Program-made: the position numbers and the translations under genes | Shown here: positions 1 through 64,000 of the stretch, in pieces | Numbering within the stretch: the stretch's first letter is position 1 | Layout of the letters: each line of letters opens with the position of its first letter | Notes under the pieces: generated by a model | Databases searched by the model: none | What the model was told of the DNA's origin: nothing | What the model saw: only the letters and a program-made list of their open reading frames with translations | Assembly: GCA_023247035.1 (NCBI GenBank) | Contig: JAHFHG010000002.1 | Span: forward strand, 12,090-76,089 | Origin: Candidatus Omnitrophota bacterium | GTDB lineage: Bacteria > Omnitrophota > Omnitrophia > Omnitrophales > Aquincolibacteriaceae | Length of the DNA stretch: 64,000 bases | Direction: 5' to 3'

Positions 1-13
1 CGAAGAAATCTTT

Positions 14-1159
14 ATGGTCATGAAGGCGATTACGTTTGCGGTGGTGATTCTCATGGCCTTTACGTTTTTGTACCGCGGATTGAGTTATTCCCGCGTTTAC
101 CTTGTCGCTTTGTGGATTCTTTCCATTTTTTTGGTAAGTTTCGCGCGGTATTTTCTGATCCAATGGGAATACCGGCGGAAGATTCAGAAAAAGCAGCTCA
201 TCCGCGTCCTGATCGTCGGCGTGAATGCCAATGCCCGGAACATTATTCAGTGGGCTAACATCAATCCTCATTACGGCCATCAAGTGATCGGAGTCCTGGC
301 AAAAGACGCCTCTCTTACAGGCAAACATTTGGAGGATGCCGCGATCCTCGGGGAAGCGGATCAGTGCGAGAAATACATTGAAGAGCTGAAACCGGACCGC
401 GTCGTGCTTGTGGATCCTCTGTTCTCAAGGCAGAGGATCGCCGATCTTGTCGCTTTATGTGAAGACCGGATGATTGAATTCAAACTTGCCGCGGACCTCT
501 ACGGGCTGATGACTCAGTCGATCGACGTAGAATACATGAGCCGCGTGCCCCTGCTGGGCTTCCGCTCTCTTCCGCTGGATGACCCGTGGAACTGCGTCGT
601 GAAGAGAGCTTTTGATCTGGCGGTTTCACTGCTCTTGGGCGTCCTCGCGCTTCCGGTTTGGTCTTTTGCGATTTTGCTTATTAAGTTAGACGACGGCGGG
701 CCCGTCTTTTACATTCAGGAACGGATGGGCAGGGATCAGAAAATTTTTCCATTGATCAAGTTTAGAACGATGAAAGTGGACGCGGAAAAGGAAACGGGCC
801 CGGTATGGGCAAAGCCGGATGATAGGCGCCGGACAAGGATCGGAAATTTTCTGAGGCGGTGGAACATTGACGAACTGCCCCAGCTCTTCAATGTGCTGCG
901 GGGCGATATGAGCCTGGTAGGCCCGCGCCCGGAACGCCCTCATTTTATTACGGTGTTTCGAGAATCGATACCCCGGTATATGGCGCGGCATCAAATCAAG
1001 TCGGGGATCACGGGCTGGGCCCAAGTCAACGGCTACCGGGGAGACACTTCCATTCAGGAACGGATTAAATATGATCTTTATTATATGGAAAACTGGTCGC
1101 TTTTGCTGGACATCGAAATCTTGTTTATGACCTTTGTGGCGTATCGGAATGCGTATTAG
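14..1159 (+). CDS. Bacterial sugar transferase (polyprenyl-phosphate hexose-1-phosphate transferase, WbaP/EpsL-like). The reading frame is open to the window edge, so the true 5' end may lie upstream.
   Basis: N-terminal TM helices followed by the C-terminal motifs PLIKFRTM and DELPQLFNVLRGDMSLVGPRPERP typical of the Bac_transf domain. Confidence 0.8.
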   Translation: MVMKAITFAVVILMAFTFLYRGLSYSRVYLVALWILSIFLVSFARYFLIQWEYRRKIQKKQLIRVLIVGVNANARNIIQWANINPHYGHQVIGVLAKDASLTGKHLEDAAILGEADQCEKYIEELKPDRVVLVDPLFSRQRIADLVALCEDRMIEFKLAADLYGLMTQSIDVEYMSRVPLLGFRSLPLDDPWNCVVKRAFDLAVSLLLGVLALPVWSFAILLIKLDDGGPVFYIQERMGRDQKIFPLIKFRTMKVDAEKETGPVWAKPDDRRRTRIGNFLRRWNIDELPQLFNVLRGDMSLVGPRPERPHFITVFRESIPRYMARHQIKSGITGWAQVNGYRGDTSIQERIKYDLYYMENWSLLLDIEILFMTFVAYRNAY

Positions 1160-1192
1160 AGGGCTCGAAGTTAAATAACATTTGCAACCGGA

Positions 1193-1981
1193 GTGAAACG
1201 AATCATGGAAAAAGCACCTGTCTCTGTCGTGATTATCGCGAAGAACGAAGAAAAACGGATCGAGGAATGCCTTAAGAGTGCGGCGTGGGCAAGAGAAATT
1301 GTCGTCCTCGACGATATGAGCACGGATAAGACCGTTGAAAAGGCCCGCCCTTTCACGGATAAAATTTTTCAGCGCGCAATGGATATTGAAGGAAGGCAGC
1401 GCAATTTCGCCTATGAAAAGGCGACGGAGGAATGGGTGCTGAGCCTGGATGCGGACGAGCGCGTAAGCCCTGAATTGGCCTGCGAAATTGCCGAAACGAT
1501 CCGCCGGGATAACGGAAAATTTATCTGTTACGCGATTCCGATCAAGACTTTTATCGGTACGGAGTGGGTCCAGGGCGCGGGATATTACCCGGCCGCCAAG
1601 ACGCGGCTTTTCCGCAGGGGAAAATTCCGTTATGAGGAAGCGCGGGTTCATCCCCGCGCCATTTACGAAGGCGCCTGCGGCCTCCTGAAAGGCGATATCC
1701 TTCATTATTCCTGCCGGGATTTGGAGCATTGGATCGCAAAATTTAACCGCGAGACCACCCTGGAAGCCGACAAATGGATCGCGGACGGACGAAAGGTTAC
1801 GCTGTTTTCAAGCCTCCGCAAAACCGCGGATCGGTTTTTGAAAAATTATTTTCTTAAAAAAGGCTGGCGTTCCGGGTTTATGGGATTTTTGATGTCCGTC
1901 TTTCACGGCCTTTACCAGCTTTTCTCCTACGCGAAATACCGGGAAATGAAAAAAGCCCGGCAGAAAAAAGGGAGCTCCTAA
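1193..1981 (+). CDS. Glycosyltransferase family 2
   Basis: VSVVIIAKNEEKRIEECL ... VLDDMSTD ... LSLDADERV (GT2 DXD-type signature). The start may instead be the ATG at 1205. Confidence 0.75.
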   Translation: MKRIMEKAPVSVVIIAKNEEKRIEECLKSAAWAREIVVLDDMSTDKTVEKARPFTDKIFQRAMDIEGRQRNFAYEKATEEWVLSLDADERVSPELACEIAETIRRDNGKFICYAIPIKTFIGTEWVQGAGYYPAAKTRLFRRGKFRYEEARVHPRAIYEGACGLLKGDILHYSCRDLEHWIAKFNRETTLEADKWIADGRKVTLFSSLRKTADRFLKNYFLKKGWRSGFMGFLMSVFHGLYQLFSYAKYREMKKARQKKGSS

Positions 1982-1987
1982 AGACTC

Positions 1988-3124
1988 ATGGCAGAAGAGG
2001 CCGTAAAAATTTCCGTGCCTTATTTTGATCTTACGCGCCAGCGCCGCGAGCTGTCTTCGCAGCTCGAAACGGTTTTGAAGGACGTTTTAGAATCGGGCCA
2101 ATACGTCCTGTCGAGCGCCGTCCGGGACTTTGAAAACGCTTTTGCCCGATTCTGCGGGAGTCCCTATGCCGTGGGCGTAGGTTCAGGGACAGACGCCTTG
2201 ATTTTTGCCCTCAAGGCTTGCGGGATCGAAAAAGGGGATGAAGTCGTCGTCCCTTCTTTCACTTTTATCGCCAGCGCTTTTGGCATTTCTCATGCCGGAG
2301 CCCGGCCTGTTTTTGCGGACGTGGATCCCCGGACTTATACTCTAGATCCCGCCTCCGTCGAAAAAGTTTTAACCCGGCGGACGCGCGCGATTTTACCCGT
2401 TCATTTATACGGCCAGGCCGCGGATATGGAGCCGCTCCTTGCGCTGGCAAAAGAAAAAAAATTAAAAGTCATTGAAGATGCCTGCCAGGCTCACGGCGCC
2501 TTGTGGAAGAATAAAAAAGCCGGAACCCTGGGAGATGCGGGCTGTTTCAGCTTTTATCCTACGAAGAACCTTGGAGCGATCGGAGACGGGGGAATGGTCC
2601 TGACCTCGAAGGCCTCGCGCGCCGAAAGTGTCCGGCGGCTGGGCAATTTGGGACGCACGAGCCTAAAAGATCCGCACTGGGAATTCGGCTGGACGAGCCG
2701 CCTCGATGCGCTGCAGGCGGGAGTTTTGAGCGTCAAGCTGAAATTTTTGGACTCCTTTAATGAAAAACGAAGGAAGATCGCGGAGCGTTACAAAAAAAAT
2801 CTAAAGGATACGCCGCTGGTTCTTCCTTATGAGCGGGAAGATGGCCGGCACGTTTATCATCTTTTCGTGGTCCGGGTCCCGAACCGCCGGCGCGGCCCTT
2901 TGCAAAAATTCCTTCAGGAAGAAGGGGTGCCGACGAGGGTTCATTATCCGCAGCCAATCCACCGGCAGCCTCCTTACCTTGAGTTTGCCAAGGCTTTGAA
3001 ACGCCTTCCGGTTACGGAAATGCTTGCAAAGGAAATCCTCTCGCTTCCGATCTTTCCTGAAATGAAAGAAGAAGAAATTGACCGCGTTTGCGAAGTGATC
3101 AGGCGGTTTTACGGTATGGGTTAA
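1988..3124 (+). CDS. DegT/DnrJ/EryC1/StrS-family PLP-dependent sugar aminotransferase
   Basis: N-terminus SVPYFDLTRQ...ESGQYVL, a central GDEVVVPSFTF motif and a 378-aa length typical of the family. Confidence 0.85.
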   Translation: MAEEAVKISVPYFDLTRQRRELSSQLETVLKDVLESGQYVLSSAVRDFENAFARFCGSPYAVGVGSGTDALIFALKACGIEKGDEVVVPSFTFIASAFGISHAGARPVFADVDPRTYTLDPASVEKVLTRRTRAILPVHLYGQAADMEPLLALAKEKKLKVIEDACQAHGALWKNKKAGTLGDAGCFSFYPTKNLGAIGDGGMVLTSKASRAESVRRLGNLGRTSLKDPHWEFGWTSRLDALQAGVLSVKLKFLDSFNEKRRKIAERYKKNLKDTPLVLPYEREDGRHVYHLFVVRVPNRRRGPLQKFLQEEGVPTRVHYPQPIHRQPPYLEFAKALKRLPVTEMLAKEILSLPIFPEMKEEEIDRVCEVIRRFYGMG

Positions 3125-3135
3125 TCCAAACTTCA

Positions 3136-3675
3136 ATGGAGAAGATTATTTTCATCGACCGGGACGGAGTCATCAACGTGGACCCGATCGGCGATTACGT
3201 GAAATCCTGGGAGGAGTTCAAATTTGAAAACGGGGCGCTTGAGGGGCTTAAAATTCTCTCGGACCGCGGTTACGGGATCATTTTGATTTCCAATCAGGCG
3301 GGCATCGGCGACGGTGTTTTTTCCAAAGAAACCTTAGACGATATTCACCGGAAGATGCTGGAAGTCTTTGCCGGCCGGGGTATCCGGATACGCTCCTCGC
3401 ACTACTGCCTGCACGGCAAAAATGCAGGCTGCAAATGCCGCAAACCCGAAACCGGATTATTCCAGGCCGCCGTGAAGGGGATACAATATGATCCGCAGCG
3501 GACTTTTTTGATAGGAGATAAGGCAACCGATATGGAGGCCGGCGTCCGGTTCGGGATCAAGACTATTTTTGTACGGACCGGACACGGAATTTTTGACGAA
3601 CCCCGGCTTGAGGGAAGATTCAAACCGGATTTTATCGCCGATTCGCTCACGGATGCCGTAAAACTTTTACCATGA
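3136..3675 (+). CDS. gmhB: HAD-IIIA phosphatase, D,D-heptose 1,7-bisphosphate phosphatase (GmhB)-like
   Basis: KIIFIDRDGVIN and ISNQAGIG motifs plus a Cys cluster (CLHGKNAGCKC). ATG at 3136 chosen inside the longer ORF. Confidence 0.65.
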   Translation: MEKIIFIDRDGVINVDPIGDYVKSWEEFKFENGALEGLKILSDRGYGIILISNQAGIGDGVFSKETLDDIHRKMLEVFAGRGIRIRSSHYCLHGKNAGCKCRKPETGLFQAAVKGIQYDPQRTFLIGDKATDMEAGVRFGIKTIFVRTGHGIFDEPRLEGRFKPDFIADSLTDAVKLLP

Positions 3676-4808
3676 AAATTTTAATTTTTCACGCCCCGGC
3701 CGGGCACGGGCACCGCCAGGTCGCGGAAGTCATCGCCGAGACCTTTCGAAAGCGCGGCTTTTCTTCCGACGAAGTAAAAGTCACGGACGCGCTGGAATCG
3801 ACCCCCTTTTTTTTCAAAAAGTCCTACCCTGCCGTTTATTTTAATGCGGTCAAATACCTTCCCAAGATTTGGGGCTGGGTCTATGAGACCTTGGACCGGC
3901 CCGGAATTTACCGGTTTTTAAGGCCTTTGCGTCGTTTTTTTAACAGGCTCACGGGCGCCAGGCTCCTCGGCGAGGTTATCGCTCAAGGGCCGGACGTTAT
4001 CATCTGCGCTCATTTTTTTTCCGCGGAACTTTTTGCGACCGCCAAAAAAAGAGGCGAACTCAACGCCCTGCTGGTTACGGTCATTACGGATTTTTATCCC
4101 CATAGCTTTTGGGTCAATGACGGGACCGACGTTTACTGGGTGATGAGCGAGGAAGGAAAAATGGCCTTAAAAGAGCGCGGGGTGGATGAAAAACAGATTC
4201 ATCCCGGAGGAATTCCGGTCGCGTACGCCTTTAAGCCTTCGGGGCGCAAAGAGGAACTCTTGCGAAGATGGAATTTTTCCAAGGAAAGGATGACGCTTCT
4301 TTTCACAAGCGGCAGCTTCGGCCTGGGTTCGCAAGGGCTTTTATTAAAAGCCCTCGAGCCGTTCAAAGATAAAATCCAATGTTTTGTCGTCTGCGGAATG
4401 AATGAAAAATTGAATACGCTGCTGCGCGCGCGGGCTTTTGAATTTCCCGTTCAAGTTTTCGGATTTGTCCATTTTATGGCCGATCTGATGGAAGCCAGCG
4501 ACCTGATCCTCACCAAATGCGGCGGCTCAACCACCACCGAAGCCCTCGCCAAAGGCGTCCCGATAGTCGTGATGGATCCGATTCCCGGCCAGGAAACGCG
4601 CAACGCCCATTTATTAAAAGCGCGCAACGCCGCTTTTTTCATCGAAAAGCCGGATCAAATTTTTCTTATCCTCAAAGTCATTTTTGAACACCCTGAAATC
4701 CTCGCGGCAAAACATTCCGAGATTCAGCAACTCGCAAAACCCAATGCCGCCGATGACCTCGTCACATTCATTTTAGAGCTTTTAAAAAAGGCGGCGCATG
4801 AAATCTAA
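3672..4808 (+). CDS. GT28-family glycosyltransferase (MGDG synthase / processive diacylglycerol glycosyltransferase-like)
   Basis: N-terminus MKILIFHAPAGHGHRQVAEVIAE and the C-terminal GT-B donor-binding region KCGGSTTTEAL. Confidence 0.7.
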   Translation: MKILIFHAPAGHGHRQVAEVIAETFRKRGFSSDEVKVTDALESTPFFFKKSYPAVYFNAVKYLPKIWGWVYETLDRPGIYRFLRPLRRFFNRLTGARLLGEVIAQGPDVIICAHFFSAELFATAKKRGELNALLVTVITDFYPHSFWVNDGTDVYWVMSEEGKMALKERGVDEKQIHPGGIPVAYAFKPSGRKEELLRRWNFSKERMTLLFTSGSFGLGSQGLLLKALEPFKDKIQCFVVCGMNEKLNTLLRARAFEFPVQVFGFVHFMADLMEASDLILTKCGGSTTTEALAKGVPIVVMDPIPGQETRNAHLLKARNAAFFIEKPDQIFLILKVIFEHPEILAAKHSEIQQLAKPNAADDLVTFILELLKKAAHEI

Positions 4809-5490
4809 AGAAGCCCGTCTTTTTTTGAAATCCCTGAAAGAAGACGGGATCGAAGAAATTTATAGCGATCCTGCCGGACGAAAATCCCCTTCCGTTCCAG
4901 CGCCGGAACAAAACCGAATCCGATCGCCTGAGAAGGAATGGTTTCTGTTAAAAGAAAAAGCGGAGACGTGCACTTTATGCCGGGAACTTGCGGCCAAACG
5001 GAAAAAGGTCGTGTTCGGGGCGGGCAACGCCGGCGCAAAACTGATGTTTGTCGGCGAGGCGCCCGGATACGAAGAAGACGTGCAGGGGCTTCCTTTTGTC
5101 GGAGCGGCGGGCCAGCTTCTGACAAAAATCATTGAATCCATCGGCCTTAGGCGCGAGGAGGTCTTCATCGCCAATGTTTTAAAATGCCGGCCGCCCGCCA
5201 ACCGCCAGCCCAAACCGGATGAAATCTTGAATTGCGAGCCCTACCTGTTAAAGCAAATTGAGTTGATCCAACCCCAGATCCTCTGCGCGCTCGGGACGTT
5301 TGCGGCGCAAACGCTCCTTAAGACGGGAGAATCCATCTCGAGCCTTCGCGGGCGCTTTCACGACTTGCGCGGGATCAAGGTGATGTGTACTTATCACCCG
5401 GCTTATCTCTTGCGCAACCCGGGCGACAAGCGCAAAGTTTGGGAGGATATGAAAAAAATCAAGAAGGAATTGGAGGCCTTCGCCGCGTGA
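4798..5490 (+). CDS. Uracil-DNA glycosylase, family 4
   Basis: CTLCRELAAKRKKVVFGAGNAGAKLMFVGEAPGYEEDVQGLPFVGAAGQLL, matching the family-4 UDG motifs. Confidence 0.85.
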   Translation: MKSKEARLFLKSLKEDGIEEIYSDPAGRKSPSVPAPEQNRIRSPEKEWFLLKEKAETCTLCRELAAKRKKVVFGAGNAGAKLMFVGEAPGYEEDVQGLPFVGAAGQLLTKIIESIGLRREEVFIANVLKCRPPANRQPKPDEILNCEPYLLKQIELIQPQILCALGTFAAQTLLKTGESISSLRGRFHDLRGIKVMCTYHPAYLLRNPGDKRKVWEDMKKIKKELEAFAA

Positions 5491-7601
5491 CGGAGTTACT
5501 GAGCCGGACGGGAATTTGCGTGGATGTTGCCGTGCCTCTTCCGGTCGAGGGATTATTTTCATATCTCGCCCCGGTCCAGGAGGAGGGAAAAAAAATCCAG
5601 GCCGGCGTCCGCGTGCGTATTCCGTTCCGCAACCGCGAAATGATCGGCTATTTAGTCGGCCAGCGTCCGGCGCGGGAAGGGGAGAATCTCAAATCCGTGA
5701 TCCAAATCTTGGATGAAGCCCCTGTTCTTTCCCCGGTGATGCTTGAGCTGACCCGGTGGATCAGCAGTTATTACGGTTCAAGCTGGGGAGAGGCGATCGA
5801 GAACGCGCTTCCGCGCTGGGTAAAATATGGAAAAAAGGCGCTCGATCATTTGGAACGGCGCAAGGAGGAAGAAACCGGCGCAGGCCCGGCCCTTGGCGCT
5901 CCGGAGCCGGAGAACCGAAAACTTTCGGCCGCCCAGACCCGGGCTTTAGACGTTATCAAAAACGCTTTAAATACTCCTCACCCCAAACCGGTTTTGATCT
6001 ACGGAGTGACCGGGAGCGGGAAAAGTGAAATTTATATCCGGGCCATTCAAGAGGTGTTGAAAAGAAACCAATCCGCGATTTGCCTTGTGCCCGAGATCGC
6101 GCTCACCGAGCAGATCCGGCGTTTTTTCCTTCACCATTTCGGCGGCGAGCTGGAAATTCTGCACAGTAAATTGAGCGACGGGGAGAGGTTCCTTGCCTGG
6201 AAACGGCTTGAACAAGGAACCCGGAAGGTCGTCCTGGGTCCGCGCTCCGCCGTTTTTGCTCCTGTCCCGAACCTGGGCCTTATTATTATGGACGAGGAGC
6301 ATGAAGGGACTTATAAGCAGGAAACCTCACCCCGTTATCACGCCCGTGAAGTTGCGGCCTGGCGCGCCCGCCGCGAAAACGCGCTCTTGATGATGGGAAC
6401 CGCGACTCCCTCGCTGGAATCCATGTTCCGCGCGGAGCACGGTGAAATCGATTGTGTCCGCCTGGAGTCGCGGATTGATGAAAAACAAATGCCGCAGGTC
6501 CAGCTTTTGGATTTGAAGGATGAGATCAATCAGCGCAAAAAAGCCGCGATTTTGACGCCTCGCCTTATTGCCGAACTCGAGTTGAATCTGCGAAAAAAAG
6601 AAGGGACGCTCTTGCTGTTGAACCGCCGCGGATTTTCGACTCATATCAATTGCCCCCGATGCGGGTCGGTTGAGACGTGCAGCTCCTGCCACGTTTCACT
6701 GACTTTTCATCAGGAAGAAGAATCCCTTTTGTGCCATTACTGCAATTATCAGAAGCCCGTTTCGCGGGAGTGCTCCCAATGCCGAACCCCGGTCCTGCGT
6801 TTTGGAGGATTCGGCACGGAAAAAGTGGAAAGCGAGGTCGCCAGACATTTCCCCGCCGCGCGCATCGCCCGGATGGACGCCGACAGCGTGCGCAGGAAAG
6901 GCTCGCACGAAGAAATCCTCAAGGATTTCAGAGACCGTAAATACGACATCCTGATCGGGACGCAAATGATCGCCAAGGGTTTTGATTTTCCCCACGTCAC
7001 GCTGGTCGGAGTGATCCTGGCCGATGTCGGGCTCATGCTGCCGGATTTCCGGTCCGCGGAAAGGACTTTCCAGTTGCTGACCCAAGTCGCAGGCCGAGCG
7101 GGAAGGGGAGCGGCGCCGGGCCGGGTTTTTATTCAAACTTTTTCTCCGAGCCATCCGAGCATCCGGTTCGCCAAAGACCACGACTATATGAGTTTTTATA
7201 AACAGGAAAGCCGGGAGCGTTTTCAATACCGCTATCCGCCGGTTTGCCGCTTAATCAATATCATTGTCCGGTCGAAATCCGAAAATCCGGCCTACCTCCA
7301 CGCCCGCGCGATCCGCGATTCCCTGAAGCAGGCGCTTACGTTAAATCCTTCTGAGGAGGCCGCGGCGAACGGATCTTCCAATTCTTTTTCACCGCCCGAT
7401 CCTTTGCAATCCCTTGAGATTATCGGCCCTGCGCCGCTTCCTTTTTACAAACTCCGCGGGCATTACCGCTGGCATATTATGATTAAAATTCCCCGTCTTT
7501 CGGCGGAACTTCCGGCAGCCGTCAAGGCCGTTGTTTCCAAACTAAAAAAGCCTTCGAATGTCGCTTATGCCCTCGATATCGACCCGCTGAATATTCTCTA
7601 A
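5487..7601 (+). CDS. priA: Primosomal protein N' (PriA replication-restart helicase)
   Basis: Walker A GVTGSGKSE, a DEEHE box, a Cys4 zinc finger (CPRCGSVETCSSCH...CHYCNY) and a C-terminal helicase domain. GTG start at 5487 overlaps the UDG stop (GTGA). Confidence 0.85.
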   Translation: MTELLSRTGICVDVAVPLPVEGLFSYLAPVQEEGKKIQAGVRVRIPFRNREMIGYLVGQRPAREGENLKSVIQILDEAPVLSPVMLELTRWISSYYGSSWGEAIENALPRWVKYGKKALDHLERRKEEETGAGPALGAPEPENRKLSAAQTRALDVIKNALNTPHPKPVLIYGVTGSGKSEIYIRAIQEVLKRNQSAICLVPEIALTEQIRRFFLHHFGGELEILHSKLSDGERFLAWKRLEQGTRKVVLGPRSAVFAPVPNLGLIIMDEEHEGTYKQETSPRYHAREVAAWRARRENALLMMGTATPSLESMFRAEHGEIDCVRLESRIDEKQMPQVQLLDLKDEINQRKKAAILTPRLIAELELNLRKKEGTLLLLNRRGFSTHINCPRCGSVETCSSCHVSLTFHQEEESLLCHYCNYQKPVSRECSQCRTPVLRFGGFGTEKVESEVARHFPAARIARMDADSVRRKGSHEEILKDFRDRKYDILIGTQMIAKGFDFPHVTLVGVILADVGLMLPDFRSAERTFQLLTQVAGRAGRGAAPGRVFIQTFSPSHPSIRFAKDHDYMSFYKQESRERFQYRYPPVCRLINIIVRSKSENPAYLHARAIRDSLKQALTLNPSEEAAANGSSNSFSPPDPLQSLEIIGPAPLPFYKLRGHYRWHIMIKIPRLSAELPAAVKAVVSKLKKPSNVAYALDIDPLNIL

Positions 7602-7668
7602 AAGCGCGATTTACAAGCGCGATTGAATTTGCGCGAACCTATAGGGGGGTGATACAATCCCGTCATTT

Positions 7669-8157
7669 ATGGCGCTTCTGAAAATCCGAACCTATCCCGA
7701 TCCTATTTTGAACAAAAAGGCCGAGCCGCTCACCGATTTTGGCCCCGACACGCAGCGTCTTTTCGACGATATGATTCAGACGATGTACGTCGAAGACGGC
7801 GTGGGATTGGCCGCGCCGCAGGTCGGCATTTCCAAACGGATTTTGATCGCTTCGCCGGCGATGAAACAGGGCGAAGAGTTCGTGATCGTGAATCCCGAAG
7901 TTTATTCTTTTTCCGGCCGCGAGTCCGGAATCGAAGGGTGCCTGAGCCTGCCGGGCATCAGCGGGGAGGTCGTGCGCGCCCAAAAAATACGCGTGCGTTA
8001 TCAGGACCGTTTTGGGAAAGCCTTCGATCTCGAAGCCAAGGATTTTTTTGCGCGGATTATCCAGCACGAAATAGATCATTTAGACGGGATTCTGCTTATC
8101 GACCGCCTCAACTTCCATCAACGCCAGGAAGCGCTGGCCCAGTACAAACGTTTCTAA
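7669..8157 (+). CDS. def: Peptide deformylase
   Basis: The three def motifs are present: GVGLAAPQVG, EGCLSLPG and HEIDHLDG. Confidence 0.9.
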   Translation: MALLKIRTYPDPILNKKAEPLTDFGPDTQRLFDDMIQTMYVEDGVGLAAPQVGISKRILIASPAMKQGEEFVIVNPEVYSFSGRESGIEGCLSLPGISGEVVRAQKIRVRYQDRFGKAFDLEAKDFFARIIQHEIDHLDGILLIDRLNFHQRQEALAQYKRF

Positions 8158-8158
8158 T

Positions 8159-9133
8159 TTGACTCTTCTTTTTTTTGGTTCCTCCGACTTTTCCCTGGCC
8201 GCCCTGCGCGCTTGCCTTGACCTCTCCGCGAAAATTCTTCTTGTGATTACGACACCGGACCGCCGGAAGGGAAGAGGCCTCAAGGAAAGCCCGAATCCCG
8301 TCAAACGATTTGCGGAGCGCCGCAATATTTCCGTTCTTGCTCCGGAAAATTTAAAATCAAACGAACTCATCGAGAGAGTCGTCCCGTTCAAGCCCGATCT
8401 TTTTGTCGTCTCCTCTTACGGCAAGATGATCCCTTCAAGCTGGCTTGCGATCCCTTCAAAGCTTGCCCTGAATGTCCATCCTTCTCTGCTTCCTAAATAC
8501 AGGGGCGCCGCGCCTATCAACTGGGCCATTCTGAATGGAGAACCCGAGACCGGCGTCAGCATTGCGGAAGTGACCGGCGAGATCGATCAAGGGGATATTT
8601 TTTATCAGAAAAAGATTCCTCTGGAAGATTCCTTCGACGCCCAGTCGCTTACGCAAAAGCTGGCGGATCTTTCTTATGAAGCGCTCGCTTCCGTATTAAA
8701 GACAATCCGGGAAAATAAAGAAGCAGCCCGGACAAAGCAGGATCATGCCCTGTCTTCTTACGCGCCAAAGCTTAAAAAAGAAGACGGCCTTATCGATTGG
8801 AAAAAATCCGCCGTCGACCTGTTTAATCTCATACGGGGTTTGCAGCCCTGGCCCGGAGCTTACGCCGGCGCGGGTTCAGAGCAGATTCAAATCTTGAAGG
8901 CCTCGGTGAAGGATCGCTCGGAAGCGCCGGGCCAATGCGATGCCGGAACGGTTCTCTCTATTGAGAAGCAAGGAATCCTTCGGGTTCAGACCGGAAAAGG
9001 AGTTTTGGATATCGAAAGAGTCCGGCCCGCAGGGCGGAAAGAAATGAGCGGCGCGGATTTTGCCCGCGGAAAGCGTCTTCAGCCGGGTTTTCTATTCACA
9101 GTATCTTCCCGCCTGCCGGGAGCGGGTTCATAA
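8159..9133 (+). CDS. fmt: Methionyl-tRNA formyltransferase
   Basis: N-terminal formyltransferase fold (LLFFGSSDFS, HPSLLPKYRG) plus the C-terminal fmt domain. TTG start immediately after def. Confidence 0.85.
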   Translation: MTLLFFGSSDFSLAALRACLDLSAKILLVITTPDRRKGRGLKESPNPVKRFAERRNISVLAPENLKSNELIERVVPFKPDLFVVSSYGKMIPSSWLAIPSKLALNVHPSLLPKYRGAAPINWAILNGEPETGVSIAEVTGEIDQGDIFYQKKIPLEDSFDAQSLTQKLADLSYEALASVLKTIRENKEAARTKQDHALSSYAPKLKKEDGLIDWKKSAVDLFNLIRGLQPWPGAYAGAGSEQIQILKASVKDRSEAPGQCDAGTVLSIEKQGILRVQTGKGVLDIERVRPAGRKEMSGADFARGKRLQPGFLFTVSSRLPGAGS

Positions 9134-9134
9134 A

Positions 9135-10256
9135 ATGAAGATTCTGCATTTGACGACCCACCTGAATATCGGAGGCATCACGACTTATATTTTGAGGTTG
9201 ATCCGCCCCTTCAGACAAAACGGCATAGAGACTTTTGTCCTCTCCAGCGGCGGAACTTGCACGGCAATGCTCAGGGCCGCCGGGGCGACTGTTTTTGAAC
9301 TTCCGATCCGGACCAAAAGCGAGCTGAATCCCAAGATTTATTGGGCGATTCCAAAGATCCGAAGAATCATCAGGGAAAACAAAATTGATATTTTGCACGC
9401 CCACACGCGTGTGACGCAGGTTGTGGCATTTTGGATTCAGAAAGCGACCGGTATTCCCGTGGTGACAACATGCCACGGATTTTATAAACGCCGGCTGGGC
9501 AGAAGGATCCTCCCGGCCTGGGGGGATCGGGTGATTGGAATCAGCCAGGGCGTGGCCGGCCATCTCCAGCAAGATCATAAGGTGGGGTTGGAGCGGATCG
9601 TGACTGTCAATAATGGCGTTGATATCGAAGAATTGGACAGGGCTTATGCCGGCCACGATTCCGTAAAGACCAAAGAGGAGTTTGGATTCCTCCGCCGAGA
9701 TCCCGTGGTGGGAATTGTTGCCCGGCTCGTGGCCGACAAGGGGCACGAATATCTCATACGGGCTATCGACCTATTGCGGAAAAAACATCCGGATATCCGG
9801 CTTTTAATTGTAGGCGACGGAATCCAAAAGAATTATTTGCAGCAGATCACTTCCCAATTGGAGCTTCATCAGCACGTGTTTTTTTTGGGGAGCGTTTCAG
9901 ATGTGACCCGACCTTTGGCGGCAATAGATATTTTCGCTTTCCCGGCGACGTGGCGCGAAGGATTCGGCCTAAGTATTGTTGAAGCGATGGCTTGCCGCAA
10001 ACCCGTTATCGTTTCAAATATTTGGGCCTTGAATTCTTTGATTCTCGACCAATCCACCGGCGTTCTGATTGAGCCCAAGAAAATCGAGCCGCTTGCCGAA
10101 GCCATTTCCGAGCTGATCCGCAATCCCGATAAAAGAGCGAAGATCGGCAGGGCAGGCAGGGAAATGGTCGAAGCGTCCTTCTCTGTCTCTCGAATGGCCT
10201 TGGAAATCCAGCAGATTTACCAAGGCCTCCTGCCGCTCGATACCCAACGAACTTGA
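9135..10256 (+). CDS. Glycosyltransferase family 4 (GT-B, group 1)
   Basis: N-terminus MKILHLTTHLNIGG and a C-terminal EGFGLSIVEAMACRKPVI motif. Confidence 0.8.
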   Translation: MKILHLTTHLNIGGITTYILRLIRPFRQNGIETFVLSSGGTCTAMLRAAGATVFELPIRTKSELNPKIYWAIPKIRRIIRENKIDILHAHTRVTQVVAFWIQKATGIPVVTTCHGFYKRRLGRRILPAWGDRVIGISQGVAGHLQQDHKVGLERIVTVNNGVDIEELDRAYAGHDSVKTKEEFGFLRRDPVVGIVARLVADKGHEYLIRAIDLLRKKHPDIRLLIVGDGIQKNYLQQITSQLELHQHVFFLGSVSDVTRPLAAIDIFAFPATWREGFGLSIVEAMACRKPVIVSNIWALNSLILDQSTGVLIEPKKIEPLAEAISELIRNPDKRAKIGRAGREMVEASFSVSRMALEIQQIYQGLLPLDTQRT

Positions 10257-10482
10257 GTCTGCGAAAGCTGGAGGCGCCTCTCGTAGAGCGAGGAATCGCC
10301 GCGAAAAGTTCGCAATCCTAATTTCGGCAGGTATCGCAGGGCCGGATTGAAACTCCCGCGCCGAAATAACGTAGGAAATCGCCTTACGGTTGCTTAAAAC
10401 CCCCGAAAGGAACTTTCCATTTTCAAAATCACCCCGTATACTTGATTCAGAGAGAGAGGATTTTCGTAAACGATAAAGCCAG

Positions 10483-11130
10483 ATGAAAGTATCGGTCATC
10501 ATTCCCACCTTTAATGAAGAGAAGAGAATTTACAGCACTCTCGAAAATTTATTTTCAAAACATTTGCCTGAGGAAGTGATCGTCGTAGACGGTGAATCGA
10601 CCGACCAGACCGTCTCGGTCGCAAACGAATGGACAAAGGTCGTACGGACTTTTAAAGGCCGCGCGCGCCAGATGAACGAAGGGGTTCGGGCCGCTTCAGG
10701 AGGGATCCTTCTTTTCCTTGACGCGGGAACGAGGCTCCCCGAAGACGGCATCCTTAAACTTAAATACGCCATCCGAGAAGGCGCCAAGGCCGGGCGGTTT
10801 CGAATAAGTTTCGACAATGCCCACTGGGTTTTAAAACTCTGCGCGGCTTATACGCAATTTCAGTTGTTTCCGTTCGGCAGCCAGGGATTTTTTGTCCGCC
10901 GCGAGGTCTTTGAAGCGCTGGGCGGTTTTCGCCCCGACGCGCCGTTTGAAGACGTCGATTTTTATATGAGGCTTCTTTCTATCACGAGGCCCGTTATTAT
11001 AAAAGAAGCTGTCGTGGCTTCCGCGCCGAACCTCAGCGGCTCAGGCTGGCTCTGGAAAAAAATCGTCAAGCGGTTTCTGATCAGCCTCTACTACGCCGTC
11101 CACAAAAGCCTTCTTCTTAGAAAAAACTAA
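10483..11130 (+). CDS. Glycosyltransferase family 2
   Basis: MKVSVIIPTFNEEKRI ... VVDGESTDQT ... FLDAGTRL. Confidence 0.75.
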   Translation: MKVSVIIPTFNEEKRIYSTLENLFSKHLPEEVIVVDGESTDQTVSVANEWTKVVRTFKGRARQMNEGVRAASGGILLFLDAGTRLPEDGILKLKYAIREGAKAGRFRISFDNAHWVLKLCAAYTQFQLFPFGSQGFFVRREVFEALGGFRPDAPFEDVDFYMRLLSITRPVIIKEAVVASAPNLSGSGWLWKKIVKRFLISLYYAVHKSLLLRKN

Positions 11131-11137
11131 TTTCAGA

Positions 11138-11290
11138 CTTGAGTTCCGCGAATTTCCAAATTCATAGAGTATCGCTTTTTGTGAGACAAGCGGTTGTCAT
11201 GTCCGCGTCCGCCGATAATCGGCGGGAAAGCGGCCCCGATAAAAACATTCAAGAATGACGGAAAGAAAAGCAAAATCCGCGGAACTCAAG
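11138..11290. repeat. MITE-like palindromic repeat, copy 1 (terminal inverted repeats TTGAGTTCCGCGAATTT / AAATCCGCGGAACTCAA), carrying a roughly 35 nt internal insertion relative to copy 2
   Basis: Near-identical to 18620-18733. The perfect TIRs were read directly in the sequence. Confidence 0.6.
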
Positions 11291-11615
11291 TTCAGAATTA
11301 GGCCATTAGGCCAAGCTCTCTTGGCTGAGGGTTTTGATTTTGGAGGCCTTAACTCCTTGATCCCGCGCGCGTTTGGCTTATTTATTTTTTTTAAGAAGAC
11401 TTCTTCTCGAAATTTTTAATCTTCGCAAGGTTGCTAATTTTTACAATCCTGTTACGGTTTAAGTTAGGGCATGAAATGGAAAAACTTTTCGGGAACCCGG
11501 AGATCCCAAAAATAGGCCGGGCAGCCCAAGATTTCATCGCCAAGCCTTTTGACTCTGGAGCGGCATAAGTAAAAATTTACCGCCAAAATTAGAGATCAAA
11601 GAGGAGAGGAGAATT

Positions 11616-12638
11616 ATGGCAACTGAGAGGCAGCTTCATGCCTGGCTGATTGTTTTTTTGGCCTGTTTTTCCTGCACCATTTTGTTATGGAATTACTTTT
11701 TCAATTCCGCCGAGCCTCTGGACCGAACCATCACAAGCAACATGATTTTTCTGATGGGGTTGTTGTTTTCCGTCTCGACTTCGCTTTGGATCCGATCTCT
11801 GGAGAAGGGCAAAGATCTGGCCGAAAGGGCGGCTCAGGAATCCCAGGCAAAACAGAGGAAGCTTGAAAAGATGTACCGGGAACTTCAGGAGAGCGAAGAG
11901 AATCTGCGCCGGGCGAGCAAGACCGCGCTGATGGGCGAACTGGCCATCGGCCTGGCCAATGAGCTGAACAATCCTTTCGGAGTGATTCTCGGGTTCGCGC
12001 GGTCGGCCAGAAAACAGGGCGCCGAATCGGAATCCTTGAAGCACGCCCTTCATATTATTGAGCATGAAGCCGAGCAGTGCTCCCAGATCATCAAAGATCT
12101 TATGACCTTTTCTTCCTGTAAAGAAATCGTCACCAAACAAAAATTTTCTCTCGGCCCGCTGATCGATGAAGCGGCCTCCTACGTTCTCTCGAATCAAAAC
12201 GGATATTCGATTCAATATGCCAGAGAGCTGGAGACGGAAGATATGGACCTGACCGCAAACCGGAACCAATGCTACCAAATGCTTGTGCATCTTATGAAGA
12301 ATGCGGTCGAGGCGATTCAGGACAACAGTTTCGGCCCTCAGGAAGGCGTCCTCCGCATTCATGCGAAAAAATACCGGGAGAAGGATGAGCCCTGGCTGGA
12401 AATCAGAGTGGAAGATACGGGCATCGGCATTCCCCCCTCCATTCGCTCGCGTATCTTCGAGCCCTTTTTTACAACGAAACATGCCCGCCGAAGAGTGGGG
12501 CTGGGACTGGCCATTGTCCAGGAGGTGGTCAACCGGCACCGGGGCGTTATCACAGTTGAGAGCCAGGCAGGCCAGGGAACAAGCATCGGCGTGGCATTGC
12601 CTGCGGGAGATGATCCCTATGCCGGGCCTGGAGCCTAA
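11616..12638 (+). CDS. Sensor histidine kinase (2 TM helices, HisKA, HATPase_c)
   Basis: H-box ELNNPFGVILGF, N-box HLMKNAVEA, G1 DTGIGIP and G2 GLGLAIV. Confidence 0.8.
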   Translation: MATERQLHAWLIVFLACFSCTILLWNYFFNSAEPLDRTITSNMIFLMGLLFSVSTSLWIRSLEKGKDLAERAAQESQAKQRKLEKMYRELQESEENLRRASKTALMGELAIGLANELNNPFGVILGFARSARKQGAESESLKHALHIIEHEAEQCSQIIKDLMTFSSCKEIVTKQKFSLGPLIDEAASYVLSNQNGYSIQYARELETEDMDLTANRNQCYQMLVHLMKNAVEAIQDNSFGPQEGVLRIHAKKYREKDEPWLEIRVEDTGIGIPPSIRSRIFEPFFTTKHARRRVGLGLAIVQEVVNRHRGVITVESQAGQGTSIGVALPAGDDPYAGPGA

Positions 12639-14241
12639 AAAGCAGGGAAGAATCTTGATCGCTGAGGATGAGCCCGGAATGCAAGAATGGCTCAAGATGG
12701 AGCTTTCCCGCGCGGGGCATTCGGTGGAGGCCGTTTCCAACGGAATCGAGGCGGCCGAGCGCATTGAACGCGGGAAATTTGACCTTGTGATCAGCGATTT
12801 AAAAATGCCCCAAATGGGGGGAGCGGCGCTCTTAGATCATGTGAAGAGGGTGGCCCCGCAGCTTGAAGTCATTCTCATGACCGGCTACGGCACGGTGGAA
12901 TCCGCCGTTCTTGCGATGAAAAAAGGGGCTTATGATTTTATCCTGAAGCCCTTTAGCATCGAGGAGATGATCCTGCTGGTTGAAAAAAGTCTTGAGAAGC
13001 GGGATCTCAAAACCCTCGTGGCGCTTTACGAATCAAGCCGGGCGATTTTTTCTACGATCCAGATGGACAGGCTCTTTGAGATTATTATGGACATGCTGCA
13101 GACTGTCCTGGGAGGGGACGAAGGATCCCTTATGCTGTTTAATGAAGAAAAGAAACTGGTCATTGCGGCAAGCCGCGGCCTTTCGGAGGAAATTGTGCGT
13201 CAAACCCACGTTCAAGTGGGCGAACGGATCGCCGGCCGGGTTGCGGAAAAAAAACAGGCCCTCCTGCTTGTAGACGGGCTTGAAAAATATCCCGACTTTC
13301 GTGATCTCCCAAGCAACGACCGGATCAAGTCCTCGATTATCTGCCCTCTGATTTGGCAGGGAGAATTGTCAGGCATCCTCAATATCAACCGGACCCGGAA
13401 AAGGGAAAATTTCACGGTCGCCGATTTGCAAAGCGCCTCTATTTTTGCGGCCCAGGTATCCTTGGCGATCCAGAATGCGAAACTTTATGAAGGCCTGCGG
13501 CAAGCTTATCAAAAATTAGAGGCCGCTCAAAATCAACTGGTTCAATCCGAAAAACTGGCGTCCATCGGCCGCCTTGTCGCCGGAGTGGCCCATGAGCTGA
13601 ATAACCCGCTGACTTCCGTGATCGGATATTCCCAGCTCGCCCTTGAGTCGGAAGATGATTTAACGGAAATCCGCCGGCGGCTTTCGATCATTTTTGAACA
13701 AGCGCAGCGGTGCAATAAAATCGTCAAAGAGTTGCTTTTATTCGCGCAGCGCCGGACGCCCGAATTTCAGCAAGTCGATCTCTGTCGGCTCATCGATGAA
13801 AGCCTTGAGGGGATTTCAATCGAACTCAACAAGCAGGCCGTCAAGGTTTCAAAGCATTATCCTTCCGCCGGAGTTCATCTCCAAGCCGATCCGCAGTTGA
13901 TCCAGCAGGTTTTTACGAATATCCTCGCCAACGCTTGCCAGGCTTTGGAAGCCGCAGGACACGAAAAGGAGATCGGGATTACGATTTCCAGCTCAAAGGA
14001 AAAAGTCCTGACCTCTTTTTCAGACAATGGCCCGGGCATCTCCCAAGAAGTTCTCCATAAAATTTTCGATCCCTTTTTTACAACCAAAGGCGTCGGTAAG
14101 GGGACGGGGCTTGGGCTGAGTCTTTCCTACGGAATCATCAAAGAACACGGAGGGACGATCACGGTCAAAAGTGAATGCGGCCGGGGGACGGCTTTTACCG
14201 TCGAGCTGCCTTTAGAGAAAATCAGAACGGTTATTCGGTGA
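12619..14241 (+). CDS. Hybrid signalling protein: N-terminal receiver (REC), GAF domain, HisKA and HATPase_c
   Basis: REC motifs ILIAEDEP ... DLVISDLKMPQMGG, a H-box HELNNPLTSV and G-boxes DNGPGIS / GTGLGLS. Start chosen at ATG 12619 inside the longer ORF. Confidence 0.8.
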   Translation: MPGLEPKKQGRILIAEDEPGMQEWLKMELSRAGHSVEAVSNGIEAAERIERGKFDLVISDLKMPQMGGAALLDHVKRVAPQLEVILMTGYGTVESAVLAMKKGAYDFILKPFSIEEMILLVEKSLEKRDLKTLVALYESSRAIFSTIQMDRLFEIIMDMLQTVLGGDEGSLMLFNEEKKLVIAASRGLSEEIVRQTHVQVGERIAGRVAEKKQALLLVDGLEKYPDFRDLPSNDRIKSSIICPLIWQGELSGILNINRTRKRENFTVADLQSASIFAAQVSLAIQNAKLYEGLRQAYQKLEAAQNQLVQSEKLASIGRLVAGVAHELNNPLTSVIGYSQLALESEDDLTEIRRRLSIIFEQAQRCNKIVKELLLFAQRRTPEFQQVDLCRLIDESLEGISIELNKQAVKVSKHYPSAGVHLQADPQLIQQVFTNILANACQALEAAGHEKEIGITISSSKEKVLTSFSDNGPGISQEVLHKIFDPFFTTKGVGKGTGLGLSLSYGIIKEHGGTITVKSECGRGTAFTVELPLEKIRTVIR

Positions 14242-14388
14242 AGCCTTTTACAAAGGGCCGGCTTCTTAAGCGTCATCGGCGCTGTGATTAAAAATAAAGA
14301 TTAAAAAGAAACCGTAGTCAATTCCTCCTTCGATGAATAAAATGTATTCTGTTTTAGTGCGTCGTTTCTTAAGTTCGAGTGGTTATTC

Positions 14389-14445
14389 GTCATTCCCGCG
14401 AAATCGGGAATCCATGGATCCCCGATTAAAGCATTCGGGGATGAC
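14389..14445. repeat. Double-hairpin palindromic unit (outer GTCAT/ATGAC clamp around hairpins ATTCCCG...CGGGAAT and ATCCCCG...CGGGGAT) in the leader of the dsbD-like gene
   Basis: Homologous copy at 30470-30536 and degenerate versions inside both MITE-like elements. Confidence 0.5.
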
Positions 14446-14592
14446 AAGTTGGCATGATCAATCGAATTTAGGAAACAGCGTATTACTGACGTTTCGGAAA
14501 TTAATGGACACACGTTTTCCCTCTGAGAAAGCGTATCCATTCGATTCTGAAAGTTCAGTAGCTTAAATTCGAAAAACTATTCAGGAAATGGA

Positions 14593-15783
14593 ATGCACGA
14601 GAATTCACTGACTCTCCTAGGGGCTTTTGTGGTCGGACTCGGCCTGAACCTGACTCCCTGCGTCTATCCGATGCTTTCGATCACGGTTTCGCTGTTTGCC
14701 CATCCAAAAGAGCCGCGCGCCGGCAGCGCCTTTGCGAATGCCCTGATTTACATTTTTGGAATGGCCACGATGTATAGCGGTTTGGGGCTGGCCGCGGCTT
14801 TTACGGGAGAAATCTTCGGCGCTTTTCTCCAAAACCGTCTTGTTCTTCTGGGAATTGCCTTTTTTCTTTTTTTTACGGCCCTCAGTATGCTGGGGGCCTA
14901 TACCTTCCGGCTGCCCGCCGCGCTTGTGAATAGATTTTCCGCTCAAAAGGGAACCGGCCTGCTCAATTTCTATCTTTCCGGGCTGCTTGTCGGGATCTTT
15001 GCCGCGCCCTGTATCGGCCCTCCGGTGATCGCTCTCTTGACTTTTGCGGGCACGAAAGGGGATCCGCTGCTTGCCTTTTGGATTTTTTTCATTATGTCCG
15101 CGGGGCTGGGATTGCCTTACCTTATTTTGGGAACTTTTTCCGGATTGCTCCAGAGGCTGCCGAAATCGGGAATGTGGCTGGTGTGGGTGGAGCGCCTATT
15201 TGGGGTCGTGCTGATGGGCCTGGCCGGATTTTATTTGATCATCGCAATCCACGCCGAGTATCTCCCTTGGCTTGTTCCCGCGATGCTGGTGTCCGGAGGC
15301 GTTTACCTTGGATTCGTGGAACGTTCGCCCCAATACCGGCCCGCTTTTGTGCGCTTCAAGCAGGCCGTCGGGATCGGCGCGATTGTGATCGGGCTTGCCC
15401 TTCCGTTTCTGGGATCGCGGACGAGCGTAGTCTGGGAAAAATATTCGCCTGATAAACTTGAGTCCGCCAGGAAAAGTAATCAGCCGGTCATCCTCGATTT
15501 TTATGCGGATTGGTGCATTCCTTGCCACGAGCTTGACCGGTATACTTATTCGAATCCGGACGTCATCAAAGCCTTGGCGGGTTTTACCAGGCTCAAAGTG
15601 GACTTGACCCGCCCGGACACTCCGGAAGCTGAAGCGATCATTGAAAAATTCAACGTCCTTGGCGTCCCCACGATTCTTTTCCTGGACCGCGAGGGCAGCG
15701 AGGTGAAAGATTCCAGGATCACGGGTTTCGTGCCGCCGGAGGAATTTCTCAAAATGCTGACGCTTGAATATGAAACGCATTGA
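14593..15783 (+). CDS. dsbD: Thiol:disulfide interchange protein DsbD-like (CcdA-type TM core fused to a C-terminal thioredoxin domain)
   Basis: Multi-pass TM domain with a conserved Cys pair, and a C-terminal WCIPCH thioredoxin CxxC motif. Confidence 0.7.
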   Translation: MHENSLTLLGAFVVGLGLNLTPCVYPMLSITVSLFAHPKEPRAGSAFANALIYIFGMATMYSGLGLAAAFTGEIFGAFLQNRLVLLGIAFFLFFTALSMLGAYTFRLPAALVNRFSAQKGTGLLNFYLSGLLVGIFAAPCIGPPVIALLTFAGTKGDPLLAFWIFFIMSAGLGLPYLILGTFSGLLQRLPKSGMWLVWVERLFGVVLMGLAGFYLIIAIHAEYLPWLVPAMLVSGGVYLGFVERSPQYRPAFVRFKQAVGIGAIVIGLALPFLGSRTSVVWEKYSPDKLESARKSNQPVILDFYADWCIPCHELDRYTYSNPDVIKALAGFTRLKVDLTRPDTPEAEAIIEKFNVLGVPTILFLDREGSEVKDSRITGFVPPEEFLKMLTLEYETH

Positions 15784-16795
15784 TAATCCACCCAATCCCT
15801 TTGCCTCTTATGATTGCGAATACTTCGGAGGCGCCGTCCCGCCCGCGCGCCTTGAAGTTTATGAAGATGCGACCCGGCAGATTCTCTCGCGCAATGATTC
15901 GCCTGACATCGGATTCCGCTGGAGCGTCAATCCTTACCGCGGTTGCGTCCACGCCTGCGCCTATTGCTATGCCCGTCCCACGCACGAGTATTTGGGATTC
16001 GGAGCGGGAACGGATTTCGAAACCCGGATCGTGGTCAAAATGAATGCGGCCAAACTTCTTCGGGAGAGTTTTCTCAAAGAATCGTGGAAAGGGGAACGGA
16101 TTGTGTTTTCAGGCGATACGGATTGCTATCAGCCGCTTGAAGCCGGTTATGAATTGACGCGCCTGCTTTTAGAAGTCTGTCTGGAATTTGGAAATCCGGC
16201 CGGCATTATTACGAAATCCTTTCTGATCCTGCGGGACCTCGATCTGCTCAAAAAAATACATGAAAGGACGCGCCTTTGGGTCTCGATCAGCATTCCTTTT
16301 GCGGATGAAACAACAGCCCGGCAGATCGAGCCTCACGCCTCGGCGATTTCCAAACGCTTCGAGGCCGTTCAAAGGCTTTCCGAGGCCGGGATTTCTACCG
16401 GCGTTTTGATCGCGCCCATTATTCCGGGCTTAAACGATTCGGATATTCCCATTCTGCTTAAGAAAGCGGCGGAATGCGGCGCGCAATTTGCGTCTCCGGT
16501 TCTGCTCCGCCTTCCCGGAAACGTAAAAGATGTTTTTCTTTCGAAAATAAAAACTCTTTTTCCGCTTGCCTATAAAAAGATCATCGGCAGGATCCGCCAG
16601 GTCCGCAAGGGCGAGCTTTATCAGTCGGAATTTGGAAAACGGTTTCAGGGCGAGGGGCCGTATTGGGAAAATATTCAGAAAGTTTTTAGGATTTACTGCG
16701 ATAAATGGGGCCTTAACCGGCAGACCCAGGAACTTCCGCGCGATCCTTTCCGCCGTCCCAGCCTTCAGGAGGAGTTTGCTTTCTCCCGCGATTGA
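15764..16795 (+). CDS. Radical SAM protein, SplB-like (DNA repair photolyase family, COG1533)
   Basis: NPYRGCVHACAYCYA, a CxxxCxxC motif preceded by the SplB-type context. Confidence 0.75.
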   Translation: MNMKRIDNPPNPFASYDCEYFGGAVPPARLEVYEDATRQILSRNDSPDIGFRWSVNPYRGCVHACAYCYARPTHEYLGFGAGTDFETRIVVKMNAAKLLRESFLKESWKGERIVFSGDTDCYQPLEAGYELTRLLLEVCLEFGNPAGIITKSFLILRDLDLLKKIHERTRLWVSISIPFADETTARQIEPHASAISKRFEAVQRLSEAGISTGVLIAPIIPGLNDSDIPILLKKAAECGAQFASPVLLRLPGNVKDVFLSKIKTLFPLAYKKIIGRIRQVRKGELYQSEFGKRFQGEGPYWENIQKVFRIYCDKWGLNRQTQELPRDPFRRPSLQEEFAFSRD

Positions 16796-17039
16796 GGATT
16801 TAGAAAAGCTGCCGCATTTTTCCTTTACGCCACCCGTAAAGCAGGACTTCCGTTCCGGCGTGCATGATTAATGCCGGGCCGGCTCATAAGGTAAATCGGC
16901 ACGAGGGAAAAGATAACTTGTGTTTTGGCGAGAGTCAGTGATAACCTAAAAAGGGACGGCGGAACATCATGCCGTTATAAAAAGTAAAAAGCTGCCGATA
17001 CTCAGTCTCGAAAGTAACTGCTTAAAACAGGAGGATATT

Positions 17040-17330
17040 ATGAAAAAAAGCGCCGCGATTCTGGTTTTGACTCTCATGCTGTGCTCGTTGATGTCTTTTC
17101 CGGCTTATGCTGAAAATACCGCCGTCCAGGGCAAAATGACAGGCCGGACAGCTGTCCATGGACTGGCCTCATTATTACTGTGGCCCGGGCTTGGCCAATA
17201 CCTGAATCACAATGAAACAAAGAAAAATTGGACCCATGCCGCGCTGGGGCTGACGGGTATTTTTCGTCTTTGGTCGGGCTGGGACGCCTTAATTGACCGG
17301 CAGGGCGGCCGCTGGGACGGAAAAATATAA
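17040..17330 (+). CDS. Small exported hypothetical protein (signal peptide)
   Basis: MKKSAAILVLTLMLCSLMSFPAYA signal peptide and an SD-like GGAGGA upstream. Confidence 0.45.
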   Translation: MKKSAAILVLTLMLCSLMSFPAYAENTAVQGKMTGRTAVHGLASLLLWPGLGQYLNHNETKKNWTHAALGLTGIFRLWSGWDALIDRQGGRWDGKI

Positions 17331-17357
17331 GTTTTATAGCCTCAAGATATTTTCTGA

Positions 17358-17378
17358 AGCCGGCCGCAAGGCCGGCTC
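17358..17378 (+). terminator. Stem-loop AGCCGGCC-GCAA-GGCCGGCT downstream of the small exported ORF. No U-tract, so an intrinsic terminator is uncertain.
   Basis: Perfect 8-bp GC-rich stem with a GCAA tetraloop. Confidence 0.3.
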
Positions 17379-17549
17379 TCAACTCTAACGACCTTCCGCA
17401 AGCCCTCCTACAAAAAGGTTGAAAAGTAGTATCCAATTACGAGGCAAAGACCGGCTGGCTTTTGACCGGGATTTAAGTTAGAATCTGCCCCATGCGCCGC
17501 AAGCGATTCATTCCAACCCCATTTTTTACCCCATCCTAAGGAAATTTTC

Positions 17550-18617
17550 GTGCCCGAAATTCTTAAATTAAAAAGCCCTGCGGATTTCATCGGACGGCAG
17601 GGCGCGGGCGTGATCAGTTTTGGTTCCGGCCAGCCGGACCTGCCGCCTCCCAAAGAAGCGTTTGACGGGATCGATCTCAAAAGGGATCTCCGTTACGGGC
17701 TCATTCAAGGAGAATTAAAACTCCGCGAGGCGCTGGCCAAGGAATATCCCGGCTCCACGGCTGAGAACTTCGTGATTACAAACGGGGCGTCCGAAGCGCT
17801 GGACCTGATTTTCCGAAGCTGGGGCAAGGGCGGAAAGGTGCTGCTGCCGCGTCCTTATTATTATTCCTACCCTCCGATTATTGAGCTGGCCCATATGGTT
17901 CCTGTTTATACGGATTTAACCGACGGGCGGATTGATATTGAGGATTTCAAGAAAAAGGTGAAGGGCTGCCGCGCGGCGCTGATCAATTCGCCGTCTAATC
18001 CGACGGGCCGCGTCGAGGCGATCGAGACGCTCAAGGGGATTGAAAAGATCACGCAGAAGCTCGGTGTTTATGTGGTCTCCGACGAGGTGTACAAAGATAT
18101 CATTTACGAGCGCGAAAATTATCCTATTCAGGGCGATTACGTGATCACGGTCAATTCGTTTTCCAAAACCTACTGTATGTGCGGCGTGCGCGTGGGGTAT
18201 TTGTGGAGCGCGGATAAAAAGGTCGTGGAAGACGTGTGCGAGATGAAGACGCACACTTCAATGAATACAAATCTGATCGGGCAGGATATGGCGCTTAGCG
18301 CAATGAAGACGCCGAAGGAATATATCCGCCGGCAGCAGAAGGTCTGGCGCGAGCGGCGCGATTTCATTTATAAAGGGCTCACGGAACTGGGTTTTGATCT
18401 TTGGAAGCCGGAAGGCGCGTTTTATGTCCTGCCCAAGTGCAAGAACGCGCGCAAATTTCTGAGCGTGCTGTATCAGGAATACAAAGTGATTACCTACCTC
18501 GGCGAGTGGTTCGGCGCGCCCGATAGAATCCGCTTGAGCTACGCCCTCGATATTCAGCAGATCGCGGAAGGGTTGGAGCGGATTAAACAAGCCATGCAAA
18601 AGGTGAGGGTCTTTTAG
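17550..18617 (+). CDS. Class I/II PLP-dependent aminotransferase (aspartate aminotransferase superfamily)
   Basis: NSFSKTYCMCGVRVGY with the PLP-lysine context. GTG start. Confidence 0.8.
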   Translation: MPEILKLKSPADFIGRQGAGVISFGSGQPDLPPPKEAFDGIDLKRDLRYGLIQGELKLREALAKEYPGSTAENFVITNGASEALDLIFRSWGKGGKVLLPRPYYYSYPPIIELAHMVPVYTDLTDGRIDIEDFKKKVKGCRAALINSPSNPTGRVEAIETLKGIEKITQKLGVYVVSDEVYKDIIYERENYPIQGDYVITVNSFSKTYCMCGVRVGYLWSADKKVVEDVCEMKTHTSMNTNLIGQDMALSAMKTPKEYIRRQQKVWRERRDFIYKGLTELGFDLWKPEGAFYVLPKCKNARKFLSVLYQEYKVITYLGEWFGAPDRIRLSYALDIQQIAEGLERIKQAMQKVRVF

Positions 18618-18619
18618 AT

Positions 18620-18733
18620 GTTGAGTTCTGCGAATTTCCGAATTCATGGAGTATCGCTCTTTGTAAGACAAGCGCTGTCATTCCCGATAAAAACATTCAT
18701 GACGGAAAGAAAAACAAAATTTGCGGAACTCAA
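18620..18733. repeat. MITE-like palindromic repeat, copy 2
   Basis: Aligns almost base-for-base with 11138-11290 and has terminal inverted repeats. Confidence 0.6.
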
Positions 18734-18942
18734 ATTAGATCCTACTGGGAATACAATGAATACTACAAGATGACAATGAATTGAAAAAGAGAATTGCTCC
18801 AATTCAAAGTGCAAATTAAAATAAATCCGCAAGCGCCAACTCACGCTGTTCGGCGGGGAAGGGTAAAGCGGGATACCGGCATCGAACCCGTGTTTCCGTC
18901 TTGGGAACCCAAAAGTAGAACAGTGGAGGGCACAAAAGGAAA

Positions 18943-19173
18943 ATGAATCTCCTCACAATTTTTGGTTTGTTCGCAGTAACGGCGATGCTGGTGTGTTACG
19001 CGCTTGAGCAGAGAAGCCGGTGGTTCATTCTGGCCTTTGCAGGCGCGTGTGCCCTCGGATCGGTCTACGGATTTTTACAGGCGGCATGGCCTTTCGGCCT
19101 GGTTGAGGCAGTCTGGTCCGTAGTGGCTGTGCGGCGGTGGTCGCTGGCAGTGAAATCGACAAGCGCTGTATGA
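18943..19173 (+). CDS. Small membrane hypothetical protein (2 predicted TM helices)
   Basis: Hydrophobic 76-aa ORF whose stop overlaps the next start (ATGA). Confidence 0.35.
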   Translation: MNLLTIFGLFAVTAMLVCYALEQRSRWFILAFAGACALGSVYGFLQAAWPFGLVEAVWSVVAVRRWSLAVKSTSAV

Positions 19174-19511
19174 AAATCATAAAAGAAAAACTCAGCCTTG
19201 ATGAATTGAAACAGATGGCGGCCGCGATGTTCGGGGACATGGTGAAGGCTGTTGTCGACGCGGACCGTGAATGGATCGCCATTGATGCGGAACTTCATTC
19301 CGATCTTGAGGCTCTGCTTTTGGAAAGCGGATCTCAACAAAGCAGTCTCTGGGGAATCAACCTTTATCCCGGCGCGCAGGAGCAAGATTTTTTGGAATTC
19401 GATTCCATGATCAACATGCGTCCTTCCGGCGGCAATCAAAGCCGGGGCGTCGAAAGTGAAGCCGTGCGAAAAAAAATCCGCGCCGTCGTTTCAAAAAGAA
19501 TCCCGCGATGA
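19170..19511 (+). CDS. Hypothetical protein
   Basis: ORF translationally coupled (ATGA) to both of its neighbours. Confidence 0.4.
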   Translation: MKIIKEKLSLDELKQMAAAMFGDMVKAVVDADREWIAIDAELHSDLEALLLESGSQQSSLWGINLYPGAQEQDFLEFDSMINMRPSGGNQSRGVESEAVRKKIRAVVSKRIPR

Positions 19512-19840
19512 ACTACCGGCATCAGAGCCTTGCGGCAGGCCGCTGGAATCAGATGATGTTTGTCGAGCAAATGGCGAATATCGGAAGTGAAGTGGAACGC
19601 GCCCTCAATGGGCGGGCAAAAAAGAATGAAGGGTCCTCACAAAAAGCGTTTGAGCGGGCTTTGGAGTTAATGGATTTGACGCTGGGAAGCGCTTCAGGCT
19701 TTGCGCGGCTTAAAGAACTTGCCCGCGTCCGGGAAGCCCTGGTCGATTATTTTTTCGGAACCAATCAGTTTCGGTCCACAGAAGAATCGTGGAGGAAGTA
19801 TTTCCTGCATTTTAACTTTGCCGCGCGCAGGAATCGTTGA
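19508..19840 (+). CDS. Hypothetical protein, possibly a small MazG-like all-alpha NTP pyrophosphohydrolase (weak)
   Basis: Acidic helical pattern EVERAL...ERALELMDL. Only weak resemblance. Confidence 0.35.
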   Translation: MNYRHQSLAAGRWNQMMFVEQMANIGSEVERALNGRAKKNEGSSQKAFERALELMDLTLGSASGFARLKELARVREALVDYFFGTNQFRSTEESWRKYFLHFNFAARRNR

Positions 19841-19844
19841 GTCC

Positions 19845-20156
19845 GTGAAGCGGACAGGCTCATTCCACGTCTACATCGTTCAATGCTCGAATGGAAGTTA
19901 TTACACCGGAAGCACGAGCAATTTAAAAAAAAGGATTGAGCGGCACCGCCAAGGCCGCGGAGCAAAATATCTGCGCGGCAAAGCGCCGATCCGGCTCGTG
20001 TACGCCAAAGAATACCGATATTATAAAAATGTGCTGCGGGCGGAAAGGGATTTGAAGAAATTGAAACGAAAACAGAAACAGGCGCTGATTTTGAATGATG
20101 CTCAAACCCGCAAACTCATGGAAAGAGCCCTTCCTCCCTGCAGTTCTCGGGTTTGA
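19845..20156 (+). CDS. GIY-YIG domain protein (YhbQ/UPF0213-like)
   Basis: FHVYIVQCSNGSYYTGSTSNLKKRIERH...YLRG matches the GIY-YIG core. GTG at 19845 chosen. Confidence 0.7.
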   Translation: MKRTGSFHVYIVQCSNGSYYTGSTSNLKKRIERHRQGRGAKYLRGKAPIRLVYAKEYRYYKNVLRAERDLKKLKRKQKQALILNDAQTRKLMERALPPCSSRV

Positions 20157-20260
20157 AGCGCGGCCTTCCCAAGCGATCCGGCCTAAAAGTTTGACCTGTG
20201 AACCGCTCGACGAAGATTGGTTATTTGAAGGAAGGTTTTAGTTTCATCAATAAGGAAAAA

Positions 20261-20902
20261 ATGTTTTCTGGAATCGTTCAAAATCGAGGGATTGTCCGGC
20301 GGCGGATCCCACAAAACGGCCAAGTCCGATTTTCATTCCGTCTGGAAAAGCCGGAAAAAGGATTGAGGATCGGCGAAAGCATTGCCGTGGACGGCGTTTG
20401 TTTAACGGCCGCTAAAATTGGATCGCGGACCTTTGAAGCGGACGTCATCCGAGAGACTTTAGAGGCGACGACCCTCCGCCGCCTTAAAATGGGAGAGCGG
20501 GTCAATCTGGAACGCGCTCTGAAGTTTGGAGATCGGTTAAGCGGGCACTTTGTGACCGGCCACGTCGACGCTCAAGGAATTCTCCGGAAGATCCGGAAAA
20601 AAGGCGCTAACCGGACTTTTTTCATCGAAGCGCCGAAAGACATATTGAAATTCATTGCGCGAAAAGGATCGATTGCCGTCGACGGCGTCAGCCTTACGAT
20701 CCAAGATCGCTTTGGAAGGATTTTTTCCGTGGGTCTTGTCCCTCACACGCTCAGCGCCACTTCATTGCGCCTCAAAAAAATAGGAGACCCTGTAAATTTA
20801 GAAGCCGACTTGATGGCCCGCTATTTGGACCTTTTAAATTCCGCCGTCCCGCGCGACTTCCGGCGCCTTCAAATTTCAACTTTAAAGAAGCGGGGATTTT
20901 AA
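20261..20902 (+). CDS. ribE: Riboflavin synthase alpha chain
   Basis: MFSGIVQNRG...GESIAVDGVCLT repeat and the GHVD motif. Confidence 0.85.
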   Translation: MFSGIVQNRGIVRRRIPQNGQVRFSFRLEKPEKGLRIGESIAVDGVCLTAAKIGSRTFEADVIRETLEATTLRRLKMGERVNLERALKFGDRLSGHFVTGHVDAQGILRKIRKKGANRTFFIEAPKDILKFIARKGSIAVDGVSLTIQDRFGRIFSVGLVPHTLSATSLRLKKIGDPVNLEADLMARYLDLLNSAVPRDFRRLQISTLKKRGF

Positions 20903-20903
20903 A

Positions 20904-22739
20904 TTGCCCAGCGCCCCGCCGCCTCAAGGAATCAGAATCCACAATGTGACGACGAATGTGACGGGCCGCACGCCGGTCGAGCGGATTGTCTCGGATCAAG
21001 TTTGGCAAAGCGAAATCCGGCCGGTTCTTTCCAGATTTCTTCAGGGCCCCGGAATCAAACATCACAAGGCCTTGATCGGGCAATGGATCATCGAATATGT
21101 TGGAAATGACCCGCATATGCACGAGTTTTTCGTCAAGAATTGGAAGCCGGCGCCGGCCGAAGCCTCGCCGCACATTCAAAGTTACGTTTTCACCGGGATT
21201 CAAGATCGTGAAGGGATGAAAAAGTTTCTGGGATTGAGGAGCGAGGAGGAGGTCCGTAATCACCGGGAAAATTTTTTGCGGATCATTCAAAATAATAAAA
21301 AATACCGCAGCGCGCTGCGCGATCCGAGACTCAAAGAGATCGAGAGGTATCCCGAAAACGAGCAGCTTGATATCGCGCTTTTCGCGCCCGCCACGGTCTA
21401 TGGCCCGCAGGAAAAAAGTTTTGTCAGCCTCAACACGAATTACTACGGCCAGCTCAAATCCAAGTCCTCGTTAGGGCCGCTTGAGGAATACCTGATCGAG
21501 AAAGCGCGCGTCACGCCGGAAGGAAAAATTTTGAATCCTGCGGACGTATGGCTTTCAATGCACGCGGGCTGCAGCGAATACACTGCGGAAAACGGCCAAA
21601 AACGGGGCATTGTCATTCTCGCGCCGACGGGAAGCGGAAAATCGACGCACGGCTACGGCCTGGTCGAGGCCAAAAAACGCAACCGCCTGCATTCCGACGA
21701 TTGGGTTTTTGTCAACCTCGCTTCGCGCGAAGTCATGATCTCCGAAAATCAGTTTTATATGCGCACCAATATCGCCGGCATTTACCCTCACTTAATTCCG
21801 CTGCTGGTCAATCAGCCCTTGGAAAACGCCGCCTTGAGTCCGGAAATCATCCGGCTTCTTGAGCATTTTGATTCGCCCGAAGATTTGCGTAACGCTTTCA
21901 CGGACGGCCGCGTCTCCGCTTCGGATTACCGCAAGATCAGGGAACAGATGATCGAAAATAACGCGGCCCGGGCCTTGATCGATCCGCGGCTCATGGTCGG
22001 CGCGGAAAAATTCATCGAAAAAACAGCGCTGACCGATCTCTTTTTGATGAAGAGGGATTATGACAGCCGGATGGTTTTAAAAATTCTCACGGAAGATGAA
22101 ACGATCGAGATCCTGACGTCGAAGGGAAATGTTTTTAATTATGTTTACGGAAAGTCCGACGCGGACGGCTACGGAATCCTGGAAGGCAGGACAACGGAAA
22201 TTTATTATAATCCTTATCTCTGCCAATGCGGCGTGGATGCCGAAAAAGGGAAAATCAGCGGGTTGGATAAGATCAGGATCGAAGCCTACCGCACGCTTGC
22301 GCGTCATCCGGAGATCCGCGTTTCGTGGGTCAATACGCGGCTTCCTGCGGCGCAATGCCAGTTCTGTCTCCGGCGGTTTCTGGAGGGCGGGATCGATTTT
22401 ATCCAGGTGGAAAAAGGCCGGACCGTCGAGCGGGAAATAATGGATTTGCTTCACCTGAATGAAAAGGAAAAATCGCCGCTTCCGGGGCGCAGAGAAATGG
22501 ACAGGACCGGGCTTTACGACCCCAGCGGGCAGGAGGTCGAGGTGATTGCTTTTTACTCGCAGGACAAAGCCGAAGAGGTCATTGCATTTTTTAAATCTGC
22601 GCAGGAGGGCGTAAAAAATCCGGTCGCCGGATATTTAAGCCGCCCTTTTGCGGAGGCTTCGTTTCGCGTGGAACTCCCAGAAACATTTTTCAAAAAATAC
22701 GCGCGCTTAGGCGTCGGCGAATTGCTTGGGAAGAATTAG
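20904..22739 (+). CDS. Hypothetical 611-aa P-loop protein with an HprK/PEPCK-like kinase core
   Basis: GIVILAPTGSGKSTHGYGL...RLHSDDWVFV resembles the HprK Walker A plus its downstream DD motif. Confidence 0.5.
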   Translation: MPSAPPPQGIRIHNVTTNVTGRTPVERIVSDQVWQSEIRPVLSRFLQGPGIKHHKALIGQWIIEYVGNDPHMHEFFVKNWKPAPAEASPHIQSYVFTGIQDREGMKKFLGLRSEEEVRNHRENFLRIIQNNKKYRSALRDPRLKEIERYPENEQLDIALFAPATVYGPQEKSFVSLNTNYYGQLKSKSSLGPLEEYLIEKARVTPEGKILNPADVWLSMHAGCSEYTAENGQKRGIVILAPTGSGKSTHGYGLVEAKKRNRLHSDDWVFVNLASREVMISENQFYMRTNIAGIYPHLIPLLVNQPLENAALSPEIIRLLEHFDSPEDLRNAFTDGRVSASDYRKIREQMIENNAARALIDPRLMVGAEKFIEKTALTDLFLMKRDYDSRMVLKILTEDETIEILTSKGNVFNYVYGKSDADGYGILEGRTTEIYYNPYLCQCGVDAEKGKISGLDKIRIEAYRTLARHPEIRVSWVNTRLPAAQCQFCLRRFLEGGIDFIQVEKGRTVEREIMDLLHLNEKEKSPLPGRREMDRTGLYDPSGQEVEVIAFYSQDKAEEVIAFFKSAQEGVKNPVAGYLSRPFAEASFRVELPETFFKKYARLGVGELLGKN

Positions 22740-22745
22740 CCCGCC

Positions 22746-24158
22746 ATGAATGAAAATTTCCACGCGGTTTTGATTGCCGGCACGCATTCCAGCGCCGGCA
22801 AGACCACCTGGTCGCTCGCTTTAATGGCGCTGGCCCGGAAAAAAGGACTCACGGTGCAGCCCTTTAAGGCGGGCCCGGATTACATCGATCCGGGTTTCCA
22901 TCATGAAATTTGCTCTCCGCGGCGTTCAAGAAACCTCGACCTCTTTTTCCTTTCAAAAGAAAAAATATCCGAGAGTTTTCATAACCGCTCTCGGGATACC
23001 GGCCTCGCGATTGTGGAAGGAGTCATGGGACTTTATGACGGCAAAGGGCCGAGCGGTACCGAAGGAAGCAGCGCGGAACTGGCGAAGATTTTGAGGCTTC
23101 CGGTTCTGTTAGTGATCGACGGCTCGAAAATGGCCGGGAGCGCGGCGGCATTGGTTTCAGGATTTAAAAATTTTGATCCCGCAGTTCATTTGGCCGGTGT
23201 TTTGATCAATCGCGTGCGGCCGGGGCATTTCCATTTGCTCAAGCGGGCGATTGAACTTTCGACGGGGCTCCCGTGTCTTGGATTCCTGCCCGAGGAGGAA
23301 GCCTTTTCGATTCCCGAGAGGCATTTAGGATTGACCCCCGCCGCTGAGACGCAAAATTGGAAAGTGAAAATCGACCGGGCCGCCTCTTTTCTTGAAAAGA
23401 ATTTGGATTGGGATGCTTTCCTCCGGATTTCCACGATTCCAAGACCGCCTGCGCAAGCTCAGCCTAAGGAGAAGGTTGAAAGGAATAAGTCTTCCCAAGA
23501 ACCGGTTAAGATCGGCGTGGCGCGTGACGCCGCTTTTTCCTTTTATTATGAAGACAACTTGGATCTCCTCAACGAGCAGGGAGCGGAGATTCTTTTCTTT
23601 TCTCCCCTTAAGGATCCTGTTTTGCCCGAAGGCTTGGATTTCCTTTATCTGGGAGGCGGATTCCCTGAAATTTACGCCCAGGAGCTCGCCAAGAATGAAT
23701 CGATGATAAAATCCGTCCGGGATTTTTACGCCCGGGGCGGTTTTATTTACGGCGAATGCGGCGGGCTTATTTATTTGGCGGAGGCTTTCTGCGATTCAGA
23801 CGGAACGGAATATCCTTTATTGAAATTGCTGCCGGGAAAAATCGCGATGACCCGCCGGTTGCAGAATTTCGGATACCATGAAATAAAAACGCAAACCGAT
23901 ACTTTCCTATTTTCCAAAAATACGGCGCTTCGATCTCATGAATTCCATTATTCGATTTGGAATCAGGAAGGAAACGCCTCTCCGGCGTATCAGATCGGAG
24001 ACCGGCCGGAAGGTTTTGCGTCCGGGCGGATTTTTGCAAGTTATCAGCACTTGCATTTTGGTTTGGATTCCCGGATTTTAGCCCGGCTGTTTGAAAGTTT
24101 AAAGGCTTCCCAAGATCTTAATCGCGGCAAACAAATAAAAAAGGAGGAAAAACAATGA
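22746..24158 (+). CDS. cbiA: Cobyrinate a,c-diamide synthase (CbiA/CobB)
   Basis: N-terminus AVLIAGTHSSAGKTT and a C-terminal GATase1 domain with a conserved Cys (GECGG). Confidence 0.85.
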   Translation: MNENFHAVLIAGTHSSAGKTTWSLALMALARKKGLTVQPFKAGPDYIDPGFHHEICSPRRSRNLDLFFLSKEKISESFHNRSRDTGLAIVEGVMGLYDGKGPSGTEGSSAELAKILRLPVLLVIDGSKMAGSAAALVSGFKNFDPAVHLAGVLINRVRPGHFHLLKRAIELSTGLPCLGFLPEEEAFSIPERHLGLTPAAETQNWKVKIDRAASFLEKNLDWDAFLRISTIPRPPAQAQPKEKVERNKSSQEPVKIGVARDAAFSFYYEDNLDLLNEQGAEILFFSPLKDPVLPEGLDFLYLGGGFPEIYAQELAKNESMIKSVRDFYARGGFIYGECGGLIYLAEAFCDSDGTEYPLLKLLPGKIAMTRRLQNFGYHEIKTQTDTFLFSKNTALRSHEFHYSIWNQEGNASPAYQIGDRPEGFASGRIFASYQHLHFGLDSRILARLFESLKASQDLNRGKQIKKEEKQ

Positions 24159-24505
24159 AATCAAAACAGACGAAGGCGGTTTTCATTGCGCTGGTTTTGT
24201 CCCTCGGATTTATTTCTAACTTTCCGCTTGCGGCGCAGGCGGCGGGGGAGGGAACGACGGGGGATTATTTCGTCGATATCGGAACGAAGTTCGGCAGGGG
24301 CCTTTGGAACACGGTTTCAAGTCCGGCCGAGATCCCCTGCACGATCACGGCGGATATTCAAAATCAGGGGGGCGTCGGATTTTTCAGCGGTTTTGGAAAG
24401 GGAATCTTGTTTATGCTGCGCCGCATTCTTGTCGGAGTCACCGAAGTCGGCACGTTTATCATTCCGATGGGCGCGACGATTCCTGCTGTTTGCAGTTCGA
24501 AATAA
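24155..24505 (+). CDS. Small exported hypothetical protein
   Basis: Signal peptide MKSKQTKAVFIALVLSLGFISNFPLAAQA. Sits between cbiA and cobQ. Confidence 0.4.
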   Translation: MKSKQTKAVFIALVLSLGFISNFPLAAQAAGEGTTGDYFVDIGTKFGRGLWNTVSSPAEIPCTITADIQNQGGVGFFSGFGKGILFMLRRILVGVTEVGTFIIPMGATIPAVCSSK

Positions 24506-24511
24506 ATACGA

Positions 24512-26041
24512 ATGAAAAAAGCTAAAAGCTTGATGGTGCTCGGCACGGGTTCCGGCGTCGGCAAGTCCTTTGTGGCCGCAGGGCTCTGCCGTTTGCTTTC
24601 CAATTCCGGATTTCGCACGGCCCCTTTCAAGGCGCAAAATATGTCCAACAATTCTTACGTGACGGAGGAGGGCGGAGAAATCGGCCGGGCCCAGGCCGTG
24701 CAAGCGGAGTGCGCCCGGGTCACGCCTCATACGGATATGAATCCGGTGCTTTTAAAACCGGCCTCGGACAACGGCTCTCAAGTGATTTTGCAGGGAAAAT
24801 CGATCGGGCATTTTAAAGCCCGCGAATTTTATTCTCAAAGGGAACGGATCGCAAAGGCCATCCGCGAATCTTACGAACGCCTGTCCGCTTCTTATGAAAT
24901 GATTATCTTAGAAGGCGCGGGAAGCCCGGCGGAAATCAATCTGAAAAAAAATGACCTCGTCAATATGCCGATGGCCCGGCTTGCAGGCGCGCGCTGCATT
25001 CTTGTCGGCGACATTGACCGGGGCGGTGTTTTCGCTTCCCTGATCGGGACGCTGAGCCTGCTGGAGGCTGAGGAACAGGAACGGATCGCCGGATTTGTGA
25101 TCAATAAATTCCGCGGCGATTTCTCGCTTCTTGAAGACGGCCTAGACTTTTTAGAGGAGCGGACGGGAAAAAAAGTCTGGGGCGTGCTTCCTTACGATCG
25201 CGATTTGTGGATCGAGGAAGAGGACGCGCTTGCGGTGGAGAATACGAATTTTCGTGATCCAGATAAACAAAAACTTGATAAACTTGATATCGCCGTCATT
25301 TTGCTGCCGCGGCTTTCCAATTTTACGGATTTCGAAATCCTCAAACACGATCCTTCCGTTCAGCTCCGTTATATCAAAAAACCCGAAGAAGTGGGGGAGC
25401 CTGACCTTTTAATTTTGCCCGGCACGAAAGCGACGCTTGCCGACTTGGCGTACCTTAAGGAAAAGAGATTGGATACAAAGATTCTGGATTTTGCGGATCG
25501 AGGCGGCAGGATCCTCGGCATTTGCGGGGGCTATCAAATGATGGGAACGCGCCTTCGTGATCCGCACGGTTTTGAGGAAAGGAATCAAGGGGAAATCGAA
25601 GGCCTTAAGCTGTTTAAAATGGCCACGGAATTTTATCCTGAAAAGGTGTTGCGAAAGGCCGAAGATTTTGTCGATTCGGAAATTTTCGGCGCGCGCGTTT
25701 CGGGAAAACTGGAGTGTTACGAAATCCATATGGGGCAAAGCACGCTTGAAGAGTCTTATCAACCGTTCGGAACTTGCGGCGCTATCCATCCTTCAGGAAA
25801 AATATTGGGCACGTATTATCACGGATTATTCGACAGCGGGGAATTTCGCGAGTCCTTTTTGAATGCGCTCGCTCAAAGCGCGGGGAAGCGGAGAGCCGGC
25901 GGAGGGCATTTACAATCTGCAGGCCAACTCAAGGAAATTCATTATGAGCGTCTCAGCCGGCTTCTTTTGCAGCGCCTTAATCTGAATTTATTAAGCGAGG
26001 CGTTGGGGATTACGGAATTTCATGCGGTTCCTCAGGCGTAG
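24512..26041 (+). CDS. cobQ: Cobyric acid synthase
   Basis: SLMVLGTGSGVGKS start and a GATase-like C-terminus (ICGGYQMMG). Confidence 0.9.
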   Translation: MKKAKSLMVLGTGSGVGKSFVAAGLCRLLSNSGFRTAPFKAQNMSNNSYVTEEGGEIGRAQAVQAECARVTPHTDMNPVLLKPASDNGSQVILQGKSIGHFKAREFYSQRERIAKAIRESYERLSASYEMIILEGAGSPAEINLKKNDLVNMPMARLAGARCILVGDIDRGGVFASLIGTLSLLEAEEQERIAGFVINKFRGDFSLLEDGLDFLEERTGKKVWGVLPYDRDLWIEEEDALAVENTNFRDPDKQKLDKLDIAVILLPRLSNFTDFEILKHDPSVQLRYIKKPEEVGEPDLLILPGTKATLADLAYLKEKRLDTKILDFADRGGRILGICGGYQMMGTRLRDPHGFEERNQGEIEGLKLFKMATEFYPEKVLRKAEDFVDSEIFGARVSGKLECYEIHMGQSTLEESYQPFGTCGAIHPSGKILGTYYHGLFDSGEFRESFLNALAQSAGKRRAGGGHLQSAGQLKEIHYERLSRLLLQRLNLNLLSEALGITEFHAVPQA

Positions 26042-26118
26042 GGGTTGCAATGCCCCCCCTGCGATCAGCGCAACGAATGTATTGCAATTTAGGATTATTG
26101 TTTTATGATTTTTAATCT

Positions 26119-26529
26119 ATGCCGACGAAAAAAGACGCTTACCTGATTATCGCGCACGGGACCCGGGATCCGGAAGGCCGGCGCGCCTTCGGGGAATTTC
26201 TCGGAAAATTCCGGGCGGCTTATCCGCACCGGCATATCCAGGGCGCATTTTTAAGTATGGGCGAACCGACGGTCCCTCAAGCCGTTGAGCGCTGCGTCCA
26301 GGAAGGGGCCCGGCAAATTTTCGTCATTCCTCTTTTGTTTTTTTCCGGCCGGCACGCAAAGGAAGATATCCCCCGCCGCATTCAGGAGGCGAAAAGCACT
26401 TACCCCGAGATTGACTTTCATTATGCGAGTCCGCTCGCCGAAAATCCCAAGTTGTTTTCACTCTTGGAAGAAAAGATGAAGACCTTAACACAAGGTAAGA
26501 TGAAAGGCAAATGCACCAACGCGGTATAA
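26119..26529 (+). CDS. cbiX: Sirohydrochlorin cobaltochelatase, short form (CbiX-like)
   Basis: AYLIIAHGTRDPEGR ... FVIPLLFFSGRHAKEDI. Confidence 0.7.
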   Translation: MPTKKDAYLIIAHGTRDPEGRRAFGEFLGKFRAAYPHRHIQGAFLSMGEPTVPQAVERCVQEGARQIFVIPLLFFSGRHAKEDIPRRIQEAKSTYPEIDFHYASPLAENPKLFSLLEEKMKTLTQGKMKGKCTNAV

Positions 26530-26559
26530 AGCGATGAGTTCAACCGCTGGAGGTGCAAG

Positions 26560-27106
26560 ATGGAGTATTCAAACCCTTGAGAGGAAAATGTTGGATGAAG
26601 ACCTGGAGTTTTTAGAAGCTTTGAGGACGTTCGGTCTATGGGATCAGTTTTGGAGGAACTGAGAGAAAAGGATGAAGTCGGTAGAGGGTTTGAAGAGCGT
26701 TCCCGGGATCGGGAAATTCTTCGCGATGCCCATACGCCACGAGATTGAGGGCATCGATTGATTTCAGACATCCGATAAGCTTTGTGCTTATGCAGGATGG
26801 GTCTCCTCGACTTGCGGCATCATCAAGCAAGGGAATAAATGCTTACGGTGTGCGCTTATTGAAGCGGTGATTCCGGCCATTAGAGTCGATGCGCAGTTTA
26901 GAAGTTATTACGAATCCATGAAGGTGAAGAAAGGCGCCAACGCAGCGAAGGCGGCGACAGCAAGAAGACTGCTGAGAATCATTTGCCGGATTTGGAAAGA
27001 GAAAAGATTGTATCGAACACAATCACTTAATGGACCGCTCTCCTCACCTCCTAAAGGTCCCGGATTTATGGGGAGCGTTCTTGGACATAGGTTAGAGGAT
27101 CCGTGA
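26560..27106 (+). mobile_element. IS110-family transposase remnant: C-terminal Transposase_20 region only, with at least one frameshift; the DEDD N-terminal domain is absent
   Basis: LKSVPGIGKFFAMPIRHEIEGID then, after a frameshift, FQTSDKLCAYAGW...GANAAKAATARRLLRIICRIWKE; typical IS110/IS116/IS902 C-terminus. Confidence 0.6.
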
Positions 27107-27247
27107 ATCGGATTTTACGATGTGCGGCGCTGATGCGGGCACGAATAGAAGGATGATCAGCTTTTATGAGGGGATCAAAGCAACAAAAGCCAATGCAGCC
27201 CCTTAAAAAATAATCTTGCATTTGGCTTTCATAGAAGGAGACAAGGC

Positions 27248-27442
27248 ATGAGCGAATCGAAAAAACCAAAATATGAACCTCCGAAAGTTTACCGCGTTGT
27301 GCTGAACCACGATCAGGCGATCCTTTCGGGCTGCTCCACAGGGACGACGAGTATTTCCAACACGACCGGCGCGAATTGTAATACCAGCTGCCGCCGAAGC
27401 ACGTCCACCGCGACCAGTTCCAACTCATCGGCTTCCTCGTAA
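27248..27442 (+). CDS. Candidate RiPP precursor peptide (64 aa; leader MSESKKPKYEPPKVYRVVLNHDQAIL, core rich in Ser/Thr/Asn/Gly with 3 Cys)
   Basis: AAGGAG Shine-Dalgarno 7 nt upstream. Stop lies 8 nt before the kinase gene. Low-complexity STNC core. Confidence 0.5.
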   Translation: MSESKKPKYEPPKVYRVVLNHDQAILSGCSTGTTSISNTTGANCNTSCRRSTSTATSSNSSASS

Positions 27443-27450
27443 AACCGGCG

Positions 27451-28326
27451 ATGCGGAATAAACGCTTTGAGATCGCCAATATTCCGTTTAGTTTCCTTCA
27501 CGATTCCTTTCATATTACCGACTGGCCGAACCCTTTTTATTTCCCGTTTCAAACTCAGAAGCCCGAGTTGATCAGGATACAAACCCGCCGCCTGAGAAAT
27601 ATTCCCTCCCGCGCTTCTTTTTCTGACCTGCGCTTCGACGGCGGTGCGCATTGGCGCCTTTTCGAGAATCACGGGCAATTCGAAGTCCATCTTTTCGATC
27701 CCAAAACCAAAGCGCACGACCGGACGGCGCGTATCTCGCCTGATTTTACGGAAGTGGAGCTGATCCATTGGAAAAAGTCTCATTTCCTGAACTGGATCCT
27801 GCGTCCGCTTGCCGAGATTCTGCTCGTCCATTATCTTGCGTCCCGGGAAGGTTTGCTGGTTCACGCAGCGGCGGTGCGGGACGGCGATCAGGCCTATCTT
27901 TTCGTGGGCCGCTCCGGCGCCGGAAAAACCACGATTTCAACGTTTTGGGCCGGCGTCGAGGGCGACGTTTCTGTTTTGGGAGACGAGCGGCTCGTGGTGC
28001 GGCGCGAGGCCGGCGAATGGTTTGCGTACGGCACTCCCTGGCCGGGAATGGGTTTCCGCTGCAACAATGAACGCGTGCGGATCAGCCGCGTTTTTTTTAT
28101 CCGCCACGGGAGTGAGCATGAAATCATCGAGCAGGGTCCCGCCCTTTATTTTAATGAATTGTTCACGCAGGTTTTTTCCTCTTTTTGGAACCTTGAGGCG
28201 CTCGATCAAATCACGCGGACTTGCCAGAAAGCTGTGGAGGAAATTCCCTGCCGCCTGCTGGCCTTCGCGAAAGCGCCGGATGTGACCGGGTTTGTCAGGA
28301 ATTTTAACTGCGCCGCGCAGCCTTAA
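27451..28326 (+). CDS. HprK-related P-loop serine kinase-like protein
   Basis: AYLFVGRSGAGKTTIS...VLGDERLVV parallels the HprK C-terminal kinase core (Walker A plus acidic motif). Confidence 0.6.
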   Translation: MRNKRFEIANIPFSFLHDSFHITDWPNPFYFPFQTQKPELIRIQTRRLRNIPSRASFSDLRFDGGAHWRLFENHGQFEVHLFDPKTKAHDRTARISPDFTEVELIHWKKSHFLNWILRPLAEILLVHYLASREGLLVHAAAVRDGDQAYLFVGRSGAGKTTISTFWAGVEGDVSVLGDERLVVRREAGEWFAYGTPWPGMGFRCNNERVRISRVFFIRHGSEHEIIEQGPALYFNELFTQVFSSFWNLEALDQITRTCQKAVEEIPCRLLAFAKAPDVTGFVRNFNCAAQP

Positions 28327-28334
28327 ATCCGCTT

Positions 28335-29378
28335 ATGGAAAATTTGCCGCAGGTTTCCGTTCATGAGTTCAATGACCGTCTCCGCGCCCGCGCAAAAGAG
28401 CTGCGGATCCCGTTTCAGGCCTCGCTGGAATTGACCTATGCCTGCAACTTTCGCTGCGTCCATTGTTTTAATCCGCACCACGAATCGAAGGACGACCTTG
28501 GAACCGAATTTTGGAAATCCGTTCTTGGCCAGCTTGCCGGCGAGGGCTGTCTCGTCGCGCTTTTTACCGGCGGCGAGCCGCTCGTGCGCAAAGATCTTTT
28601 TGATCTGCTCGCTCACGCCCGCAATTTGGGAATGCAGTGTATTCTCAACACCAACGGCCTTCTGCTCGATCCGGAAAAAATCCAGAGGCTCGAGGAATCG
28701 GGTCTGACCTTGCTGGCGGTTTCCGTTTTCGGGATGAGCGTTCAAAGTTACGAATCGGTGACCCGCATCCCCGGATCGTTCGCGCGCTTTTTGCTCCACG
28801 TGGAGCAGCTCAGGCGGTCCCGAATCCCGCTCCTTTTTAAAATGCCGGTGATGCAAATGAATTACCAGGAAGTGGAATACGCCAAGGATTGGTTTTCAAG
28901 CCGGGGACTTCTCCTCAAACACACTTCGGAGATCCAGCCTCGCGCGGACGGCGATCCGGAACCTTTGCAGCACCGTATTTCAAGCGCCCAAGCAGCGGAT
29001 TTGAGATTCCGTTACGAAGAAGATTTAGGATGCGGAAAACGAAGCCCCCGGAAAGATGAATTTTTTGATTGCCAATGCGGGAAAAGCGCGGTCGCCATTA
29101 CCCCGCGCGGCGAAATGAATCTGTGCGTCTCTTTCCATTATCCGCGCCACTCGCTTTTAAAAGGAAGTGTCCGGGAGGGCTGGAAAAGGCTTGTGGATTT
29201 TGCGGCAGATTTCAAACCCTCCGAAAAATACGAGTGCCCGGGCTGCCGGTTGTCTCCTTACTGCTCGCGCGGCGCAATGGATTCGTGGCTGAATACGGGC
29301 GATTTCAATCCGTGCGTCCCTTACTTTAAGGAAGTCGCAGGCCGGATTGAAGGCGCCCTGAAAAAAAGGAGTGAATGA
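28335..29378 (+). CDS. Radical SAM enzyme with a C-terminal SPASM domain (peptide-modifying maturase class)
   Basis: TYACNFRCVHCFN (CxxxCxxC) near the N-terminus. C-terminal CQCG...CPGCRLSPYC auxiliary-cluster Cys pattern. Confidence 0.8.
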   Translation: MENLPQVSVHEFNDRLRARAKELRIPFQASLELTYACNFRCVHCFNPHHESKDDLGTEFWKSVLGQLAGEGCLVALFTGGEPLVRKDLFDLLAHARNLGMQCILNTNGLLLDPEKIQRLEESGLTLLAVSVFGMSVQSYESVTRIPGSFARFLLHVEQLRRSRIPLLFKMPVMQMNYQEVEYAKDWFSSRGLLLKHTSEIQPRADGDPEPLQHRISSAQAADLRFRYEEDLGCGKRSPRKDEFFDCQCGKSAVAITPRGEMNLCVSFHYPRHSLLKGSVREGWKRLVDFAADFKPSEKYECPGCRLSPYCSRGAMDSWLNTGDFNPCVPYFKEVAGRIEGALKKRSE

Positions 29379-29385
29379 AGAAAGT

Positions 29386-29850
29386 TTAGGGCGGGCTTCC
29401 GGAATGCAATCGCCTTAAAATCCGCGAAGGCGCGTCGAGAAACCAGGGATTGGTCGGTGAAAGGAGGGCCTGCCAAAAGCGAAGAAGGAACGGCCGTTTT
29501 TCCAGGTCGAAAATTTTTTCTCCTCTTTGAACCTGCGTGATCTTTCCCACCAGCGGAGAAATTCCGGCGCGTCCTTTGAAGAAAGGGACAAAACAGGTGT
29601 TCGCATGAAAATTTTCACCGGATATTTTTCTCACCGCGACATCGCCGAATCGAAGGCTCGATTCGTCTGTTTTCTTGATCGTAACGAGGTCGCCCCGGCG
29701 CACCACCGGCCACATGCAATTTCCAAAGAGTTTCATTTGAACGGAGCCGGAAAATTCCAATTCCGAAAGAAGAATCGAGGCCTGCAGGGGTTGGGAAAGG
29801 GCCTTTTCTTCAAGAGGCGGATTAAGGGACGGCACGGCCAAATTTAGCAC
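29386..29850 (-). CDS. S24/S26-like (LexA/signal-peptidase fold) peptidase with Cys in place of the nucleophile Ser
   Basis: GNCMWPVVRRGDLVTIKK ... FGDVAVRKI mirrors G(D/N)SMxP...GDlvlV...GDivVaK of S24 peptidases. Convergent with the rSAM gene, gap 8 nt. Confidence 0.5.
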   Translation of the reverse strand: MLNLAVPSLNPPLEEKALSQPLQASILLSELEFSGSVQMKLFGNCMWPVVRRGDLVTIKKTDESSLRFGDVAVRKISGENFHANTCFVPFFKGRAGISPLVGKITQVQRGEKIFDLEKRPFLLRFWQALLSPTNPWFLDAPSRILRRLHSGSPP

Positions 29851-30020
29851 GGCGGAGCCGGCTTCCGCAACGGATCTTTTGCCTTCGCCGGATTTTCAAT
29901 TCTTTCTAACATTCAGGATCATTTTCAGTCTTCGGCTCAAAAGCGCATTCTGCGCATTTGATCTTACAAAACGAACCGCTATAATTAATGAAACACGGGC
30001 GGCAGGAAATCGAACCCTTC

Positions 30021-33000
30021 ATGAAAACCATCTCTTTATTCCAGAAACCCAGCGCGATTTTTTTAATCTTTTCTTTAAGCCTTTCCCAAAGTCCCTCGTA
30101 TGCCGCTGCCGCGCCGGCGCCTCCGCTGGCGGTTTCTGAGCGCTCCCGGGCGCTTCTTTTTCTTCCCGAAGAACTTGGCGAGATCGAAGAATCCTTTCAG
30201 GGATCGAACGGAAAAACCGTGATCTTCATTCAAGACGCCCACGATTCCCTCGAAGCGCAGGAAAATATCGCCAAGACTATTCAATACCTGGTGGACAAGT
30301 ACGGGGTGAAGACTGTTTTTGAAGAAGGCTATGAAGGTCCTGTTCCCACGGATGATTATTTCGGCTTCATCAAAGATCCGTCCGTCAAAGAGAAAGTTTC
30401 TTACTTTTTATTAGATAAACTCCGCCTCGGCGGCGCGGAATACGCACACATCAACCGCTTTCACAACTTGTCATTCCCGCACGCGTTAAGCGGGAATCCA
30501 AATTTTAGGTCCCCGATAGAAACATTCGGGGACGACAAAAAACGTGTCGATTTCAAACTGATTGGGGCAGACAATATAAAGTTACATCTTGAGAATATCG
30601 ATTGGTATCGCCAGAATGCCAAGCATAAAGAAGAAACTGGAAGAGATTTGACTATTCTGCAAAATGAAATCGACAAACTTGCCAACCGGTATTTTCCTAA
30701 GGAACTCAAAGAATGGATGAAGCTTAAGAAAAGGTTTGATGAGAAACAAATTGATCTTTTGGATTATTTAAAGCGGACAATACAAGTCCCTCATCGAGAA
30801 TCCATAGACCATAAACTTTACCCCAATCTTTCGCTTCTCCTTCAAGCAGAACACACTCAAGACAAAGAAGTCCTAGAGAAAGTGAAAACCATTGAAGCCA
30901 AGATTCTTTTCGAGGAAATCGATTCGTTGGAAAACGCCGCCGCCGGCCCATTCCTACAAAATGGAACAGACCGGAAAATCTTCCAATATTACAAAGGAAT
31001 AAATCTTCTCAAAAGACTCAACGAGATTGAGATTACGCCCGCTGAATATGAGGCGGTCAAAGCGCAGCTTCAACATCTCAGCACCCAGGAACTGGCCCAA
31101 TTTATTGTCCAGCAAACGAATAAATCCATCGTCCTTTCCAAACGATGGGAGGAAAATATTGAAAGCGCCATTCGGTTTTATCAAATCTCACGAGCCAGAG
31201 ATTCTGCGATTGCCGAGCGACTGAATGATTTTCTTAAAAATCATGATGAAAAAGTGGCTGTCCTTGTCTTTGGAGGATTTCATAAAGAGAGGATTACAGA
31301 ATTGTTGAGAAAGAAAGGACTCCCTTACTATATAGTTTCTCCTCGAATAATGAACGTCGACAATAAGCATAAGGAACTCTACGCGCATTTAATGACAAAG
31401 GGATATTCGCTTTTCCCCGTTGCGGCAAATGTTGCTAAGGCAGCGCGTTTAGCAGGAGAGATCGAGCTCGCGGAAATGGGCGGCCAGAACGCAAAGTCAG
31501 AACTCCGAGCGTACCATGCGGCAATCACTAACATTGTTTCTTCATTGGTCTCCAATCGACCCAATCAAACATCTCGAGAACTGCTCGATCGTTTGATTAA
31601 CGGACGATTGATACACGAAGTTCTAAAAGTATCCAAACAAGCAATGGGAAAACGCCGATCCGAACTAAGAAGTAAAGAATCGGATTTTGCTTTAAGAGAA
31701 AAACGCCGTGATTATCTCAAGCGGCTAATGAATCAAGAAAATAAGCAATGGACGTTGGATGAGTTAGCAAACGCTACAGGTCAATCAACAGGACAGATTG
31801 TTAAGGATTTGCGATATTTGAATCTTTTTAAGCCCTCAAATCACCTAAATTTAGATGCCGAACGCATAGACCGAAGAAGACAGTGGGGATTACCAGATTA
31901 TTCTGACCTCGATAAGCTTTTACCTCGCTTGGATGAAGAATTTGCATATCTTCATGGAGAGGCTCTTTTTAATTTTTTAGCTCAAAAAGGCCGCGAGAAT
32001 GACCCCGTAAGCATGGAAGCGGCTATTTACGGCTTCTATAAATTTGTTGGAGAAAAAACCCCCGGTAATATTTCAGAACGAGGGCGATTGCTTGGTGAAC
32101 GCATTTATCACTATCTGAGGTTAAGAGAAAGTATGCCTTCTGACGGCCTGCGTCGAAATCCAGATGTTGAGTTCGATATTGGTATGGCAGAAAAAAGGAA
32201 GCGGGAGTCACGGCTTCCAAAATTTGGAAATATAAAAACAAGGAGGCCGAAGAAGAAAGTTTCTTTTTCGGAAGCACAGCAAATTATGGAAGAAAAAAAT
32301 TTACATTTAGATCAATCAATCGCATTCGTTGCGTTGTCCACGGCAGAAAATGAAACTTTATTTCGAGCGCTTAAATCAAGCGAATTGGAAGAGTCCGAGC
32401 GAAGACAAATTTATGATTATTTGATTCAGAAGCATGTAGGGTTTGTCGGCTGGTGGATCAAACATAAGATGCCGCCTTGGTATTTTGAACATTTTAACTT
32501 CGAAGAACTTTTAGCTTTTGGCCAAATTGGCCTTATGAAAACGATTGAAAGATATGATTTCAAAATGGGGCGGCGCTTTACCAGTTATGCCGAATGGTGG
32601 ATTCGCCATTCTATCCAACGCTCCATAGAGAAAAAAACACATAAATCTTTAAATGTCAGGCGTGATGAGGATAGCCCGGAGTGGATTGATACTTTGTCGG
32701 ATTCAAAAGATCAATCGGAAGAAGAATTATGGCCGGAACTATTTTCCAGTCTTAGGCATCTCGATAGTCGGTCTCGCATTATGTTGAGCTTGCGTTACGG
32801 GATTGGATCAGTAAGAACATACAATCTTCGAGAAATTGGCTTAATGTTTGGTGTAACTCACGAGCGTGTTAGACAAATTACAGAAAGAGCAGTTGAAAAG
32901 TTAAAACGCTTGGTTGGAAAAGTAACGGTTGATGATTCTTCTCAAGACCATACCGATGTTTTTTTATTCGAGGCTATGGAGTTAGAGCCAGAGAATCCAC

Positions 33001-36000
33001 TTTTCAAGCCACTAAGCCATCTCGGAGTTAAAAAGCTTGACCGGATTCGAGAAGTTCTTTCAAAAGAAAATCGCTTCAACTCGGAAATGCTGATGAGGAT
33101 TTTTAGGTCACGCGGCCAGTATGTGATAGCTCCATCGAAATATTTATGGGGTCTGCCTGCGGGTTTGCTTGAAACCGGCGGTGACACTTCCCATCATTTT
33201 GGATCGTGGAATGAAGAAGGTGGAAGACATAACATAGATTTACAAAAACCCAAAAAGATTCATTTTTCCAACGCACTCACAACCACAACCGAAATCATAA
33301 AAAGGTATCCTTATGCTCGGTATCTACTGCCTCCTGAAGAACAACTATTGCTGGCCTCTCAGGCTCAAGGAGAAAGGAGCCGATTCTATGCTTTGGGTAA
33401 GACATTGCAGTGGATTGGACTTTCTCCGCAAGATTTTATTATTTGGCTTGTTGAAAATAAAAAATATTTAGATCAAGAAATCGTTGATTTTATCGCACAA
33501 TCACCACTTTCTAAACGTCCTCGATACGAGCTAACGGCATCCCGCACAGGTGAGCATCTTCATGGGTCTTTACCAAGACCACGTACTGACCGAAAGATTG
33601 CAACGAAATGGATTTCAACTGAAGAAACCAGCTACACGCTAATCACACCTGCTGAATTGGCGGACCGCTTCCCTTCTGCCGAACCCTTCTTGGATAAACT
33701 CGAACCTCAATTACTTCTTGAGGCGGATTCGTCCGAGCATGATGAAATTAAATACTATTCTTTTGTTGAAGATGGACATCATACAAAAATTCTAATAAGG
33801 ATCAATAAAAGAACCGGCGAAATCCAAAGTCCTCATGATGGCCCAATCGGTTTTAGAAAGGAAATTTTGGATTTTGTAAGAAAAGGTGAGTTTGGCAATA
33901 AGCAAAAGCCTCCTGTTACCGCGCCTTTTGAAATGCACGCCGGATCACGGCATTTTATTTATTTCGGAACGATGGGGAAAGGTTCCATTGGCTTGAGTAT
34001 GAAGGGAGTGAAACCTAACACGCGTGTATCAGGAAGCGCTGTTCATTTGGAGCATGCTCCTCTTGGAATGGGGCCGCAATGGCTTTTAAGACTCACTGTT
34101 CATTTGAAAAGACCAAGAGTTGTTTATGCGAGATTCAAACGCTCTGGAACCCGCTTAGGTTTATTTAAAAAATCCCCTCAAACTTATATCGGAGCTTTTG
34201 TCAAACTTGGGAAATGGAATCAGGAAAAAATCCAGCCATTCCCTGAAAATGAAATCGAAATTACCGCGAGTTCCAAAGGACGTTTGGAACTTGGAAGCAA
34301 TGGCGATGGAGAGCGGATTGTTATTCACTTACCACTTTTACCCAAAGATCATAAAGTTTTAATTCGAAAAGTCCGCAATCAAGAAGATGGACAACAGCTC
34401 TTGGTCGTTCATACCCGCAATCCTGCTTATCGATATAGAAAATTTTATTATCGATTCACGAATCGTGGCTATCACACCCGAAGATACCACGAGGAAGTAA
34501 AGGACATAAGTCCCACGGCTAGAAGGAAGCTTAGCTATGAAGAAATTGCAAAGGCACAAGAAGATTTGAGAAGCCGAGAAGGAGCAGAGGCAAACTTATG
34601 GCGCGATCCCGAAAAGATTGCTTATGAGCTTGACCTATTCGACGCTTATTATCTTGTTTCGGAAGTTCAAAGAATAAACGCTTCTTTAGTTGCTCAAGAC
34701 ACAGCTAATTTGCCGCCTCTCGAAATAGACACCTCAAAGATTGTTGAGCTGCCGACTCCGGCTTACGATCAAGTAGGAGACGTTTATCATGCTGTTCCAG
34801 AATCTTCTGAGCGACCGGAGAAATCCGAGAAACCAGTCAAACCTAAACCATTATCCCCTTTAAGACTTGCTCAAAAAAGATTGGAAGAAGCTGAAAAAAA
34901 AACATTAGCTGAACGTTTGAAGGTTGGCTTTCGAGATGTGGGAGAAAGCGGTCGGTTTTTAGATTTGGGCGCAGGAAAGGGTGATTTAACCGCTGAACTT
35001 GCTGGACAATTTCAAGGTGGGGTTGCAGTCGAAATAAATGAAGATCGAGTCGAGCAGCTACGGCAGAGAAAAATTCCAAATCTTAATATTTGGGACATGG
35101 ATTTTTTTGATTATATGGAGATGGCGATTAAAGGGAATCAGCTTTTTGATGCGATTCTCATTTCACATGCTCTTTTATTCATTAAATTTGATCGCCGGGA
35201 CGCTTTCTTAAAAGATGTTCTATCAAGACTTAAGCCGAATGGAAAATTAGCGATTATTTTAAATGGCAGTAAAATTGAAGAGAGAAACCAAGTTCAGTTG
35301 CGAGCAAAGCTCATGAGAAAGCATGAGGCGCTAGCAGGAGACAACCCATCAACCAATATTGAAAGCAAACTGCGACAAATCGGCTATGGGGTACAAACCG
35401 AAAGAGTCAGAATCATTCATGAGACTCCTTCCAGAGACGAAATGATTTCTATTGTAAAAGCAATATTGCCACGCGAAGACCGTTTTCGTCTGTCGAATAT
35501 CACTGGATTTGTCGATTCAGTCCTGAAATTACCTGGAGAAGAAAAGTACCGCCTCTATGTTGATCAAGATATTTTATGGATAACACATCCTCGTTCTGAG
35601 GTTAGAAAGCAAGAAAATGTATTTGCAATGGTGTCTGTCAACGATTGGCAAAACTTTAATCGAACTAATCAGAATACCGAGGCTACGGCCACCAAAGCCG
35701 TCGTTTTTATAGATGGTTCCGTCGATAGCAAAGATGCCAAGCAGCGGGCGGAAGAATTAGCGGTGCTGGCCGCAGGTAATCCGAACCGAACGATTGTGGT
35801 TTATAATGCGGACAAAGTTTTTAAAAATAAAGGCGGTGAAATGGCGGAACTTTTAAAGTCGTTTGGTCTCGCCAATGTCAAGTTCGCTGCGGGTGAGTTG
35901 TCCGAAGCCCTCAAGCCCTACCAATTCCGGGATCAAGTTGATTTGGTGCACTACTCGGCAAGCGAAGAGGAGGCTGTTTTTGTTCAAGCCTCCGTTGGGA

Positions 36001-36209
36001 AATGGCTGGCGCAAAAACTGACCCGATTTGTCGGAGGGCCCGGCGCCTTAGGATACGGAATAAAATATTTGCAGGCTGTGAAATTGGGCAAGCCTGTGGA
36101 AGGTATCACGCCCGAGAACGGCTACTACGCCGTTTCCCCAGGCGCTTCGGAGTGGATGCGAAGCCTTTATCGAGCTCGGTTCGCGACCGTTTTCGCTCAA
36201 GCGGCGTGA
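30021..36209 (+). CDS. Giant multidomain protein (about 2060 aa): signal-peptide-like N-terminus, TraB/GumN/TIKI-like domain, sigma-70 region 2 plus region 4 module, central unknown region, class I SAM-methyltransferase motif, unknown C-terminus
   Basis: Uninterrupted 6.2 kb frame in AT-rich DNA. Motifs IFIQDAHDS...VLVFGGFHKERITELLRKKGLPYYIV; GQIGLMKTIERYDFKMGRRFTSYAEWWIRHSIQRSI; LREIGLMFGVTHERVRQITERAVEKL; FLDLGAGKGDLT. Confidence 0.7.
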   Translation: MKTISLFQKPSAIFLIFSLSLSQSPSYAAAAPAPPLAVSERSRALLFLPEELGEIEESFQGSNGKTVIFIQDAHDSLEAQENIAKTIQYLVDKYGVKTVFEEGYEGPVPTDDYFGFIKDPSVKEKVSYFLLDKLRLGGAEYAHINRFHNLSFPHALSGNPNFRSPIETFGDDKKRVDFKLIGADNIKLHLENIDWYRQNAKHKEETGRDLTILQNEIDKLANRYFPKELKEWMKLKKRFDEKQIDLLDYLKRTIQVPHRESIDHKLYPNLSLLLQAEHTQDKEVLEKVKTIEAKILFEEIDSLENAAAGPFLQNGTDRKIFQYYKGINLLKRLNEIEITPAEYEAVKAQLQHLSTQELAQFIVQQTNKSIVLSKRWEENIESAIRFYQISRARDSAIAERLNDFLKNHDEKVAVLVFGGFHKERITELLRKKGLPYYIVSPRIMNVDNKHKELYAHLMTKGYSLFPVAANVAKAARLAGEIELAEMGGQNAKSELRAYHAAITNIVSSLVSNRPNQTSRELLDRLINGRLIHEVLKVSKQAMGKRRSELRSKESDFALREKRRDYLKRLMNQENKQWTLDELANATGQSTGQIVKDLRYLNLFKPSNHLNLDAERIDRRRQWGLPDYSDLDKLLPRLDEEFAYLHGEALFNFLAQKGRENDPVSMEAAIYGFYKFVGEKTPGNISERGRLLGERIYHYLRLRESMPSDGLRRNPDVEFDIGMAEKRKRESRLPKFGNIKTRRPKKKVSFSEAQQIMEEKNLHLDQSIAFVALSTAENETLFRALKSSELEESERRQIYDYLIQKHVGFVGWWIKHKMPPWYFEHFNFEELLAFGQIGLMKTIERYDFKMGRRFTSYAEWWIRHSIQRSIEKKTHKSLNVRRDEDSPEWIDTLSDSKDQSEEELWPELFSSLRHLDSRSRIMLSLRYGIGSVRTYNLREIGLMFGVTHERVRQITERAVEKLKRLVGKVTVDDSSQDHTDVFLFEAMELEPENPLFKPLSHLGVKKLDRIREVLSKENRFNSEMLMRIFRSRGQYVIAPSKYLWGLPAGLLETGGDTSHHFGSWNEEGGRHNIDLQKPKKIHFSNALTTTTEIIKRYPYARYLLPPEEQLLLASQAQGERSRFYALGKTLQWIGLSPQDFIIWLVENKKYLDQEIVDFIAQSPLSKRPRYELTASRTGEHLHGSLPRPRTDRKIATKWISTEETSYTLITPAELADRFPSAEPFLDKLEPQLLLEADSSEHDEIKYYSFVEDGHHTKILIRINKRTGEIQSPHDGPIGFRKEILDFVRKGEFGNKQKPPVTAPFEMHAGSRHFIYFGTMGKGSIGLSMKGVKPNTRVSGSAVHLEHAPLGMGPQWLLRLTVHLKRPRVVYARFKRSGTRLGLFKKSPQTYIGAFVKLGKWNQEKIQPFPENEIEITASSKGRLELGSNGDGERIVIHLPLLPKDHKVLIRKVRNQEDGQQLLVVHTRNPAYRYRKFYYRFTNRGYHTRRYHEEVKDISPTARRKLSYEEIAKAQEDLRSREGAEANLWRDPEKIAYELDLFDAYYLVSEVQRINASLVAQDTANLPPLEIDTSKIVELPTPAYDQVGDVYHAVPESSERPEKSEKPVKPKPLSPLRLAQKRLEEAEKKTLAERLKVGFRDVGESGRFLDLGAGKGDLTAELAGQFQGGVAVEINEDRVEQLRQRKIPNLNIWDMDFFDYMEMAIKGNQLFDAILISHALLFIKFDRRDAFLKDVLSRLKPNGKLAIILNGSKIEERNQVQLRAKLMRKHEALAGDNPSTNIESKLRQIGYGVQTERVRIIHETPSRDEMISIVKAILPREDRFRLSNITGFVDSVLKLPGEEKYRLYVDQDILWITHPRSEVRKQENVFAMVSVNDWQNFNRTNQNTEATATKAVVFIDGSVDSKDAKQRAEELAVLAAGNPNRTIVVYNADKVFKNKGGEMAELLKSFGLANVKFAAGELSEALKPYQFRDQVDLVHYSASEEEAVFVQASVGKWLAQKLTRFVGGPGALGYGIKYLQAVKLGKPVEGITPENGYYAVSPGASEWMRSLYRARFATVFAQAA
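30470..30536. repeat. Second copy of the double-hairpin unit, located inside the coding sequence of the giant ORF (read through in frame)
   Basis: TTGTCATTCCCGC...GCGGGAATCC...GTCCCCGATAGAAACATTCGGGGACGAC aligns with 14389-14445. Confidence 0.5.
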
Positions 36210-36270
36210 GGAGTTCAATCGAGAAAAAAAGTTTTGAATTCGGAATGCGTGTTCAGAATCGCGGCCGTAT

Positions 36271-36696
36271 CTAATTCAACTTCACGACGTCGCTGACGCG
36301 GTCGCGGTGAATCTTCACAATGAAGGCCCCTGCGGCGAGGCGAGGCTCGATCGTGCGTTCCGTGATTTTATCCACGTAGGGAAGATACCCTTTGTAGTAA
36401 ACAAAATACCAGTCCTGCGAAACGTTCTGCTCAATCGTGCGGATTTCCTGCGGCTGCCCCAAAAGACTCAGGACCTCGTTAGCGCTTTTGCCTTTGAGGA
36501 ACAACTTTCCATTGGCGATGATCCGCCGGTTGGTCATTTGATCCCTGCCGAACTGGTCGCCTCCCTTGAAAAAGGTGTAGGGCTTCTCCTGCAGGGGCTG
36601 CCAAATCCCGATGCCCGCGCAGCCGCTTAAAAATAAAACAAAACAAAAAAGCAAAAGGGAATGCAGAACTTGTAGATTCGAAATTGGGGTCTTCAT
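36271..36696 (-). CDS. Small lipoprotein, hypothetical
   Basis: Lipobox LFLSGCAG after a hydrophobic signal. Confidence 0.5.
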   Translation of the reverse strand: MKTPISNLQVLHSLLLFCFVLFLSGCAGIGIWQPLQEKPYTFFKGGDQFGRDQMTNRRIIANGKLFLKGKSANEVLSLLGQPQEIRTIEQNVSQDWYFVYYKGYLPYVDKITERTIEPRLAAGAFIVKIHRDRVSDVVKLN

Positions 36697-36841
36697 TTTT
36701 ACTGCTAAGCATATCGGCGTTTTTGAGGAGGCCTTAAATCAGATCCCGCGCCCCAGCCGTCCGTTTATTCTGCTAGACGCTTGCCTGAGGCGCTTGATAT
36801 GATTGATCCTTGAACATTCAAGGATCGCTTCAGAGAGGCCT

Positions 36842-38914
36842 ATGAGTTCTCATCATCCGGATCCCGCCAACCGTTTGGCGAAAGAAAAAAGCCCTTACCT
36901 TCTCCAGCACGCCCAAAATCCCGTAGATTGGTATCCGTGGTCGGAAGAGGCCTTCGAAAAAGCAAAGCGCGAGGGCAAGATGATCTTCCTTTCCATCGGC
37001 TATTCGACCTGCCACTGGTGCCACGTGATGGAACACGAATCCTTCGAGAATCGGGAAATCGCCGCGCTCTTGAACCGGCATTTTGTCTCGATCAAAGTCG
37101 ACCGCGAAGAAAGGCCCGATATCGACCAGATTTATATGACCGCGATCCAGACGATGACCGGATCGGGAGGCTGGCCGCTGACCGCATTCCTGACTCCGGA
37201 AGGCCGGCCGGTCACCGGCGGGACCTATTTTCCTCCCGAGGACAAGTGGGGCCGGATGGGAATGAAAACCCTCCTGCCGCGGCTCGCTCAAATGTGGGAA
37301 GAAAAACGCCGGGAAATGGAAACGGCCGGAGAGCAGCTGGCGGGAATCCTTCAATCCCAGCCCTCCCCGTCTTCTCCAATGATCCTGAGTGAAGAAATTT
37401 TTACCGTCGCGCACGGCCAGTTTGCGGCAAGCTTCGATCCCGAGCACGGCGGCTTCGGAAAGGCGCCCAAGTTTCCCCGCCCGCACGATTTGTCCTTCCT
37501 TCTCCGCTATTGGAAAAGGACTTCCGGCGCGCGCGAACTTGAAATGGTGAAGACGACTTTAAATCAGATGGCCCAAGGCGGGATTTACGATCACCTCGGC
37601 GGCGGATTCCACCGCTATTCCACGGACGAGGCCTGGCTCGTCCCTCATTTTGAAAAGATGCTTTACGATCAGGCGCTTCTGGCCCGGACCTACCTTGAGG
37701 CGTACCAGGCGGCGCGAATCCCGGAATACGCGGACGTGGCGCGCGATATTTTCAATTATGTCCAGCGGGATATGACGGCTCCGGAAGGCGGATTCTATTC
37801 CGCCGAAGACGCGGACAGCGAAGGCGAAGAGGGGAAGTTTTACGTCTGGCGCCCGGAAGAAATCCGGAAAATCTTGGGCGAAGAAGACGGGAAAATTTTC
37901 AATGAATTTTATGGAATCACGGACGCCGGGAATTTTGAGCACGGGATGTCCATCCTGCACCTCACTCAGCGCATTCCGGAATTCGCGGCGCAAAAAGGGA
38001 TACCGGTTGAGGAACTGAAAAGAAAACTCGTCGAGGGCCGGCGGAAACTTTTTGAATCCCGCCGCAGAAGAATCCCGCCGCATAAGGACGATAAAATCCT
38101 CACGGCCTGGAACGGGTTAATGATTTCTGCGCTGGCGCTCGGGGCGCAAATCTTAGATGAGCCTTCTTATTCCGCAAGCGCCGGCCGGGCCGCGGATTTT
38201 ATCCTTACAAGCCTCCAGCGCGGAGGAAGGCTTTGGCGCCGCTTCCGCCAAGGCGAGGCTGCGGTCCCGGCGTTTCAGGAGGATTACGCCTTTTTTGCCT
38301 TGGGCCTCCTTGATCTTTATCAGGCCACTTTTGAAATCAAATGGTTTGAAGAGGCGAAACGGCTGACGGAAGACATGATCCGTTTTTTCTGGGATGAAAA
38401 AGCCGGCGGATTTTTTTACACGGCATCAGACAGCGAACCTTTGATCGCCCGGATGAAGGAATATTACGACGGGGCCGTCCCTTCCGGGAATTCCATCGCC
38501 GCCCTTTTGCTTTTAAGATTGAGCCACATGACGGGCGGAAGCTCTTTGCGGGAAACGGCCGAAAAAATTTTTCATTCCAACGCCCAGGCCCTGGAAAAAT
38601 ATCCGATGGCTTTTCCTCAGTTCTTGATCGCGGTCGATTTTGCGCTCGGCCCGGCGCGGGAGATTGTTTTGGCGGGAAAAAAAGACTCCCCGGATTTTCA
38701 AAATTATCTGCGGCTGCTGCGGAGCCGTTTTGAACCGCGCCAGGTCGTCTTGCATCATCCGGAAGATGAAACGGCCGGGAGGATCGAAAATTTGGCGGGT
38801 TTTATCAAGGATCAGATTGCTCCGGCGGGCAGGACCGCGGTTTATGTCTGCCGGAACCGGACGTGCCGGCGGCCGGCCGCGACACTCCAAGAGCTTGAGA
38901 AGATATTATCGTAA
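36842..38914 (+). CDS. Thioredoxin-domain protein of the DUF255 / YyaL (spermatogenesis-associated protein 20-like) family, with a C-terminal six-hairpin glycosidase-like region
   Basis: [17 protein letters not shown]...[16 protein letters not shown]. Confidence 0.8.
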
Positions 38915-38945
38915 ACCCATTTTGAATAACTCCGGCGGCCGATAG

Positions 38946-40079
38946 ATGAAAATACAAGATTTTCCCGATCAAAAATTTGACGCCATTGTCTTGGGAACGG
39001 GAATTGCCGGACTGGCCGCTGCGATCTCGCTGGCGCGCCGCCGGCAAAAAGTCCTCATGATCGGCAAAAAAAATCTGGCGGGCGAGGCCTCTCCGGCCGC
39101 GGCGGGAATTTTGGATCCTTTTCTCGAAATGACTCCCGGCCATCCGCTTTTTAAATTAAGCCGCGAGGCTTTTTTCCGTTATCCGGCCTGGCTTAGGCAT
39201 CTGCGGAAGTTTACAAAAAAGGATTTGGGTTATGCCCGGCCCGGAATGCTTTACGTTGCTTTCAACCGCCGCGAGGAATCAGAATTGAGGAGGCGTTTCG
39301 CGTGGCAGCGCAAAAGCGGGATTCCCGTGATCCGGAAATCGCGTCCGGAAATTCTCAGGAGCGAGCCGCACCTTAACCGGCAAGCCCGCAGCGGTCTTTT
39401 ATATCCGACAATCGGGCGGATTAAGCCGCGCGCTTTTTTGAAGGTTCTTTTCCGCTTCGCAAAGCGCCGCGGCGTTGGAATTCTGAACACAAGGCAGGAT
39501 GCCCGCCTGCTCACGCTTCGAAACCATGTCCGTGGAGTCCAAGTGGATTCTTCGGTATACTTGTCTCCCGTTGTCATTAACGCGACCGGAGCCTGGGCGG
39601 GCAAAAATCCTTACTTAGGGATGAAGCCTCCTATTCTCCCGGCCCGAGGACAGGCGCTTGTCGTGAAGGCAAAAAAAATCACACAAAGGATCCTGCACGG
39701 CCTGGCGGGATTTTATATTGTTCCCTGGGGAAAGAATGCTTATCTTCTGGGTTCCACCGTTGAATTTTCCGGCTTCAAAGCCCGGACAACGCGGGAAGGG
39801 ATCAAAAAAATCAAGGAAGGAGCCGAAAAACTGATTCCGGCGCTGCGGGATTTTAAAGCCGTCAACCGCTGGGCGGGCCTGCGTCCTTTTTCCAAAGACG
39901 GTTTGCCCTGGATCGGCCCTACGCGAATGGGCGGCCTTTATTGGGCGCTGGGTTTTTACCGGAGCGGAATCTTGATGAGCGGTTATATCGGAGAGCTTAT
40001 GGCCGACGGAATTCTTTCGGGGAAGTGGCCGGCAATCTTAAAGCCGTTTGATCCAAGGCGGCTTTCTCGGGGAACGTAA
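38946..40079 (+). CDS. FAD-dependent oxidoreductase (DAO family; glycine oxidase ThiO-like)
   Basis: FDAIVLGTGIAGLAAAISLARRRQKVLMIGKK dinucleotide-binding motif. Confidence 0.7.
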   Translation: MKIQDFPDQKFDAIVLGTGIAGLAAAISLARRRQKVLMIGKKNLAGEASPAAAGILDPFLEMTPGHPLFKLSREAFFRYPAWLRHLRKFTKKDLGYARPGMLYVAFNRREESELRRRFAWQRKSGIPVIRKSRPEILRSEPHLNRQARSGLLYPTIGRIKPRAFLKVLFRFAKRRGVGILNTRQDARLLTLRNHVRGVQVDSSVYLSPVVINATGAWAGKNPYLGMKPPILPARGQALVVKAKKITQRILHGLAGFYIVPWGKNAYLLGSTVEFSGFKARTTREGIKKIKEGAEKLIPALRDFKAVNRWAGLRPFSKDGLPWIGPTRMGGLYWALGFYRSGILMSGYIGELMADGILSGKWPAILKPFDPRRLSRGT

Positions 40080-40101
40080 CCTTAAAAGATCCTATAAAGA
40101 G

Positions 40102-40980
40102 ATGAAAGAAAAACAAATACTGACTACGACAAAAGCCATTAAGTGGTCCGTTGCCACCGCGCTTTTTCTGGTGTTTTTAAAATTCGCGACCGGGATTCTC
40201 ACTCATTCGATGGCCATTTTGGCCTCTGCGCTGGATTCTACAATGGACCTGGCGATTTCGATCGTCAATCTGATCGCGGCCCGGGAAGCGGCGAAACCTC
40301 CGGATGAAGATCACGCCTACGGCCACGGGAAAATCGAAAGCCTCGCCGGCCTTTTGCAGAGCTTTTTGATCGGCGTGAGCGGGCTTTATGTCATTTTTGA
40401 ATCGGTGAAGCGGCTGATCTACGGGACGTATATTCAAATTATTCCCCTGGGGATCGGCGTGATGCTTCTCGCAATGCTGATCAGTCTGAGCCTTGTCTGG
40501 CGGCTCAGGATGACAGCCCGGGAAAATAAATCCCTGATCCTTTCCACCGAGACGCTCCATTACGTCACGGATGTGACCACCAACGGCGGGACGGTGGTGG
40601 CTCTCTTGCTTGTCCAGTTTACCCATTTTCCGGTTTGGGACCTCGGGGTTTCCATTGCCGTATCCTTTTATGTTTTTAGAATGGCCTACCGGATTTTACG
40701 CCAGGCCGTCGATGAGCTCTTGGACCGCAGCCTTCCTCCCGTGCCTAAAGAAGAAATCGAAAAGATTATCCAGGAATTCAGCCCGTCCGTCGTGGGGCTC
40801 CATAATTTCCGAAGCCGCCAGGTCGGCGCTCAAATTTTTTTGGATTTTCATATCGAAATCCGCGGGGAAGATGATTTCAAAAAAGCCCACACGATGACCG
40901 AATCCCTCATCGCGCGCATCCAGACGCATTATCCCGGCGCGGATGTCACGGTCCATTATGATCCGGAAGGAGAGATCTGA
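40102..40980 (+). CDS. Cation diffusion facilitator (CDF) family metal efflux transporter
   Basis: 6-TM core with HSMAILASALDSTMD ... DEDHAYGHGKIE and a C-terminal cytoplasmic domain. Confidence 0.8.
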   Translation: MKEKQILTTTKAIKWSVATALFLVFLKFATGILTHSMAILASALDSTMDLAISIVNLIAAREAAKPPDEDHAYGHGKIESLAGLLQSFLIGVSGLYVIFESVKRLIYGTYIQIIPLGIGVMLLAMLISLSLVWRLRMTARENKSLILSTETLHYVTDVTTNGGTVVALLLVQFTHFPVWDLGVSIAVSFYVFRMAYRILRQAVDELLDRSLPPVPKEEIEKIIQEFSPSVVGLHNFRSRQVGAQIFLDFHIEIRGEDDFKKAHTMTESLIARIQTHYPGADVTVHYDPEGEI

Positions 40981-41654
40981 TGCGGATTCTTCTTGTGGAA
41001 GATGAAAAGAAAATGGCGAGTTTTATCGAGCGCGGGCTTAAAGAAGAAGGCTACGCGGTGGACATTGCCCTGGACGGGGAGAAAGGTTTGGAATACGTAT
41101 CGATCAACGAATATGACGTCATTATTTTGGATATTTTGCTGCCCAAAATCAACGGCTTGGCCCTTTGCGAAAAAATCCGCAAGGCCGGTTCCCGACTCCC
41201 CATCCTGATGGTGACGGCCCGGGATTCGGTCCAGGATAAAATCCGCGGCCTGGATCAGGGGGCCGACGACTATTTAACGAAGCCCTTTTCGTTTGACGAG
41301 CTCCTGGCCCGCATCCGGGCCCTTTCAAGGCGCCCGCGCGAGCTCCAGGAAAAATCCGAACTCCGTTCGGGGGACCTTTCTTTAAATCTCCTGACTCGGC
41401 GTGTGTTGATCGGTAAAAATGAAGCGGCGCTTTCTCAAAAGGAATTTGCGCTTTTGGAATACCTGATGAAGCGCAAAGGCGCGGTCGTTTCCCGCACTCA
41501 AATCGCAGAGCACGTTTGGGACATCCATTTTGATCCGATGAGCAACACCATTGATGTCTACATTAATTTCCTGCGCAAAAAAATCGACGGGGATCGAAAA
41601 CAAAGCCGGATTGAAACCCTTCGAGGGGCGGGCTACCGCCTGTTAGCGGAATGA
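40980..41654 (+). CDS. OmpR-family response regulator (REC plus winged-helix Trans_reg_C)
   Basis: MRILLVEDE...DVIILDILLP...LTKPF and a C-terminal LSQKEFALLEYL...GAGYRL. Confidence 0.85.
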   Translation: MRILLVEDEKKMASFIERGLKEEGYAVDIALDGEKGLEYVSINEYDVIILDILLPKINGLALCEKIRKAGSRLPILMVTARDSVQDKIRGLDQGADDYLTKPFSFDELLARIRALSRRPRELQEKSELRSGDLSLNLLTRRVLIGKNEAALSQKEFALLEYLMKRKGAVVSRTQIAEHVWDIHFDPMSNTIDVYINFLRKKIDGDRKQSRIETLRGAGYRLLAE

Positions 41655-43120
41655 GACGGTTTCAATCCGTTAAATTACGGCTCACGCTTTGGTACGCTTT
41701 TGTTTTGACGGTCCTTCTTTCTTTATTCGCCTTTCTTATGTACGCCGAATTTGCCCGCGCCCTTTACCGGGATACGGACAAAAATCTTTTCTATCAGGCT
41801 TTGGAAGTCGAGCAATCCTTGAGGCGATACTGGGAGAAAATGAATCCGTCCGCCAAGGCCGGGCGGCTGGATCTAAAACCGGCTTCTTCGCTCGAAACAG
41901 TATCAAGGCTTCAAGAGGTTTTGGAAAAATGGAAACGGGAAAACCGTTTGCTGGGCCGCAGCAACCTTATGATCCGCCTGGAGGCTATGGACCACAAGCG
42001 CCTTCTTTCGAACCTTGGCGGCTGGCAGCGGGAGATTATCTTTCCGGATTTTGAGCGCGATTCCTTTTTTATGGAAAAAGGCGAATCGTTTCAGATTATC
42101 CATTTCCAGAATCAGCCCTTTCGGCTTTATTACCGGCTTGTCCGGTTCCGTACCGAGCCGGTCCTAGTGATCCAAACGGCGGATTCCGTGCAGGAAATCA
42201 AAAGGGCCTTGCAGCGGCTGGGTTTCATTATTCTCATCTCGATTCCGGGCGCTGTCGGCGCGGCTTGCATGATCGGATGGTTTTTTATGAAACGCGCGTT
42301 CTGCCCTTTAGATTCTATCGTCCGCAAGGCGCGCGAAATCACGGGAGATCATCTTGAGGGCCGGCTCCCCAGAACTTATGCGGGGGATGAACTGGACCGG
42401 CTGGCCGAGACGCTTAATGAGATGATGGACCGGCTGGAACTTTCCACCCGCGCCATTCAGGATTTCAGTTCCAATATTTCTCACGAATTAAAAACGCCGC
42501 TGGCCATTATTCGCGGAGAGATTGATCTTGCGCTCAGGAAGACCCGCTCGAATGAAGAGCTTATTCAAACCCTCGGGGTGATCGAAGGGGAGGTCAACGA
42601 GTTAATCCGCCTTGTCGACGATTTGATGCTTCTTGTTAAAAGCGACGCCAAACAAATCCATTTTGAGAAAAGAAAGGTCGCGCTTACCGATATTTTGAGG
42701 CCCGTCGCTGAACGGTTCAGGGAAAGAATCCAGACCAGAAAAATCGATTTTGCGTTGAATTTCATCGACACACCTGAGGTCGAAGGCGACGAGGTTTATC
42801 TCAAAAGGCTGTTTAGCAACCTGCTGGATAATGCCATTAAATTTACTTCCGAGGGAGGGCGTATCGGGATCGAACTCAAGAAATCAAGCCGGAATGCTTA
42901 CATTAAGATTTCCGATAACGGGATTGGGATTGAACCGCAAATGCTAACCAAAGTTTTTTCCCGTTTTTATAGGACCGACCAGGCAAGGGCCCATGAAGGA
43001 GCCGGCCTCGGGTTGAATATTGCCAAAACCATTTGCGAGGCCCATCAGGGAATCATTGAAGTTGAGAGCGCTCTCGGCGCTGGAACCACGGTTACGGTTT
43101 GCCTGCCTCTTCAGCATTAA
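41651..43120 (+). CDS. Sensor histidine kinase (2 TM, HAMP, HisKA, HATPase_c), heavy-metal sensor-like
   Basis: SHELKTPLA H-box and DNGIGI / GAGLGL G-boxes. Overlaps the response regulator stop. Confidence 0.85.
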   Translation: MRRFQSVKLRLTLWYAFVLTVLLSLFAFLMYAEFARALYRDTDKNLFYQALEVEQSLRRYWEKMNPSAKAGRLDLKPASSLETVSRLQEVLEKWKRENRLLGRSNLMIRLEAMDHKRLLSNLGGWQREIIFPDFERDSFFMEKGESFQIIHFQNQPFRLYYRLVRFRTEPVLVIQTADSVQEIKRALQRLGFIILISIPGAVGAACMIGWFFMKRAFCPLDSIVRKAREITGDHLEGRLPRTYAGDELDRLAETLNEMMDRLELSTRAIQDFSSNISHELKTPLAIIRGEIDLALRKTRSNEELIQTLGVIEGEVNELIRLVDDLMLLVKSDAKQIHFEKRKVALTDILRPVAERFRERIQTRKIDFALNFIDTPEVEGDEVYLKRLFSNLLDNAIKFTSEGGRIGIELKKSSRNAYIKISDNGIGIEPQMLTKVFSRFYRTDQARAHEGAGLGLNIAKTICEAHQGIIEVESALGAGTTVTVCLPLQH

Positions 43121-43225
43121 AAAAATTTAATCTTATTTTAATCTTTTTTTAACTCACCGCTTGCTATCATTCTTGGAAATTAGTCCTCTTATTCCAAGAG
43201 ACATAAAAAGACAGGAAAATCTCAC

Positions 43226-43579
43226 ATGAAAATTACAGGATTGCTTTTAAAGCCTGATTTGGAAAATTTAAAAGACGATTTTCTGAAACTCCAAAAGGAA
43301 CTAGCGGCCTTTCAACAGCCTTCCGATTTCATTCGGGAACTTAGCGCGCTTGTTCAAAACGGATTAAAGGAAATGGAGCAGAATCTTTTTGCTTTAGACC
43401 TTTATAATAATGTGGCCTCGCCTGAAAATGCGGATCCTCAAAAATTTTACTCGAATTTTCGGCGTCTAAAACTCGGCCTCCATTTCGCCCGCCGCCGAAT
43501 GAGACGTATGATTTCCACCCGCGTGCGAATCCAAAAAATACAGGAGAGACGTTCCCGTGTTTCAACATTTGCTGCATGA
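43226..43579 (+). CDS. Hypothetical protein
   Basis: ORF only; immediately upstream of the EIIA-like gene. Confidence 0.3.
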   Translation: MKITGLLLKPDLENLKDDFLKLQKELAAFQQPSDFIRELSALVQNGLKEMEQNLFALDLYNNVASPENADPQKFYSNFRRLKLGLHFARRRMRRMISTRVRIQKIQERRSRVSTFAA

Positions 43580-44063
43580 ACAGTCGATCCGGACCCATTT
43601 TGAGGCGCCCAATCGCGAAGCCGCGTTAGCCGAGCTCATTGCGCTCCTGCCTTCCCGGTATTTGAGTTCCCAGCAAAAGGGGAAGATACTCGATTTGCTT
43701 CTGCAGCGGGAGAGTTTGGGGACGACCGCGATGGGCGAGGGGATCGCTTTACCGCACTGCTCGATTCCCGATATCGCTTTTCCTTTTGCCTCACTTGGGA
43801 TCAGCCGGAAAGGAATCTATTATCCTTCCTTAGACGGCGCCCCCGTTTACTTGCTCACCCTGATCCTCTTTCCGAGCGGCCAGGGATTTACCACATTTCA
43901 GCGTTACCGTATGCTGCGTGAAGTCGAGATCCTGTTCCGCGACCGGTTTTTAAAAGAACGCCTCAAGATATGCGAGTCGCCGCAGGAAGCTTATGAAATC
44001 ATCTTGCGGGAATCCTCGCATATTTCTGAAATTAAAAAGCTAAGCAATTCCTCAAGAGCCTAA
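43557..44063 (+). CDS. PTS EIIA type-2 domain protein (nitrogen-regulatory PtsN-like)
   Basis: RESLGTTAMGEGIALPHC with the active-site His context. Confidence 0.7.
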   Translation: MFQHLLHEQSIRTHFEAPNREAALAELIALLPSRYLSSQQKGKILDLLLQRESLGTTAMGEGIALPHCSIPDIAFPFASLGISRKGIYYPSLDGAPVYLLTLILFPSGQGFTTFQRYRMLREVEILFRDRFLKERLKICESPQEAYEIILRESSHISEIKKLSNSSRA

Positions 44064-44167
44064 GAAACCCTGATTCCCAAGCAGGGGCGCGCCGCCGCCG
44101 CGAAGGTCATTCTTCCGAGTGACGAACATAACGAGGAGAGTATTTTCCGGCCGCTCTCCGCTTCAGG

Positions 44168-45553
44168 TTGCGCCTTTATTCTTTAGTCCCGCCGAAAATG
44201 GCCGACATAACTCTTATGCGAATTTTGTCGGCGATAACCAGCGAGCCGTTAGTTGTTTTGATGAAGCGAGCCCTTTCGCGTTTTAATTATGAATGGGAGG
44301 ACGTGGAAAACGGCCTCGACGCGTTTCAGCGGGTCATGACCCGGAAATTTGATCTCGTGATCCTGGAATTTGACCTGCCTAGGATGAGCGCCCTTGAGAT
44401 TTTGCGCCGGTTCGGATCGCTTGAACATTTTAACGCCCCGCCCGTCATGGTCCTTACACTTACCGAAGACCAGCGGCTCCAAATTGAATCCGGCCATTTT
44501 CACAGAACGGAGATCGTCGCGCGGCCGATGGCGATCCGGAAATTTGTCGGCAGGGTCCAGCAAATCTTGCACCAGAGCGTGCGCGTTGCGTGTTTAGGCG
44601 GGGGAACGGGGCTCTTTACCCTCCTGTTAGGATTGAAGTCCCTTTCCGGCATCAGCCTCGCCTCCATTGTAAGTATGAGTGACGACGGCGGCTCCACGGG
44701 AAAATTAAGAGATATGTTCGGAATTTTGCCTCCCGGCGATATCCGCCGCAGTCTCGTCGCTCTTTCCACGGCGCCGGATCTTCTCAATGAGTTGATGCAA
44801 TACCGTTTCAAGCGCGGGGAGGGCCTCGCCGGGCACACGCTGGGCAACTTGTTCTTGACCGCGCTTTCCGAAATGAGGGGATCGATGCCGCAAGCCGTAA
44901 AGGCGATCAGCGAAATCCTCAATATTCAAGGAGAGGTGATCCCTGTCACGGACACGGTCAATACCTTGAAGGCCAGACTCGAAAACGGTTCGACCCTTGA
45001 AGGGGAGCGCCGCATTGACCTTTTCGAGGGGCACGATCCGCGCGTAAGGATCAGCGAGCTCTGGCAGGAGCCTGCCGCAGAGGCCAATCCCGAGGCCTTG
45101 GAAGCGCTTTTTAATGCGCGTTTTATTATTTTAGGCCCCGGCGACCTTTTCACCAGCGTGATCTCCAATTTAATCGTAGGCAGCATTGCCGAAGCCATTT
45201 GTTCCAGCCGCGCCAAAAAAATTTATATTTGCAATGTAATGACCAAACCGGGCGAGACCACGGATTTCAGCGTCGGGGATCACGTCCGGGAAATCCTCAA
45301 ATACCTGAAAAAAGATGCGCTGGATTATGTCCTGTGTTCGTCCACTGCATTTTCAGAAACGTCGCTTGAAAAATACGCCGAGAAAAGTCAGATTCCGGTC
45401 GTGGAAAATTTTCCGGATCAGCTTCGCAGCCTCACCAAGGCGGAGGTGTTGTGGGCTGACATGGGATCGGAAAGCGAACTCGTCCGGCACGACAGCGTCA
45501 AATTAGCGGCCGAATTGAAGAAAATTTTGGAAAAAGAAAACAGGCACCTTTAA
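44168..45553 (+). CDS. YvcK/CofD-family protein (gluconeogenesis factor-like) with an N-terminal degenerate receiver-like domain
   Basis: VACLGGGTGLFTLLLGLK...SMSDDGGSTGKLR is the YvcK signature. The first 130 aa are CheY-like, with Glu at the phospho-acceptor position (DLVILEFDLPRM). Confidence 0.75.
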   Translation: MRLYSLVPPKMADITLMRILSAITSEPLVVLMKRALSRFNYEWEDVENGLDAFQRVMTRKFDLVILEFDLPRMSALEILRRFGSLEHFNAPPVMVLTLTEDQRLQIESGHFHRTEIVARPMAIRKFVGRVQQILHQSVRVACLGGGTGLFTLLLGLKSLSGISLASIVSMSDDGGSTGKLRDMFGILPPGDIRRSLVALSTAPDLLNELMQYRFKRGEGLAGHTLGNLFLTALSEMRGSMPQAVKAISEILNIQGEVIPVTDTVNTLKARLENGSTLEGERRIDLFEGHDPRVRISELWQEPAAEANPEALEALFNARFIILGPGDLFTSVISNLIVGSIAEAICSSRAKKIYICNVMTKPGETTDFSVGDHVREILKYLKKDALDYVLCSSTAFSETSLEKYAEKSQIPVVENFPDQLRSLTKAEVLWADMGSESELVRHDSVKLAAELKKILEKENRHL

Positions 45554-45556
45554 AAC

Positions 45557-45580
45557 GGAGCGGGCGCGCCGCTTTTTTTA
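45557..45580 (+). terminator. Rho-independent terminator candidate (GC stem followed by TTTTTTTA)
   Basis: GGAGCGGGCGCGCCGCTTTTTTTA directly after the yvcK-like stop. Confidence 0.5.
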
Positions 45581-45760
45581 TTTGCTTTCTGGTTGTAAAC
45601 TCGTATGATACGAAACAGATCACGGCTAAAATGAAGAAGCGAGTGGCCCTTCAAAAATAGCCCTCATTGTTTTTTTGATTCGCAAAAAATTTCCAACATA
45701 AGGACTTCGCTTTTCAATTGCCCATTCACATCCTAAAAGAGAATCCGCTTCTTTATTGAG

Positions 45761-47485
45761 ATGAGAGGCCCGGAACCGGTTTTTATAAGAGAGCAAGTAC
45801 GTTTTCAAATCGAAAAACGTATTGAGGCCCTGTTGAAAGGTTACCGGCAGAATTTGGGGATCCTGGGCCCCGAAGGGATGGGAAAAACTTTTATTCTGTC
45901 CTCCCTTTTCCGGACGTTCTCCCTGCAGTCCCAATTGATCCCCATTTACGTTCACGCCGAGGCGCTTCATTTCAACCATTTTATCGACCGCTGGCTCAAG
46001 GGCGTGATTTCCGGCCTTCTTACGGGCCTAAGTGAACAGAAAATTTCATCTCAGGGAGAGAATTTTTTTGAGGCGGCGGAGCCGTTTGTCCCGAAGACCG
46101 TAGAGAGAATCAAACATTTGAAGAAGCAGCTCTGTCGTGAAAAAAGTGCGCCGCTTCTTAAAGAGCTTTTTTCTCTGACGGGAGTTGCGGCCCGGGAAAC
46201 GGGACGAAAAATCATTTTAATGATCGATGAGTTTCAAGCCCTTTCGAGGCTTCCGGTGGCAAATCCTTACGCCTTATTGGGACATGAAATCATGATCCAG
46301 CCGAATACGCTTTTTATGGTGGCCAGTTCCCAGGCCGCCAAGGCCCACGAGATTTTCCGCGAACACCTGACCCTGCTTTTTGGAAATTTCGAAGTCATCA
46401 AACTGGTTTCTTTTAGTTTCTCGCAGGCCTCGGCCTTTTTAACCAACCGCCTGCCTTTTCTTTCCCTGACGAACTCGCAAAAAAGGTTCCTCATCCGTAT
46501 GACGGATGGCTGCCCTGCTTATTTGGAGATGCTCTCTGACCGCCTGGCTTCTTTTTTCCCCCGCCGGCAGCGGGAGGCATTTTTTCTCTCGGAGCAAGAC
46601 TTCGCGCCTGCAACCGACGAAGATATCCTGACCGCTTTCCAGGATGAGCTTTTCGATGAGAAAGGCCGGCTGGCTTTGAGGTTTGAAAGGCGCCTTGAAA
46701 ATTGCAAGCATCTTTCAAAAGATCCCGCCGCTTTCGTTCAGGCCCTTTGGGCAGTCGCCGAAGGCAGAAGAAGAGTTTCCGAGATTGCTTTTTCCATTCA
46801 GCGAAAATCGGCCGAGACTAAAAAGATTCTAAGCCGTCTTGTCGAAGAAAATTTTCTTTTTAAACAGGGGGCGTTTTATTCCCTTGAAGATCCGCTGTTC
46901 CAGTTTTGGCTCCGCTGGATTGATCACCGAAAGCAAAGTCTGCCGATTCAGGATGCGGAGCGCTTTCGGGAAGAATTCTACCGGGTCCTCGCCGGAGAGT
47001 TTGAAAAAAGCGAAGCGGAAGAAAATACCGGCGTCGCGGCCAAGGCGGAGGCTTTATTGAGGGAATTTCGTAATGATGTCCTGGAAATCGACGACCGCAA
47101 GATCCGCTGCCCCCAATTTTCCGAAATTTCTATGCGGCCCGCCCACGGCAGGTTTTTTGCGCTTGTCGCCCGCAGCCCCAAAGAAAAATGGATATGCCAC
47201 ATCCTCCGCGAATTAGCGCGCGAAGAAGATGTCTTGTCCCTGTTGGAAGAATCCAAACGTTACCGCCGGAGCGCGCACCGCAAGATTCTGATTACGGTTG
47301 GCGGCATCGAGCAGAATGCGAAGCTTATGGCGCAGGAAGCAAAGGTCCAGCTTTGGGACCTCAGAAGCTTCAACCGTTTGCTGGACCTCTACAATCAACC
47401 CAAAATCGTTCTCTTATCCGAACCCGAAAAAGAGTTTGATGGACCAGCTCTGGGCCCCTTGGCGCAAAGCTTACATTCGGCCTAA
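45761..47485 (+). CDS. AAA+ superfamily ATPase (Arch_ATPase/DUF234-like)
   Basis: Walker A GILGPEGMGKTF and Walker B ILMIDEFQ. Confidence 0.6.
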   Translation: MRGPEPVFIREQVRFQIEKRIEALLKGYRQNLGILGPEGMGKTFILSSLFRTFSLQSQLIPIYVHAEALHFNHFIDRWLKGVISGLLTGLSEQKISSQGENFFEAAEPFVPKTVERIKHLKKQLCREKSAPLLKELFSLTGVAARETGRKIILMIDEFQALSRLPVANPYALLGHEIMIQPNTLFMVASSQAAKAHEIFREHLTLLFGNFEVIKLVSFSFSQASAFLTNRLPFLSLTNSQKRFLIRMTDGCPAYLEMLSDRLASFFPRRQREAFFLSEQDFAPATDEDILTAFQDELFDEKGRLALRFERRLENCKHLSKDPAAFVQALWAVAEGRRRVSEIAFSIQRKSAETKKILSRLVEENFLFKQGAFYSLEDPLFQFWLRWIDHRKQSLPIQDAERFREEFYRVLAGEFEKSEAEENTGVAAKAEALLREFRNDVLEIDDRKIRCPQFSEISMRPAHGRFFALVARSPKEKWICHILRELAREEDVLSLLEESKRYRRSAHRKILITVGGIEQNAKLMAQEAKVQLWDLRSFNRLLDLYNQPKIVLLSEPEKEFDGPALGPLAQSLHSA

Positions 47486-47954
47486 GGCCTCGCCCTTGTC
47501 TCCCAAAGGCTGCTTATTCTGCCGCCTGGATTCGGAAAAGCGAGACAAGAAGAATTACATTCTCAAACGCACCCGCCACAGTTTTGCGGTACTCAATCTC
47601 TATCCTTATAATAACGGGCATACCCTGATCGTGCCGCGCAGGCACGGGAGCAGAGTCGAGACGTTAAGCGCCGCCGAAAAGCTGGACTGGCTCGCTTTGC
47701 ACGACGAGATCCTGAATGCGCTCAAGCGGGCGATGAATCCGGATGGGTTCAATGTCGGCATCAATCTGGGGAAATCCGCAGGGGCAGGAATTCCGGATCA
47801 TCTTCATCTGCACATTGTTCCGAGATGGAGGGGAGACACCAATTTTATGCCCGTTTTGACAAAGACAAAAGTGATCTCGGAATCGCTGGACTCAGCTTAT
47901 GTTTTGATCGCAGCGCAACTGGGCCGGAAGGATCGAAAAAAGCGAGGCCGGTGA
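47439..47954 (+). CDS. HIT-family protein (Ap4A phosphorylase / GalT-like branch)
   Basis: NLYPYNNGHTLIVPRRH ... HLHLHIVPRWRGD histidine triad. ATG at 47439 chosen. Confidence 0.75.
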   Translation: MDQLWAPWRKAYIRPKASPLSPKGCLFCRLDSEKRDKKNYILKRTRHSFAVLNLYPYNNGHTLIVPRRHGSRVETLSAAEKLDWLALHDEILNALKRAMNPDGFNVGINLGKSAGAGIPDHLHLHIVPRWRGDTNFMPVLTKTKVISESLDSAYVLIAAQLGRKDRKKRGR

Positions 47955-47967
47955 TCGCCGATAAGCA

Positions 47968-49134
47968 ATGAATAAAACTGGGGCGATAGGACTGAAAGTC
48001 ACTCGTTTTGATTATCAAAAATATGAGGAAAATTTTCTAGCTCCTTATGCGGTTAAGAGTTCTCAAAGCAGGGGGCGGAAACATAAGGAAAAAGAGCACG
48101 AATTCCGCACCGCTTTTCAGCGTGACCGGGACAGGATCATTCACTCGACCGCCTTCCGCCGCCTAGAATATAAGACGCAAGTTTTTGTCAATCATGAAGG
48201 GGATCATTACCGCACGCGCCTGACCCACACGCTCGAGACCTCCCAAATCGCCAGAACCATTGGCCGCGCCCTCCGGCTTAACGAAGATTTGGTGGAAGCG
48301 ATTGCGCTGGCTCATGATTTGGGCCACGGCCCGTTTGGCCACGCCGGGGAATGGGCTTTAAGCGAACTGATGAAAAATCACGGGGGCTTTGAACATAATG
48401 TTCAGACCTTGAGGATTGTAGAAGAATTGGAAGACAGCTACGTTGATTTCCCCGGACTCAACCTTACCTTTGAAACCTTAGAAGGGCTTAAGAAGCATCC
48501 CGAGCGTTTTTACCGGCGCCGCGCCCAGCGCTTCAGATCTCTTGAAGCGGATATCGTGGATCTTGCCGATGAAATTGCCTATTCCAATCACGACCTTGAC
48601 GACGGTCTCCGTTCCGAACTATTGAGTGAGGCGAGCCTGCGAGACCTTCATTTATGGCGGGAGGCGGAGAAATATATTGGGAATAAATACGCTTCGTTTT
48701 CGTCTAGGACCCAGAAGAAACGCCTGACGATCCGCTTGATGATCAACCGCTTGGCCACGGACGTGGTCGAGCATTCGGTCAAGCAGATCCGGCGGCTCGG
48801 AATCCGCTCTTTGGATGACCTTCAGAAGACCCGACCTCCCGTCATTTCATTATCGGACACAGGCCGGCGCAGTTTGGCGGAGCTTAAAAGATTTCTTTAC
48901 CAAAATCTTTATCAAAACTACCGCGTCATCCGGATGACCGATAAGGGACAGAGGTTTTTAAAGGCTCTTTTTCAGATTTATCTTCAGAAACCCGAGCAGC
49001 TTCCGCCGGATGCGCTGATGCGCCGCAAAAAAGAGGGGATTCACCGGGCCATTTGCGATTATCTGGCGGGAATGACAGACCGCTTTGCCCTGGATGAATA
49101 TAAACGTTTTTTTGAGCCTTATGAGCGTGTGTAG
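47968..49134 (+). CDS. dgt: dGTPase-like HD-domain triphosphohydrolase
   Basis: FQRDRDRIIHSTAFRRL...HTLETSQIAR...AHDLGHGPFGH. Confidence 0.85.
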   Translation: MNKTGAIGLKVTRFDYQKYEENFLAPYAVKSSQSRGRKHKEKEHEFRTAFQRDRDRIIHSTAFRRLEYKTQVFVNHEGDHYRTRLTHTLETSQIARTIGRALRLNEDLVEAIALAHDLGHGPFGHAGEWALSELMKNHGGFEHNVQTLRIVEELEDSYVDFPGLNLTFETLEGLKKHPERFYRRRAQRFRSLEADIVDLADEIAYSNHDLDDGLRSELLSEASLRDLHLWREAEKYIGNKYASFSSRTQKKRLTIRLMINRLATDVVEHSVKQIRRLGIRSLDDLQKTRPPVISLSDTGRRSLAELKRFLYQNLYQNYRVIRMTDKGQRFLKALFQIYLQKPEQLPPDALMRRKKEGIHRAICDYLAGMTDRFALDEYKRFFEPYERV

Positions 49135-49179
49135 GTTATAATCTACATATCATAATGTTATCCTATAGATATTAAAAGT

Positions 49180-50742
49180 ATGAATCAAAAACATAAAACA
49201 ACCGTTCTTGAACATTATCTGCTTCCGAACCCGGCGTGGCAGGAAGGCTATAAATCATTTAACCGCCTCTTTGGCCGTCCGCTGGGATGGCTTTTTCTTG
49301 TGGGAGAAGAAGGGGGCGACCTTCTGATCCGTCTTGACCGTAAAGGAGATTGTTCGTTCTACGCTAATTCTCTTTCGAACGCGGCCAGTTGCGAAGGGTT
49401 TCTTGTGAAATACAGTGAGCAGATGATGCAAAACGAGGAGATGATTAAAAAGCTGCCCTCCTTTTATAAATGTGCTTTTGGAAAAAATGGGGCCGTCTTT
49501 GCGTTGCAGCATCTTGAGCGCGTCAAAGGCTTTCTGATCCTTTGCGCTTTTAAACGCTCGGAAAAAGAAATCCGCGATCTTCTCGGCCCTTTTGACCATT
49601 TTTTAAAAAGCCACGTGGAGCTTGCCTATAAGACTTTTGAGCTCAACAATTTTTATGAGACCGTGCATCCCCGGGCGCTTGCTTTGTCGACGATCCATTC
49701 GGTGCACAGGGTCATCAGCTCCTCGCTGCGTTTAAATGAGCTTCTGCCGCGGATCGGCAGGTTGAGCGCGCAGGTCATGAAAGCCAAAGGGTGTTCCATT
49801 ATGCTGGTTGACTCCAATCACGAATTTTTATTTCCTTTTTTCTCGTTCGGAGATAACCGCAAATTTATTCACCGCCAAAGGCTCAGAATTGGAAGAGGCC
49901 TTGAGGGCCATATGGCCAAGACCGGTGACTTCCACTTGAGCCGGCGCTCAATCGCCGTGCCTTTTATCGACGACGATGTGGTCGGCGTGATCACGCTTTG
50001 GGATAAAATCGACAATCAGCCTTTTACAAAGACCGACCTTGAGATTCTCAAATCGCTTTCCGAGCAGGCCGTCGTCGCGATTAAAAACGCCCAGCTTTAT
50101 GAAGAAACCGAACAGTTGACCCTCGGAAGCATTAAGACCATCAACGAGCTTTTGGAATTAAATTTCGGCGTGGACCGGCGGCAGGTCCCGATTTTCGGCG
50201 AGGTGATTCTGGAAATCGGAAAAGAGTTGACCCTCTCCAGCCGGGAACTCGTGCAGCTTAGCCGGGCCGTGCTCCTTCTGGATACGGGGACTTTGGCGTT
50301 TCCTCAAGAAATTCTCCGGAAAAAAGGAAAGCTCACAAAAAAAGAATTTGAACTGATCAAAAGCATTCCTTTGCGCGGGGCGAATCTTTTGCGCTCGATT
50401 TCTTCCTTGAAACCGGTGATTCCGATCATTCTGCACCATCATGAACGTTATGACGGAAAAGGTTATCCTCAAGGGCTTCGCGGAGAAGAAATCCCTATTG
50501 GCGCACGGATTGTTTCTGTGGTAGACTCCTTCATCGCAATGATTTCGAAAAGTACTTACCGTGAGTCGATGACAATTGAAGAAGCCAAATCCGAAATCCA
50601 AGCCAATTCAGGAACACAGTTTGACCCGCACGTCGTGGAGTGTTTTATGAAGGTCGTTAGCCGGAAAGAAATTTTGGAGAAAGTTCATACCGTTCAAAAG
50701 CGGAACTCGAAAGAAGCCGGTAGTGGAGATCCGAAGAAATGA
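49180..50742 (+). CDS. GAF-domain HD-GYP phosphodiesterase (c-di-GMP signalling)
   Basis: HHHERYDGKGYPQGL HD-GYP signature; upstream GAF-like regions. Confidence 0.8.
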   Translation: MNQKHKTTVLEHYLLPNPAWQEGYKSFNRLFGRPLGWLFLVGEEGGDLLIRLDRKGDCSFYANSLSNAASCEGFLVKYSEQMMQNEEMIKKLPSFYKCAFGKNGAVFALQHLERVKGFLILCAFKRSEKEIRDLLGPFDHFLKSHVELAYKTFELNNFYETVHPRALALSTIHSVHRVISSSLRLNELLPRIGRLSAQVMKAKGCSIMLVDSNHEFLFPFFSFGDNRKFIHRQRLRIGRGLEGHMAKTGDFHLSRRSIAVPFIDDDVVGVITLWDKIDNQPFTKTDLEILKSLSEQAVVAIKNAQLYEETEQLTLGSIKTINELLELNFGVDRRQVPIFGEVILEIGKELTLSSRELVQLSRAVLLLDTGTLAFPQEILRKKGKLTKKEFELIKSIPLRGANLLRSISSLKPVIPIILHHHERYDGKGYPQGLRGEEIPIGARIVSVVDSFIAMISKSTYRESMTIEEAKSEIQANSGTQFDPHVVECFMKVVSRKEILEKVHTVQKRNSKEAGSGDPKK

Positions 50743-50963
50743 CCGCCGGAGTGGCGACGCAAAATCGTCCGTTTCAGACGGAGGTGCGGATGAAAAAAAT
50801 TCGCATTGAGAGGCCTGAAATTTCCCCGGCAAGAAATCCCGGCCAAACCCCGGGGAAGAATCCTTTAGGGCCAGGATTTCTGGGGTTATTGATTCTTACG
50901 TACCTGATTTCGGCGGTTTGCCTTTGCTGGATTTTTTACGTCCGCTCGAAGTTTTAAACCCGT

Positions 50964-51656
50964 TTGACCTCTCCGCAGAAGAGAGAAGGTTTTCTTTTGG
51001 ATGAAGCAGCCCGGATATTTTTAAGGCGGAATTTCCTTTTTTTTATTCTGGGCGCTGCGCTCTTCGGATGCTCCGGAAAGTCCGGCAGCCTCGAAGCCCT
51101 CAATAGGCAGCAGGCCGCGACCCTCCAAAGCCTTCATCATGAAATAGGCCGTTTGAATGCCGAACTTGAGTCCCTCCTTCAGTCCCGCGAAGAATTAGCG
51201 AAAACCAAATCCGACTTAGAAAAAAAATTACGCCAAGAACTGGCTTCCGGGAATCTTTCTGTCTCGATGCAGGATCGCGGGCTGGTCGTTACGGTTCTGG
51301 ACCGCGTTTTATTTGATTCCGGAAAGGCGGAGCTCAAAACGTCTTCCCTTAAGACGCTGGATAAGGTTGCGGAGATATTGGGCCAAAAAGTCCGCAAAAA
51401 CAGGGTTTATGTCGAGGGACACACCGATAACGAACCCATCCATCGTTCGGGGTGGCGCTCGAATTGGGAGCTTTCCGCGGCGCGCGCGACCGAAGTCATC
51501 CACTATTTTGTGGATGTGAAAAAACTCGATCCGGGGCGTCTGGCCGCAACGGGATATGGCGAGTTTTATCCGGTGGCGGAGAACAAAACCGAGAATGGGC
51601 GCCTCAAAAATAGGCGGGTCGAGATCGTCATTTCGCCTAAAAAGATCGGCAGTTAA
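50964..51656 (+). CDS. OmpA/MotB-domain protein (peptidoglycan-binding), probably a lipoprotein
   Basis: FDSGKAELK...YVEGHTDNEPI...WELSAARA OmpA_C motif. LFGCSG lipobox-like. Confidence 0.7.
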   Translation: MTSPQKREGFLLDEAARIFLRRNFLFFILGAALFGCSGKSGSLEALNRQQAATLQSLHHEIGRLNAELESLLQSREELAKTKSDLEKKLRQELASGNLSVSMQDRGLVVTVLDRVLFDSGKAELKTSSLKTLDKVAEILGQKVRKNRVYVEGHTDNEPIHRSGWRSNWELSAARATEVIHYFVDVKKLDPGRLAATGYGEFYPVAENKTENGRLKNRRVEIVISPKKIGS

Positions 51657-52177
51657 TGCTTCAAGAGCGGAGCCTATCCCGCAGGATTGTAAAAAAGGCA
51701 TTTCCCTTTCTAGGGCTTGCGGCTGCGGCCCTTTTTTTTATTCTGCCCGCCGCCGGCTTGTGGGTGGAGCGGGAATTGCAGGCCCGCTTAAAAATCGAGC
51801 TTCATGGAAAATTCGAGCCCGTTCTCTTTTCGCCTTCTTTTTACCTGCGCCATCTCGAATTCGTTTGGAAAGGAAAAGTGAAATTGATTTCCGGAGACCT
51901 TCAAGTGAAATACCGCTTGGGCGGGCTCCTCACGAAGAACGCCCTTCGCCTGGAACTCAAAGGAAAGAATTTGGAGGTTGAATTTTTAGACGAGTGGGCG
52001 GCCGCTCAAGGAATTGAAAAGGTAACCCTGCGATCCTTTTATGCGGATTTGGATCTCGGTCCTGAAGGCTTAAGAGAAATTTTTGCCCTTGATGCCGAGG
52101 CCCCTTCATTTCAGTTTCGAATCCAAAGAACCGAAAATAATGACAAATCACTTCCGTCTCGCGGAGAAAAGGTGTGA
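51656..52177 (+). CDS. Hypothetical membrane-anchored protein
   Basis: N-terminal TM helix. ORF overlaps both neighbours by 1-4 nt. Confidence 0.4.
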   Translation: MLQERSLSRRIVKKAFPFLGLAAAALFFILPAAGLWVERELQARLKIELHGKFEPVLFSPSFYLRHLEFVWKGKVKLISGDLQVKYRLGGLLTKNALRLELKGKNLEVEFLDEWAAAQGIEKVTLRSFYADLDLGPEGLREIFALDAEAPSFQFRIQRTENNDKSLPSRGEKV

Positions 52178-53658
52178 AACTCGGCGCGTTGTTCCAAGAT
52201 GTTCCTGTCCTTGAAAAAATCCACTGGGATCCCCATCGTTCCATAAAAAAAATCACTTCCGATTCGCGCGCGATCGAACCCGGAGATATTTTTGTGGCTT
52301 GTCCCGGTTCCCGGATGGACGGGCACGATTTTCTCGGCCAAGCTGTTTTGGCGAAGGCTTCGGCCGTTATTTTTGAGCGAATGCCGGAGATAAATCTTCC
52401 CAGCCGCGTGACGGGACTGAGAGTGGAGAATTCACAGGCTTGCCTGGCCGAAATTCTAAATCGTTTTTACGATTACCCGGACCGCAAAGTAAAGCTCGTG
52501 GGAGTGACGGGAACGAACGGTAAAACGACGATTGCTTATCTTTTGCACCAGATCCTTCGGGAAAAGGCGCGGGCCGCCTATGTTGGAACGCTTTGGTATG
52601 AGCTTCCGCACGGGAAGATTCAAGCTCCCAATACCACACCCGGCGCGGAGGTTCTTATTCCTCTTTTAAAACAGATGCAGCACGAACGGGTGGCCCATTG
52701 CGTGATGGAAGTATCCTCTCACGCGCTTGAGCAGCGGCGGGTTCACGGCCTTGAATTTGAGCTCGCCATTTTCACCCAGCTCACCCGGGATCACTTGGAT
52801 TATCACAAGGATATGGAGCATTATTTCCAATCCAAGCGTCTTTTATTTTCCAGCAAGCCCTTCCCGCGCCAAATCCTCATAAACAAGGATTGCCTTTACG
52901 GACAGCGGCTCCTCGAGGAGCATCCCAACGCAAAAAGCGTGAGTTTAAAAGGCCCTGCGGATTATGAGGTCGTCTCCTTTTCTCCTTCCTTTCAAGGCAG
53001 CCAGTTCCGGCTCCGCTTTAAAGGAAGGGAAGTCCCTTTTCATATCCGCCTTCCGATGCGGCATAATGTGGCCAATGTGGCAACCGTTTTAGCGGCCCTT
53101 CATCTTATGGGTTTGGATCCCGAAGAGTTTCGAGGGGTTTTATCCGAAATCCACGGCATCCCCGGACGGATGGAGGCCGTTTCAACGCTGGAGGAAAACT
53201 TTCAAGTTTTCGTCGACTACGCGCACACCCCGGACGCGGTCGAAAATGTCCTCTCCGAGGCGAGAAAACTGAATCCGAAACGGGTGCTGGCCCTTTTGGG
53301 CTGCGGCGGCGACCGGGACCGGGGTAAACGCCCGCTTATGGCTCAAATGGCGTGCCGTTATTCCGACATTGTCATTTTTACTTCCGATAATCCCCGTTCC
53401 GAAGATCCCGAAGCCATTTTGAGGGAGATTCAAAAAGGGGTCCCCGCCGCGGGCAAAGCAATCCAAGTGATCGAAATCCTCGACCGGCATGAAGCCATTG
53501 AAAAATTAGTCAGTTTGGCGGAACCGGGCGATGTCCTATTTGTTTTAGGTAAAGGCCACGAAAACTACCAAATCATCGGCGACAAAAAAAATCCTTTCGA
53601 TGATCGCCTGGTCGTCCAGGAATGCCTTAAAAGGAAAAGCGGTGTTTTCCTTTCTTGA
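52174..53658 (+). CDS. murE: UDP-N-acetylmuramoyl-L-alanyl-D-glutamate--2,6-diaminopimelate ligase
   Basis: VGVTGTNGKTT. Mur ligase domains. GTG start. Confidence 0.9.
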   Translation: MKLGALFQDVPVLEKIHWDPHRSIKKITSDSRAIEPGDIFVACPGSRMDGHDFLGQAVLAKASAVIFERMPEINLPSRVTGLRVENSQACLAEILNRFYDYPDRKVKLVGVTGTNGKTTIAYLLHQILREKARAAYVGTLWYELPHGKIQAPNTTPGAEVLIPLLKQMQHERVAHCVMEVSSHALEQRRVHGLEFELAIFTQLTRDHLDYHKDMEHYFQSKRLLFSSKPFPRQILINKDCLYGQRLLEEHPNAKSVSLKGPADYEVVSFSPSFQGSQFRLRFKGREVPFHIRLPMRHNVANVATVLAALHLMGLDPEEFRGVLSEIHGIPGRMEAVSTLEENFQVFVDYAHTPDAVENVLSEARKLNPKRVLALLGCGGDRDRGKRPLMAQMACRYSDIVIFTSDNPRSEDPEAILREIQKGVPAAGKAIQVIEILDRHEAIEKLVSLAEPGDVLFVLGKGHENYQIIGDKKNPFDDRLVVQECLKRKSGVFLS

Positions 53659-55054
53659 TGCGTCCCGCGCCCTGGGCATTGAACTGCAGTTTCCCGACCC
53701 TCGTTTTTCTTTCATTTCAGGGGCCTCGATAGATTCCCGGACCATCGAACGCGGTGAACTTTTTGTCGCTTTGCGGGGAAGCCGTGACGACGGACACCGT
53801 TTTCTTGCCGACGCTTTTCGCAAAGGGGCGTCCGGCGCGCTGATTGAAAAAAGTTTTTTTTCCTTCAAACAAAAAGAGCTGGCCCAAGCGCCTGTCCTTT
53901 ACAGGAATCTCTTGCTCGTGGCCGATCCTCAATCCGCCTTGGTGGATCTCGCCGCGCACCTTCGCCGTTTCTACCATCCTCTGACGGTCGGCATTACCGG
54001 CAGTGTCGGAAAAACGAGCGCCAAAGAATTTTTAAATTATCTCTTGGATAAAAAATTCAAAGTCCTTTCGAGCGCGGGCAATTTTAACAATCACTTGGGG
54101 CTTCCGCTCACCCTTTTGAGATTGAAGCCGGACCACCGGATTTGCATTGCCGAGCTCGGCGCGAATCACAAAGGAGAAATCCGTTGCTTGGCGAACCTTC
54201 TCATGCCGCAGCACGCGATCATTACCCGCATTTCTCCCGCCCATCTGAGCGGCTTCGGGTCGATGGAGGGAATTTATGAAGCGAAATTGGAAATCCTGGA
54301 ACCGCTGCCGGACGGCGCGGGGGTCGTTCTTCCCTATGAAGACCGACTGCTCTTCGAACGGGTCAGAAAGCGGAATGTCAAAATTCTGACCGTCGGACAT
54401 TCGTCGAACGCCGACTATTGCATTGAAAATGTAGCCGTCCGGAATTCGTGTGTAAGCTTCGAGCTGAACGGCCGGAGTTTTGCTTTTCCGGGTGTCGCAG
54501 GTTTTCTTGCAATCAACGCGGCAATGGCCATTGCAATGGCCGGACATATAGGCGTTTCTCCGGGAGAAATTCCGGAACGCTGGAGTGACCTGCGGCTGCC
54601 TGAAGGGCGTTTCCAGGAGCGGCATTTGGATCAGGATATCCGGGTGATTTACGACGGATACAATGCCAGCCCGGCTTCCTTTGAAGCGGCCCTTGACGCC
54701 TTTGAGATGATTGAGGCGACGGGCAGAAAATTTTTAGTCTTTGCGGATATGCTTGAATTGGGGGACGAGGCTTTCAAGTACCACGAAAGACTCGGCCGGA
54801 GGGCCTCGCGTTTTCCTCTGGATTATGCGGCGGCCTATGGGCCGAATGCGAAAGTAAGTATTGACGCCATTCGCCGGGAGAATCCGCTGATTCGGGCTGA
54901 ACACTTTGAGCGCGCCGAAGACGTAGCTGCATTTTTGCGGGATCAAATCCGCGCCGGAGACATCCTGCTTTTGAAGGCCTCGCGCGGCATGAAGATTGAC
55001 GAAGTTTTAGAATTCCTGGATCAGAAAAAATTGACCGCTCCGCCGCAGGGCTGA
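53642..55054 (+). CDS. murF: UDP-N-acetylmuramoyl-tripeptide--D-alanyl-D-alanine ligase
   Basis: ITGSVGKTS and the full Mur ligase architecture. Start approximate (GTG 53642). Confidence 0.85.
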   Translation: MFSFLDASRALGIELQFPDPRFSFISGASIDSRTIERGELFVALRGSRDDGHRFLADAFRKGASGALIEKSFFSFKQKELAQAPVLYRNLLLVADPQSALVDLAAHLRRFYHPLTVGITGSVGKTSAKEFLNYLLDKKFKVLSSAGNFNNHLGLPLTLLRLKPDHRICIAELGANHKGEIRCLANLLMPQHAIITRISPAHLSGFGSMEGIYEAKLEILEPLPDGAGVVLPYEDRLLFERVRKRNVKILTVGHSSNADYCIENVAVRNSCVSFELNGRSFAFPGVAGFLAINAAMAIAMAGHIGVSPGEIPERWSDLRLPEGRFQERHLDQDIRVIYDGYNASPASFEAALDAFEMIEATGRKFLVFADMLELGDEAFKYHERLGRRASRFPLDYAAAYGPNAKVSIDAIRRENPLIRAEHFERAEDVAAFLRDQIRAGDILLLKASRGMKIDEVLEFLDQKKLTAPPQG

Positions 55055-55154
55055 TGATTTTGATTTAAAAGTCGGCGGCCGCATAAGCCGGCGCCGGCTT
55101 CATTGAAAATATTGAAAATCAGGTTATCTTTCGGTTTTCGGACTTAGAAATAAA

Positions 55155-56240
55155 ATGTTTTATTTTTTATACCCTCTCAAAGACATCTCGATTGTTTTCA
55201 ATCTGTTCCGTTACATTACGGTCCGTTCAGCAGGAGCGAGCATTACGGCCTTTCTTCTGTCTTTGTGGCTTGGGCCGCGCATCATTGCGTGGCTGAAAAA
55301 AGTGAATGTGACCCAGAATCAAAAGCGCGAGTACGCCGAATCGATCCATACCTTTTATGCCCATAAAGAAAAAGTCCCCACGATGGGCGGCGTTTTGATT
55401 GTGGCGGCCGTAGTCATTTCAATGCTCCTCTGGGGAAATCTCACGAACTGGTTTGTCTGGATTCTGATCGGGACCATTACGAGTTTCGGCGCCGTCGGTT
55501 TTCTTGACGACTGGATCAAACTGCGCTCCCGAAGCTCGCGCGGCTTAGGTTCGCTTACGAAAGTCGTGGGCCAGCTTGTGATCGGAGTCGCCGTCGGGCT
55601 TTACCTTTATATGGATCCGGTTTTTGACAAATGGCTTTATTTTCCCTTCTTTAAAAAAGGGGCGATTTATCTGAGCGTCTTTTTTATCCCTTTTGTCGTC
55701 CTGGTCCTGGTCGGCTCGTCGAACGCCTTAAATTTGACGGACGGTTTGGACGGACTCGCCATCGGATGCACGCTTTTTACTTCCATTTCGCTGGGAATTA
55801 TCGCTTATCTGGTGGGGCGTGTCGATTTCGCTTCCTACCTTTCAATCCCTTATATTCCGGCCGCTGGAGAGATTGCAGTTTTTGCGGCGGCCCTGATCGG
55901 AGCCAGCGCGGGATTCCTATGGTTTAATTGTTATCCTGCCGAAGTCATGATGGGTGATACGGGATCTCTGGCGCTCGGGGGCGCCATCGGAACCATTGCC
56001 GTGATGACCAAGAAGGAAATGGTCCTCGTCATTATCGGCGGAGTGTTTGTGTGGGAGGCCCTTTCGGTGATCCTTCAGGTGGCAAGTTTTAAACTGTTTC
56101 ACAAAAGGATTTTTCGAATGTCTCCCTTTCATCATCATTTGCAGCTCAAGGGGTGGGCGGAATCCAAAGTGACGATCCGCCTTTGGATTATCGCGTTGAT
56201 TTTGGCTGTCGTGGGATTGAGCACCCTGAAGGTTCGCTGA
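55155..56240 (+). CDS. mraY: Phospho-N-acetylmuramoyl-pentapeptide transferase
   Basis: NALNLTDGLDGLA, and VMMGDTGSLALGG. Confidence 0.9.
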   Translation: MFYFLYPLKDISIVFNLFRYITVRSAGASITAFLLSLWLGPRIIAWLKKVNVTQNQKREYAESIHTFYAHKEKVPTMGGVLIVAAVVISMLLWGNLTNWFVWILIGTITSFGAVGFLDDWIKLRSRSSRGLGSLTKVVGQLVIGVAVGLYLYMDPVFDKWLYFPFFKKGAIYLSVFFIPFVVLVLVGSSNALNLTDGLDGLAIGCTLFTSISLGIIAYLVGRVDFASYLSIPYIPAAGEIAVFAAALIGASAGFLWFNCYPAEVMMGDTGSLALGGAIGTIAVMTKKEMVLVIIGGVFVWEALSVILQVASFKLFHKRIFRMSPFHHHLQLKGWAESKVTIRLWIIALILAVVGLSTLKVR

Positions 56241-56242
56241 AG

Positions 56243-57544
56243 ATGAAGGTTCCGGGACAGAAGGTAGCGATCCTAGGGCTCGGGGTGAGCGGGTATGAAA
56301 GCGCGCGGTTTCTTTTTGATAGGGGATTTCATCTTTTCGTATCGGATCAAAGCCAAACTCCTTTGCTTCAAGACCGGGCCCAAGGCTTGCGGCAAAAGGG
56401 GATCGAAGTGGAAACCGGCCGCCACAGCTTAGACCGCATTCTTAGATCCGACTGGGCGCTGATTTCTCCCGGCATAGCGCCTTCTTCGTCTGTTTATCAG
56501 GCCATTTGTGAAAAGGGGCTGCCGGTTTTTAGCGAGATTGAAGCGGCAAGCTGGTTTTGCCCGTCCCCAAAAATTATTGCGGTCACCGGATCCGCAGGCA
56601 AGACTACCGTTACGACGCTTCTCGCGCAGGCCACCCAAAAAGCATTTGGCGCTTCCTTTCTCTGCGGCAATATCGGCAATCCCTGGATCGGCGAGCTGCA
56701 TAAAATTTCCAAGGAGGATTTCGTCGTCCTTGAAGTGAGTTCTTTTCAGTTGATGCACTGCGAAAGTTTTCGCCCGCAGGTCGGCGTTTTGCTTAATCTC
56801 AGCCCCAATCATCAGGACTGGCACCGGGATATGCGGGAATATGCCGGCGCGAAATTGAGGATTTTCCGGAATCAAACGGAAAATGACTTCGCTGTTTTGC
56901 GCTTTAAGGATCAGGAATGTTTCTTTCCAGAATTCCAAGGGGGAGGGAAGGCCGTTTATTTCGATAAAGAAACGGACAAAAATCCCAATGAAGCTGCGGT
57001 CTTTTGCGTGGCGCGGCTTCTCGGAATCGAGGATTCGATCGTCGAATCGGTCTTGAGGAATTTCGAGGGCATCGAGCACCGCCTTGAAAAGGTGGCGTCT
57101 TCAAAGGGGGTCAATTATATCAACGACTCGAAGTGCACAACTCCGGCCTCACTCGCCTGGGCCCTCCAAAAATTTCCGGACGGGAGCGTCATTCTTTTGG
57201 CCGGGGGGCATCCGAAATCCAATGATTTCGATACGGTCAAAGATCTGGTTCATAAAAAAGTGAAACTGGCCTTGCTTCTCGGGGAGGCCCGGCTCCTGCT
57301 CCGCCGAGCCTGGCAGAAAGTTTGTGATTGGGATGAGGCGGAAAGTTTTCAAGAGGCGGTCTATAAAGCGCATTCGGCGGCGCGCGGCGGGGATACCGTG
57401 CTTCTTTCTCCGGCCTGCGCGAGTTTCGATATGTTCAAAAATTACCAGGAACGCGGAGCGGTATTTAAAAAATTGGTTCTCGAACTCACTGAAAGAAAAG
57501 GCGAAAGAAAAAACGATAAAGGGAAAATGACCGTTAAAAATTAA
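56243..57544 (+). CDS. murD: UDP-N-acetylmuramoylalanine--D-glutamate ligase
   Basis: KVAILGLGVSG...AVTGSAGKTT. Confidence 0.9.
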   Translation: MKVPGQKVAILGLGVSGYESARFLFDRGFHLFVSDQSQTPLLQDRAQGLRQKGIEVETGRHSLDRILRSDWALISPGIAPSSSVYQAICEKGLPVFSEIEAASWFCPSPKIIAVTGSAGKTTVTTLLAQATQKAFGASFLCGNIGNPWIGELHKISKEDFVVLEVSSFQLMHCESFRPQVGVLLNLSPNHQDWHRDMREYAGAKLRIFRNQTENDFAVLRFKDQECFFPEFQGGGKAVYFDKETDKNPNEAAVFCVARLLGIEDSIVESVLRNFEGIEHRLEKVASSKGVNYINDSKCTTPASLAWALQKFPDGSVILLAGGHPKSNDFDTVKDLVHKKVKLALLLGEARLLLRRAWQKVCDWDEAESFQEAVYKAHSAARGGDTVLLSPACASFDMFKNYQERGAVFKKLVLELTERKGERKNDKGKMTVKN

Positions 57545-57614
57545 AAATAAAGTAAAAAAAGAAATTCTGAATTTGAAGTTTCACATTTTTCCGTCTTTCC
57601 TTTTGACTTAAATC

Positions 57615-58712
57615 ATGTCCCGTCAGGCGCAGGTTATCTTTATTTCGGTCTACGTTCTTATCGCCCTAGGCATTATCATGACCTATAGCGCCAGCGCTGT
57701 GTATGCGGAGCGGGTCTATTCGAATCCGAATCATTTTTTGACAAGGCAATTGCTTTATGCCGTTTTAGGCACGCTGGTTTTATTTTTTACCGCTTCCGTT
57801 CCGATTGTATTCTGGAAACGCCGCGCGCGCGCCATGATTTTGACCGCCATTTTCCTTCTGATCCTTGTTTATTTGCCCGTCATCGGCCACAGCGCGGGAG
57901 GGGCGCGCCGTTGGATCGGCCTGGGGGTTATCAATTTCCAGCCCGCGGAATTTGCGAAGATCGCGGCGTCTCTTTATCTGGCCGATTATCTTTCCCGGAA
58001 AAAAAACATCATAAAAAAAGGAAGCCTCTCGGTTTTTTTTCCTCCGCTTCTTCTTATCGGGTGCATCTCGTCCTTGACGCTTCTCCAGCCGGATTTGGGG
58101 TCCACGGCATTTATTTTTTTGATCGTCGTCGTCTTATTTTTTCTCGGCGGCATCCGCTTGCGTTATATTCTAGGATCGGTCGCGTTGATGATTCCCGTTT
58201 TCTATTTTCTCGTGGCGCGCGCGCCGTACCGCGTCAGCCGGATCACGGCCTATTTGAATCCGTGGGAAGATCCTCAAGGCAGCGGCTTTCAAATTATTCA
58301 GTCCTTTCTGGCGTTTGGACTAGGCGGCCTGAAGGGCGCGGGGCTCGGCCAGGGAATGCAGAAACTTTTTTATCTTCCCTCGAGCTATAACGATTTTATT
58401 TTTTCAATCCTCGCCGAAGAATTGGGGTTGATCGGTATTTTATTTGTGTTGATTCTCTACGCGGGAATTTTTATCTCCGGTATTCAAATGGCGGAACGCG
58501 CAGCCCAGGATTACGAAAAATTTCTTATCATCGCTTTAGTCTTATCGATTGTCCTTCAGGCGGTCATCCACATGCTTGTGACGATGGGATTAATCCCAAC
58601 GAAAGGCTTGCCGCTGCCTTTTGTGAGTTTCGGGGGAACGGCGCTTATTTTTAATATGATGGCGGTCGGGCTCCTGATGGCCCTGGACAGGCAGATGCGC
58701 GGCCGGGGATAA
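57615..58712 (+). CDS. ftsW: Cell division protein FtsW (SEDS family)
   Basis: 10-TM SEDS pattern with QPDLGS and FIFSILAEELG. Confidence 0.85.
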   Translation: MSRQAQVIFISVYVLIALGIIMTYSASAVYAERVYSNPNHFLTRQLLYAVLGTLVLFFTASVPIVFWKRRARAMILTAIFLLILVYLPVIGHSAGGARRWIGLGVINFQPAEFAKIAASLYLADYLSRKKNIIKKGSLSVFFPPLLLIGCISSLTLLQPDLGSTAFIFLIVVVLFFLGGIRLRYILGSVALMIPVFYFLVARAPYRVSRITAYLNPWEDPQGSGFQIIQSFLAFGLGGLKGAGLGQGMQKLFYLPSSYNDFIFSILAEELGLIGILFVLILYAGIFISGIQMAERAAQDYEKFLIIALVLSIVLQAVIHMLVTMGLIPTKGLPLPFVSFGGTALIFNMMAVGLLMALDRQMRGRG

Positions 58713-58739
58713 AATGAGGAAGCCGCAAAGAAAGAATCC

Positions 58740-59888
58740 GTGCCCGTAACGCAGGAACCTGCCCCGAATCCCCTTACCGCGCTTGTCTTTGCGGGACACT
58801 CGGGGGGGCATCTTTTTCCGGCGCAGGCCTTCGCGGAATGCTTTCGAAAAAGGCGCCGCCGAAGCCGCCTTTATCTTGTCACCGGCCGAAAGGGAAAAAA
58901 TCTAGCGGCCAAAATGCCGCACGGGCTTTTCAACGAAGTCTTTTATTTGGAAGAATTTCCTTTTCCGTCCGGAATTTCCTTGAGATCAATGACCTTTTTG
59001 TTACAATTGCCCAAGGCTTTTTTAGCGTCTGCAAATCTTTTGCTTCGCTTCAAACCGGACGTGTGCGCGGGCTTCGGCAGCTACGTTTCTTTTCCGGGGA
59101 TATTTCTTGCGTCGCTTTTTAGGATTCCAACGCTTATTCACGAGCAAAACTTAATCCCGGGGAAGGCGACCCGGCTTCTTGCTTCGAGGGTCACGAGCGT
59201 TGCCGTAAGTTTTGAAGAAACTTTGAGCGGCAAACTTGACGGCCGCACCGTCACGGGCCTTCCTCTAAGGTCGCCCTTGCGTGAAAGCGCAAAAAAAAGG
59301 CAGCCCGGGAAAAGAGAAAAGTTTTGCGTATTGGTTGTGGGCGGTTCGCAGGGCGCGCAACGACTCAACGGGCTTTTTTTAGAAGCTTTAGAGGGTTTGA
59401 ATTCTGAAGAAAAGAAAAAAATAGCCGTTATTCATATTGCAGGCACAAACGATTACACGCGCGTCGGAGAATCTTACAAAAAAATGGAAATTGAAAGCGA
59501 CGTTTTTCCTTTCCATGAAAAAATGCAGGAATTATACCTACGGGCCGATATGGCCGTGACGCGCGCCGGCGCGAATACGCTTTTTGAGCTTTCTTTGTTC
59601 CGGCTTCCCGCGATTGTGGTTCCTTATCCTTATGCGGAGGCGCACCAGGCCGCCAACGCAGCCTATTTTGAATCCAGGCAGGCGATCGTTTTTAAAAATC
59701 AAGACACTTTGAGCGCTTACGATCTGCGCCGGGAAATCCTGCGCCTTATGAACAGTCCCGAGGATTGTGAAAGGCTTTCGGAAAACATCGCGGAAATTTA
59801 TTCGGCGGAAGCGGAGGAGCGTCTTGTGGACTTGGCCGAAAACTTAATTCCAAAACTGCGGAAGACTTACGCCTATTGTGGATTCTGA
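58740..59888 (+). CDS. murG: Undecaprenyl-PP-MurNAc-pentapeptide-UDP-GlcNAc GlcNAc transferase
   Basis: LVFAGHSGGHLFPAQA and a GT28 C-terminal domain. Confidence 0.85.
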   Translation: MPVTQEPAPNPLTALVFAGHSGGHLFPAQAFAECFRKRRRRSRLYLVTGRKGKNLAAKMPHGLFNEVFYLEEFPFPSGISLRSMTFLLQLPKAFLASANLLLRFKPDVCAGFGSYVSFPGIFLASLFRIPTLIHEQNLIPGKATRLLASRVTSVAVSFEETLSGKLDGRTVTGLPLRSPLRESAKKRQPGKREKFCVLVVGGSQGAQRLNGLFLEALEGLNSEEKKKIAVIHIAGTNDYTRVGESYKKMEIESDVFPFHEKMQELYLRADMAVTRAGANTLFELSLFRLPAIVVPYPYAEAHQAANAAYFESRQAIVFKNQDTLSAYDLRREILRLMNSPEDCERLSENIAEIYSAEAEERLVDLAENLIPKLRKTYAYCGF

Positions 59889-61272
59889 TTTGATCCGCGA
59901 ATCGCGGCACGCTTATTTCATAGGAATCGGCGGGGTGGGAATGAGCGCCCTTGCGCGCGTGCTCCGGCATCAAGGGCTCAGGGTTTCAGGCTCCGATTCC
60001 AAGGAGACTTATACGACACGCGAACTTCTCAAAAACGGAATTCCCGTCGCCATTGGACAAAAAGAAGTCGGATTCACGGACGCCGATATGATTATTTACT
60101 CTTCCGCTATTCAGCCGGATCATATCGAGCTTCGGGCCGCACGCTCGCTAGGCAGGAAAATTTATCACCGCGCGGAAATTTTGTCCTCCCTTTTAAATCG
60201 CGCAAAGACCTCCATCGCGATCACCGGAACTCACGGTAAAACAACGACCTCGTCCATGATTTCTTTTATCCTGACGGAACTCGGCAAAAATCCTACTTGC
60301 CTCGTGGGCGGAGAGGTCGTCAATTGGGGCACCAATACGGTCTTGGGAAGCTCCGACCTTTGGGTCTCGGAAGTGGATGAAAGCGATAAGACGCACGAAC
60401 TCTACGCGCCCAACTACGCCATTGTCACGAATCTTGAAGAAGACCACATTGATCATTACCACGGACTGGAGGACCTTAAAGATTCTTTCGAGCGTTTTTT
60501 GAGCCACTTAAGGAATCCCGGGCTGGTCGTTTATTCCGAGGATGATCCGGTCCTTAAGGAACTCGTCCTGAAAAGCGGCCGTCCGCAAATAAGTTTCGGG
60601 TTGTCGCCTTCCGCGGATTTTTCCGCGCGGAATATACGGATGACCGATTATGGCTCCGAATTCGACCTTTACGAATACGGTCTTTTCTCGATCCCCATCA
60701 AACTCTCGGTGCCGGGAATGCACAATATTGCGAACGCCCTTGCAGCCCTTTCGGTGTTTGCCCAGCTGGGCCTGGATATGGATTCGATTCCACCTTATTT
60801 TTTCAAATTCCGCGGCGCGCGCCGGCGCCTGGAAATCAAGTGGTCCTCTAAAGACTGCACGGTCATCGATGATTACGCCCATCATCCTACCGAAGTCCGC
60901 GCCTCCATCCGTGCGCTCCGGCGGACGGGGCAGCGCTTGACGGTTGTTTTTCAGCCCCACCGCTTCAGCCGGACAGGCTATTTTTTCAAACAGTTCGGGC
61001 AGGCCTTCGGAGAGGCCGACGAGGTCATTCTTACGGATATTTACGGGGCCGGTGAAAGCAATACGGAACAGATCGACGTCCGCTGGATTTATGACGAAGT
61101 TGTGGCTTCGGGCCATCCCCGCGTGCACATTTTGGAAAAACATAAAATTTTGGAATACCTTTTATTGAATCCCTCCCGCCGGAGCGGAACGATCGCGTTT
61201 CTCGGGGCCGGAGACATCGGAGAACTTGCGGATGAGTTTGCGAACCGATTTAAAGACCTTACTCCGGTCTGA
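59878..61272 (+). CDS. murC: UDP-N-acetylmuramate--L-alanine ligase
   Basis: YFIGIGGVGMSALA...ITGTHGKTTT. GTG start overlapping the murG stop. Confidence 0.9.
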   Translation: MDSDLIRESRHAYFIGIGGVGMSALARVLRHQGLRVSGSDSKETYTTRELLKNGIPVAIGQKEVGFTDADMIIYSSAIQPDHIELRAARSLGRKIYHRAEILSSLLNRAKTSIAITGTHGKTTTSSMISFILTELGKNPTCLVGGEVVNWGTNTVLGSSDLWVSEVDESDKTHELYAPNYAIVTNLEEDHIDHYHGLEDLKDSFERFLSHLRNPGLVVYSEDDPVLKELVLKSGRPQISFGLSPSADFSARNIRMTDYGSEFDLYEYGLFSIPIKLSVPGMHNIANALAALSVFAQLGLDMDSIPPYFFKFRGARRRLEIKWSSKDCTVIDDYAHHPTEVRASIRALRRTGQRLTVVFQPHRFSRTGYFFKQFGQAFGEADEVILTDIYGAGESNTEQIDVRWIYDEVVASGHPRVHILEKHKILEYLLLNPSRRSGTIAFLGAGDIGELADEFANRFKDLTPV

Positions 61273-62170
61273 AGTTAAGCTTTCTAATTATTGCACGATG
61301 CAGGTCGGAGGAACGGCCAGGTATTTTGCCGAACCCTCCCAAGAGGAGGAACTCCTCGATCTGATCGAATTTTCCCGCCACGAGAATATTCCCTTTTTTA
61401 TCTTGGGCAAAGGTTCCAACGTCATTTTTCCGGACGAAGGCTATCCCGGGCTCGTCATCACGCTTATTCATTATGAACTGGATCGTTTCCGTTTTGATGC
61501 GCATCAATGTCTTCTGAACGCTTCCGCCGGCATTCACCTTTACCGGCTGTGCCTTCTGTGCCGGGATCACGGGATGGGAGGCGCGGAATTTTTGGCCAAT
61601 ATTCCGGGCACGCTCGGAGGAGCCCTGTTTATGAATGCGGGATTCAGCCGTTTTCCCGGCCAGAAAAGTGAAATCAGCGATCTCACCGAAGAAGTTACGG
61701 TCCTGGATACGCAGGGTGTGAAAGAAACCCTTCAGCGCTCCCAGCTTCAATTTACTTATCGCCACTCGAATCTGGAGGGAAAAATTGTTCTGGGAGGGAC
61801 GCTTCGATTGTGGCGCCGCCGTCCGGAAGAAATTCAAAAAGAAATTCAGGCGAATTTTGCCTATCGAAATGACAAGCAGGACCTCAAACACCCGAGCTCG
61901 GGATCTATTTTTAAGAATCCCGCAGCGCTGCAGGATCAAACGGATGGATTAAAATTTCGTTCTGCCGGAGAGATCATCGAAGGCTTGGGCGTAAAGGGAA
62001 TGCGGCTTGGCGGGGCGGCCGTTTCTCCCAAGCACGGCAATTATATTATCAATACCGGCGGCGCGAAAAGTTCCGATATTATTCAACTGATCCGTAAAGT
62101 CCAACACATGGTTTTTGATGCTACAGGATTTTTCCTCGAACCCGAGGTTCGCATTATCGAAAAGTCTTAG
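61226..62170 (+). CDS. murB: UDP-N-acetylenolpyruvoylglucosamine reductase
   Basis: FAD-binding MurB N-terminus (TMQVGGTARYF) and a C-terminal MurB_C. Start uncertain because it overlaps the murC 3' end. Confidence 0.8.
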   Translation: MRMSLRTDLKTLLRSEVKLSNYCTMQVGGTARYFAEPSQEEELLDLIEFSRHENIPFFILGKGSNVIFPDEGYPGLVITLIHYELDRFRFDAHQCLLNASAGIHLYRLCLLCRDHGMGGAEFLANIPGTLGGALFMNAGFSRFPGQKSEISDLTEEVTVLDTQGVKETLQRSQLQFTYRHSNLEGKIVLGGTLRLWRRRPEEIQKEIQANFAYRNDKQDLKHPSSGSIFKNPAALQDQTDGLKFRSAGEIIEGLGVKGMRLGGAAVSPKHGNYIINTGGAKSSDIIQLIRKVQHMVFDATGFFLEPEVRIIEKS

Positions 62171-63116
62171 AATTGGCGTCCTCCTTGGGGGCTCCTCTTC
62201 AGAGCGAAAAATTTCTATCCGTTCCGGCCGCGCCGTCAGCAACGCGCTGCGCCGTATCGGATTTAAAACACTTCCGCTGGACGCGAAGTATTCCAATCGC
62301 TTCAAGACGTGGCGCGATCATATTGATTTGGCGTTCGTGGCGCTTCACGGCCGAGGCGGTGAGGACGGCCAAATTCAAAAAACCCTGGAGCAGTGGAAGG
62401 TGCCTTATATAGGTTCTGACGCGCCGAGCAGCCTGAGGGCCTTTCACAAGGGAATAAGCAAAAAAGTTTTTGCGCAGCAGAAAATCTCCACGCCGCCCTT
62501 TCTTCAGGTCCATGCCTCGAACTGGCGGAAGCAATTGAAGCATTTTCCGGTTCCGTTTGTCGTCAAGCCTTTCTGTGAAGGTTCCAGCATCGGCGTTTTT
62601 ATCGTTGAAGATTTAAAGAAGGAAGACGAAAAAATAAGGCGCGCCTTGAATCTTTACGGCGAGCTTTTAATAGAAAAAAAAATTGAAGGAAGGGAATTTA
62701 CAGTGGGCATCTTAGGCCCTAGCGCTCTCCCCGTCGTCGAGCTTAAGACGAAACGTTCTTTTTACGATTACCGCGCAAAATACACCCGGGGAATGACGGA
62801 ATACGAAGCGCCGGCCCTCATTGCCGATTCCTTAAAAAGACGGCTCCAAAACCTGGCTTTAAAAGTTCACAAAAGCCTCGGCTTACGCGACTTCTCCAGG
62901 GTGGATATGATGGTCGACGAGAAAGGAAATCCGTATGTGCTTGAGGCCAATTCCATTCCCGGATTCACGGAACTGAGCCTTCTGCCTAAAGCGGCCCAGG
63001 CCGCCGGATTTTCTTTTGAGGAGCTTTGTTACACGTTGGTCCGGCTGGGGTATGAAAGGAACAAACAGTTGAAGCAAACTCTAAAAGGACGGTCCCATGG
63101 CAAAAAAGAGGCGTAA
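62118..63116 (+). CDS. ddl: D-alanine--D-alanine ligase
   Basis: RIGVLLGGSSSERKISIRSG and an ATP-grasp C-terminus (EANSIPGFT). Confidence 0.85.
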   Translation: MLQDFSSNPRFALSKSLRIGVLLGGSSSERKISIRSGRAVSNALRRIGFKTLPLDAKYSNRFKTWRDHIDLAFVALHGRGGEDGQIQKTLEQWKVPYIGSDAPSSLRAFHKGISKKVFAQQKISTPPFLQVHASNWRKQLKHFPVPFVVKPFCEGSSIGVFIVEDLKKEDEKIRRALNLYGELLIEKKIEGREFTVGILGPSALPVVELKTKRSFYDYRAKYTRGMTEYEAPALIADSLKRRLQNLALKVHKSLGLRDFSRVDMMVDEKGNPYVLEANSIPGFTELSLLPKAAQAAGFSFEELCYTLVRLGYERNKQLKQTLKGRSHGKKEA

Positions 63117-63924
63117 GAAAAGCGGCAAGGGGCCGGGCATTGGGACGGCGCTGGCCGCAGGAGTTAAACTTTCGGCCCAATTCGTCGTCAAGGCCTTTCC
63201 CTTTTTTCTCCTTCTGGTTGCGGCCGCGGCCCTTGGGTTCGGCATTCGAAGCGCTTTATATGCCGATTCGTATTTAAGCATTCAGAAGATTGCCGTGAAA
63301 CCGCCGGAGGCGCTTGCTGTAAAACATTTGGAGCGGCTCAAGGAAAGGCTTCTGGGGAAGAACATTTTGGCGCTGGACATTCAGAGCGTCGCTGAAGAAC
63401 TGGAGCGGGATCCGGAAATCCGCACAGCCCGCGTTCATAAATTGCTGCCCTTTGAACTGGAGATTGAGATTGAAAAGCGCGCTCCTTTTGCTTTTCTCCG
63501 GCTTCCGGGCAAGGGCGCCTACGGGATCATTTCTGAAGACGGCATGATTCTGGATACTGTCCCGGAGCGCAATGTTTCGGGCCTTATCGTGGAAGCCTCA
63601 GACCTCGGCGTTGGAAATCCTTCTGCTGGAAAAAAAGTTGAGATCCGCGGATTGGAAGACGCGGTGAAATTTTCCGGAGAATTCCAAAATCATATCCTGG
63701 CCCGGTATGAAACGCTTACAAAAATAGATTTGGATCACTTGGGGAATGCGACGATCACCTTAGGCCGCGGGCCGGCGGTCCGGCTGGGCCGGCGTCCTAC
63801 GGAAAAGCTGGCCGCGCTGGAGCAGGTTTTGCCTCTCATCGAAGGACAAGGCCGCGAAAAAATTGATTACATTGACTTGGAGTTTGAAAATGTCATCATC
63901 AAACATAAACGGGGAGTGAAATGA
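63097..63924 (+). CDS. ftsQ: Cell division protein FtsQ/DivIB (single TM, POTRA)
   Basis: Basic N-terminus, a TM helix and a POTRA-like region; positioned between ddl and ftsA. Confidence 0.7.
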   Translation: MAKKRRKKSGKGPGIGTALAAGVKLSAQFVVKAFPFFLLLVAAAALGFGIRSALYADSYLSIQKIAVKPPEALAVKHLERLKERLLGKNILALDIQSVAEELERDPEIRTARVHKLLPFELEIEIEKRAPFAFLRLPGKGAYGIISEDGMILDTVPERNVSGLIVEASDLGVGNPSAGKKVEIRGLEDAVKFSGEFQNHILARYETLTKIDLDHLGNATITLGRGPAVRLGRRPTEKLAALEQVLPLIEGQGREKIDYIDLEFENVIIKHKRGVK

Positions 63925-64000
63925 CTTTTGAAATCAAACCGGGGAAAGTAACGGTCTACATCGGGAGCCATAAACTGGTCGCTCTGGAAGGAAACGCAGA
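63921..64000 (+). CDS. ftsA: Cell division protein FtsA, N-terminal fragment (runs off the window)
   Basis: MTFEIKPGKVTVYIGSHKLVALEG resembles the FtsA actin-fold phosphate-1 start. ATG overlaps the ftsQ stop. Confidence 0.45.
   Translation, partial: MTFEIKPGKVTVYIGSHKLVALEGNA

Follow-up and report, generated by a model that had tools for sequence, protein, structure and literature searches.

The Correia elements of Neisseria are repeats with 26-bp ends and a TA duplication that occur in hundreds of copies, and to our knowledge no parent insertion sequence (IS) has been identified for them. RUP of Streptococcus pneumoniae, a miniature inverted-repeat transposable element (MITE) of about 107 bp, is believed to rely on a resident IS with matching ends, whose transposase would move it in trans. 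The parent of RUP belongs to the IS630 family and targets TA. Correia elements are named in a review (PMC10969869) that also cites RUP, which is cited in PMC3049150 as well. According to the criteria in this review, a type II MITE is 50-500 bp long, has inverted ends and target-site duplications (TSDs), carries no transposase, can form a stem-loop, and resembles an IS at its ends only (PMC10969869). A further kind of small repeat, the Rickettsia palindromic elements, consists of small palindromic repeats that sit in frame within protein-coding genes (PMC10969869). In the literature that we searched, no paper paired Omnitrophica with the term "miniature inverted-repeat", and the parent IS proposed below was likewise not found there.

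Here we analyzed a 64-kb stretch of Candidatus Omnitrophota DNA (the window, positions 1-64000), in which two short sequences are very probably copies of a type II MITE, with ends that match those of a 1211-bp IS and presumably mobilized in trans by that IS. They represent a new family of a well-known kind: they are ordinary selfish DNA and not a purpose-built terminator. Like the prokaryotic type II MITEs of PMC10969869, the two sequences (153 and 115 nt) fall within the expected size range, have terminal inverted repeats (TIRs) and TSDs, carry no transposase, would form a stable stem-loop if transcribed, share ends with an autonomous IS while their similarity to it is limited to those ends, and belong to a family whose members are mostly intergenic. 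The features of the locus are collected in Table 1.

Table 1. Features of the two MITE copies and their surroundings. Positions are those of the window except in the last row, where they are those of the relatives' contigs.
Feature	Position	Strand	Basis or remark
MITE copy 1, 153 nt, long form	11138..11290	+	Sequence, alignment, TIR search
MITE copy 2, 115 nt, short form	18620..18734	+	Sequence, alignment, TIR search
Left TIR of copy 1, TTGAGTTCCGCGAATTT	11139..11155	+	15 of 17 positions equal to the IS TIR TTGAGTTCTGCAAATTT
Right TIR of copy 1, reverse complement TTGAGTTCCGCGGATTT	11273..11289	-	TIR search, alignment
Left TIR of copy 2, TTGAGTTCTGCGAATTT	18621..18637	+	16 of 17 positions equal to the IS TIR TTGAGTTCTGCAAATTT
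Right TIR of copy 2, reverse complement TTGAGTTCCGCAAATTT	18717..18733	-	TIR search, alignment
Copy-1-specific 33-nt hairpin module with palindrome CCGCCGATAATCGGCGG (11209-11225)	11201..11233	+	Alignment; without counterpart in copy 2
Left TSD of copy 1, TTCAGA	11132..11137	.	Direct repeat; begins 2 nt past the GT2 stop codon
Right TSD of copy 1, TTCAGA	11291..11296	.	Direct repeat
Left TSD of copy 2, TTAGAT	18614..18619	.	Direct repeat; includes the aminotransferase stop TAG (18615-18617)
Right TSD of copy 2, TTAGAT	18735..18740	.	Direct repeat
Family-2 glycosyltransferase (GT2) gene, upstream of copy 1	10483..11130	+	Pfam PF00535, E = 6.9e-20
Class I/II aminotransferase gene, upstream of copy 2	17550..18617	+	Pfam PF00155, E = 2.8e-51
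Terminator-like hairpin followed by TGATTTTGGA, outside the element, 23 nt downstream of copy 1	11313..11334	+	Terminator scan
Aminotransferase terminators in relatives	L139 11069-11110; L142 1473-1510		Position occupied by MITE copy 2 in the window

The window holds two MITEs in its 64 kb. Copy 1 begins with TTGAGTTCCGCGAATTTCC and ends with AAAATCCGCGGAACTCAA, copy 2 begins with TTGAGTTCTGCGAATTTCC and ends with AAAATTTGCGGAACTCAA, and the TIR core common to both is TTGAGTTCYGCR. Paired as inverted repeats, the 17-bp TIRs of copy 1 agree at 16 of 17 positions and those of copy 2 at 15 of 17. In a global alignment the copies agreed at 103 of 115 aligned positions (89.6% identity). Copy 1 is longer by the 33-nt hairpin module, whose palindrome occurs once in the 64-kb window, and by a further 4 nt (AAGA, 11251-11254). 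A tblastn search with the 362-aa transposase of the 1211-bp IS found no homologue in the window. The first-pass annotation had described two copies of an element with 17-bp TIRs, about 90% identical over roughly 115 nt, with some 35 extra nucleotides and a palindrome of their own in copy 1, and with no transposase nearby. This description held in every respect, including the exact coordinates of copy 1, with the single correction that copy 2 ends at 18734 and not at 18733.

The ends stand out from the background of the window. Allowing up to three mismatches, the 17-mer end matched at five sites, four of which are the four element ends; the expectation from shuffled sequence was 0.96 +/- 1.04 sites, and none of 100 dinucleotide shuffles reached five. 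The fifth site (63638-63654), which has three mismatches, is at chance level and unpaired, and was rejected as an element end. At the same locus of the same strain, an ENA contig (L001, 6548-6698) carries a copy 100% identical to copy 1; the strain is present in the samples ERZ27276474 (ENA) and SRR14366783.

Both copies are bracketed by a perfect 6-bp direct repeat of their own, and the two TSDs differ in sequence. These repeats also place the element boundaries, which we set one base beyond each TIR (outside TTGAG...CTCAA). For random placements in the window, the probability of a 6-mer match in a fixed register is 4e-4 per element. A register giving a TSD of 8-9 bp was tried and discarded: there the flanks matched at only 6-7 of 8 positions, whereas shifting the boundary one base outward gave a perfect 6 bp (7 bp in L083). 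In the same register, TSDs were found around related elements, namely TTATGT (L081), CTGAAA (L085), TTAAAA (L104) and the 7-bp TTATTGA (L083), and the flanks of L086 match as a duplication at 5 of 6 positions. Around the MITEs of L095 and L118 there was no clear duplication. Flanking TSDs were one of the tests that the first-pass annotation had proposed for a mobile element, and both copies pass it.

The site of insertion is similar in the two cases. The TIR of copy 1 starts 8 nt past the GT2 stop codon (11130) and that of copy 2 starts 3 nt past the aminotransferase stop codon (18617), in agreement with the 3-8 nt given earlier. Family-wide, counting ORFs of 100 aa or more, five of eight independent insertions lie 0-25 nt past a stop codon, and the insertion targets are A+T-rich and commonly begin with TTA. 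A preference for A+T-rich targets, with such sites clustering at gene ends, together with selection against insertions within genes is enough to explain why the elements recur 3' of genes. In copy 2 the left TSD contains the TAG stop, so the reading frame end of the aminotransferase was preserved on insertion. As for the wider surroundings, the long ORFs of the window are almost all on the + strand, and no tRNA gene was found in its 64 kb.

Elements with the same ends exist elsewhere. Across 185,579 species genomes, the 19-mer end TTGAGTTCYGCRAATTTCC matched at 23 loci, 18 of which are isolated chance matches within genes and five of which are two-ended short elements. Three of the five, which form a sister sub-family, are spread over three contigs of the MAG ERP125453_co1_477; two measure 133 nt, and the third reaches 283 nt through an insertion. 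Omnitrophica RIFCSPLOWO2_12_FULL_50_11 has a 65-nt copy between two tRNA genes, and Omnitrophica GWA2_52_8 has a 155-nt copy with these ends. Scanning metagenome contigs (JGI) added copies of 68 and 135 nt and more instances of the 65-nt and 155-nt elements. Elements with these ends and another interior thus span 65-283 nt. Their interiors (of the CCCCTCTCCCC...GGGGAGAGGG type) are unrelated to that of the window copies, the ends alone being common to all. The 19-mer scans of genome and metagenome contigs found no further copy with the window's interior, so that the sub-family defined by this interior comprises two copies across these scans, and a six-frame translation of both copies had no match at E <= 0.1 among 5.8 billion proteins. 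In viral contigs, the 17-mer end gave 71 matches and no inverted pair; each match was either an isolated chance hit or part of an unrelated tandem repeat of 15 nt.

Several of these loci have features of their own. The 65-nt mini-MITE at L083 384-448 lies between tRNA-Leu and tRNA-Ala genes, is bracketed by a 7-9-bp direct repeat GTTATTGAT, and has identical copies in L107 and L113. The 283-nt copy at L095 5332-5614, which directly adjoins the stop codon of a 1080-aa ORF, shares the left end; its right end is degenerate (CTCGA), and its interior is longer by about 150 nt, apparently through a nested insertion. The tandem repeats of 15-nt period that match the 17-mer end, unrelated to the element, are found in the viral contigs L011 (8023-8249) and L026 (4062-4258).

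A full-length IS with the same TIRs was another item on which the first-pass annotation had asked for a search, and one was found. This 1211-bp IS occupies L118 2965-4175; its 17-bp TIRs (TTGAGTTCTGCAAATTT) are perfect, and its single ORF, of 362 aa, lies at 3071-4159. Seven more same-ended IS copies of 1211-1235 bp were identified (L124, L126-L131). The IS copies carrying the cognate ends are located in other Omnitrophota contigs and metagenomes, outside the window's own genome. In L118, only 9 bp separate the IS from a same-ended 135-nt MITE. The surrounding region (L118 1415-4175) is a cluster of mobile elements, in which the gene of a transposase of the IS1380 family (432 aa, 275 bits) is followed by the 135-nt MITE and then by the 1211-bp IS.

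The 362-aa transposase matches the Pfam domains DDE_Tnp_1 (PF01609, E = 2.4e-19) and DDE_5 (PF13546, E = 2.7e-13). Its best NCBIfam model is that of the IS701 family (NF033540), at 136.2 bits, under the curated cut-off of 150, and its identity to transposases that carry an IS701-family annotation in plasmid records is 23-26%. The stretch YRQRFGIEIFHKDIK in its translation is compatible with the Y-2-R-3-E-6-K spacing, which is typical of IS4-superfamily enzymes. Judged from these matches, the parent transposase clearly belongs to the IS4/IS701 superfamily and is distantly IS701-like. Members of the IS701 family are about 1.4-1.55 kb long and make duplications of 4 bp, or of 5 bp in the ISAba11 group. 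The parent IS resembles them in its two DDE domains, its best NCBIfam match and its catalytic spacing, but differs in its length of 1211-1235 bp, its duplications of 6-7 bp and its score below 150. Because of the score under the cut-off and the mismatch in duplication and length, the presumed parent is best called an unclassified IS4/IS701-superfamily element.

Homologues of the transposase number 175 at E <= 1e-10. Among the best 120 of these 175, the named hosts are mainly Omnitrophica/Omnitrophota, and many homologues lie on contigs of 1.2-1.5 kb, often standing alone, as is expected for a repeat that breaks assemblies. Distant relatives, with transposases 50-55% identical, have the related ends ACTCGAGTTTGGCAC and AACTCGACTTTGGCAAAA, and a clean duplication of 7 bp (TAAACAA) flanks one of them. 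On most IS copies from short-read contigs a clean duplication is missing, probably because assemblers joined unrelated flanks across a multi-copy 1.2-kb repeat, leaving chimeric contigs. Several IS copies (L126, L129 and L118) have TAAC on one side and GTTA on the other, an arrangement that is inverted rather than direct. This could mean that the true IS ends lie 3-4 bp past TTGAG, or that the IS inserts at palindromic targets; the TAAC/GTTA extension is not shared by the MITEs.

From these observations a mechanism can be proposed. The 362-aa transposase, supplied in trans, would bind the inverted ends of the MITE and excise or copy it. The MITE would then insert through staggered cuts at an A+T-rich site, often TTAnnn, and repair of the cuts would create the direct duplication of 6-7 bp, which at copy 2 would re-create the TAG stop of the aminotransferase. 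Since only a few bases separate each copy from a stop codon, both would form part of the 3' untranslated region of the upstream gene's transcript, where the inverted ends would fold as a long hairpin. We infer that the element is mobile, that the 362-aa transposase moves the window copies, and that the IS is, or at one time was, part of the source genome. The copies are probably co-transcribed with their upstream genes, and an effect on mRNA stability or termination may follow.

Set against the described systems, the Omnitrophota elements resemble Correia elements in their similar size, in long and short forms that differ by an internal segment, in ends that form a hairpin, in lying next to genes, and in their likely co-transcription. 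By contrast, their ends (TTGAGTTCYGCR...) are unrelated in sequence and their duplications are of 6 bp, so they are not Correia elements. With RUP they share the proposed mobilization in trans by a same-ended IS, whereas the IS family, the TA target and the sequence of RUP are all different, and they are not RUP either.

The first-pass annotation had left two readings side by side, a non-autonomous mobile element or a transcription terminator or attenuator. The former is strongly supported by the TSDs, the same-ended IS and the non-paralogous flanks. The latter, in which the copies would be host-evolved structures whose long hairpin past the stop codon halts or modulates read-through into the downstream genes, seems to us very unlikely, although several observations fit it. 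Besides the position of both copies just beyond a stop codon, the predicted + strand folding energies are -51.1 and -32.7 kcal/mol for copies 1 and 2, both with z = -3.9 against shuffles. Three relatives (L139, L142 and L143) have a classical G+C-rich hairpin with a T-run directly past the aminotransferase stop, where the window has copy 2, and no terminator-like site was found on the + strand of 18400-19200, with none following copy 2 within 460 nt. Moreover, the review PMC10969869 judges it conceivable that MITE hairpins form terminators.

Nevertheless, neither copy contains a G+C-rich hairpin with a T-run, internally or at its 3' edge, and the bases past the closing TIR stem are GTTCAGAATT or ATTAGATCC. 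A separate terminator-like site follows copy 1 at a short distance (Table 1). The hairpin is formed by the inverted ends themselves: both strands of both copies fold chiefly through them, and the mismatches of the two copies show no consistent strand bias. Rfam families gave no match. The copies carry TSDs and share their ends with an IS that encodes a transposase, which explains their origin without invoking a function. As the identity of the element, a terminator or attenuator role is not supported; it is possible that termination or mRNA stabilization arises as a side consequence, and the terminators that L139, L142 and L143 have where the window has copy 2 speak for such an effect on termination.

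It is highly improbable that the copies are small structured RNA genes, or a palindromic cis-regulatory RNA, unconnected to transposition. Their folds are stable relative to shuffles and their location is intergenic, as such an RNA would have it. However, Rfam models matched nowhere in the window at gathering scores and in neither copy at E <= 1, promoter-like sites are absent inside both copies, the interior is unconserved among same-ended elements, the 33-nt indel falls in the middle of the fold, and neither TSDs nor a cognate IS are expected of an RNA gene. Lastly, a segmental duplication, or the copying of paralogous 3' regions along with their genes, which the first-pass annotation had named as the outcome that would overturn a dispersed element, can be dismissed almost with certainty: the sub-family is known from two copies only, separated by 7.4 kb and oriented alike on a single strand, but the similarity ends exactly at the inverted ends, the 100-nt flanks match at chance level (23/100 and 22/100), the upstream genes are unrelated (GT2 versus aminotransferase), each copy has its own 6-bp TSD, and the same ends are present in other genomes.

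We also compared the aminotransferase locus with its relatives. The closest named relatives of the aminotransferase are in Omnitrophica MAGs, that of GWA2_52_8 being 88% identical; the MITE with these ends in GWA2_52_8 sits on another contig than its aminotransferase. Past the aminotransferase stop, the element is absent in six contigs with aminotransferases 88-90% identical. In the DNA, homology to the syntenic contig L138 breaks off at 18620, with the element's first base, and picks up again at 19169. Among the relatives there was no clean empty site, as the sequence downstream of the aminotransferase differs in all of them and is unalignable.

A separate observation concerns the interior of the window MITEs. 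Their module TTGTCAT ... CCCGATAnAAACATTC ... GACG was detected by a repeat finder a second time at 30451-30528. Local alignment of this stretch with copy 1 scored 63.5, compared with 33.8 +/- 5.7 for shuffles and a maximum of 56.5 among 300. The 78 nt encode an in-frame insert, FHNLSFPHALSGNPNFRSPIETFGDD, within a 2073-aa ORF (29988..36209), placed between the conserved motifs GGAEYAHINR and KKRVDFKLIGAD. Among 130 homologue representatives with both flanking motifs, 98 have a minimal spacer of five residues at this site, and about a fifth (some 23 of the 130) have unrelated inserts of 11-66 aa exactly there, many of which read as translated palindromic repeats. Homologues with in-frame inserts include P0241, P0242, P0246, P0269, P0291 and P0347. 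In P0242 the insert is identical, though the best-matching stretch of this protein is merely 57% identical to the query. At the DNA level, a relative of the insert (GTCATTCCCGCACG ... TTAAGCGGGAATC ... CCCCGACTAAAACATTCGGGGATGAC) occurs at L104 6289-6415, and its first hairpin contains a nested stretch of about 60 nt; L104 also bears, at 7885-7952, a 68-nt MITE with TTGAGTTC ends. The L104 copy suggests a second dispersed repeat family.

We tentatively consider, as a possibility short of an even chance, that the MITE interior is not decayed IS sequence and is an independent small palindromic repeat (GTCATTCCCG ... CCCGATAnAAACATTC ... GAC), and that repeats resembling the Rickettsia palindromic elements colonize the site in the giant protein and are joined with IS ends in chimeric MITEs. 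The likeness to Rickettsia palindromic elements lies in the 78-nt insert and in the varied inserts of the homologues. The differences are that phylum and sequences are others, and that here many different inserts occur at one site of one protein family.

For annotation, the elements call for caution, in that they are not to be taken for regulatory RNAs or terminators. On the practical side, such repeats break short-read assemblies, and many copies of the IS are found alone on contigs of about 1.2 kb. For the host, the elements would put a hairpin-forming sequence of 115-153 nt in the 3' ends of transcripts, which could alter mRNA stability or read-through. With the present data, Candidatus Omnitrophota, an uncultivated phylum, now has a defined family of MITEs together with the IS that is probably its parent. 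The proposed mechanism is the one to be expected of a MITE, and the in-frame insertion hot spot is the more unusual lead. If the reading of the interior is true, repeats resembling the Rickettsia palindromic elements would colonize coding sequence in Omnitrophota at one favored site in a family of giant proteins, and the same repeats would also have been captured between IS ends, giving rise to chimeric MITEs.

Follow-up and report, generated by a model that had tools for sequence, protein, structure and literature searches.

NTS/SRM-type inverted hairpin doublets in an Omnitrophota genome resemble the ends of Ssn-like GIY-YIG nuclease cassettes

The window, that is the whole stretch of 64,000 nucleotides from a Candidatus Omnitrophota bacterium analysed here, carries two full copies of a palindromic unit, U1 and U2 (Table 1). 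U1 is located between a gene for a hybrid histidine kinase (stop at 14241) and a DsbD-like gene (start at 14593). A weak promoter-like site at 14315-14343 precedes it, and the DsbD-like start codon follows 148 nt further on. U2 lies inside a giant ORF, the predicted product of which includes an N-terminal signal-like segment, a ChaN/Tiki-like haem-binding-type region, sigma-70 r2/r4 and a SAM methyltransferase domain. The U1 and U2 sequences quoted in the initial annotation were found at the coordinates given in Table 1, and DNA folding confirmed two internal hairpins in each.

Table 1. Coordinates of the doublets, their parts and the associated features.
Feature	Coordinates	Strand	Description
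MITE-like element 1	11139-11295		12-bp terminal inverted repeat TTGAGTTCCGCG
Decayed doublet	about 11197-11259	.	core of MITE-like element 1
Doublet U1	14389-14445 (57 nt)	.	intergenic
U1 left half	14389-14412		GTCATTCCCG-CGAAAT-CGGGAATC
U1 spacer	14413-14416		CATG, 4 nt
U1 right half	14417-14445		reverse strand reads GTCATCCCCGAATGCTTTAATCGGGGATC
MITE-like element 2	18621-18739		12-bp terminal inverted repeat, same kind as element 1
Doublet remnant	18677-18702	.	GTCATTCCCG/ATAAAAACATTC/ATGAC; same position in MITE-like element 2
Giant ORF	29988-36209	+	2073 aa; ~42% G+C vs ~51% around
Doublet U2	30470-30536 (67 nt)	.	inside giant ORF 29988-36209
U2 left half	30470-30498
U2 spacer	30499-30507		9 nt
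U2 right half	30508-30536		GGTCCCC...GGGGACGAC variant
Third full doublet, same genome	L123 17354-17424		about 7.4 kb past right window end

Each unit is an inverted pair of the half-site (T/C)GTCAT-YCCCG-loop-CGGGR-ATCC, with GTCAT at the outer ends and ATC/GAT in the centre. The half-site stems comprise 7-8 bp (ATTCCCG/CGGGAAT or ATCCCCG/CGGGGAT), followed by the loop and then by ATCC. As single-stranded DNA, U1 is predicted to form two hairpins (-13.3 kcal/mol, z = -2.7) and U2 two perfect 8-bp hairpins (-16.7 kcal/mol, z = -4.8), an equal fold of the latter being reached in 0/200 shuffles; a hairpin was predicted in 4/4 halves of the two units. In the variant right half of U2, an A-T pair of the stem has been replaced by G-C, which is a compensatory change. 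The outer GTCAT...GAC ends, initially described as a clamp, are shared by the two units as claimed; rather than as a separate stem, they are better described as flanking sequence, conserved and oriented, on the 5' side of each inverted half-site.

The half-site was compared with the Neisseria Transformation Sequence (NTS; CGTCATTCCCGCGMAVGCGGGAATCYRG, 28 nt), which contains the classical dRS3 sequence ATTCCCN8GGGAAT (Chenal et al. 2025, PMC11893778). NTS is bound by SsnA, a small GIY-YIG protein (cd10448) that cuts just upstream of it, in single-stranded DNA only and on one strand only, and the (C/T)GTCAT located 5' of the stem and the C after the stem are critical for both cutting and binding (PMC11893778). 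Genes homologous to that of SsnA are flanked in many bacteria by "Ssn-related motifs" (SRM), and Rickettsia is among the SRM-rich genera (PMC11893778). In the window, positions 14388-14415 (U1 left half) match the NTS consensus with 2/28 mismatches (0.00 expected), and positions 14392-14411 are an exact dRS3 ATTCCCN8GGGAAT (0.02 expected). The flanks corresponding to those critical in Neisseria, i.e. the GTCAT side and the C after the stem, are invariant in 62 doublets compared. Given that such matches are expected about zero times, a chance origin can be excluded.

The published SRM string HGTCWYN(0-2)YYVSBRHN(0-5)WNVSBRGN(0-2)RNCYNB gave 0 matches in the window. The left half of U2 fails at the last base only and that of U1 by a G-to-T change that shortens its stem by one pair, whereas the right halves have loops of 9-11 nt, which exceed the length permitted by the string. 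Thus, the string is too narrow to capture the window copies, which are relatives just outside the published search definition. Taken together, the window doublets appear to be NTS/SRM-type hairpin repeats of the kind tied to Ssn GIY-YIG nucleases, and not classical RAYT-associated REP sequences. A literature search for such repeats in Omnitrophota revealed nothing relevant.

Two further copies form the cores of the MITE-like elements. A scan of the window for TCCCCGATNRAARCATTC with up to 3 mismatches (<=3) returned exactly the four places named in the initial annotation, as compared with 1.3 expected, and four matches were reached in 3/100 shuffles. The copy at 11197-11259 retains the GTCAT and ATGAC ends, one hairpin and the right-half arm and loop CCCCGATAAAAACATTC. 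That at 18677-18702 is internally deleted and has lost its hairpin according to DNA folding, MITE-like element 2 having an internal deletion of ~34 nt. The right-hand arm and loop CCCGATAAAAACATTC are common to the full units and both of these copies. Hence, the degenerate forms reported inside both elements are real but decayed, as judged by the mismatch scan and folding. The arms of the two elements are ~90% identical, with the terminal inverted repeat TTGAGTTCCGCG...CGCGGAACTCAA, and represent a separate, window-specific repeat: they were found only at the two window sites, and none of the other loci compared (genome, ENA and Logan) contains them. Scans with 10-mers only were uninformative (9 matches versus 5.4 expected and 5 versus 8.7 expected in the window). 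A 10-mer match at 49067 was rejected as a further copy, as it lacks a hairpin and falls within an ordinary ORF.

By exact-protein look-ups, parts of the window were placed on contigs of the ENA metagenome ERZ27276474, at 99.9% identity. One of these contigs extended the window by 6.6 kb at its right end. With the third full doublet, located about 7.35 kb beyond that end, 3 full and 2 decayed copies were counted in about 70.5 kb of the same genome. All five share the + strand orientation, with a GTCATTCCCG-type half on the left and a half with an ATNRAARCATT loop on the right. Nearly all genes lie on this strand, and its GC skew is positive; with five copies (5/5), the agreement is suggestive only.

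The distribution of the doublets was studied in GTDB, with one genome per species, using the pattern GTCATYCCCGN{4,12}CGGGRATCCN{0,16}YCCCCGA, which fixes the whole of the left hairpin but, of the right hairpin, the first arm only. Matches were obtained in at least 120 stretches, which represent about 20 phyla. Among the matches listed, about 20 loci belong to Omnitrophota and others to several Patescibacteria lineages, to Bacteroidota, Alpha-, Beta-, Gamma- and Zetaproteobacteria, Desulfobacterota, Nitrospirota and Chloroflexota, and to Planctomycetota, Acidobacteriota, Gemmatimonadota, Elusimicrobiota, Cyanobacteria, Dependentiae and others; canonical full doublets occupy 61 places among them. 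U1 differs by 1 nucleotide from the doublet of Omnitrophica bacterium RIFCSPLOWO2_01_FULL_45_10b (locus L059).

The second arm of the right hairpin (TCGGGG), on which the search pattern has no bearing, was present within 3-12 nt in 54/113 of the matches listed, as compared with 0.28 expected, and the next outward pair in those 54 is T-A in 46, C-G in 7 and T-G in 1. RNAalifold analysis of 62 doublets predicted exactly two hairpins, with compensatory changes at 7/20 pairs; the conservation of the left hairpin is partly due to the search pattern that fixed it, the variable positions being unfixed. These data show that the hairpins are under constraint. The opposite outcome, i.e. that more copies would be lacking and the hairpin-forming bases would not be conserved, was thus not observed: the third full copy, the at least 120 further stretches and the compensatory changes all speak against it. 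In the alignment (A5) of the doublets, columns 2 and 77, which hold the bases outside GTCAT and GAC, covary, with T...A in 33 doublets and C...G in 13. This covariation indicates either that the inverted repeat is one base longer or that there is a lineage-specific flank preference. TGTCAT occurs in Omnitrophota and Patescibacteria, and CGTCAT in Proteobacteria.

In the genome loci, the half-sites are bordered by 218 ORFs, which are unrelated housekeeping genes. Together with the number, dispersal and palindromic nature of the copies, this bears out the initial assignment to a REP/BIME-type family or a small mobile palindrome. Among the 25 commonest neighbour families listed per search, no nuclease or transposase family other than GIY-YIG occurs two or more times. 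Of the full doublets, 15/62 are inside reading frames that stay open for 60 codons or more to each side, several of these in very long ORFs. No excess of identical flanking 2- to 5-mers that would point to a target-site duplication was detected in 62 doublets at three boundary offsets, which argues against a DDE-type MITE and fits a single-strand or nick-and-repair route. The flanks of the doublets show a preference for TT/.../AA (here and below, a slash marks the outer boundary of a repeat).

A structure that serves the host would be an alternative, namely a terminator, an attenuator, an mRNA stabiliser or a protein-binding site. The position of U1 between a promoter-like site and the DsbD-like start codon would suit such a role, and REP-type elements stabilise transcripts. 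However, no T-run and no terminator-like site were found in the region 14150-14650 around U1, and no Rfam family reached the gathering score in the whole window. Furthermore, the doublets also occur in coding sequence, in both orientations and beside unrelated genes in about 20 phyla, which fits a selfish repeat and not a gene-specific regulator. Thus, it is unlikely that host regulation accounts for the doublets.

Among the at least 120 listed doublet loci, five include Ssn-like genes (L005, L024, L025, L098 and L056, the last being frameshifted), and in the four of these that were examined (L005, L024, L098 and L056) hairpins directly adjoin the gene. Three small GIY-YIG proteins from doublet loci were used to build an Ssn-like profile. 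The Ssn-like proteins consist of 92-98 aa and a single domain, assigned to PF01541 in database copies. The Omnitrophota protein is 53% identical to that of Dyella, the gene for which is flanked by hairpins of the exact NTS consensus; it is 78% identical to a Patescibacteria protein and 70% identical to a deltaproteobacterial one. The family is very large and conserved, 7978/8000 scored candidates having E <= 1e-10. NCBIfam includes no model specific to Ssn-like proteins, and a sequence search of the PDB with an Ssn-like protein gave only weak matches to UPF0213, SLX1 and UvrC. From their size, domain content and flanking hairpins, the bracketed GIY-YIG genes would be members of cd10448. Many Ssn-like genes in the databases are on very short contigs. 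At L005, an Omnitrophota locus (nzgw330), four doublets or half-doublets at 6687-7626 surround an intact Ssn-like gene at 7257-7520 on the - strand; three near-identical tandem copies in this cluster are ~110-120 nt apart, which is a BIME-like arrangement.

When 80 metagenome loci were chosen solely for the presence of an Ssn-like gene, half-sites were found in 78/80. In 49/80, the half-site closest to the gene is on the + strand on its upstream side and on the - strand on its downstream side, so that GTCAT faces outward, at median distances of 25 and 24 nt. The consensus of this cassette is T/GTCAT...ATC-CAG...gene...CTG-GAT...ATGAC/A and that of the doublets T/GTCAT...ATC-CAG..CTG-GAT...ATGAC/A. 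The inner distances of outward-facing half-site pairs are bimodal, at 0-24 nt and 300-349 nt. Close pairs (<50 nt) near Ssn-like genes include 19 outward, 11 inward and 14 tandem pairs; hence, the polarity of the doublets is more frequent than the 25% expected, yet it is not exclusive, and BIME-like clusters exist. Since the polarity and junctions of the doublets match those of the hairpins that bracket Ssn-like genes, the doublet is probably made up of the two ends of a hairpin-ssn-hairpin cassette from which the gene has been lost, and would be a REPIN- or MITE-like, non-autonomous element whose spread, present or past, would rely on an Ssn nuclease provided in trans.

No Ssn-like (cd10448-type) gene was found in the ~70 kb seen, comprising the window and its extension. 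The sole GIY-YIG gene seen there, at 19845-20156 on the + strand, was considered as encoding the cognate enzyme and was rejected: it is of the UPF0213/YhbQ type (match to PDB 1zg2 with E = 3e-17), its product is 36% identical to Ssn-like proteins, and it has no flanking hairpins. It is located 1.1 kb downstream of MITE-like element 2 and is preceded on the same strand by a DUF5674 ORF at 19137-19511 and then by an ORF for 110 aa at 19508-19840 that has no Pfam match.

Two other explanations invoke an enzyme of a different kind. The doublets may chiefly be targets of a recombinase, at which IS110/Piv-type transposases or filamentous phages attach or insert. dRS3 has been cited as the target of a phage recombinase (PMC11893778), and the left half of U1 is a perfect dRS3. 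However, no IS110-type or integrase family is prominent among the neighbour families listed, and only 3 pattern matches were found in 2.9 million viral contigs, which indicates that the doublet is not a phage feature. Besides, the bracketing of GIY-YIG genes by the hairpins would be left unexplained. A recombinase target is therefore a distinctly improbable account of the doublets, albeit one that is not exclusive of their derivation from a cassette.

The second, a classical REP/REPIN system in which REP doublets are mobilised by a RAYT (an HUH Y1 transposase), as in Pseudomonas or E. coli, is very improbable. The architecture is indeed alike: inverted palindromes with a short spacer, the absence of a target-site duplication, intergenic dispersal near housekeeping genes and a gene-bearing parent flanked by the same repeats in inverted orientation. 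In contrast to the GTAG/GTGG head (GT[AG]G) of RAYT-bound REPs, the head is GTCAT in 62/62 doublets. No Y1 transposase family is present among the 25 commonest families listed per search for the 218 neighbour ORFs, and the gene actually bracketed by the hairpins encodes a small GIY-YIG nuclease. As a GIY-YIG hydrolase takes the place of the HUH tyrosine transposase, there is no known strand-transfer step.

The giant ORF that contains U2 belongs to a family whose named homologues among the matches are all from Omnitrophota, most database copies being truncated at contig ends. Translated in the frame of the ORF, U2 gives SFPHALSGNPNFRSPIETFGDD. When aligned with 22 homologues, the window protein shows a net insert of ~28 residues directly after a near-invariant AEYAHINR; 18/22 homologues have no insert at this site, and 4/22 have other, unrelated insertions. 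The initial annotation had proposed that one copy landed in frame within the giant ORF, and the comparison with these 18 homologues upholds this, U2 being a true insertion. The L043 homologue, which is 41% identical, has a doublet at U2's own site. A second site, at about residues 365-390 in the numbering of the window protein, is occupied by in-frame doublets in the L081, L015, L008 and L092 homologues. The frame in which they are read varies (VIPEIF..., LSFPHVF..., VIPAKAG...), and one is read from the other strand (SSPNVFIGDPLDSRLRGND). The second-site doublets are independent events. The family has two insertion hot spots, after AEYAHINR and at about residue 365-390.

That the U2 segment is instead a protein motif, SFP..SGNP...SPI.TFGDD, selected at the protein level is hardly credible: it is in frame and L043 keeps a copy at the same site despite an overall identity of 41%, but the same DNA is intergenic elsewhere, is read in other frames or from the other strand in homologues (VIPEIFNRES..., SSPNVFIGDPLDSRLRGND), is missing from 18/22 homologues, and keeps its stem complementarity at the DNA level, including the compensatory A-T to G-C change.

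Derivation from an ssn cassette, the preferred explanation, implies the following route of spread. The two halves of a doublet face each other with GTCAT outward, and each strand therefore has one forward half, which would be cleavable, at its own 5' end of the element. At a single-stranded stage (replication, repair or uptake), each half would fold, and an Ssn nuclease would bind it and nick the DNA just 5' of GTCAT, which in a doublet would give one nick at each outer boundary, on opposite strands. Copies may then spread or be lost via repair or recombination at the nicks, and no target-site duplication would be left. GIY-YIG nucleases hydrolyse DNA, and none is known to rejoin it; as hydrolases, they leave the chemistry of transposition (strand transfer) missing from the cassette model. 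An Ssn nuclease of this organism would bind or cut the window copies and would move them.

The window copies themselves look like passengers: U1 is located in a 5' intergenic region, U2 is tolerated in a giant protein, and two copies are decaying in MITE-like elements. U2 would add a tolerated surface loop to the giant protein, which is predicted to be secreted.

A wider proposal is conceivable, though in our judgement somewhat short of probable, namely that these elements constitute a distinct class of mobile elements. The autonomous form would be a cassette of ~400 bp with one gene for a GIY-YIG nuclease acting on single-stranded DNA and two outward hairpins, and the doublets would be its non-autonomous forms. 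Such elements would move via single-stranded DNA without target-site duplication and cross phyla freely, as is suggested by the 78% identity between the Omnitrophota and Patescibacteria Ssn-like proteins, and would repeatedly colonise the genes for giant secreted proteins of Omnitrophota in frame, adding loops of ~20 to 25 residues at hot spots. If true, the RAYT/REPIN system would have a counterpart based on GIY-YIG.

Rickettsia palindromic elements (RPE), which are about 100-150 bp in size and have been described in one genus, are palindromes located in frame in protein-coding genes, where they add tolerated short peptides. The doublets resemble RPE in habit, as they also occur in frame in coding genes and are absent from homologues, and they are shorter. 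With DDE-derived MITEs, such as Correia elements, they share a short, non-coding structure with terminal inverted repeats and a high copy number, but they have no target-site duplication, and the parent encodes no DDE transposase. The elements at 11139-11295 and 18621-18739 do resemble DDE-derived MITEs.

The closest known system is that of NTS/dRS3 and SsnA of Neisseria (PMC11893778). The (C/T)GTCAT flank, the ATTCCCG...CGGGAAT stem, the ATCC and the dispersal in many copies are the same, and so is the bracketing of small single-domain GIY-YIG genes by hairpins, which was seen here in other genomes. The doublets differ in being tight inverted pairs with spacers of 4-15 nt, in that one half often has a loop of 9-11 nt as compared with the published SRM, and in their location: about a quarter of them lie in long ORFs, whereas only 2% of NTS are within genes in N. 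meningitidis (PMC11893778). The family is therefore a known one (2025), in an arrangement, a host phylum and a coding-sequence habit that are absent from the text of PMC11893778.

The first description of this family of hairpins and of the nuclease that recognises them dates from 2025 and concerns mainly Neisseria. The match of the doublet polarity and junctions to the ends of nuclease cassettes affords a concrete, testable, REPIN-like model of spread, and the absence of a target-site duplication narrows the possible mechanisms. Unlike Neisseria, Omnitrophota tolerate doublets in frame in giant genes at recurrent sites. Gene calling and alignments of protein families in candidate phyla would be affected, as peptides such as SFP..SGNP, VIPAKAGI and PIKTFGDD may be spurious or inserted.

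Recognition of the doublets is also of value for annotation in that it explains assembly breaks. The ENA contig ends 44 nt after the third doublet, which suggests that assemblies break at such repeats. Two assemblies of the source organism are 99.92% identical over 13 kb, and the sole indel between them is a 1-nt deletion inside U1 (window 14389-14445 versus L001 9798-9853, GGGAATCC against GGGAACC).

Follow-up and report, generated by a model that had tools for sequence, protein, structure and literature searches.

A patchwork reading of a 10-kb interval beside an IS110 relic in an Omnitrophota genome

In the 64-kb stretch of Omnitrophota DNA analysed here (the window), a preliminary description had proposed a single genomic island at 26,530-36,700. 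We find that this 10-kb interval is probably (at a rough probability of 0.6) a patchwork at the junction of two conserved chromosomal blocks rather than one acquired island. With similar confidence, we divide the patchwork into four parts: an IS110 relic, a peptide-modification cassette, lineage-specific genes and an imported interior within one long gene. Two elements of the proposal hold, namely an IS110 relic located where conserved gene order stops and a strongly foreign codon composition in the interior of the long ORF, but the heterogeneous composition and the linkage of a lipoprotein gene and the cassette to the right-hand block argue against one acquired unit. The gene order given previously was recovered by ORF and profile scans, which read it as 64-aa ORF, ScmC-like gene, radical SAM gene, minus-strand 154-aa ORF, 2,073-aa ORF and minus-strand lipoprotein gene. 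The features discussed below are the following:

26,119-26,529, plus strand: cbiX (Pfam CbiX, E 5e-29), last gene of the conserved left block ribE-cobB-116 aa-cobQ-cbiX
26,531-27,031, plus strand: IS110-family transposase relic (Transposase_20, NCBIfam IS110, tblastn)
27,248-27,442, plus strand: 64-aa precursor peptide gene; leader conserved (..KYExPKVYRVxLxHxQAIL), core rich in Cys, Ser and Thr
27,451-28,326, plus strand: ScmC-like P-loop protein, HPr-kinase-related (precomputed Pfam PF27840, ScmC)
28,335-29,378, plus strand: radical SAM maturase-type enzyme (Pfam Radical_SAM, E 6e-21) with SPASM-like C-terminal Cys motifs
29,386-29,850, minus strand: 154-aa ORF, weakly signal-peptidase/S24-S26-like, with GNCMWP where the family has GSMxP
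29,958-29,985, plus strand: promoter-like site TTGATC-16-TATAAT (consensus match only, 10 of 12 positions in a consensus scan)
29,988-36,209, plus strand: 2,073-aa modular protein of an Omnitrophota-specific family, with a signal/TM-like N-terminus
30,471-30,536, plus strand: in-frame palindromic repeat element with two hairpins (fold z -3.1), inside the N-terminal module at the first composition change point
30,537-35,675, plus strand: AT-rich interior of the long ORF (GC3 0.568, 0.356 and 0.554 across the change points)
36,271-36,696, minus strand: lipoprotein with lipobox LSGC (GC3 0.683)
36,842-38,914, plus strand: DUF255/YyaL thioredoxin-domain protein (Pfam Thioredox_DsbH, E 4e-77), first gene of the right block

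An IS110 relic at the end of conserved gene order

Frame 2 of 26,531-27,120 corresponds to the C-terminal half of an IS110 transposase, of which about 160 codons are left. The fragment matches Pfam Transposase_20 (PF02371, E 3e-11) and positions 219-343 of 343 of the NCBIfam IS110 model (E 1.4e-14), and is ~40% identical to annotated IS110 transposases over window positions ~26,555-27,031 (tblastn, E 2e-20). Because the match is confined to positions 219-343 and the frame carries two in-frame stop codons, the fragment is a relic rather than an element, predicted to be inert and incapable of moving or recombining. The N-terminal DEDD (RuvC-like) half lies outside the NCBIfam match and is absent from the fragment, and no second copy was found in the window or in any fetched locus. 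A C-terminal IS110 fragment does abut cbiX, as previously described; its reading frame is broken by stop codons and an internal deletion rather than by a frameshift.

The cbiX gene itself is intact to its natural C-terminus, which is followed by five new residues (CTNAV). The window CbiX is 49-59% identical to the CbiX proteins of loci L087-L090, and the alignment stops at ..MKGK. Four relatives (cobQ 58-63% identical) have in common the order cobQ-cbiX-2Fe2S thioredoxin-like-MamF-...-CN_hydrolase; synteny with them stops between cbiX and the IS110 fragment, and none of their genes downstream of cbiX is present in the 64-kb window. At 58-66% protein identity the genomes compared are distant, and gene order tends to be fluid in this lineage, the genes upstream of ribE differing too, so that the synteny break alone is weak evidence for an IS-mediated event.

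On the other side, the right block DUF255-DAO-CDF-RR-HK-...-HIT-HD is collinear in the closest relative (L091, 79%) and in L093 (66%). In the more distant relatives examined, the cbiX and DUF255 flanks sit in different neighbourhoods. Since the two are never adjacent in any relative examined, we regard the interval as the place where two blocks meet rather than as an insertion into a conserved site. In the closest relative, contigs break off 636 nt past cobQ and 302 nt short of DUF255, which precludes an empty-/occupied-site comparison there; the two contig ends have a 97-nt dispersed repeat in common, in inverted orientation, which is compatible with their adjacency across a repeat-flanked segment. 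A scan of the GTDB species representatives with the DUF255 protein yielded a best match of 56% identity, from other phyla, and no close relative.

A peptide-modification cassette and a lipoprotein linked to the right block

The three genes downstream of the relic, a RiPP-like operon in the preliminary description, form a cassette in which a conserved precursor lies next to maturase genes. Small ORFs homologous to this precursor, alike in leader and in Cys pattern, are located upstream of ScmC in L174, L175 and L176. The closest representatives of the ScmC-like protein are 51, 42 and 36% identical; its NCBIfam matches are weak (TIGR04249, 17 bits against a cutoff of 125). The radical SAM enzyme scores below cutoff for all NCBIfam radical SAM/SPASM families, and it does not belong to the ScmE/ScmF families (TIGR04250 and TIGR04251 give 52-55 bits, their cutoffs being 400). 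Its equivalent in L175, at 45% identity, itself has a weak SPASM match.

In L175, a single example, the cassette stands tail-to-tail with a lipoprotein gene that is followed by a response regulator (RR) and a kinase (HK), with neither an IS or transposase nor a long ORF. The response regulator is 66% identical to that of the window. Because the cassette in L175 lies against the lipoprotein gene and then the same regulator-kinase pair, we assign it to the right-hand neighbourhood. The L175 cassette genes have a GC3 of 0.39-0.44, matching their own neighbours, and those of the window are likewise host-like in GC3 (0.631, 0.634 and 0.615 for the precursor, ScmC-like and radical SAM genes) and in tetranucleotide pattern. 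The preliminary description held that gene order conserved in distant relatives without IS traces would speak against an island, and the L175 arrangement provides part of such an order.

In L174, L175 and L176, the precursor is directly preceded by a radical SAM/SPASM gene. The window lacks this gene, and no remnants of it were detected in 26,400-27,300. Thus, the cassette has probably lost an upstream radical SAM gene known from three relatives, and the IS relic would now occupy that place.

The lipoprotein shares 52% identity with a protein encoded on the minus strand directly before DUF255 in L093, and 43% with the protein that L175 encodes between its cassette and RR-HK. This position in the conserved right-hand block argues that it is a native neighbour of the block rather than island cargo, and a right-hand island limit near 36,700 is contradicted by the conserved pairing of the lipoprotein and DUF255 genes in L093. 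The strand switch taken as an island hallmark is real but involves two small genes only, of which the lipoprotein gene also opposes its neighbours in relatives.

The other of these, the 154-aa ORF (GC3 0.555), is an orphan at this position: no homologue was found next to the cassette in L174 or L175, nor in 80 loci of the long-ORF family. It had been called a Cys-S24 peptidase. A Cys does occupy the nucleophile position, in place of the Ser of the catalytic Ser/Lys (or Ser/His) dyad, but the S24 label goes back solely to below-threshold matches with signal peptidases. NCBIfam archaeal signal peptidase I gives 19.6 bits (E 6e-4), its cutoff being 51.85, PDB SEC11 gives an E of 0.6, and no S24/S26 family model is matched significantly.

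A long modular protein with an AT-rich interior

The 2,073-aa protein has a conserved N-terminal module (aa ~20-500) and a C-terminal module (aa ~1880-2073), which enclose a unique interior with sigma-70 r2/r4-like (aa 810-974) and SAM-methyltransferase (aa 1652-1760) domains. The promoter-like site, located shortly before the ORF, suggests the ATG at 30,021 as the true start, and alignments with homologues start at query residues 10-23. We defined the family by the ~480-aa N-terminal module and its motifs (IQDAHDSLEAQ, EEGYEGPVPTD, GGAEYAHINR and VFGGFH), all present in the long ORF, and found 80 further loci with these motifs. Among the matches listed, the family is restricted to Omnitrophota-named sources, and the homologues (119 of 119) share the N-terminal module only, save about six that share the C-terminal module too. 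L148, L097 and L140 have both ends in common with the long ORF, but not its interior. The family is multi-copy, with several copies per genome. ScmC, the radical SAM gene of the cassette, the S24-like gene and IS110 are all absent from the surroundings of the 80 loci, which gives no sign of a recurring co-travelling module. The structural model of the N-terminal module (pLDDT 81.6) shows weak fold matches to erythromycin esterase-type proteins (E 0.03, TM 0.2-0.26), a tentative indication of a fold of this type.

The earlier report of a composition shift is accurate for 30-36 kb, to which low GC is limited in the window, but no other gene of the interval is atypical (GC3 0.555-0.683), and the composition of the IS fragment is host-like. 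GC3 of the long ORF is 0.392, against 0.589 ± 0.033 for 40 other genes in the window. Maximum likelihood places the GC3 change points near 30,537 and 35,676, that is, at codons 183 and 1896 (likelihood ratio 51, reached in 0 of 200 permutations), with support intervals of codons 164-550, a wide one, and 1873-1969. Correspondingly, tetranucleotide distance is typical at 26.5-29.5 kb (z < 1) and reaches a z of 9.3 only at 30-36 kb. A dependence of GC3 on residue conservation in the N-terminal module was rejected (r = 0.06). The profiles of homologues that have both end modules are flat (L148 and L140) or gently declining (L097). Across 45 family members, GC3 of the variable part is on average 0.057 below that of the flanks (36 of 45 negative, p = 2e-6), whereas the N-terminal module matches the flanks; in the long ORF, the deficit of the variable part is ~-0.23, beyond all 45. 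The AT-rich middle is best read as a probably imported interior, which would then probably be the only recently foreign DNA in the interval. Given the family-wide lower GC3 of variable parts, the anomaly could in part be a family trait. The searches made returned no donor sequence, and those of phage and plasmid proteins gave only generic sigma-70 matches.

The palindromic repeat motif at the first change point occurs once in the window, where chance predicts 0 copies. It is found again in L118/L119, at the equivalent position, and within the cobQ gene of L088. Composition and module sharing are the two lines that point to an exchange mechanism, for which we offer a tentative scheme, somewhat doubtful as a whole: the end modules of these Omnitrophota-wide proteins could act as recombination handles, with interiors carrying different enzyme or regulator domains being swapped between paralogues or genomes. 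The AT-rich 5.1 kb would then represent a recent import of such a cassette, and the palindromic repeats, at a recurrent site of the N-terminal module, may mark or promote exchange. Omnitrophota are uncultured, probably host-dependent bacteria whose long modular proteins are suspected of mediating cell-cell contact. If true, interior swapping between conserved ends would explain how the long-protein repertoire diversifies.

Alternative explanations

Joint arrival of the whole 26,530-36,700 on one mobile element, with IS110 as its remnant, is improbable and already largely contradicted, even though the relic lies at the left edge, the interval has no counterpart beside cbiX in four relatives, part of it is strongly AT-rich, and IS110-type transposases have been reported near very long Omnitrophota genes (preprint 10.64898/2026.06.07.730766). 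The composition anomaly is contained within one ORF while the other genes are host-like, the lipoprotein gene and cassette are tied to the native right block in IS-free relatives, the flanks are adjacent in no relative, and the components do not co-occur in 80 related loci. Furthermore, the tRNA or attachment site and direct repeats sought at the edges were not found: ARAGORN detected no tRNA or tmRNA gene in the 64 kb, and repeat pairs within 25.5-38 kb are short and at chance level, none bracketing either the whole interval or its 29.4-36.3 kb part. The junctions at 29,379-29,385 and 36,210-36,270 likewise showed nothing on inspection. Pfam and NCBIfam scans of the interval ORFs identified no integrase or recombinase besides the truncated, stop-interrupted IS110 fragment, and Rfam had no match in the 64 kb, so that neither a cobalamin riboswitch nor an RNA family associated with IS110 was seen. 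PADLOC returned generic sigma, methyltransferase and radical SAM domain matches only, with no defence-system assignment, and the interior lacks phage or plasmid similarity beyond generic sigma factors. A chimera of assembly or binning, joining DNA of different organisms at the IS fragment, is more remote still. IS elements and repeats often break or mis-join metagenomic assemblies, and the short-read unitigs of one sample do end near 27,123, 27,212 and 30,266; against this, independent contigs of other assemblies and samples match at 99.6-99.9% identity, an 18-kb one spanning 17,978-36,092 (99.9%) and one from another sample covering 34,811-39,102, and codon composition does not differ between the two sides of the relic. 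An assembly artefact therefore does not account for the arrangement.

A stronger, though still unlikely, competitor is that nothing was acquired: the interval would be of vertical descent, the IS fragment would be an old and coincidental scar, and the AT richness of the interior would result from the AT drift intrinsic to fast-evolving variable regions in this family. The GC3 bias of the 45 members, which spares the N-terminal module, is what such drift would leave, and the ends of the long ORF, the S24-like gene and the cassette are host-like. However, the deficit in the long ORF exceeds that of every comparator, GC3 is uncorrelated with residue conservation, and homologues with both end modules lack a comparable dip. 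Synonymous-site composition is expected to be uniform within one transcript, but here it changes sharply.

The patchwork reading matters for annotation. An island label would wrongly mark a resident peptide-modification cluster and a native lipoprotein gene as acquired DNA and would hide the real signal, a sharply bounded, foreign-looking segment inside one gene. In poorly sampled, rearranged lineages, IS debris and a GC dip are insufficient to delimit an island.

Proposed course of events

From these observations we infer a possible order of events. An IS110 element would formerly have stood beside cbiX, and a later deletion or rearrangement may have removed its 5' half together with the genes that follow cbiX in relatives, thereby fusing the cob block, within the last codons of cbiX, to a different neighbourhood. 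The precursor-ScmC-radical SAM cassette would be a long-resident member of that right-hand neighbourhood (cassette, lipoprotein, regulator-kinase), and one or more radical SAM genes upstream of it were probably severed by the same event. Two ORFs located between cassette and lipoprotein gene, the S24-like one and that of 2,073 aa, appear to be specific to this lineage. Finally, a relative of lower GC is the probable source of the ~5.1 kb in the middle of the long ORF, which potentially came in via recombination within or near the conserved end modules.

Comparison with known systems

Like classical tRNA-linked, integrase-bearing genomic islands, the window has accessory genes and an atypical segment beside mobile-element debris, but it lacks a tRNA, an integrase and direct repeats, its atypical composition is found within a single gene, and its flanks are not neighbours in relatives. 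With IS110-family insertion sequences, the fragment shares a recognisable C-terminal Transposase_20 domain (~40% identity), whereas it lacks the 5' end and the catalytic DEDD half, and stops interrupt what is left.

The flexible or hypervariable regions described at synteny breakpoints with IS scars in Omnitrophota (bioRxiv 10.64898/2026.06.07.730766) resemble the window in having lineage-specific genes between conserved blocks, IS110-family transposase debris and a long protein gene nearby. In contrast, the window has no intact mobile element, integrase or attachment site, its cargo varies in age and composition part by part, and its long ORF encodes 2 kaa, compared with the class of at least 10 kaa described there.

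The cassette follows the SynChlorMet ScmC-type and HprK-related kinase A/B cassettes (TIGRFAM/NCBIfam) in its order, a small Cys/Ser/Thr-rich precursor, then a P-loop ScmC-like protein, then a radical SAM enzyme, which is kept in three other contigs. It differs in that all its NCBIfam family scores are far below cutoff and in that it keeps one radical SAM gene, whereas its relatives have one or two more upstream.

Multi-enzyme-domain 'Dockerin-type' giant proteins have been described in Omnitrophota (bioRxiv 10.1101/2023.11.21.568195); the window protein is far smaller. Unlike polymorphic toxin/Rhs-type systems, the long-ORF family varies in its interior rather than at its C-terminal tip, and no toxin or immunity pair is evident at the long ORF. 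What the family shares with both is a conserved N-terminal module combined with highly variable cargo, drawn from a domain repertoire that in its homologues includes PPDK_N, NUDIX, HAD, radical SAM and HEAT.

Gene content of the interval and the IS110 relic

A preliminary description had read the interval 26,530-36,700 as a candidate genomic island bounded by an IS110 transposase remnant. The gene arrangement of this interval is confirmed by independent contigs from other assemblies, and nearly all genes in the 64-kb window lie on the + strand.

Genes of the interval and its flanks
24,512-26,041, +, cobQ
26,119-26,529, +, cbiX
~26,531-27,031, +, IS110 fragment
27,248-27,442, +, 64-aa ORF (precursor gene)
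27,451-28,326, +, ScmC-like gene
28,335-29,378, +, radical SAM gene
29,386-29,850, -, 154-aa ORF (S24-like)
29,988-36,209, +, 2,073-aa ORF (long ORF)
36,271-36,696, -, lipoprotein
from 36,842, +, DUF255/YyaL thioredoxin-domain gene

Frame 2 after cbiX translates into the C-terminal half of an IS110 transposase, with a Pfam Transposase_20 match (E 3e-11), coverage of positions 219-343 of the 343 in the NCBIfam IS110 model, and ~40% identity to annotated IS110 transposases over ~26,555-27,031 (E 2e-20); the remnant is thus real. The fragment lacks the catalytic N-terminal half, is broken by two stop codons and one internal deletion, and has no further copy in the window or in any locus fetched. 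It is a relic, not an element. The alignment of CbiX with its relatives runs to their natural C-terminus and is followed by five unrelated residues, placing the breakpoint within the last cbiX codons.

The proposed search for an attachment site yielded nothing: no tRNA was found in the window (1-64000), and no repeats bracket the interval. Likewise, no Rfam family reached threshold in the window, including a cobalamin riboswitch, the cob genes notwithstanding, and no defence-system assignment was obtained.

Synteny of the flanking blocks

In four relatives (L087-L090; CobQ 58-63% identical), the left block has the order cobQ-cbiX-2Fe-2S thioredoxin-like-MamF-like-~560 aa protein-BFN-TrxB-AhpC-DUF547-CN_hydrolase, followed by L21-L27-Obg in L087-L089; in L090, DarTG and a long ORF family member come next instead. 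None of the genes located downstream of cbiX in these relatives is present anywhere in the window, and the conserved order breaks off exactly at the IS110 relic. Upstream of ribE, gene content also differs between the window and the relatives, and gene order in this lineage is therefore generally fluid. Between ribE and cobB, the window carries a 611-aa ORF (20904-22739) with no Pfam match and host-like composition; it is missing from the 79% relative, in which ribE adjoins cobB (contig L085), and is a second lineage-specific insertion. Another variable spot is found in the 58% relative (L090, 19183-21539), where L21-L27-Obg of the three others give way to a DarT-DarG (Macro) pair together with a long ORF family member of 1,166 aa.

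The right block, DUF255-DAO-CDF-response regulator-histidine kinase-...-HIT-HD, keeps the same gene order in the 79% relative (contig L091) and in a 66% relative (L093). In the latter, a minus-strand lipoprotein gene, 52% identical to 36,271-36,696, lies directly upstream of DUF255; hence, the lipoprotein of the window, previously counted as part of the island, belongs to the native right block. Upstream of this lipoprotein, the 66% relative carries MutS-MutL and other genes, without cbiX. The closest relative, at 79% (sample ERZ21828284), has a cobQ contig that stops 636 nt past cobQ, without cbiX, and a DUF255 contig that begins 302 nt upstream of DUF255. A 97-nt dispersed repeat of the GTCATTGCGAGG...CTCGCAATGAC type is found, inverted, at both contig ends, just past cobQ (L085, 4856-4952) and just ahead of DUF255 (L091, 1-97).

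The peptide-modification cassette

An exhaustive search recovered only three close representatives of the ScmC-like protein (51, 42 and 36% identity). In the contigs of these three (L174; L175, from GCA_964581425.1; L176), as in the window, the ScmC-like P-loop protein and the radical SAM enzyme always come after a small homologous ORF that shares its leader and Cys pattern with the 64-aa ORF (window, 27248-27442; L174, ~290-487; L175, ~1946-2131; L176, ~436-621), which validates the 64-aa ORF as the precursor gene. The precursor family has the leader KKKYExPK[VL]YRVxLxHxQAIL, the core xxCSTGTTxxSNxT...C...CRR and, after it, a tail rich in Ser/Thr; it matched no curated family. The cassette is similar to ScmC-type radical SAM peptide systems, yet falls under every curated family cutoff.

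A radical SAM/SPASM gene lies directly upstream of the precursor in all three contigs; the window has no trace of it, and the IS relic occupies the spot, such that the cassette was probably cut on its left side. In L175, the cassette stands tail-to-tail with a homologue of the window's lipoprotein (43% identical in alignment, BLASTP E 8e-27); next come a response regulator, 66% identical to the one at 40,980-41,654, and its kinase, and neither a transposase nor the long ORF is present. Given this linkage and its host-like composition both in the window and in L175, the cassette has long resided in the right-hand neighbourhood, at odds with its description as an acquired RiPP-like operon.

Compositional mosaic within the long ORF

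The reported composition shift holds for 30-36 kb, to which the GC dip is restricted, but not for the other genes of the interval. GC content at third codon positions (GC3) is 0.392 in the long ORF versus 0.589 ± 0.033 in 40 other genes, with GC1 and GC2 scarcely different from these, and 0.555-0.683 in the precursor, ScmC-like, radical SAM, S24-like and lipoprotein genes. Tetranucleotide distance is ordinary at 26.5-29.5 kb and extreme only at 30-36 kb (z up to 9.3). The DUF255-DAO region (37000-40000), syntenic in relatives, also deviates (z about 4-6, higher GC of 0.54-0.57); moderate deviations therefore occur in native genes, and calling islands here from composition alone has its limits. 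Within the long ORF, GC3 is 0.568 in codons 1-183, 0.356 in codons 184-1895 and 0.554 in codons 1896-2073 (likelihood ratio 51, reached by 0 of 200 permutations; change-point support intervals, codons 164-550 and 1873-1969). The compositional 'island' is therefore intragenic.

All named homologues of the long ORF, and of CobQ, are from 'Candidatus Omnitrophica/Omnitrophota', which places the window in the genome of an uncultured Omnitrophota bacterium. Only aa ~20-500 are common to all 119 listed homologues, about six of which additionally share aa ~1880-2073; past the N-terminal module, homologues bear many different enzyme domains. The structural model of this module is good (pLDDT 81.6); its only fold matches are weak ones to proteins of the erythromycin-esterase type, and a weak ChaN/Tiki match in Pfam agrees with these. 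Except for sigma-70 r2/r4 and methyltransferase domains of a generic kind, the interior is unique, and no phage or plasmid affinity was found for it. The sigma-70 region 2/region 4-like segment (32415-32909) and the class I SAM methyltransferase domain (34941-35267) have generic best curated matches (RpoD/RpoS/MzaA), all far under cutoff; a sigma-factor fold is unusual in a protein with a signal/TM-like N-terminus.

An in-frame palindromic repeat (30471-30536), reminiscent of Rickettsia in-frame palindromic elements, is inserted in the N-terminal module. It forms two hairpins, ATTCCCGC..GCGGGAAT and GTCCCCGA..TCGGGGAC, and codes for ..SFPHALSGNPNFRSPIETFGDD... The motif recurs at the equivalent position in two family loci (L118/L119) and inside cobQ of L088, and one homologue (P0006) has an identical 31-aa insert.

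A metagenome scan added 80 loci with N-terminal module motifs; in some contigs, two members of the family lie 10-20 kb from each other. The neighbourhoods of all 80 are free of IS110, cbiX, ScmC, the S24-like gene and the radical SAM gene of the cassette, so that there is no recurrent island-like unit. In 45 usable loci, GC3 of the N-terminal module equals that of the flanks (-0.012, not significant), and the variable remainder averages 0.057 below them (negative in 36 of 45, p = 2e-6); the regression slope on flank GC3 is 0.75. Because of this family-wide trend, a purely intrinsic bias of the variable part is still a live explanation. The deficit in the window, about -0.23, lies beyond all 45 comparators (most extreme, -0.20). 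Three homologues (L148, L097 and L140) have both end modules in common with the long ORF and nothing between; their GC3 profile is flat in L148 and L140 and declines gently from 0.55 to 0.45 in L097. Within the N-terminal module, GC3 shows no dependence on residue conservation. Overall, we favour a separate history of the interior over intrinsic bias.

Proposed history and comparison with known systems

The preliminary observation is thus partly confirmed, and its island interpretation finds partial support. Taken as a call of a genomic island, the observation is ordinary and mis-delimited; what merits pursuit is the mosaic inside a gene of a modular protein family. From the observed relic, synteny relations and extent of the anomaly, we infer a layered order and mechanism of events that fits the evidence. 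An IS110 element would have inserted near cbiX, and a subsequent deletion or rearrangement would have brought the cob block next to the cassette-lipoprotein-DUF255 block, clipping both the IS and the cassette. Between cassette and lipoprotein lie the lineage-specific S24-like gene and the long modular gene, and the interior of the latter would probably have been replaced recently by lower-GC DNA.

The interval differs from a classical genomic island in its defining features. The long ORF belongs among the long, multi-domain Omnitrophota proteins of recent studies (PMC10066038; bioRxiv 10.1101/2023.11.21.568195; 10.64898/2026.06.07.730766); it is far smaller than the giants in those reports. 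IS110 transposases have been described near giant genes of Omnitrophota (10.64898/2026.06.07.730766).

Follow-up and report, generated by a model that had tools for sequence, protein, structure and literature searches.

A compact locus in the 64-kb stretch of DNA analysed here (hereafter the window) is a genuine, if shortened, copy of a widespread cassette that appears to modify a small peptide rich in Cys and Ser, and is probably of the RiPP kind, with a product that is predicted to be cross-linked, phosphorylated and freed of its leader. The parts concerned, namely a small peptide, a radical SAM (rSAM) enzyme of the SPASM type, a protein of the ScmC family, a peptidase and the peptide-binding chaperone PqqD, recur together across many bacterial lineages. 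Peptide pathways built on rSAM/SPASM enzymes are a main source of new natural-product chemistry, and peptide tailoring of the HPr-kinase type is so far known only from lasso peptides.

Layout of the locus and its precursor peptide

The locus consists of three forward-strand genes, which encode a 64-aa peptide, a 291-aa P-loop protein and a 347-aa rSAM enzyme and are separated by gaps of 8 nt each, and of a convergent gene for a 154-aa peptidase-fold protein, the ORF of which ends 7 nt past the rSAM stop codon (Table 1); an alternative GTG start at 29835, as called in L001, would give a peptidase of 149 aa. An earlier note on this DNA had reported the gene coordinates, the 8-nt spacing, the AAGGAG site, the convergent peptidase at the 3' end of the operon and an IS110 remnant directly upstream, and all were found in place when the sequence was read. 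The IS110 remnant matches Transposase_20 (PF02371; E 3.1e-11, 43.9 bits), carries two in-frame stops and retains only this C-terminal domain, the N-terminal catalytic domain being absent, and it is the mark of a rearrangement directly 5' of the peptide gene. A second assembly with the same sequence (L002) stops 36 nt upstream of the peptide gene, as is expected at a repeat. Cobalamin biosynthesis genes surround the locus, an adjacency confined to the window among related loci, and the GC content (50-57%, against about 50-55% in the flanks) is uninformative on foreign origin. Scanning upstream of the peptide gene gave no match to a sigma-70-like promoter, a consensus that may not be the host's, and the promoter and terminator signals across the locus were at or below shuffle expectation. 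An antisense ORF of 183 aa (27313-27864), being without any support, was regarded as mechanical and set aside.

Table 1. Features of the locus, in positions of the window
Feature	Position	Strand	Basis or remark
IS110-family transposase pseudogene remnant	26531-27106	+	Frame translation; Pfam PF02371
AAGGAG Shine-Dalgarno-like site	27235-27240	+	7 nt 5' of the peptide ATG; read from sequence
Precursor peptide gene, 64 aa	27248-27442	+	27 distinct homologues beside ScmC-like genes
ScmC-family P-loop protein, PEPCK/HPr-kinase fold, 291 aa; putative peptide Ser kinase	27451-28326	+	
Radical SAM enzyme with SPASM-like Cys-rich C-terminal domain, 347 aa	28335-29378	+	Pfam Radical_SAM, E 6e-21
S24/S26-fold peptidase homologue, 154 aa; candidate leader peptidase	29386-29850	-	Fold model

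Judged by the conservation of its sequence, the 64-aa ORF is a genuine gene. Its leader, approximately residues 1-26 (KYEPPKVYRVVLNHDQAIL), is followed by a core with Cys29, Cys44 and Cys48 and then a Ser/Thr-rich stretch closing in Ser64. Counted over 38 residues, with the Cys included, the tail has 13 Ser, 9 Thr, 4 Asn, 3 Gly, 3 Cys and 3 Ala. The peptide has no match in Pfam or NCBIfam. Twenty-seven distinct homologues, spread over several phyla, adjoin ScmC-like kinase genes, which bears out the proposed co-occurrence of the kinase and rSAM homologues with a small peptide ORF. The leader follows the consensus Y..P...V.L..(Q/E)A.L..C, and in an alignment of 13 of the 27 precursors the Y, P, L, A and L are invariant together with three Cys; across the whole set the number of Cys is two or three and the last residue is Ser without exception (27/27). 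These Cys and the C-terminal Ser are constant across phyla while the remainder of the precursor varies, and even the short-form and two-Cys precursors, poor in Ser and Thr as they are, always keep the final Ser. The leader of the window peptide is as conserved as those in complete cassettes. The small ORF is kept in every syntenic locus, with a dN/dS of 0.11-0.23 obtained at saturated synonymous sites (pS 0.65-0.93 against pN 0.24-0.31), and the low ratio is a clear mark of purifying selection. Both this conservation and the composition of the tail agree with the STNC-rich precursor that the earlier note had described.

Kinase, radical SAM enzyme and peptidase

The putative kinase, like nearly all of its homologues, carries the precomputed annotation Pfam PF27840 ('ScmC'). 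The ScmC-like family has about 14,000 representatives at 50% identity, among the kinase families of NCBIfam its members match ScmC first or second best, and a fusion of ScmC with PqqD also exists (P0075). Since profile comparison with proteins of solved structure led no further than generic P-loop and PEPCK matches, a fold search was needed, and this matched the window protein to the fold of the HPr kinase/phosphorylase-PEPCK P-loop superfamily; fold and annotation together uphold the assignment to the HprK family made from the sequence beforehand. The signature His ... GxSGxGK[ST] ... DD/DE-R is present, with H138, G153-x-S-G-x-G-K-T-T161 and D178-E179-R180 invariant, and in one family member the same three catalytic elements align with the HprK chains 1ko7 and 1jb1. 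Sequence similarity to HprK is marginal (E ~0.1) and the two-domain architecture, with a P-loop of GKTT, is nearer to PEPCK; since the protein resembles PEPCK at least as much as HprK, its phospho-acceptor may be something other than a protein.

In the rSAM enzyme the CX3CX2C motif lies at residues 37-44, with C37, C41 and C44 invariant, and seven C-terminal Cys (246, 248, 264, 301, 304, 310 and 327) are likewise invariant, their spacings including C-x10-G-x4-C and C-x2-C-x5-C, the usual x3-C being absent. The Pfam SPASM model (PF13186) does not match the window enzyme itself and is carried by its more distant homologues, so that of the domain structure proposed earlier the Radical_SAM part stands on its own match, and the auxiliary domain is best termed SPASM-like, an assignment that rests on the Cys spacing and on the matches in homologues. 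By tblastn the enzyme has 46% identity to the third rSAM of a complete cassette (L052), against 25-28% to the first and second, and by this measure it is the orthologue of the full-cassette rSAM3. SkfB and PqqE are its best solved relatives. It has no N-terminal RRE domain, and no obvious RRE domain was found in either it or the kinase.

The peptidase has Cys45 at the nucleophile position (GNCMWP) and an invariant His82. A fold model of moderate confidence gives it the S24/S26 fold, as in LexA, signal peptidase I and the archaeal/Sec11 type, and its motifs follow the order G-x-[S/C]-M-x-P ... GD ... H, as do those of the canonical-Ser homologues in related cassettes. It departs from these in that the Cys is invariant in the four members of its clade, whereas about 24 homologues from other ScmC loci have the canonical Ser nucleophile, in the absence of the (K/R)GD box, and in its HMM scores, which are sub-threshold (13.3 bits for Peptidase_S24, with a cut-off of 23.3, and E 6e-4 for archaeal signal peptidase I); for its homologues in L021 and L037 the same S24 model gives 25.6 and 21.8 bits. 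Of the Cys-type S24 peptidase announced in the earlier note, the Cys and the modelled fold hold, the HMM score staying below threshold. Peptidases of the S24/S26 type recur in about 27 related loci, and the family belongs to such cassettes as a recurrent component and is more than a neighbour; the closest homologues of the window protein (L006 and L056) are tied more tightly to a PMT_2-like membrane protein of about 700 aa than to the cassette.

The full cassette and its relation to named systems

The full cassette has the gene order PqqD-TPR-PqqD-rSAM1-rSAM2-peptide-kinase-rSAM3, the TPR protein having a peptide-arginase-like N-terminus, and this order is found in 13 loci, which are all the related loci that reach far enough upstream of the peptide; two more, cut short upstream, still show extra rSAMs. 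In the window the IS110 pseudogene occupies the place of the upstream half of the cassette. No PqqD was found in the 64 kb by tblastn or with a purpose-built profile HMM (best E 1.5), tblastn gave no second rSAM anywhere in the window, and relaxed tblastn over the stretch from the IS fragment to the peptide gene returned only noise, with no relic of the rSAM2 C-terminus. With the upstream half absent, the copy may use a chaperone encoded elsewhere, or none, or be a recently disabled remnant, and the lack of any PqqD or obvious RRE domain through which it would recognise its substrate counts against the pathway favoured below. The core set of the broader family is small, comprising PqqD, one rSAM, the peptide, ScmC and the peptidase (L021 and L037), and the window has four of these five. 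Related cassettes may also include NTP_transf_5 nucleotidyltransferase genes (L055 and L060) or be accompanied by sugar-nucleotide and glycosyltransferase genes, and two are adjoined by ABC-2 exporter genes (L037 and L055), which fits an exported product.

SynChlorMet (SCM; ScmC TIGR04249, ScmD TIGR04248, ScmE TIGR04250, ScmF TIGR04251; PF27840) likewise pairs ScmC with a PqqE-like rSAM/SPASM enzyme, and PqqD is present in the window's relatives. Against the ScmC equivalog, however, the window kinase scores 17.1 bits and its relatives 17.5-45.5 (cut-off 125); against ScmF and ScmE the window rSAM scores 54.7 and 52 bits and the L052 rSAMs at most 88 (cut-off 400); and the L052 PqqDs reach at most 46 bits against ScmD (cut-off 100). 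The full cassette further differs from SCM in its three rSAMs, two PqqDs, TPR protein and, often, S24/S26 peptidase, and the window in having one rSAM and no PqqD. HprK-related kinases A and B (TIGR04352 and TIGR04355), which with SCM ScmC match the genome-context models that the earlier note had mentioned, give the window kinase 15.5 and 15.0 bits against a cut-off of 200, and the GeoRSP rSAM model gives the window rSAM 73 bits against 400. Across NCBIfam and Pfam no curated equivalog was reached by the four window proteins or by the nine of the L052 full cassette, so the HMM check of the four proteins proposed earlier yielded a Radical_SAM match, an S24 score below threshold and no curated NCBIfam equivalog. 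With every curated cut-off missed, the SCM, GeoRSP and HprK-related kinase A/B identities were rejected and the locus is filed under none of them. The literature searched contained no paper describing the SCM cassette (SynChlorMet, ScmC/ScmE/ScmF) or the present system, in keeping with the earlier remark that the pairing of such a kinase with an rSAM/SPASM enzyme is not well characterised, and to our knowledge no precursor had been identified when the SynChlorMet model was first curated.

Sactipeptide and ranthipeptide systems (SkfB, AlbA, PapB and CteB) share with the locus the CX3CX2C core, a Cys-rich auxiliary-cluster domain and conserved precursor Cys, but no curated model was reached, the window rSAM is without a fused RRE and the window without PqqD, and the kinase and S26-like peptidase are extra conserved partners here. 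For HPr kinases together with RiPPs, radical SAM, PqqD or ranthipeptides, the literature searched gave lasso-peptide work only. In that work, homologues of HPr kinase add a phosphate to the C-terminal Ser of the linear lasso precursor, and in the pseudomycoidin cluster the kinase is accompanied by a nucleotidyltransferase (PMC8498205), as NTP_transf_5 accompanies it in L055 and L060. The lasso enzymes (paeninodin PadeK and pseudomycoidin PsmK) are likewise HprK-superfamily proteins beside a Ser-terminated RiPP precursor, the window kinase being likened to the PadeK type by description. Because the C-terminal Ser is invariant, they are the most direct precedent, ahead of the class III/IV lanthipeptide kinases that the earlier note had invoked; the note's broader point, that the kinase would act on a RiPP precursor, still stands. 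The locus differs from lasso clusters in having no lasso cyclase or B protein, an rSAM/SPASM enzyme being class-defining instead: it contains only the peptide, kinase, rSAM and peptidase, the lasso genes C, B/B2 and RRE B1 being absent, and the gene tables of close-relative cassettes hold no asparagine-synthetase-like cyclase or transglutaminase-like protease.

Predicted pathway and competing readings

In the pathway that we favour, the precursor leader (Y..P...RV.L...QA.L) would be the recognition element and the invariant Cys, two or three in number, would be the targets of the rSAM enzyme, with cross-links of the thioether kind (sactionine or ranthionine type) the most likely outcome. The ScmC-like kinase would use ATP to phosphorylate a Ser hydroxyl, most likely that of the invariant C-terminal Ser, a step modelled on the HPr-kinase homologues that act on paeninodin-type lasso precursors, and the peptidase would cut off the leader, with Cys/His presumably taking the place of the usual Ser/His pair in the window clade.

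It is possible, though we lean against it, that the locus is dead, an IS110-associated rearrangement having removed two PqqDs, the TPR/arginase-like protein and two rSAMs and left a non-productive rest that is intact because the event is recent. Such a loss is suggested by the presence, in 13 of 13 sufficiently long loci, of PqqD and two more rSAMs 5' of the peptide gene, by the extra rSAMs in the two truncated ones, by the lack of either in the window, by the pseudogene exactly at the break and by the end of the L002 assembly, as at a repeat, close by. Against this, all four ORFs are undisrupted and the catalytic motifs are in place, changes at invariant positions are not in excess (two private changes in the kinase and three in the rSAM at otherwise invariant columns), the leader is conserved as in complete cassettes, and with four of the five core parts retained the missing PqqD could lie beyond the window. 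A functional copy could also work by rather different chemistry, the kinase activating internal Ser/Thr for elimination and Cys then adding to form lanthionine-like rings, with the rSAM doing something else. Activation by a kinase followed by elimination is established chemistry elsewhere among RiPPs, as in thioamitides and class III/IV lanthipeptides, and a Ser/Thr-rich core with three Cys would suit it, but we consider it rather unlikely here, as no lyase or cyclase domain was seen in the window or related cassettes, the kinase fold is that of HprK/PEPCK and not the eukaryotic-like fold of LanKC/LanL, and the precursors with few Ser/Thr, the short-form and two-Cys ones, all end in Ser nonetheless.

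The nature of the product admits a further reading, in which it is made from the peptide as a cofactor or as a factor for use inside the cell, in the manner of PQQ or mycofactocin, and is not a secreted natural product. The cassette, with its PqqD, rSAM/SPASM enzyme and peptidase and the sugar-nucleotide and glycosyltransferase genes of relatives, parallels mycofactocin in its part list, the putative modified positions are invariant across phyla in an otherwise variable peptide, and the window locus lies among cobalamin genes; the ABC-2 exporters beside two cassettes, the lack of any partner oxidoreductases among the genes seen and the restriction of the cobalamin adjacency to the window make this improbable. 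That the pathway does not involve a peptide at all, the rSAM being an anSME or a heme/heme d1-type enzyme of the AhbD/NirJ kind and the small ORF spurious, is effectively refuted by the conserved precursor, which is under purifying selection in every locus, and by the PqqD chaperones of relatives. The top NCBIfam matches of the window rSAM are indeed AhbD, NirJ2 and PqqE, but none scores above 103 bits, where the cut-off is 500, and anSME is not among the best 25, and while a sulfatase gene lies convergent to rSAM3 in L058, that locus is alone in this among the close-relative gene tables examined, none being seen in the four-gene locus or its scanned neighbours. An anSME orthologue with a cognate sulfatase nearby, named in the earlier note as evidence that would refute its reading, is not what the locus shows.

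A wider claim, which we put forward tentatively and regard as somewhat doubtful, is that these loci represent a large undescribed RiPP class in which Cys are cross-linked by an rSAM/SPASM enzyme, the C-terminal Ser is phosphorylated and the leader is cut by a signal-peptidase-like protease, the window clade adding a Ser-to-Cys peptidase and an operon free of PqqD and RRE. Were this so, the phospho-Ser might be a handle for glycosyl or nucleotidyl decoration, the window clade would be the first with a natural Ser-to-Cys (Cys/His) S26-type peptidase, and the window would hold the first four-gene operon without PqqD or RRE, its kinase or rSAM reading the leader directly.

The analysis ties a named but unstudied Pfam family, ScmC, whose environmental members run into the thousands, to a precursor family that can be defined by its unvarying C-terminal Ser, its two or three Cys and the S24/S26-type peptidase that recurs alongside. 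The orphan ScmC system thereby gains a concrete predicted substrate, for which the expected mass shifts are +80 Da at the terminal Ser and -2 Da for each Cys cross-link. Even though the window locus may be no more than a disabled remnant, it offers a minimal version made by nature from which the sufficient parts could be learned, and the Cys-for-Ser exchange in its peptidase is of some enzymological interest by itself.

Components and setting of the locus

We class the locus as a RiPP cassette of the radical SAM (rSAM)/SPASM kind that also has a tailoring enzyme from the HprK superfamily. The layout described in the earlier note, namely three plus-strand ORFs met by a convergent fourth, is present in the ORF table and raw sequence, with 8 nt separating both peptide from kinase gene and kinase from rSAM gene, and AAGGAG standing 7 nt ahead of the peptide-gene ATG. 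The IS110 remnant that the same note placed upstream is likewise borne out, as a fragment with two in-frame stops that lacks the catalytic N-terminal domain.

Features of the window and of related loci in other genomes (L handles)
Sequence	Feature	Position	Strand	Remark
Window	IS110-family transposase fragment, C-terminal Transposase_20 domain	26531-27106		one frame; E 3e-11
Window	Precursor peptide ORF, 64 aa	27248-27442	+	ORF table, raw sequence
Window	Antisense ORF, 183 aa	27313-27864	-	overlaps peptide gene and 5' part of kinase gene
Window	Kinase ORF, 291 aa	27451-28326	+	ORF table, raw sequence
Window	rSAM ORF, 347 aa	28335-29378	+	ORF table, raw sequence
Window	Peptidase-fold ORF, convergent	29386-29850	-	ends 7 nt past rSAM stop
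Window	Sigma-70-like promoter	29958-29985		sole one found in region; precedes 2073-aa ORF
Window	ORF, 2073 aa	29988-36209	+	starts 137 nt past peptidase ORF end; divergent from peptidase gene
L037	Two-Cys precursor	7238-7414
L033	Two-Cys precursor	6936-7115
L048	Two-Cys precursor	743-910
L031	Two-Cys precursor	3248-3424
L052	TPR protein, ~495 aa	3970-5457
L058	Sulfatase gene	3806-5410	-	convergent to rSAM3 orthologue
L006	Cys-type peptidase/membrane-protein regions	1091-3572; 3562-5691
L056	Cys-type peptidase/membrane-protein region	2324-4848
L060	S24/S26-GNAT fusion	14294-15208
L009	S24/S26-GNAT fusion	13636-14511
L010	S24/S26-GNAT fusion	11591-12499
L055	S24/S26-GNAT fusion	14559-16607	-	also NTP_transf_5 nucleotidyltransferase domain

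The flanking genes are unrelated to the cassette, with cobyrinate a,c-diamide synthase-like, CobQ-like and CbiX genes upstream and a low-GC ORF of 2073 aa downstream, followed by thioredoxin-like, FAD oxidoreductase, cation efflux and two-component genes. The 2073-aa ORF encodes sigma-70 regions 2 and 4 at residues 836-973 and, at residues 1652-1760, a SAM-methyltransferase domain; a ChaN/Tiki-like match is weak. Its GC content, 40-43%, compares with about 50-55% in the flanks. Strand bias is strong across positions 1-64000, nearly all gene-like ORFs of at least 200 aa lying on the plus strand, and the Cys-type peptidase gene is among the very few on the minus strand. The antisense ORF has nothing in its support and was set aside as a mechanical ORF.

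The kinase had been assigned to the HprK family of P-loop kinases, an assignment that its motifs and Pfam family uphold. In NCBIfam its kinase-family matches, to ScmC and to HprK-related kinases A and B, score 15-17 bits, and no cut-off is attained. Precomputed protein-database annotation places it, with nearly all of its homologues, in Pfam PF27840 'ScmC', and an AlphaFold model that drew on 17 homologues has high confidence (pLDDT 92). Three elements are invariant, H138, G153-x-S-G-x-G-K-T-T161 and D178-E179-R180, and their counterparts in a family member align with the corresponding His, P-loop and DD(R/N) motif in the HprK chains 1ko7 and 1jb1. ScmC-like proteins form a large family: when 1.84 billion representatives were searched with a profile, 14,160 matched at E ≤ 1e-3, of which 1,089 reach E ≤ 1e-30. 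One 331-aa database protein, P0075, contains both ScmC (PF27840) and PqqD (PF05402) domains, a natural fusion that ties the kinase family to peptide-leader binding.

The rSAM protein has a CX3CX2C motif and a Pfam Radical_SAM match, and its best solved relatives are SkfB and PqqE. Its claimed SPASM domain stands on seven invariant C-terminal Cys, whose spacing is SPASM-like but not canonical; the Pfam SPASM model, which matches homologues at greater distance, does not hit the window protein itself.

A family of small precursor peptides

No Pfam or NCBIfam model covers the 64-aa peptide, MSESKKPKYEPPKVYRVVLNHDQAILSGCSTGTTSISNTTGANCNTSCRRSTSTATSSNSSASS. Its proposed role as precursor is strengthened by homologous small ORFs in syntenic loci and by purifying selection: against its five nearest relatives, the window gene has a pN of 0.24-0.31 with saturated synonymous sites and, where computable, a dN/dS of 0.11-0.23. 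The ORF is a genuine coding gene under selection. When all fetched loci were scanned for the motif and their ORFs inspected, 27 different small ORFs of this family emerged, every one of them ending in Ser. They are of three types: a long form with three Cys and a tail rich in Ser/Thr, to which the window clade belongs, a short three-Cys form with the C-terminus C-S-x-x-G-S, and a two-Cys form. An alignment of 13 precursors has invariant Y, P, L, A and L residues and three invariant Cys, with a leader of the form (K/R)-x-Y-x-x-P-x3-4-(V/I)-x-L-x3-(Q/E)-A-(V/I)-L-x2-C, and a related leader, K-K-P-Y-x-K-P...A-L-x-C, is retained in the two-Cys precursors.

The two-Cys subtype follows the pattern …KKPYxKPxFRxExVFxTxALxCxK…C……S, also Ser-terminated, and its genes lie just upstream of a peptidase gene in loci of the ScmC-PqqD-rSAM type from soil metagenomes.

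The complete cassette and the shortened window copy

Loci of nine close kinase homologues were compared, together with those of several genomes further removed (Nitrospirae, Elusimicrobia, Anaerolineae and a 'Bacillati ANGP1' MAG), their parts being mapped by tblastn. Kinase and rSAM homologues share contigs, the co-occurrence that the earlier note had proposed as a check, and the small peptide gene adjoins the kinase gene in every locus compared, with rSAM3 near; the peptide/kinase order is reversed in some (L007, L008, L010), and in L007 and L008 rSAM3 lies within about 1.2 kb of the pair. The 13 loci that reach far enough upstream have, in this order, PqqD, a TPR protein of ~495 aa, PqqD, rSAM1, rSAM2, the small ORF, the ScmC-like kinase and rSAM3, and two others whose sequence ends short upstream (L058, L017) still have the extra rSAMs. 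Often found 3' of these cassettes are sugar-nucleotide genes, ~690-aa PMT_2-like membrane proteins, and methyltransferases or ABC-2 exporters. The window rSAM has 46% identity to rSAM3 of locus L052 against 25-28% to its rSAM1 and rSAM2 (tblastn), and judged by sequence it is the rSAM3 orthologue. Across the wider family the recurring core consists of PqqD, one rSAM/SPASM, precursor, ScmC and peptidase, sometimes with an ABC-2 exporter.

PqqD, the TPR protein, rSAM1 and rSAM2 were not found by tblastn in the window's 64 kb, and a profile HMM from 14 cassette PqqDs gave a best E of 1.5 across the whole of it; the window copy is thus a cut-down version of the cassette, which keeps four of the five wider-family core parts, PqqD being the one missing. 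The position of the upstream half elsewhere is taken here by the IS110 pseudogene, and its associated loss could have left the copy a non-functional remnant, a reading with which the pseudogene at the cassette break, the absent RRE (none is detected in the kinase or rSAM, nor PqqD in the 64-kb window) and an arrangement unique among 15 comparable loci all agree. We nonetheless regard such decay as rather unlikely, since all four ORFs are intact, every catalytic and cluster-binding residue is kept, the precursor leader is fully conserved, and private substitutions at otherwise invariant columns number only two in the kinase and three in the rSAM, at the upper end of the range for complete cassettes (0-2).

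The N-terminus of the TPR protein is weakly similar to FlmR/OhkR-family peptide arginases (NCBIfam E 7.7e-10; Pfam FlmR_OhkR_N weak), and equivalents of the L052 gene occur in L003, L004, L055, L009, L011 and L012 and not in the window. As long-form precursors have a conserved Arg/Lys pair directly after the third Cys, the full pathway might include Arg-to-ornithine conversion. The sulfatase gene in L058 is judged incidental, being the sole case among the close-relative loci examined.

Proposed maturation, known systems and peptidases

We propose a maturation route that builds on what is directly observed, namely gene content, synteny, protein folds, conserved motifs and purifying selection on the precursor. 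The leader, which is similar to the YxxP leaders that PqqD-type RREs bind, would act as the recognition element, and the rSAM/SPASM enzyme, like the maturases of sacti- and ranthipeptides, would most plausibly join the invariant Cys in thioether cross-links. The kinase would most plausibly phosphorylate the invariant C-terminal Ser, where HPr-kinase homologues in lasso clusters act, and the peptidase would remove the leader. Those homologues phosphorylate the C-terminal Ser of linear precursors, the rest of the sequence mattering little, after which a nucleotidyltransferase can glycosylate the phosphate (PMC8498205). NTP_transf_5 and sugar-nucleotide genes lie beside several related cassettes.

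Lasso-peptide Ser kinases are the nearest characterised enzymology, but lasso machinery is absent here. Among named systems the SynChlorMet cassette comes closest; it is defined by genome-context HMMs only, and its equivalog cut-offs are all missed widely by the window and related proteins. Our literature search found no paper on it, nor, in full text, any study in which such a kinase is paired with a maturase of the radical SAM type. What the finding adds is a precursor family that can be identified and a prediction that is clear and open to test; for this particular locus, its likely incompleteness tempers the value.

The convergent ORF had been read as a Cys-type S24 peptidase, and the Cys holds while the HMM score is sub-threshold: GNCMWP, which has Cys at the expected Ser position, and His82 are invariant in the four members of its clade, and the KGD box is missing. 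Close homologues are few, one lying 4.3 kb upstream of the complete cassette in L006 and another, in L056, having sugar genes and the gene for a membrane protein of ~700 aa as neighbours. With the S24 domain of L060 as query (there fused to a GNAT acetyltransferase, three genes 3' of rSAM3), S24/S26-type domains are found in about 27 ScmC-family loci, with the kinase gene as usual neighbour, and Pfam Peptidase_S24/S26 is confirmed in L021 and L037. Nearly all have canonical G-x-S-M-x-P, H-R-(V/L) and (K/R)-G-D boxes, which we take to be the archaeal/Sec11-type signal peptidase pattern. On the sequence evidence, the S24/S26 peptidase is a member of the kinase/rSAM peptide system.

Two other genomes have the gene of the Cys-type S24-like protein in direct linkage with sugar-nucleotide genes and with multi-pass PMT_2/GT-C-like proteins of 686-709 aa, and similar proteins of ~690 aa flank most long-form cassettes, a coupling that hints at either glycosylation of the Ser/Thr-rich peptide or a separate envelope function. 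S24/S26-GNAT fusions recur in four of the related loci.
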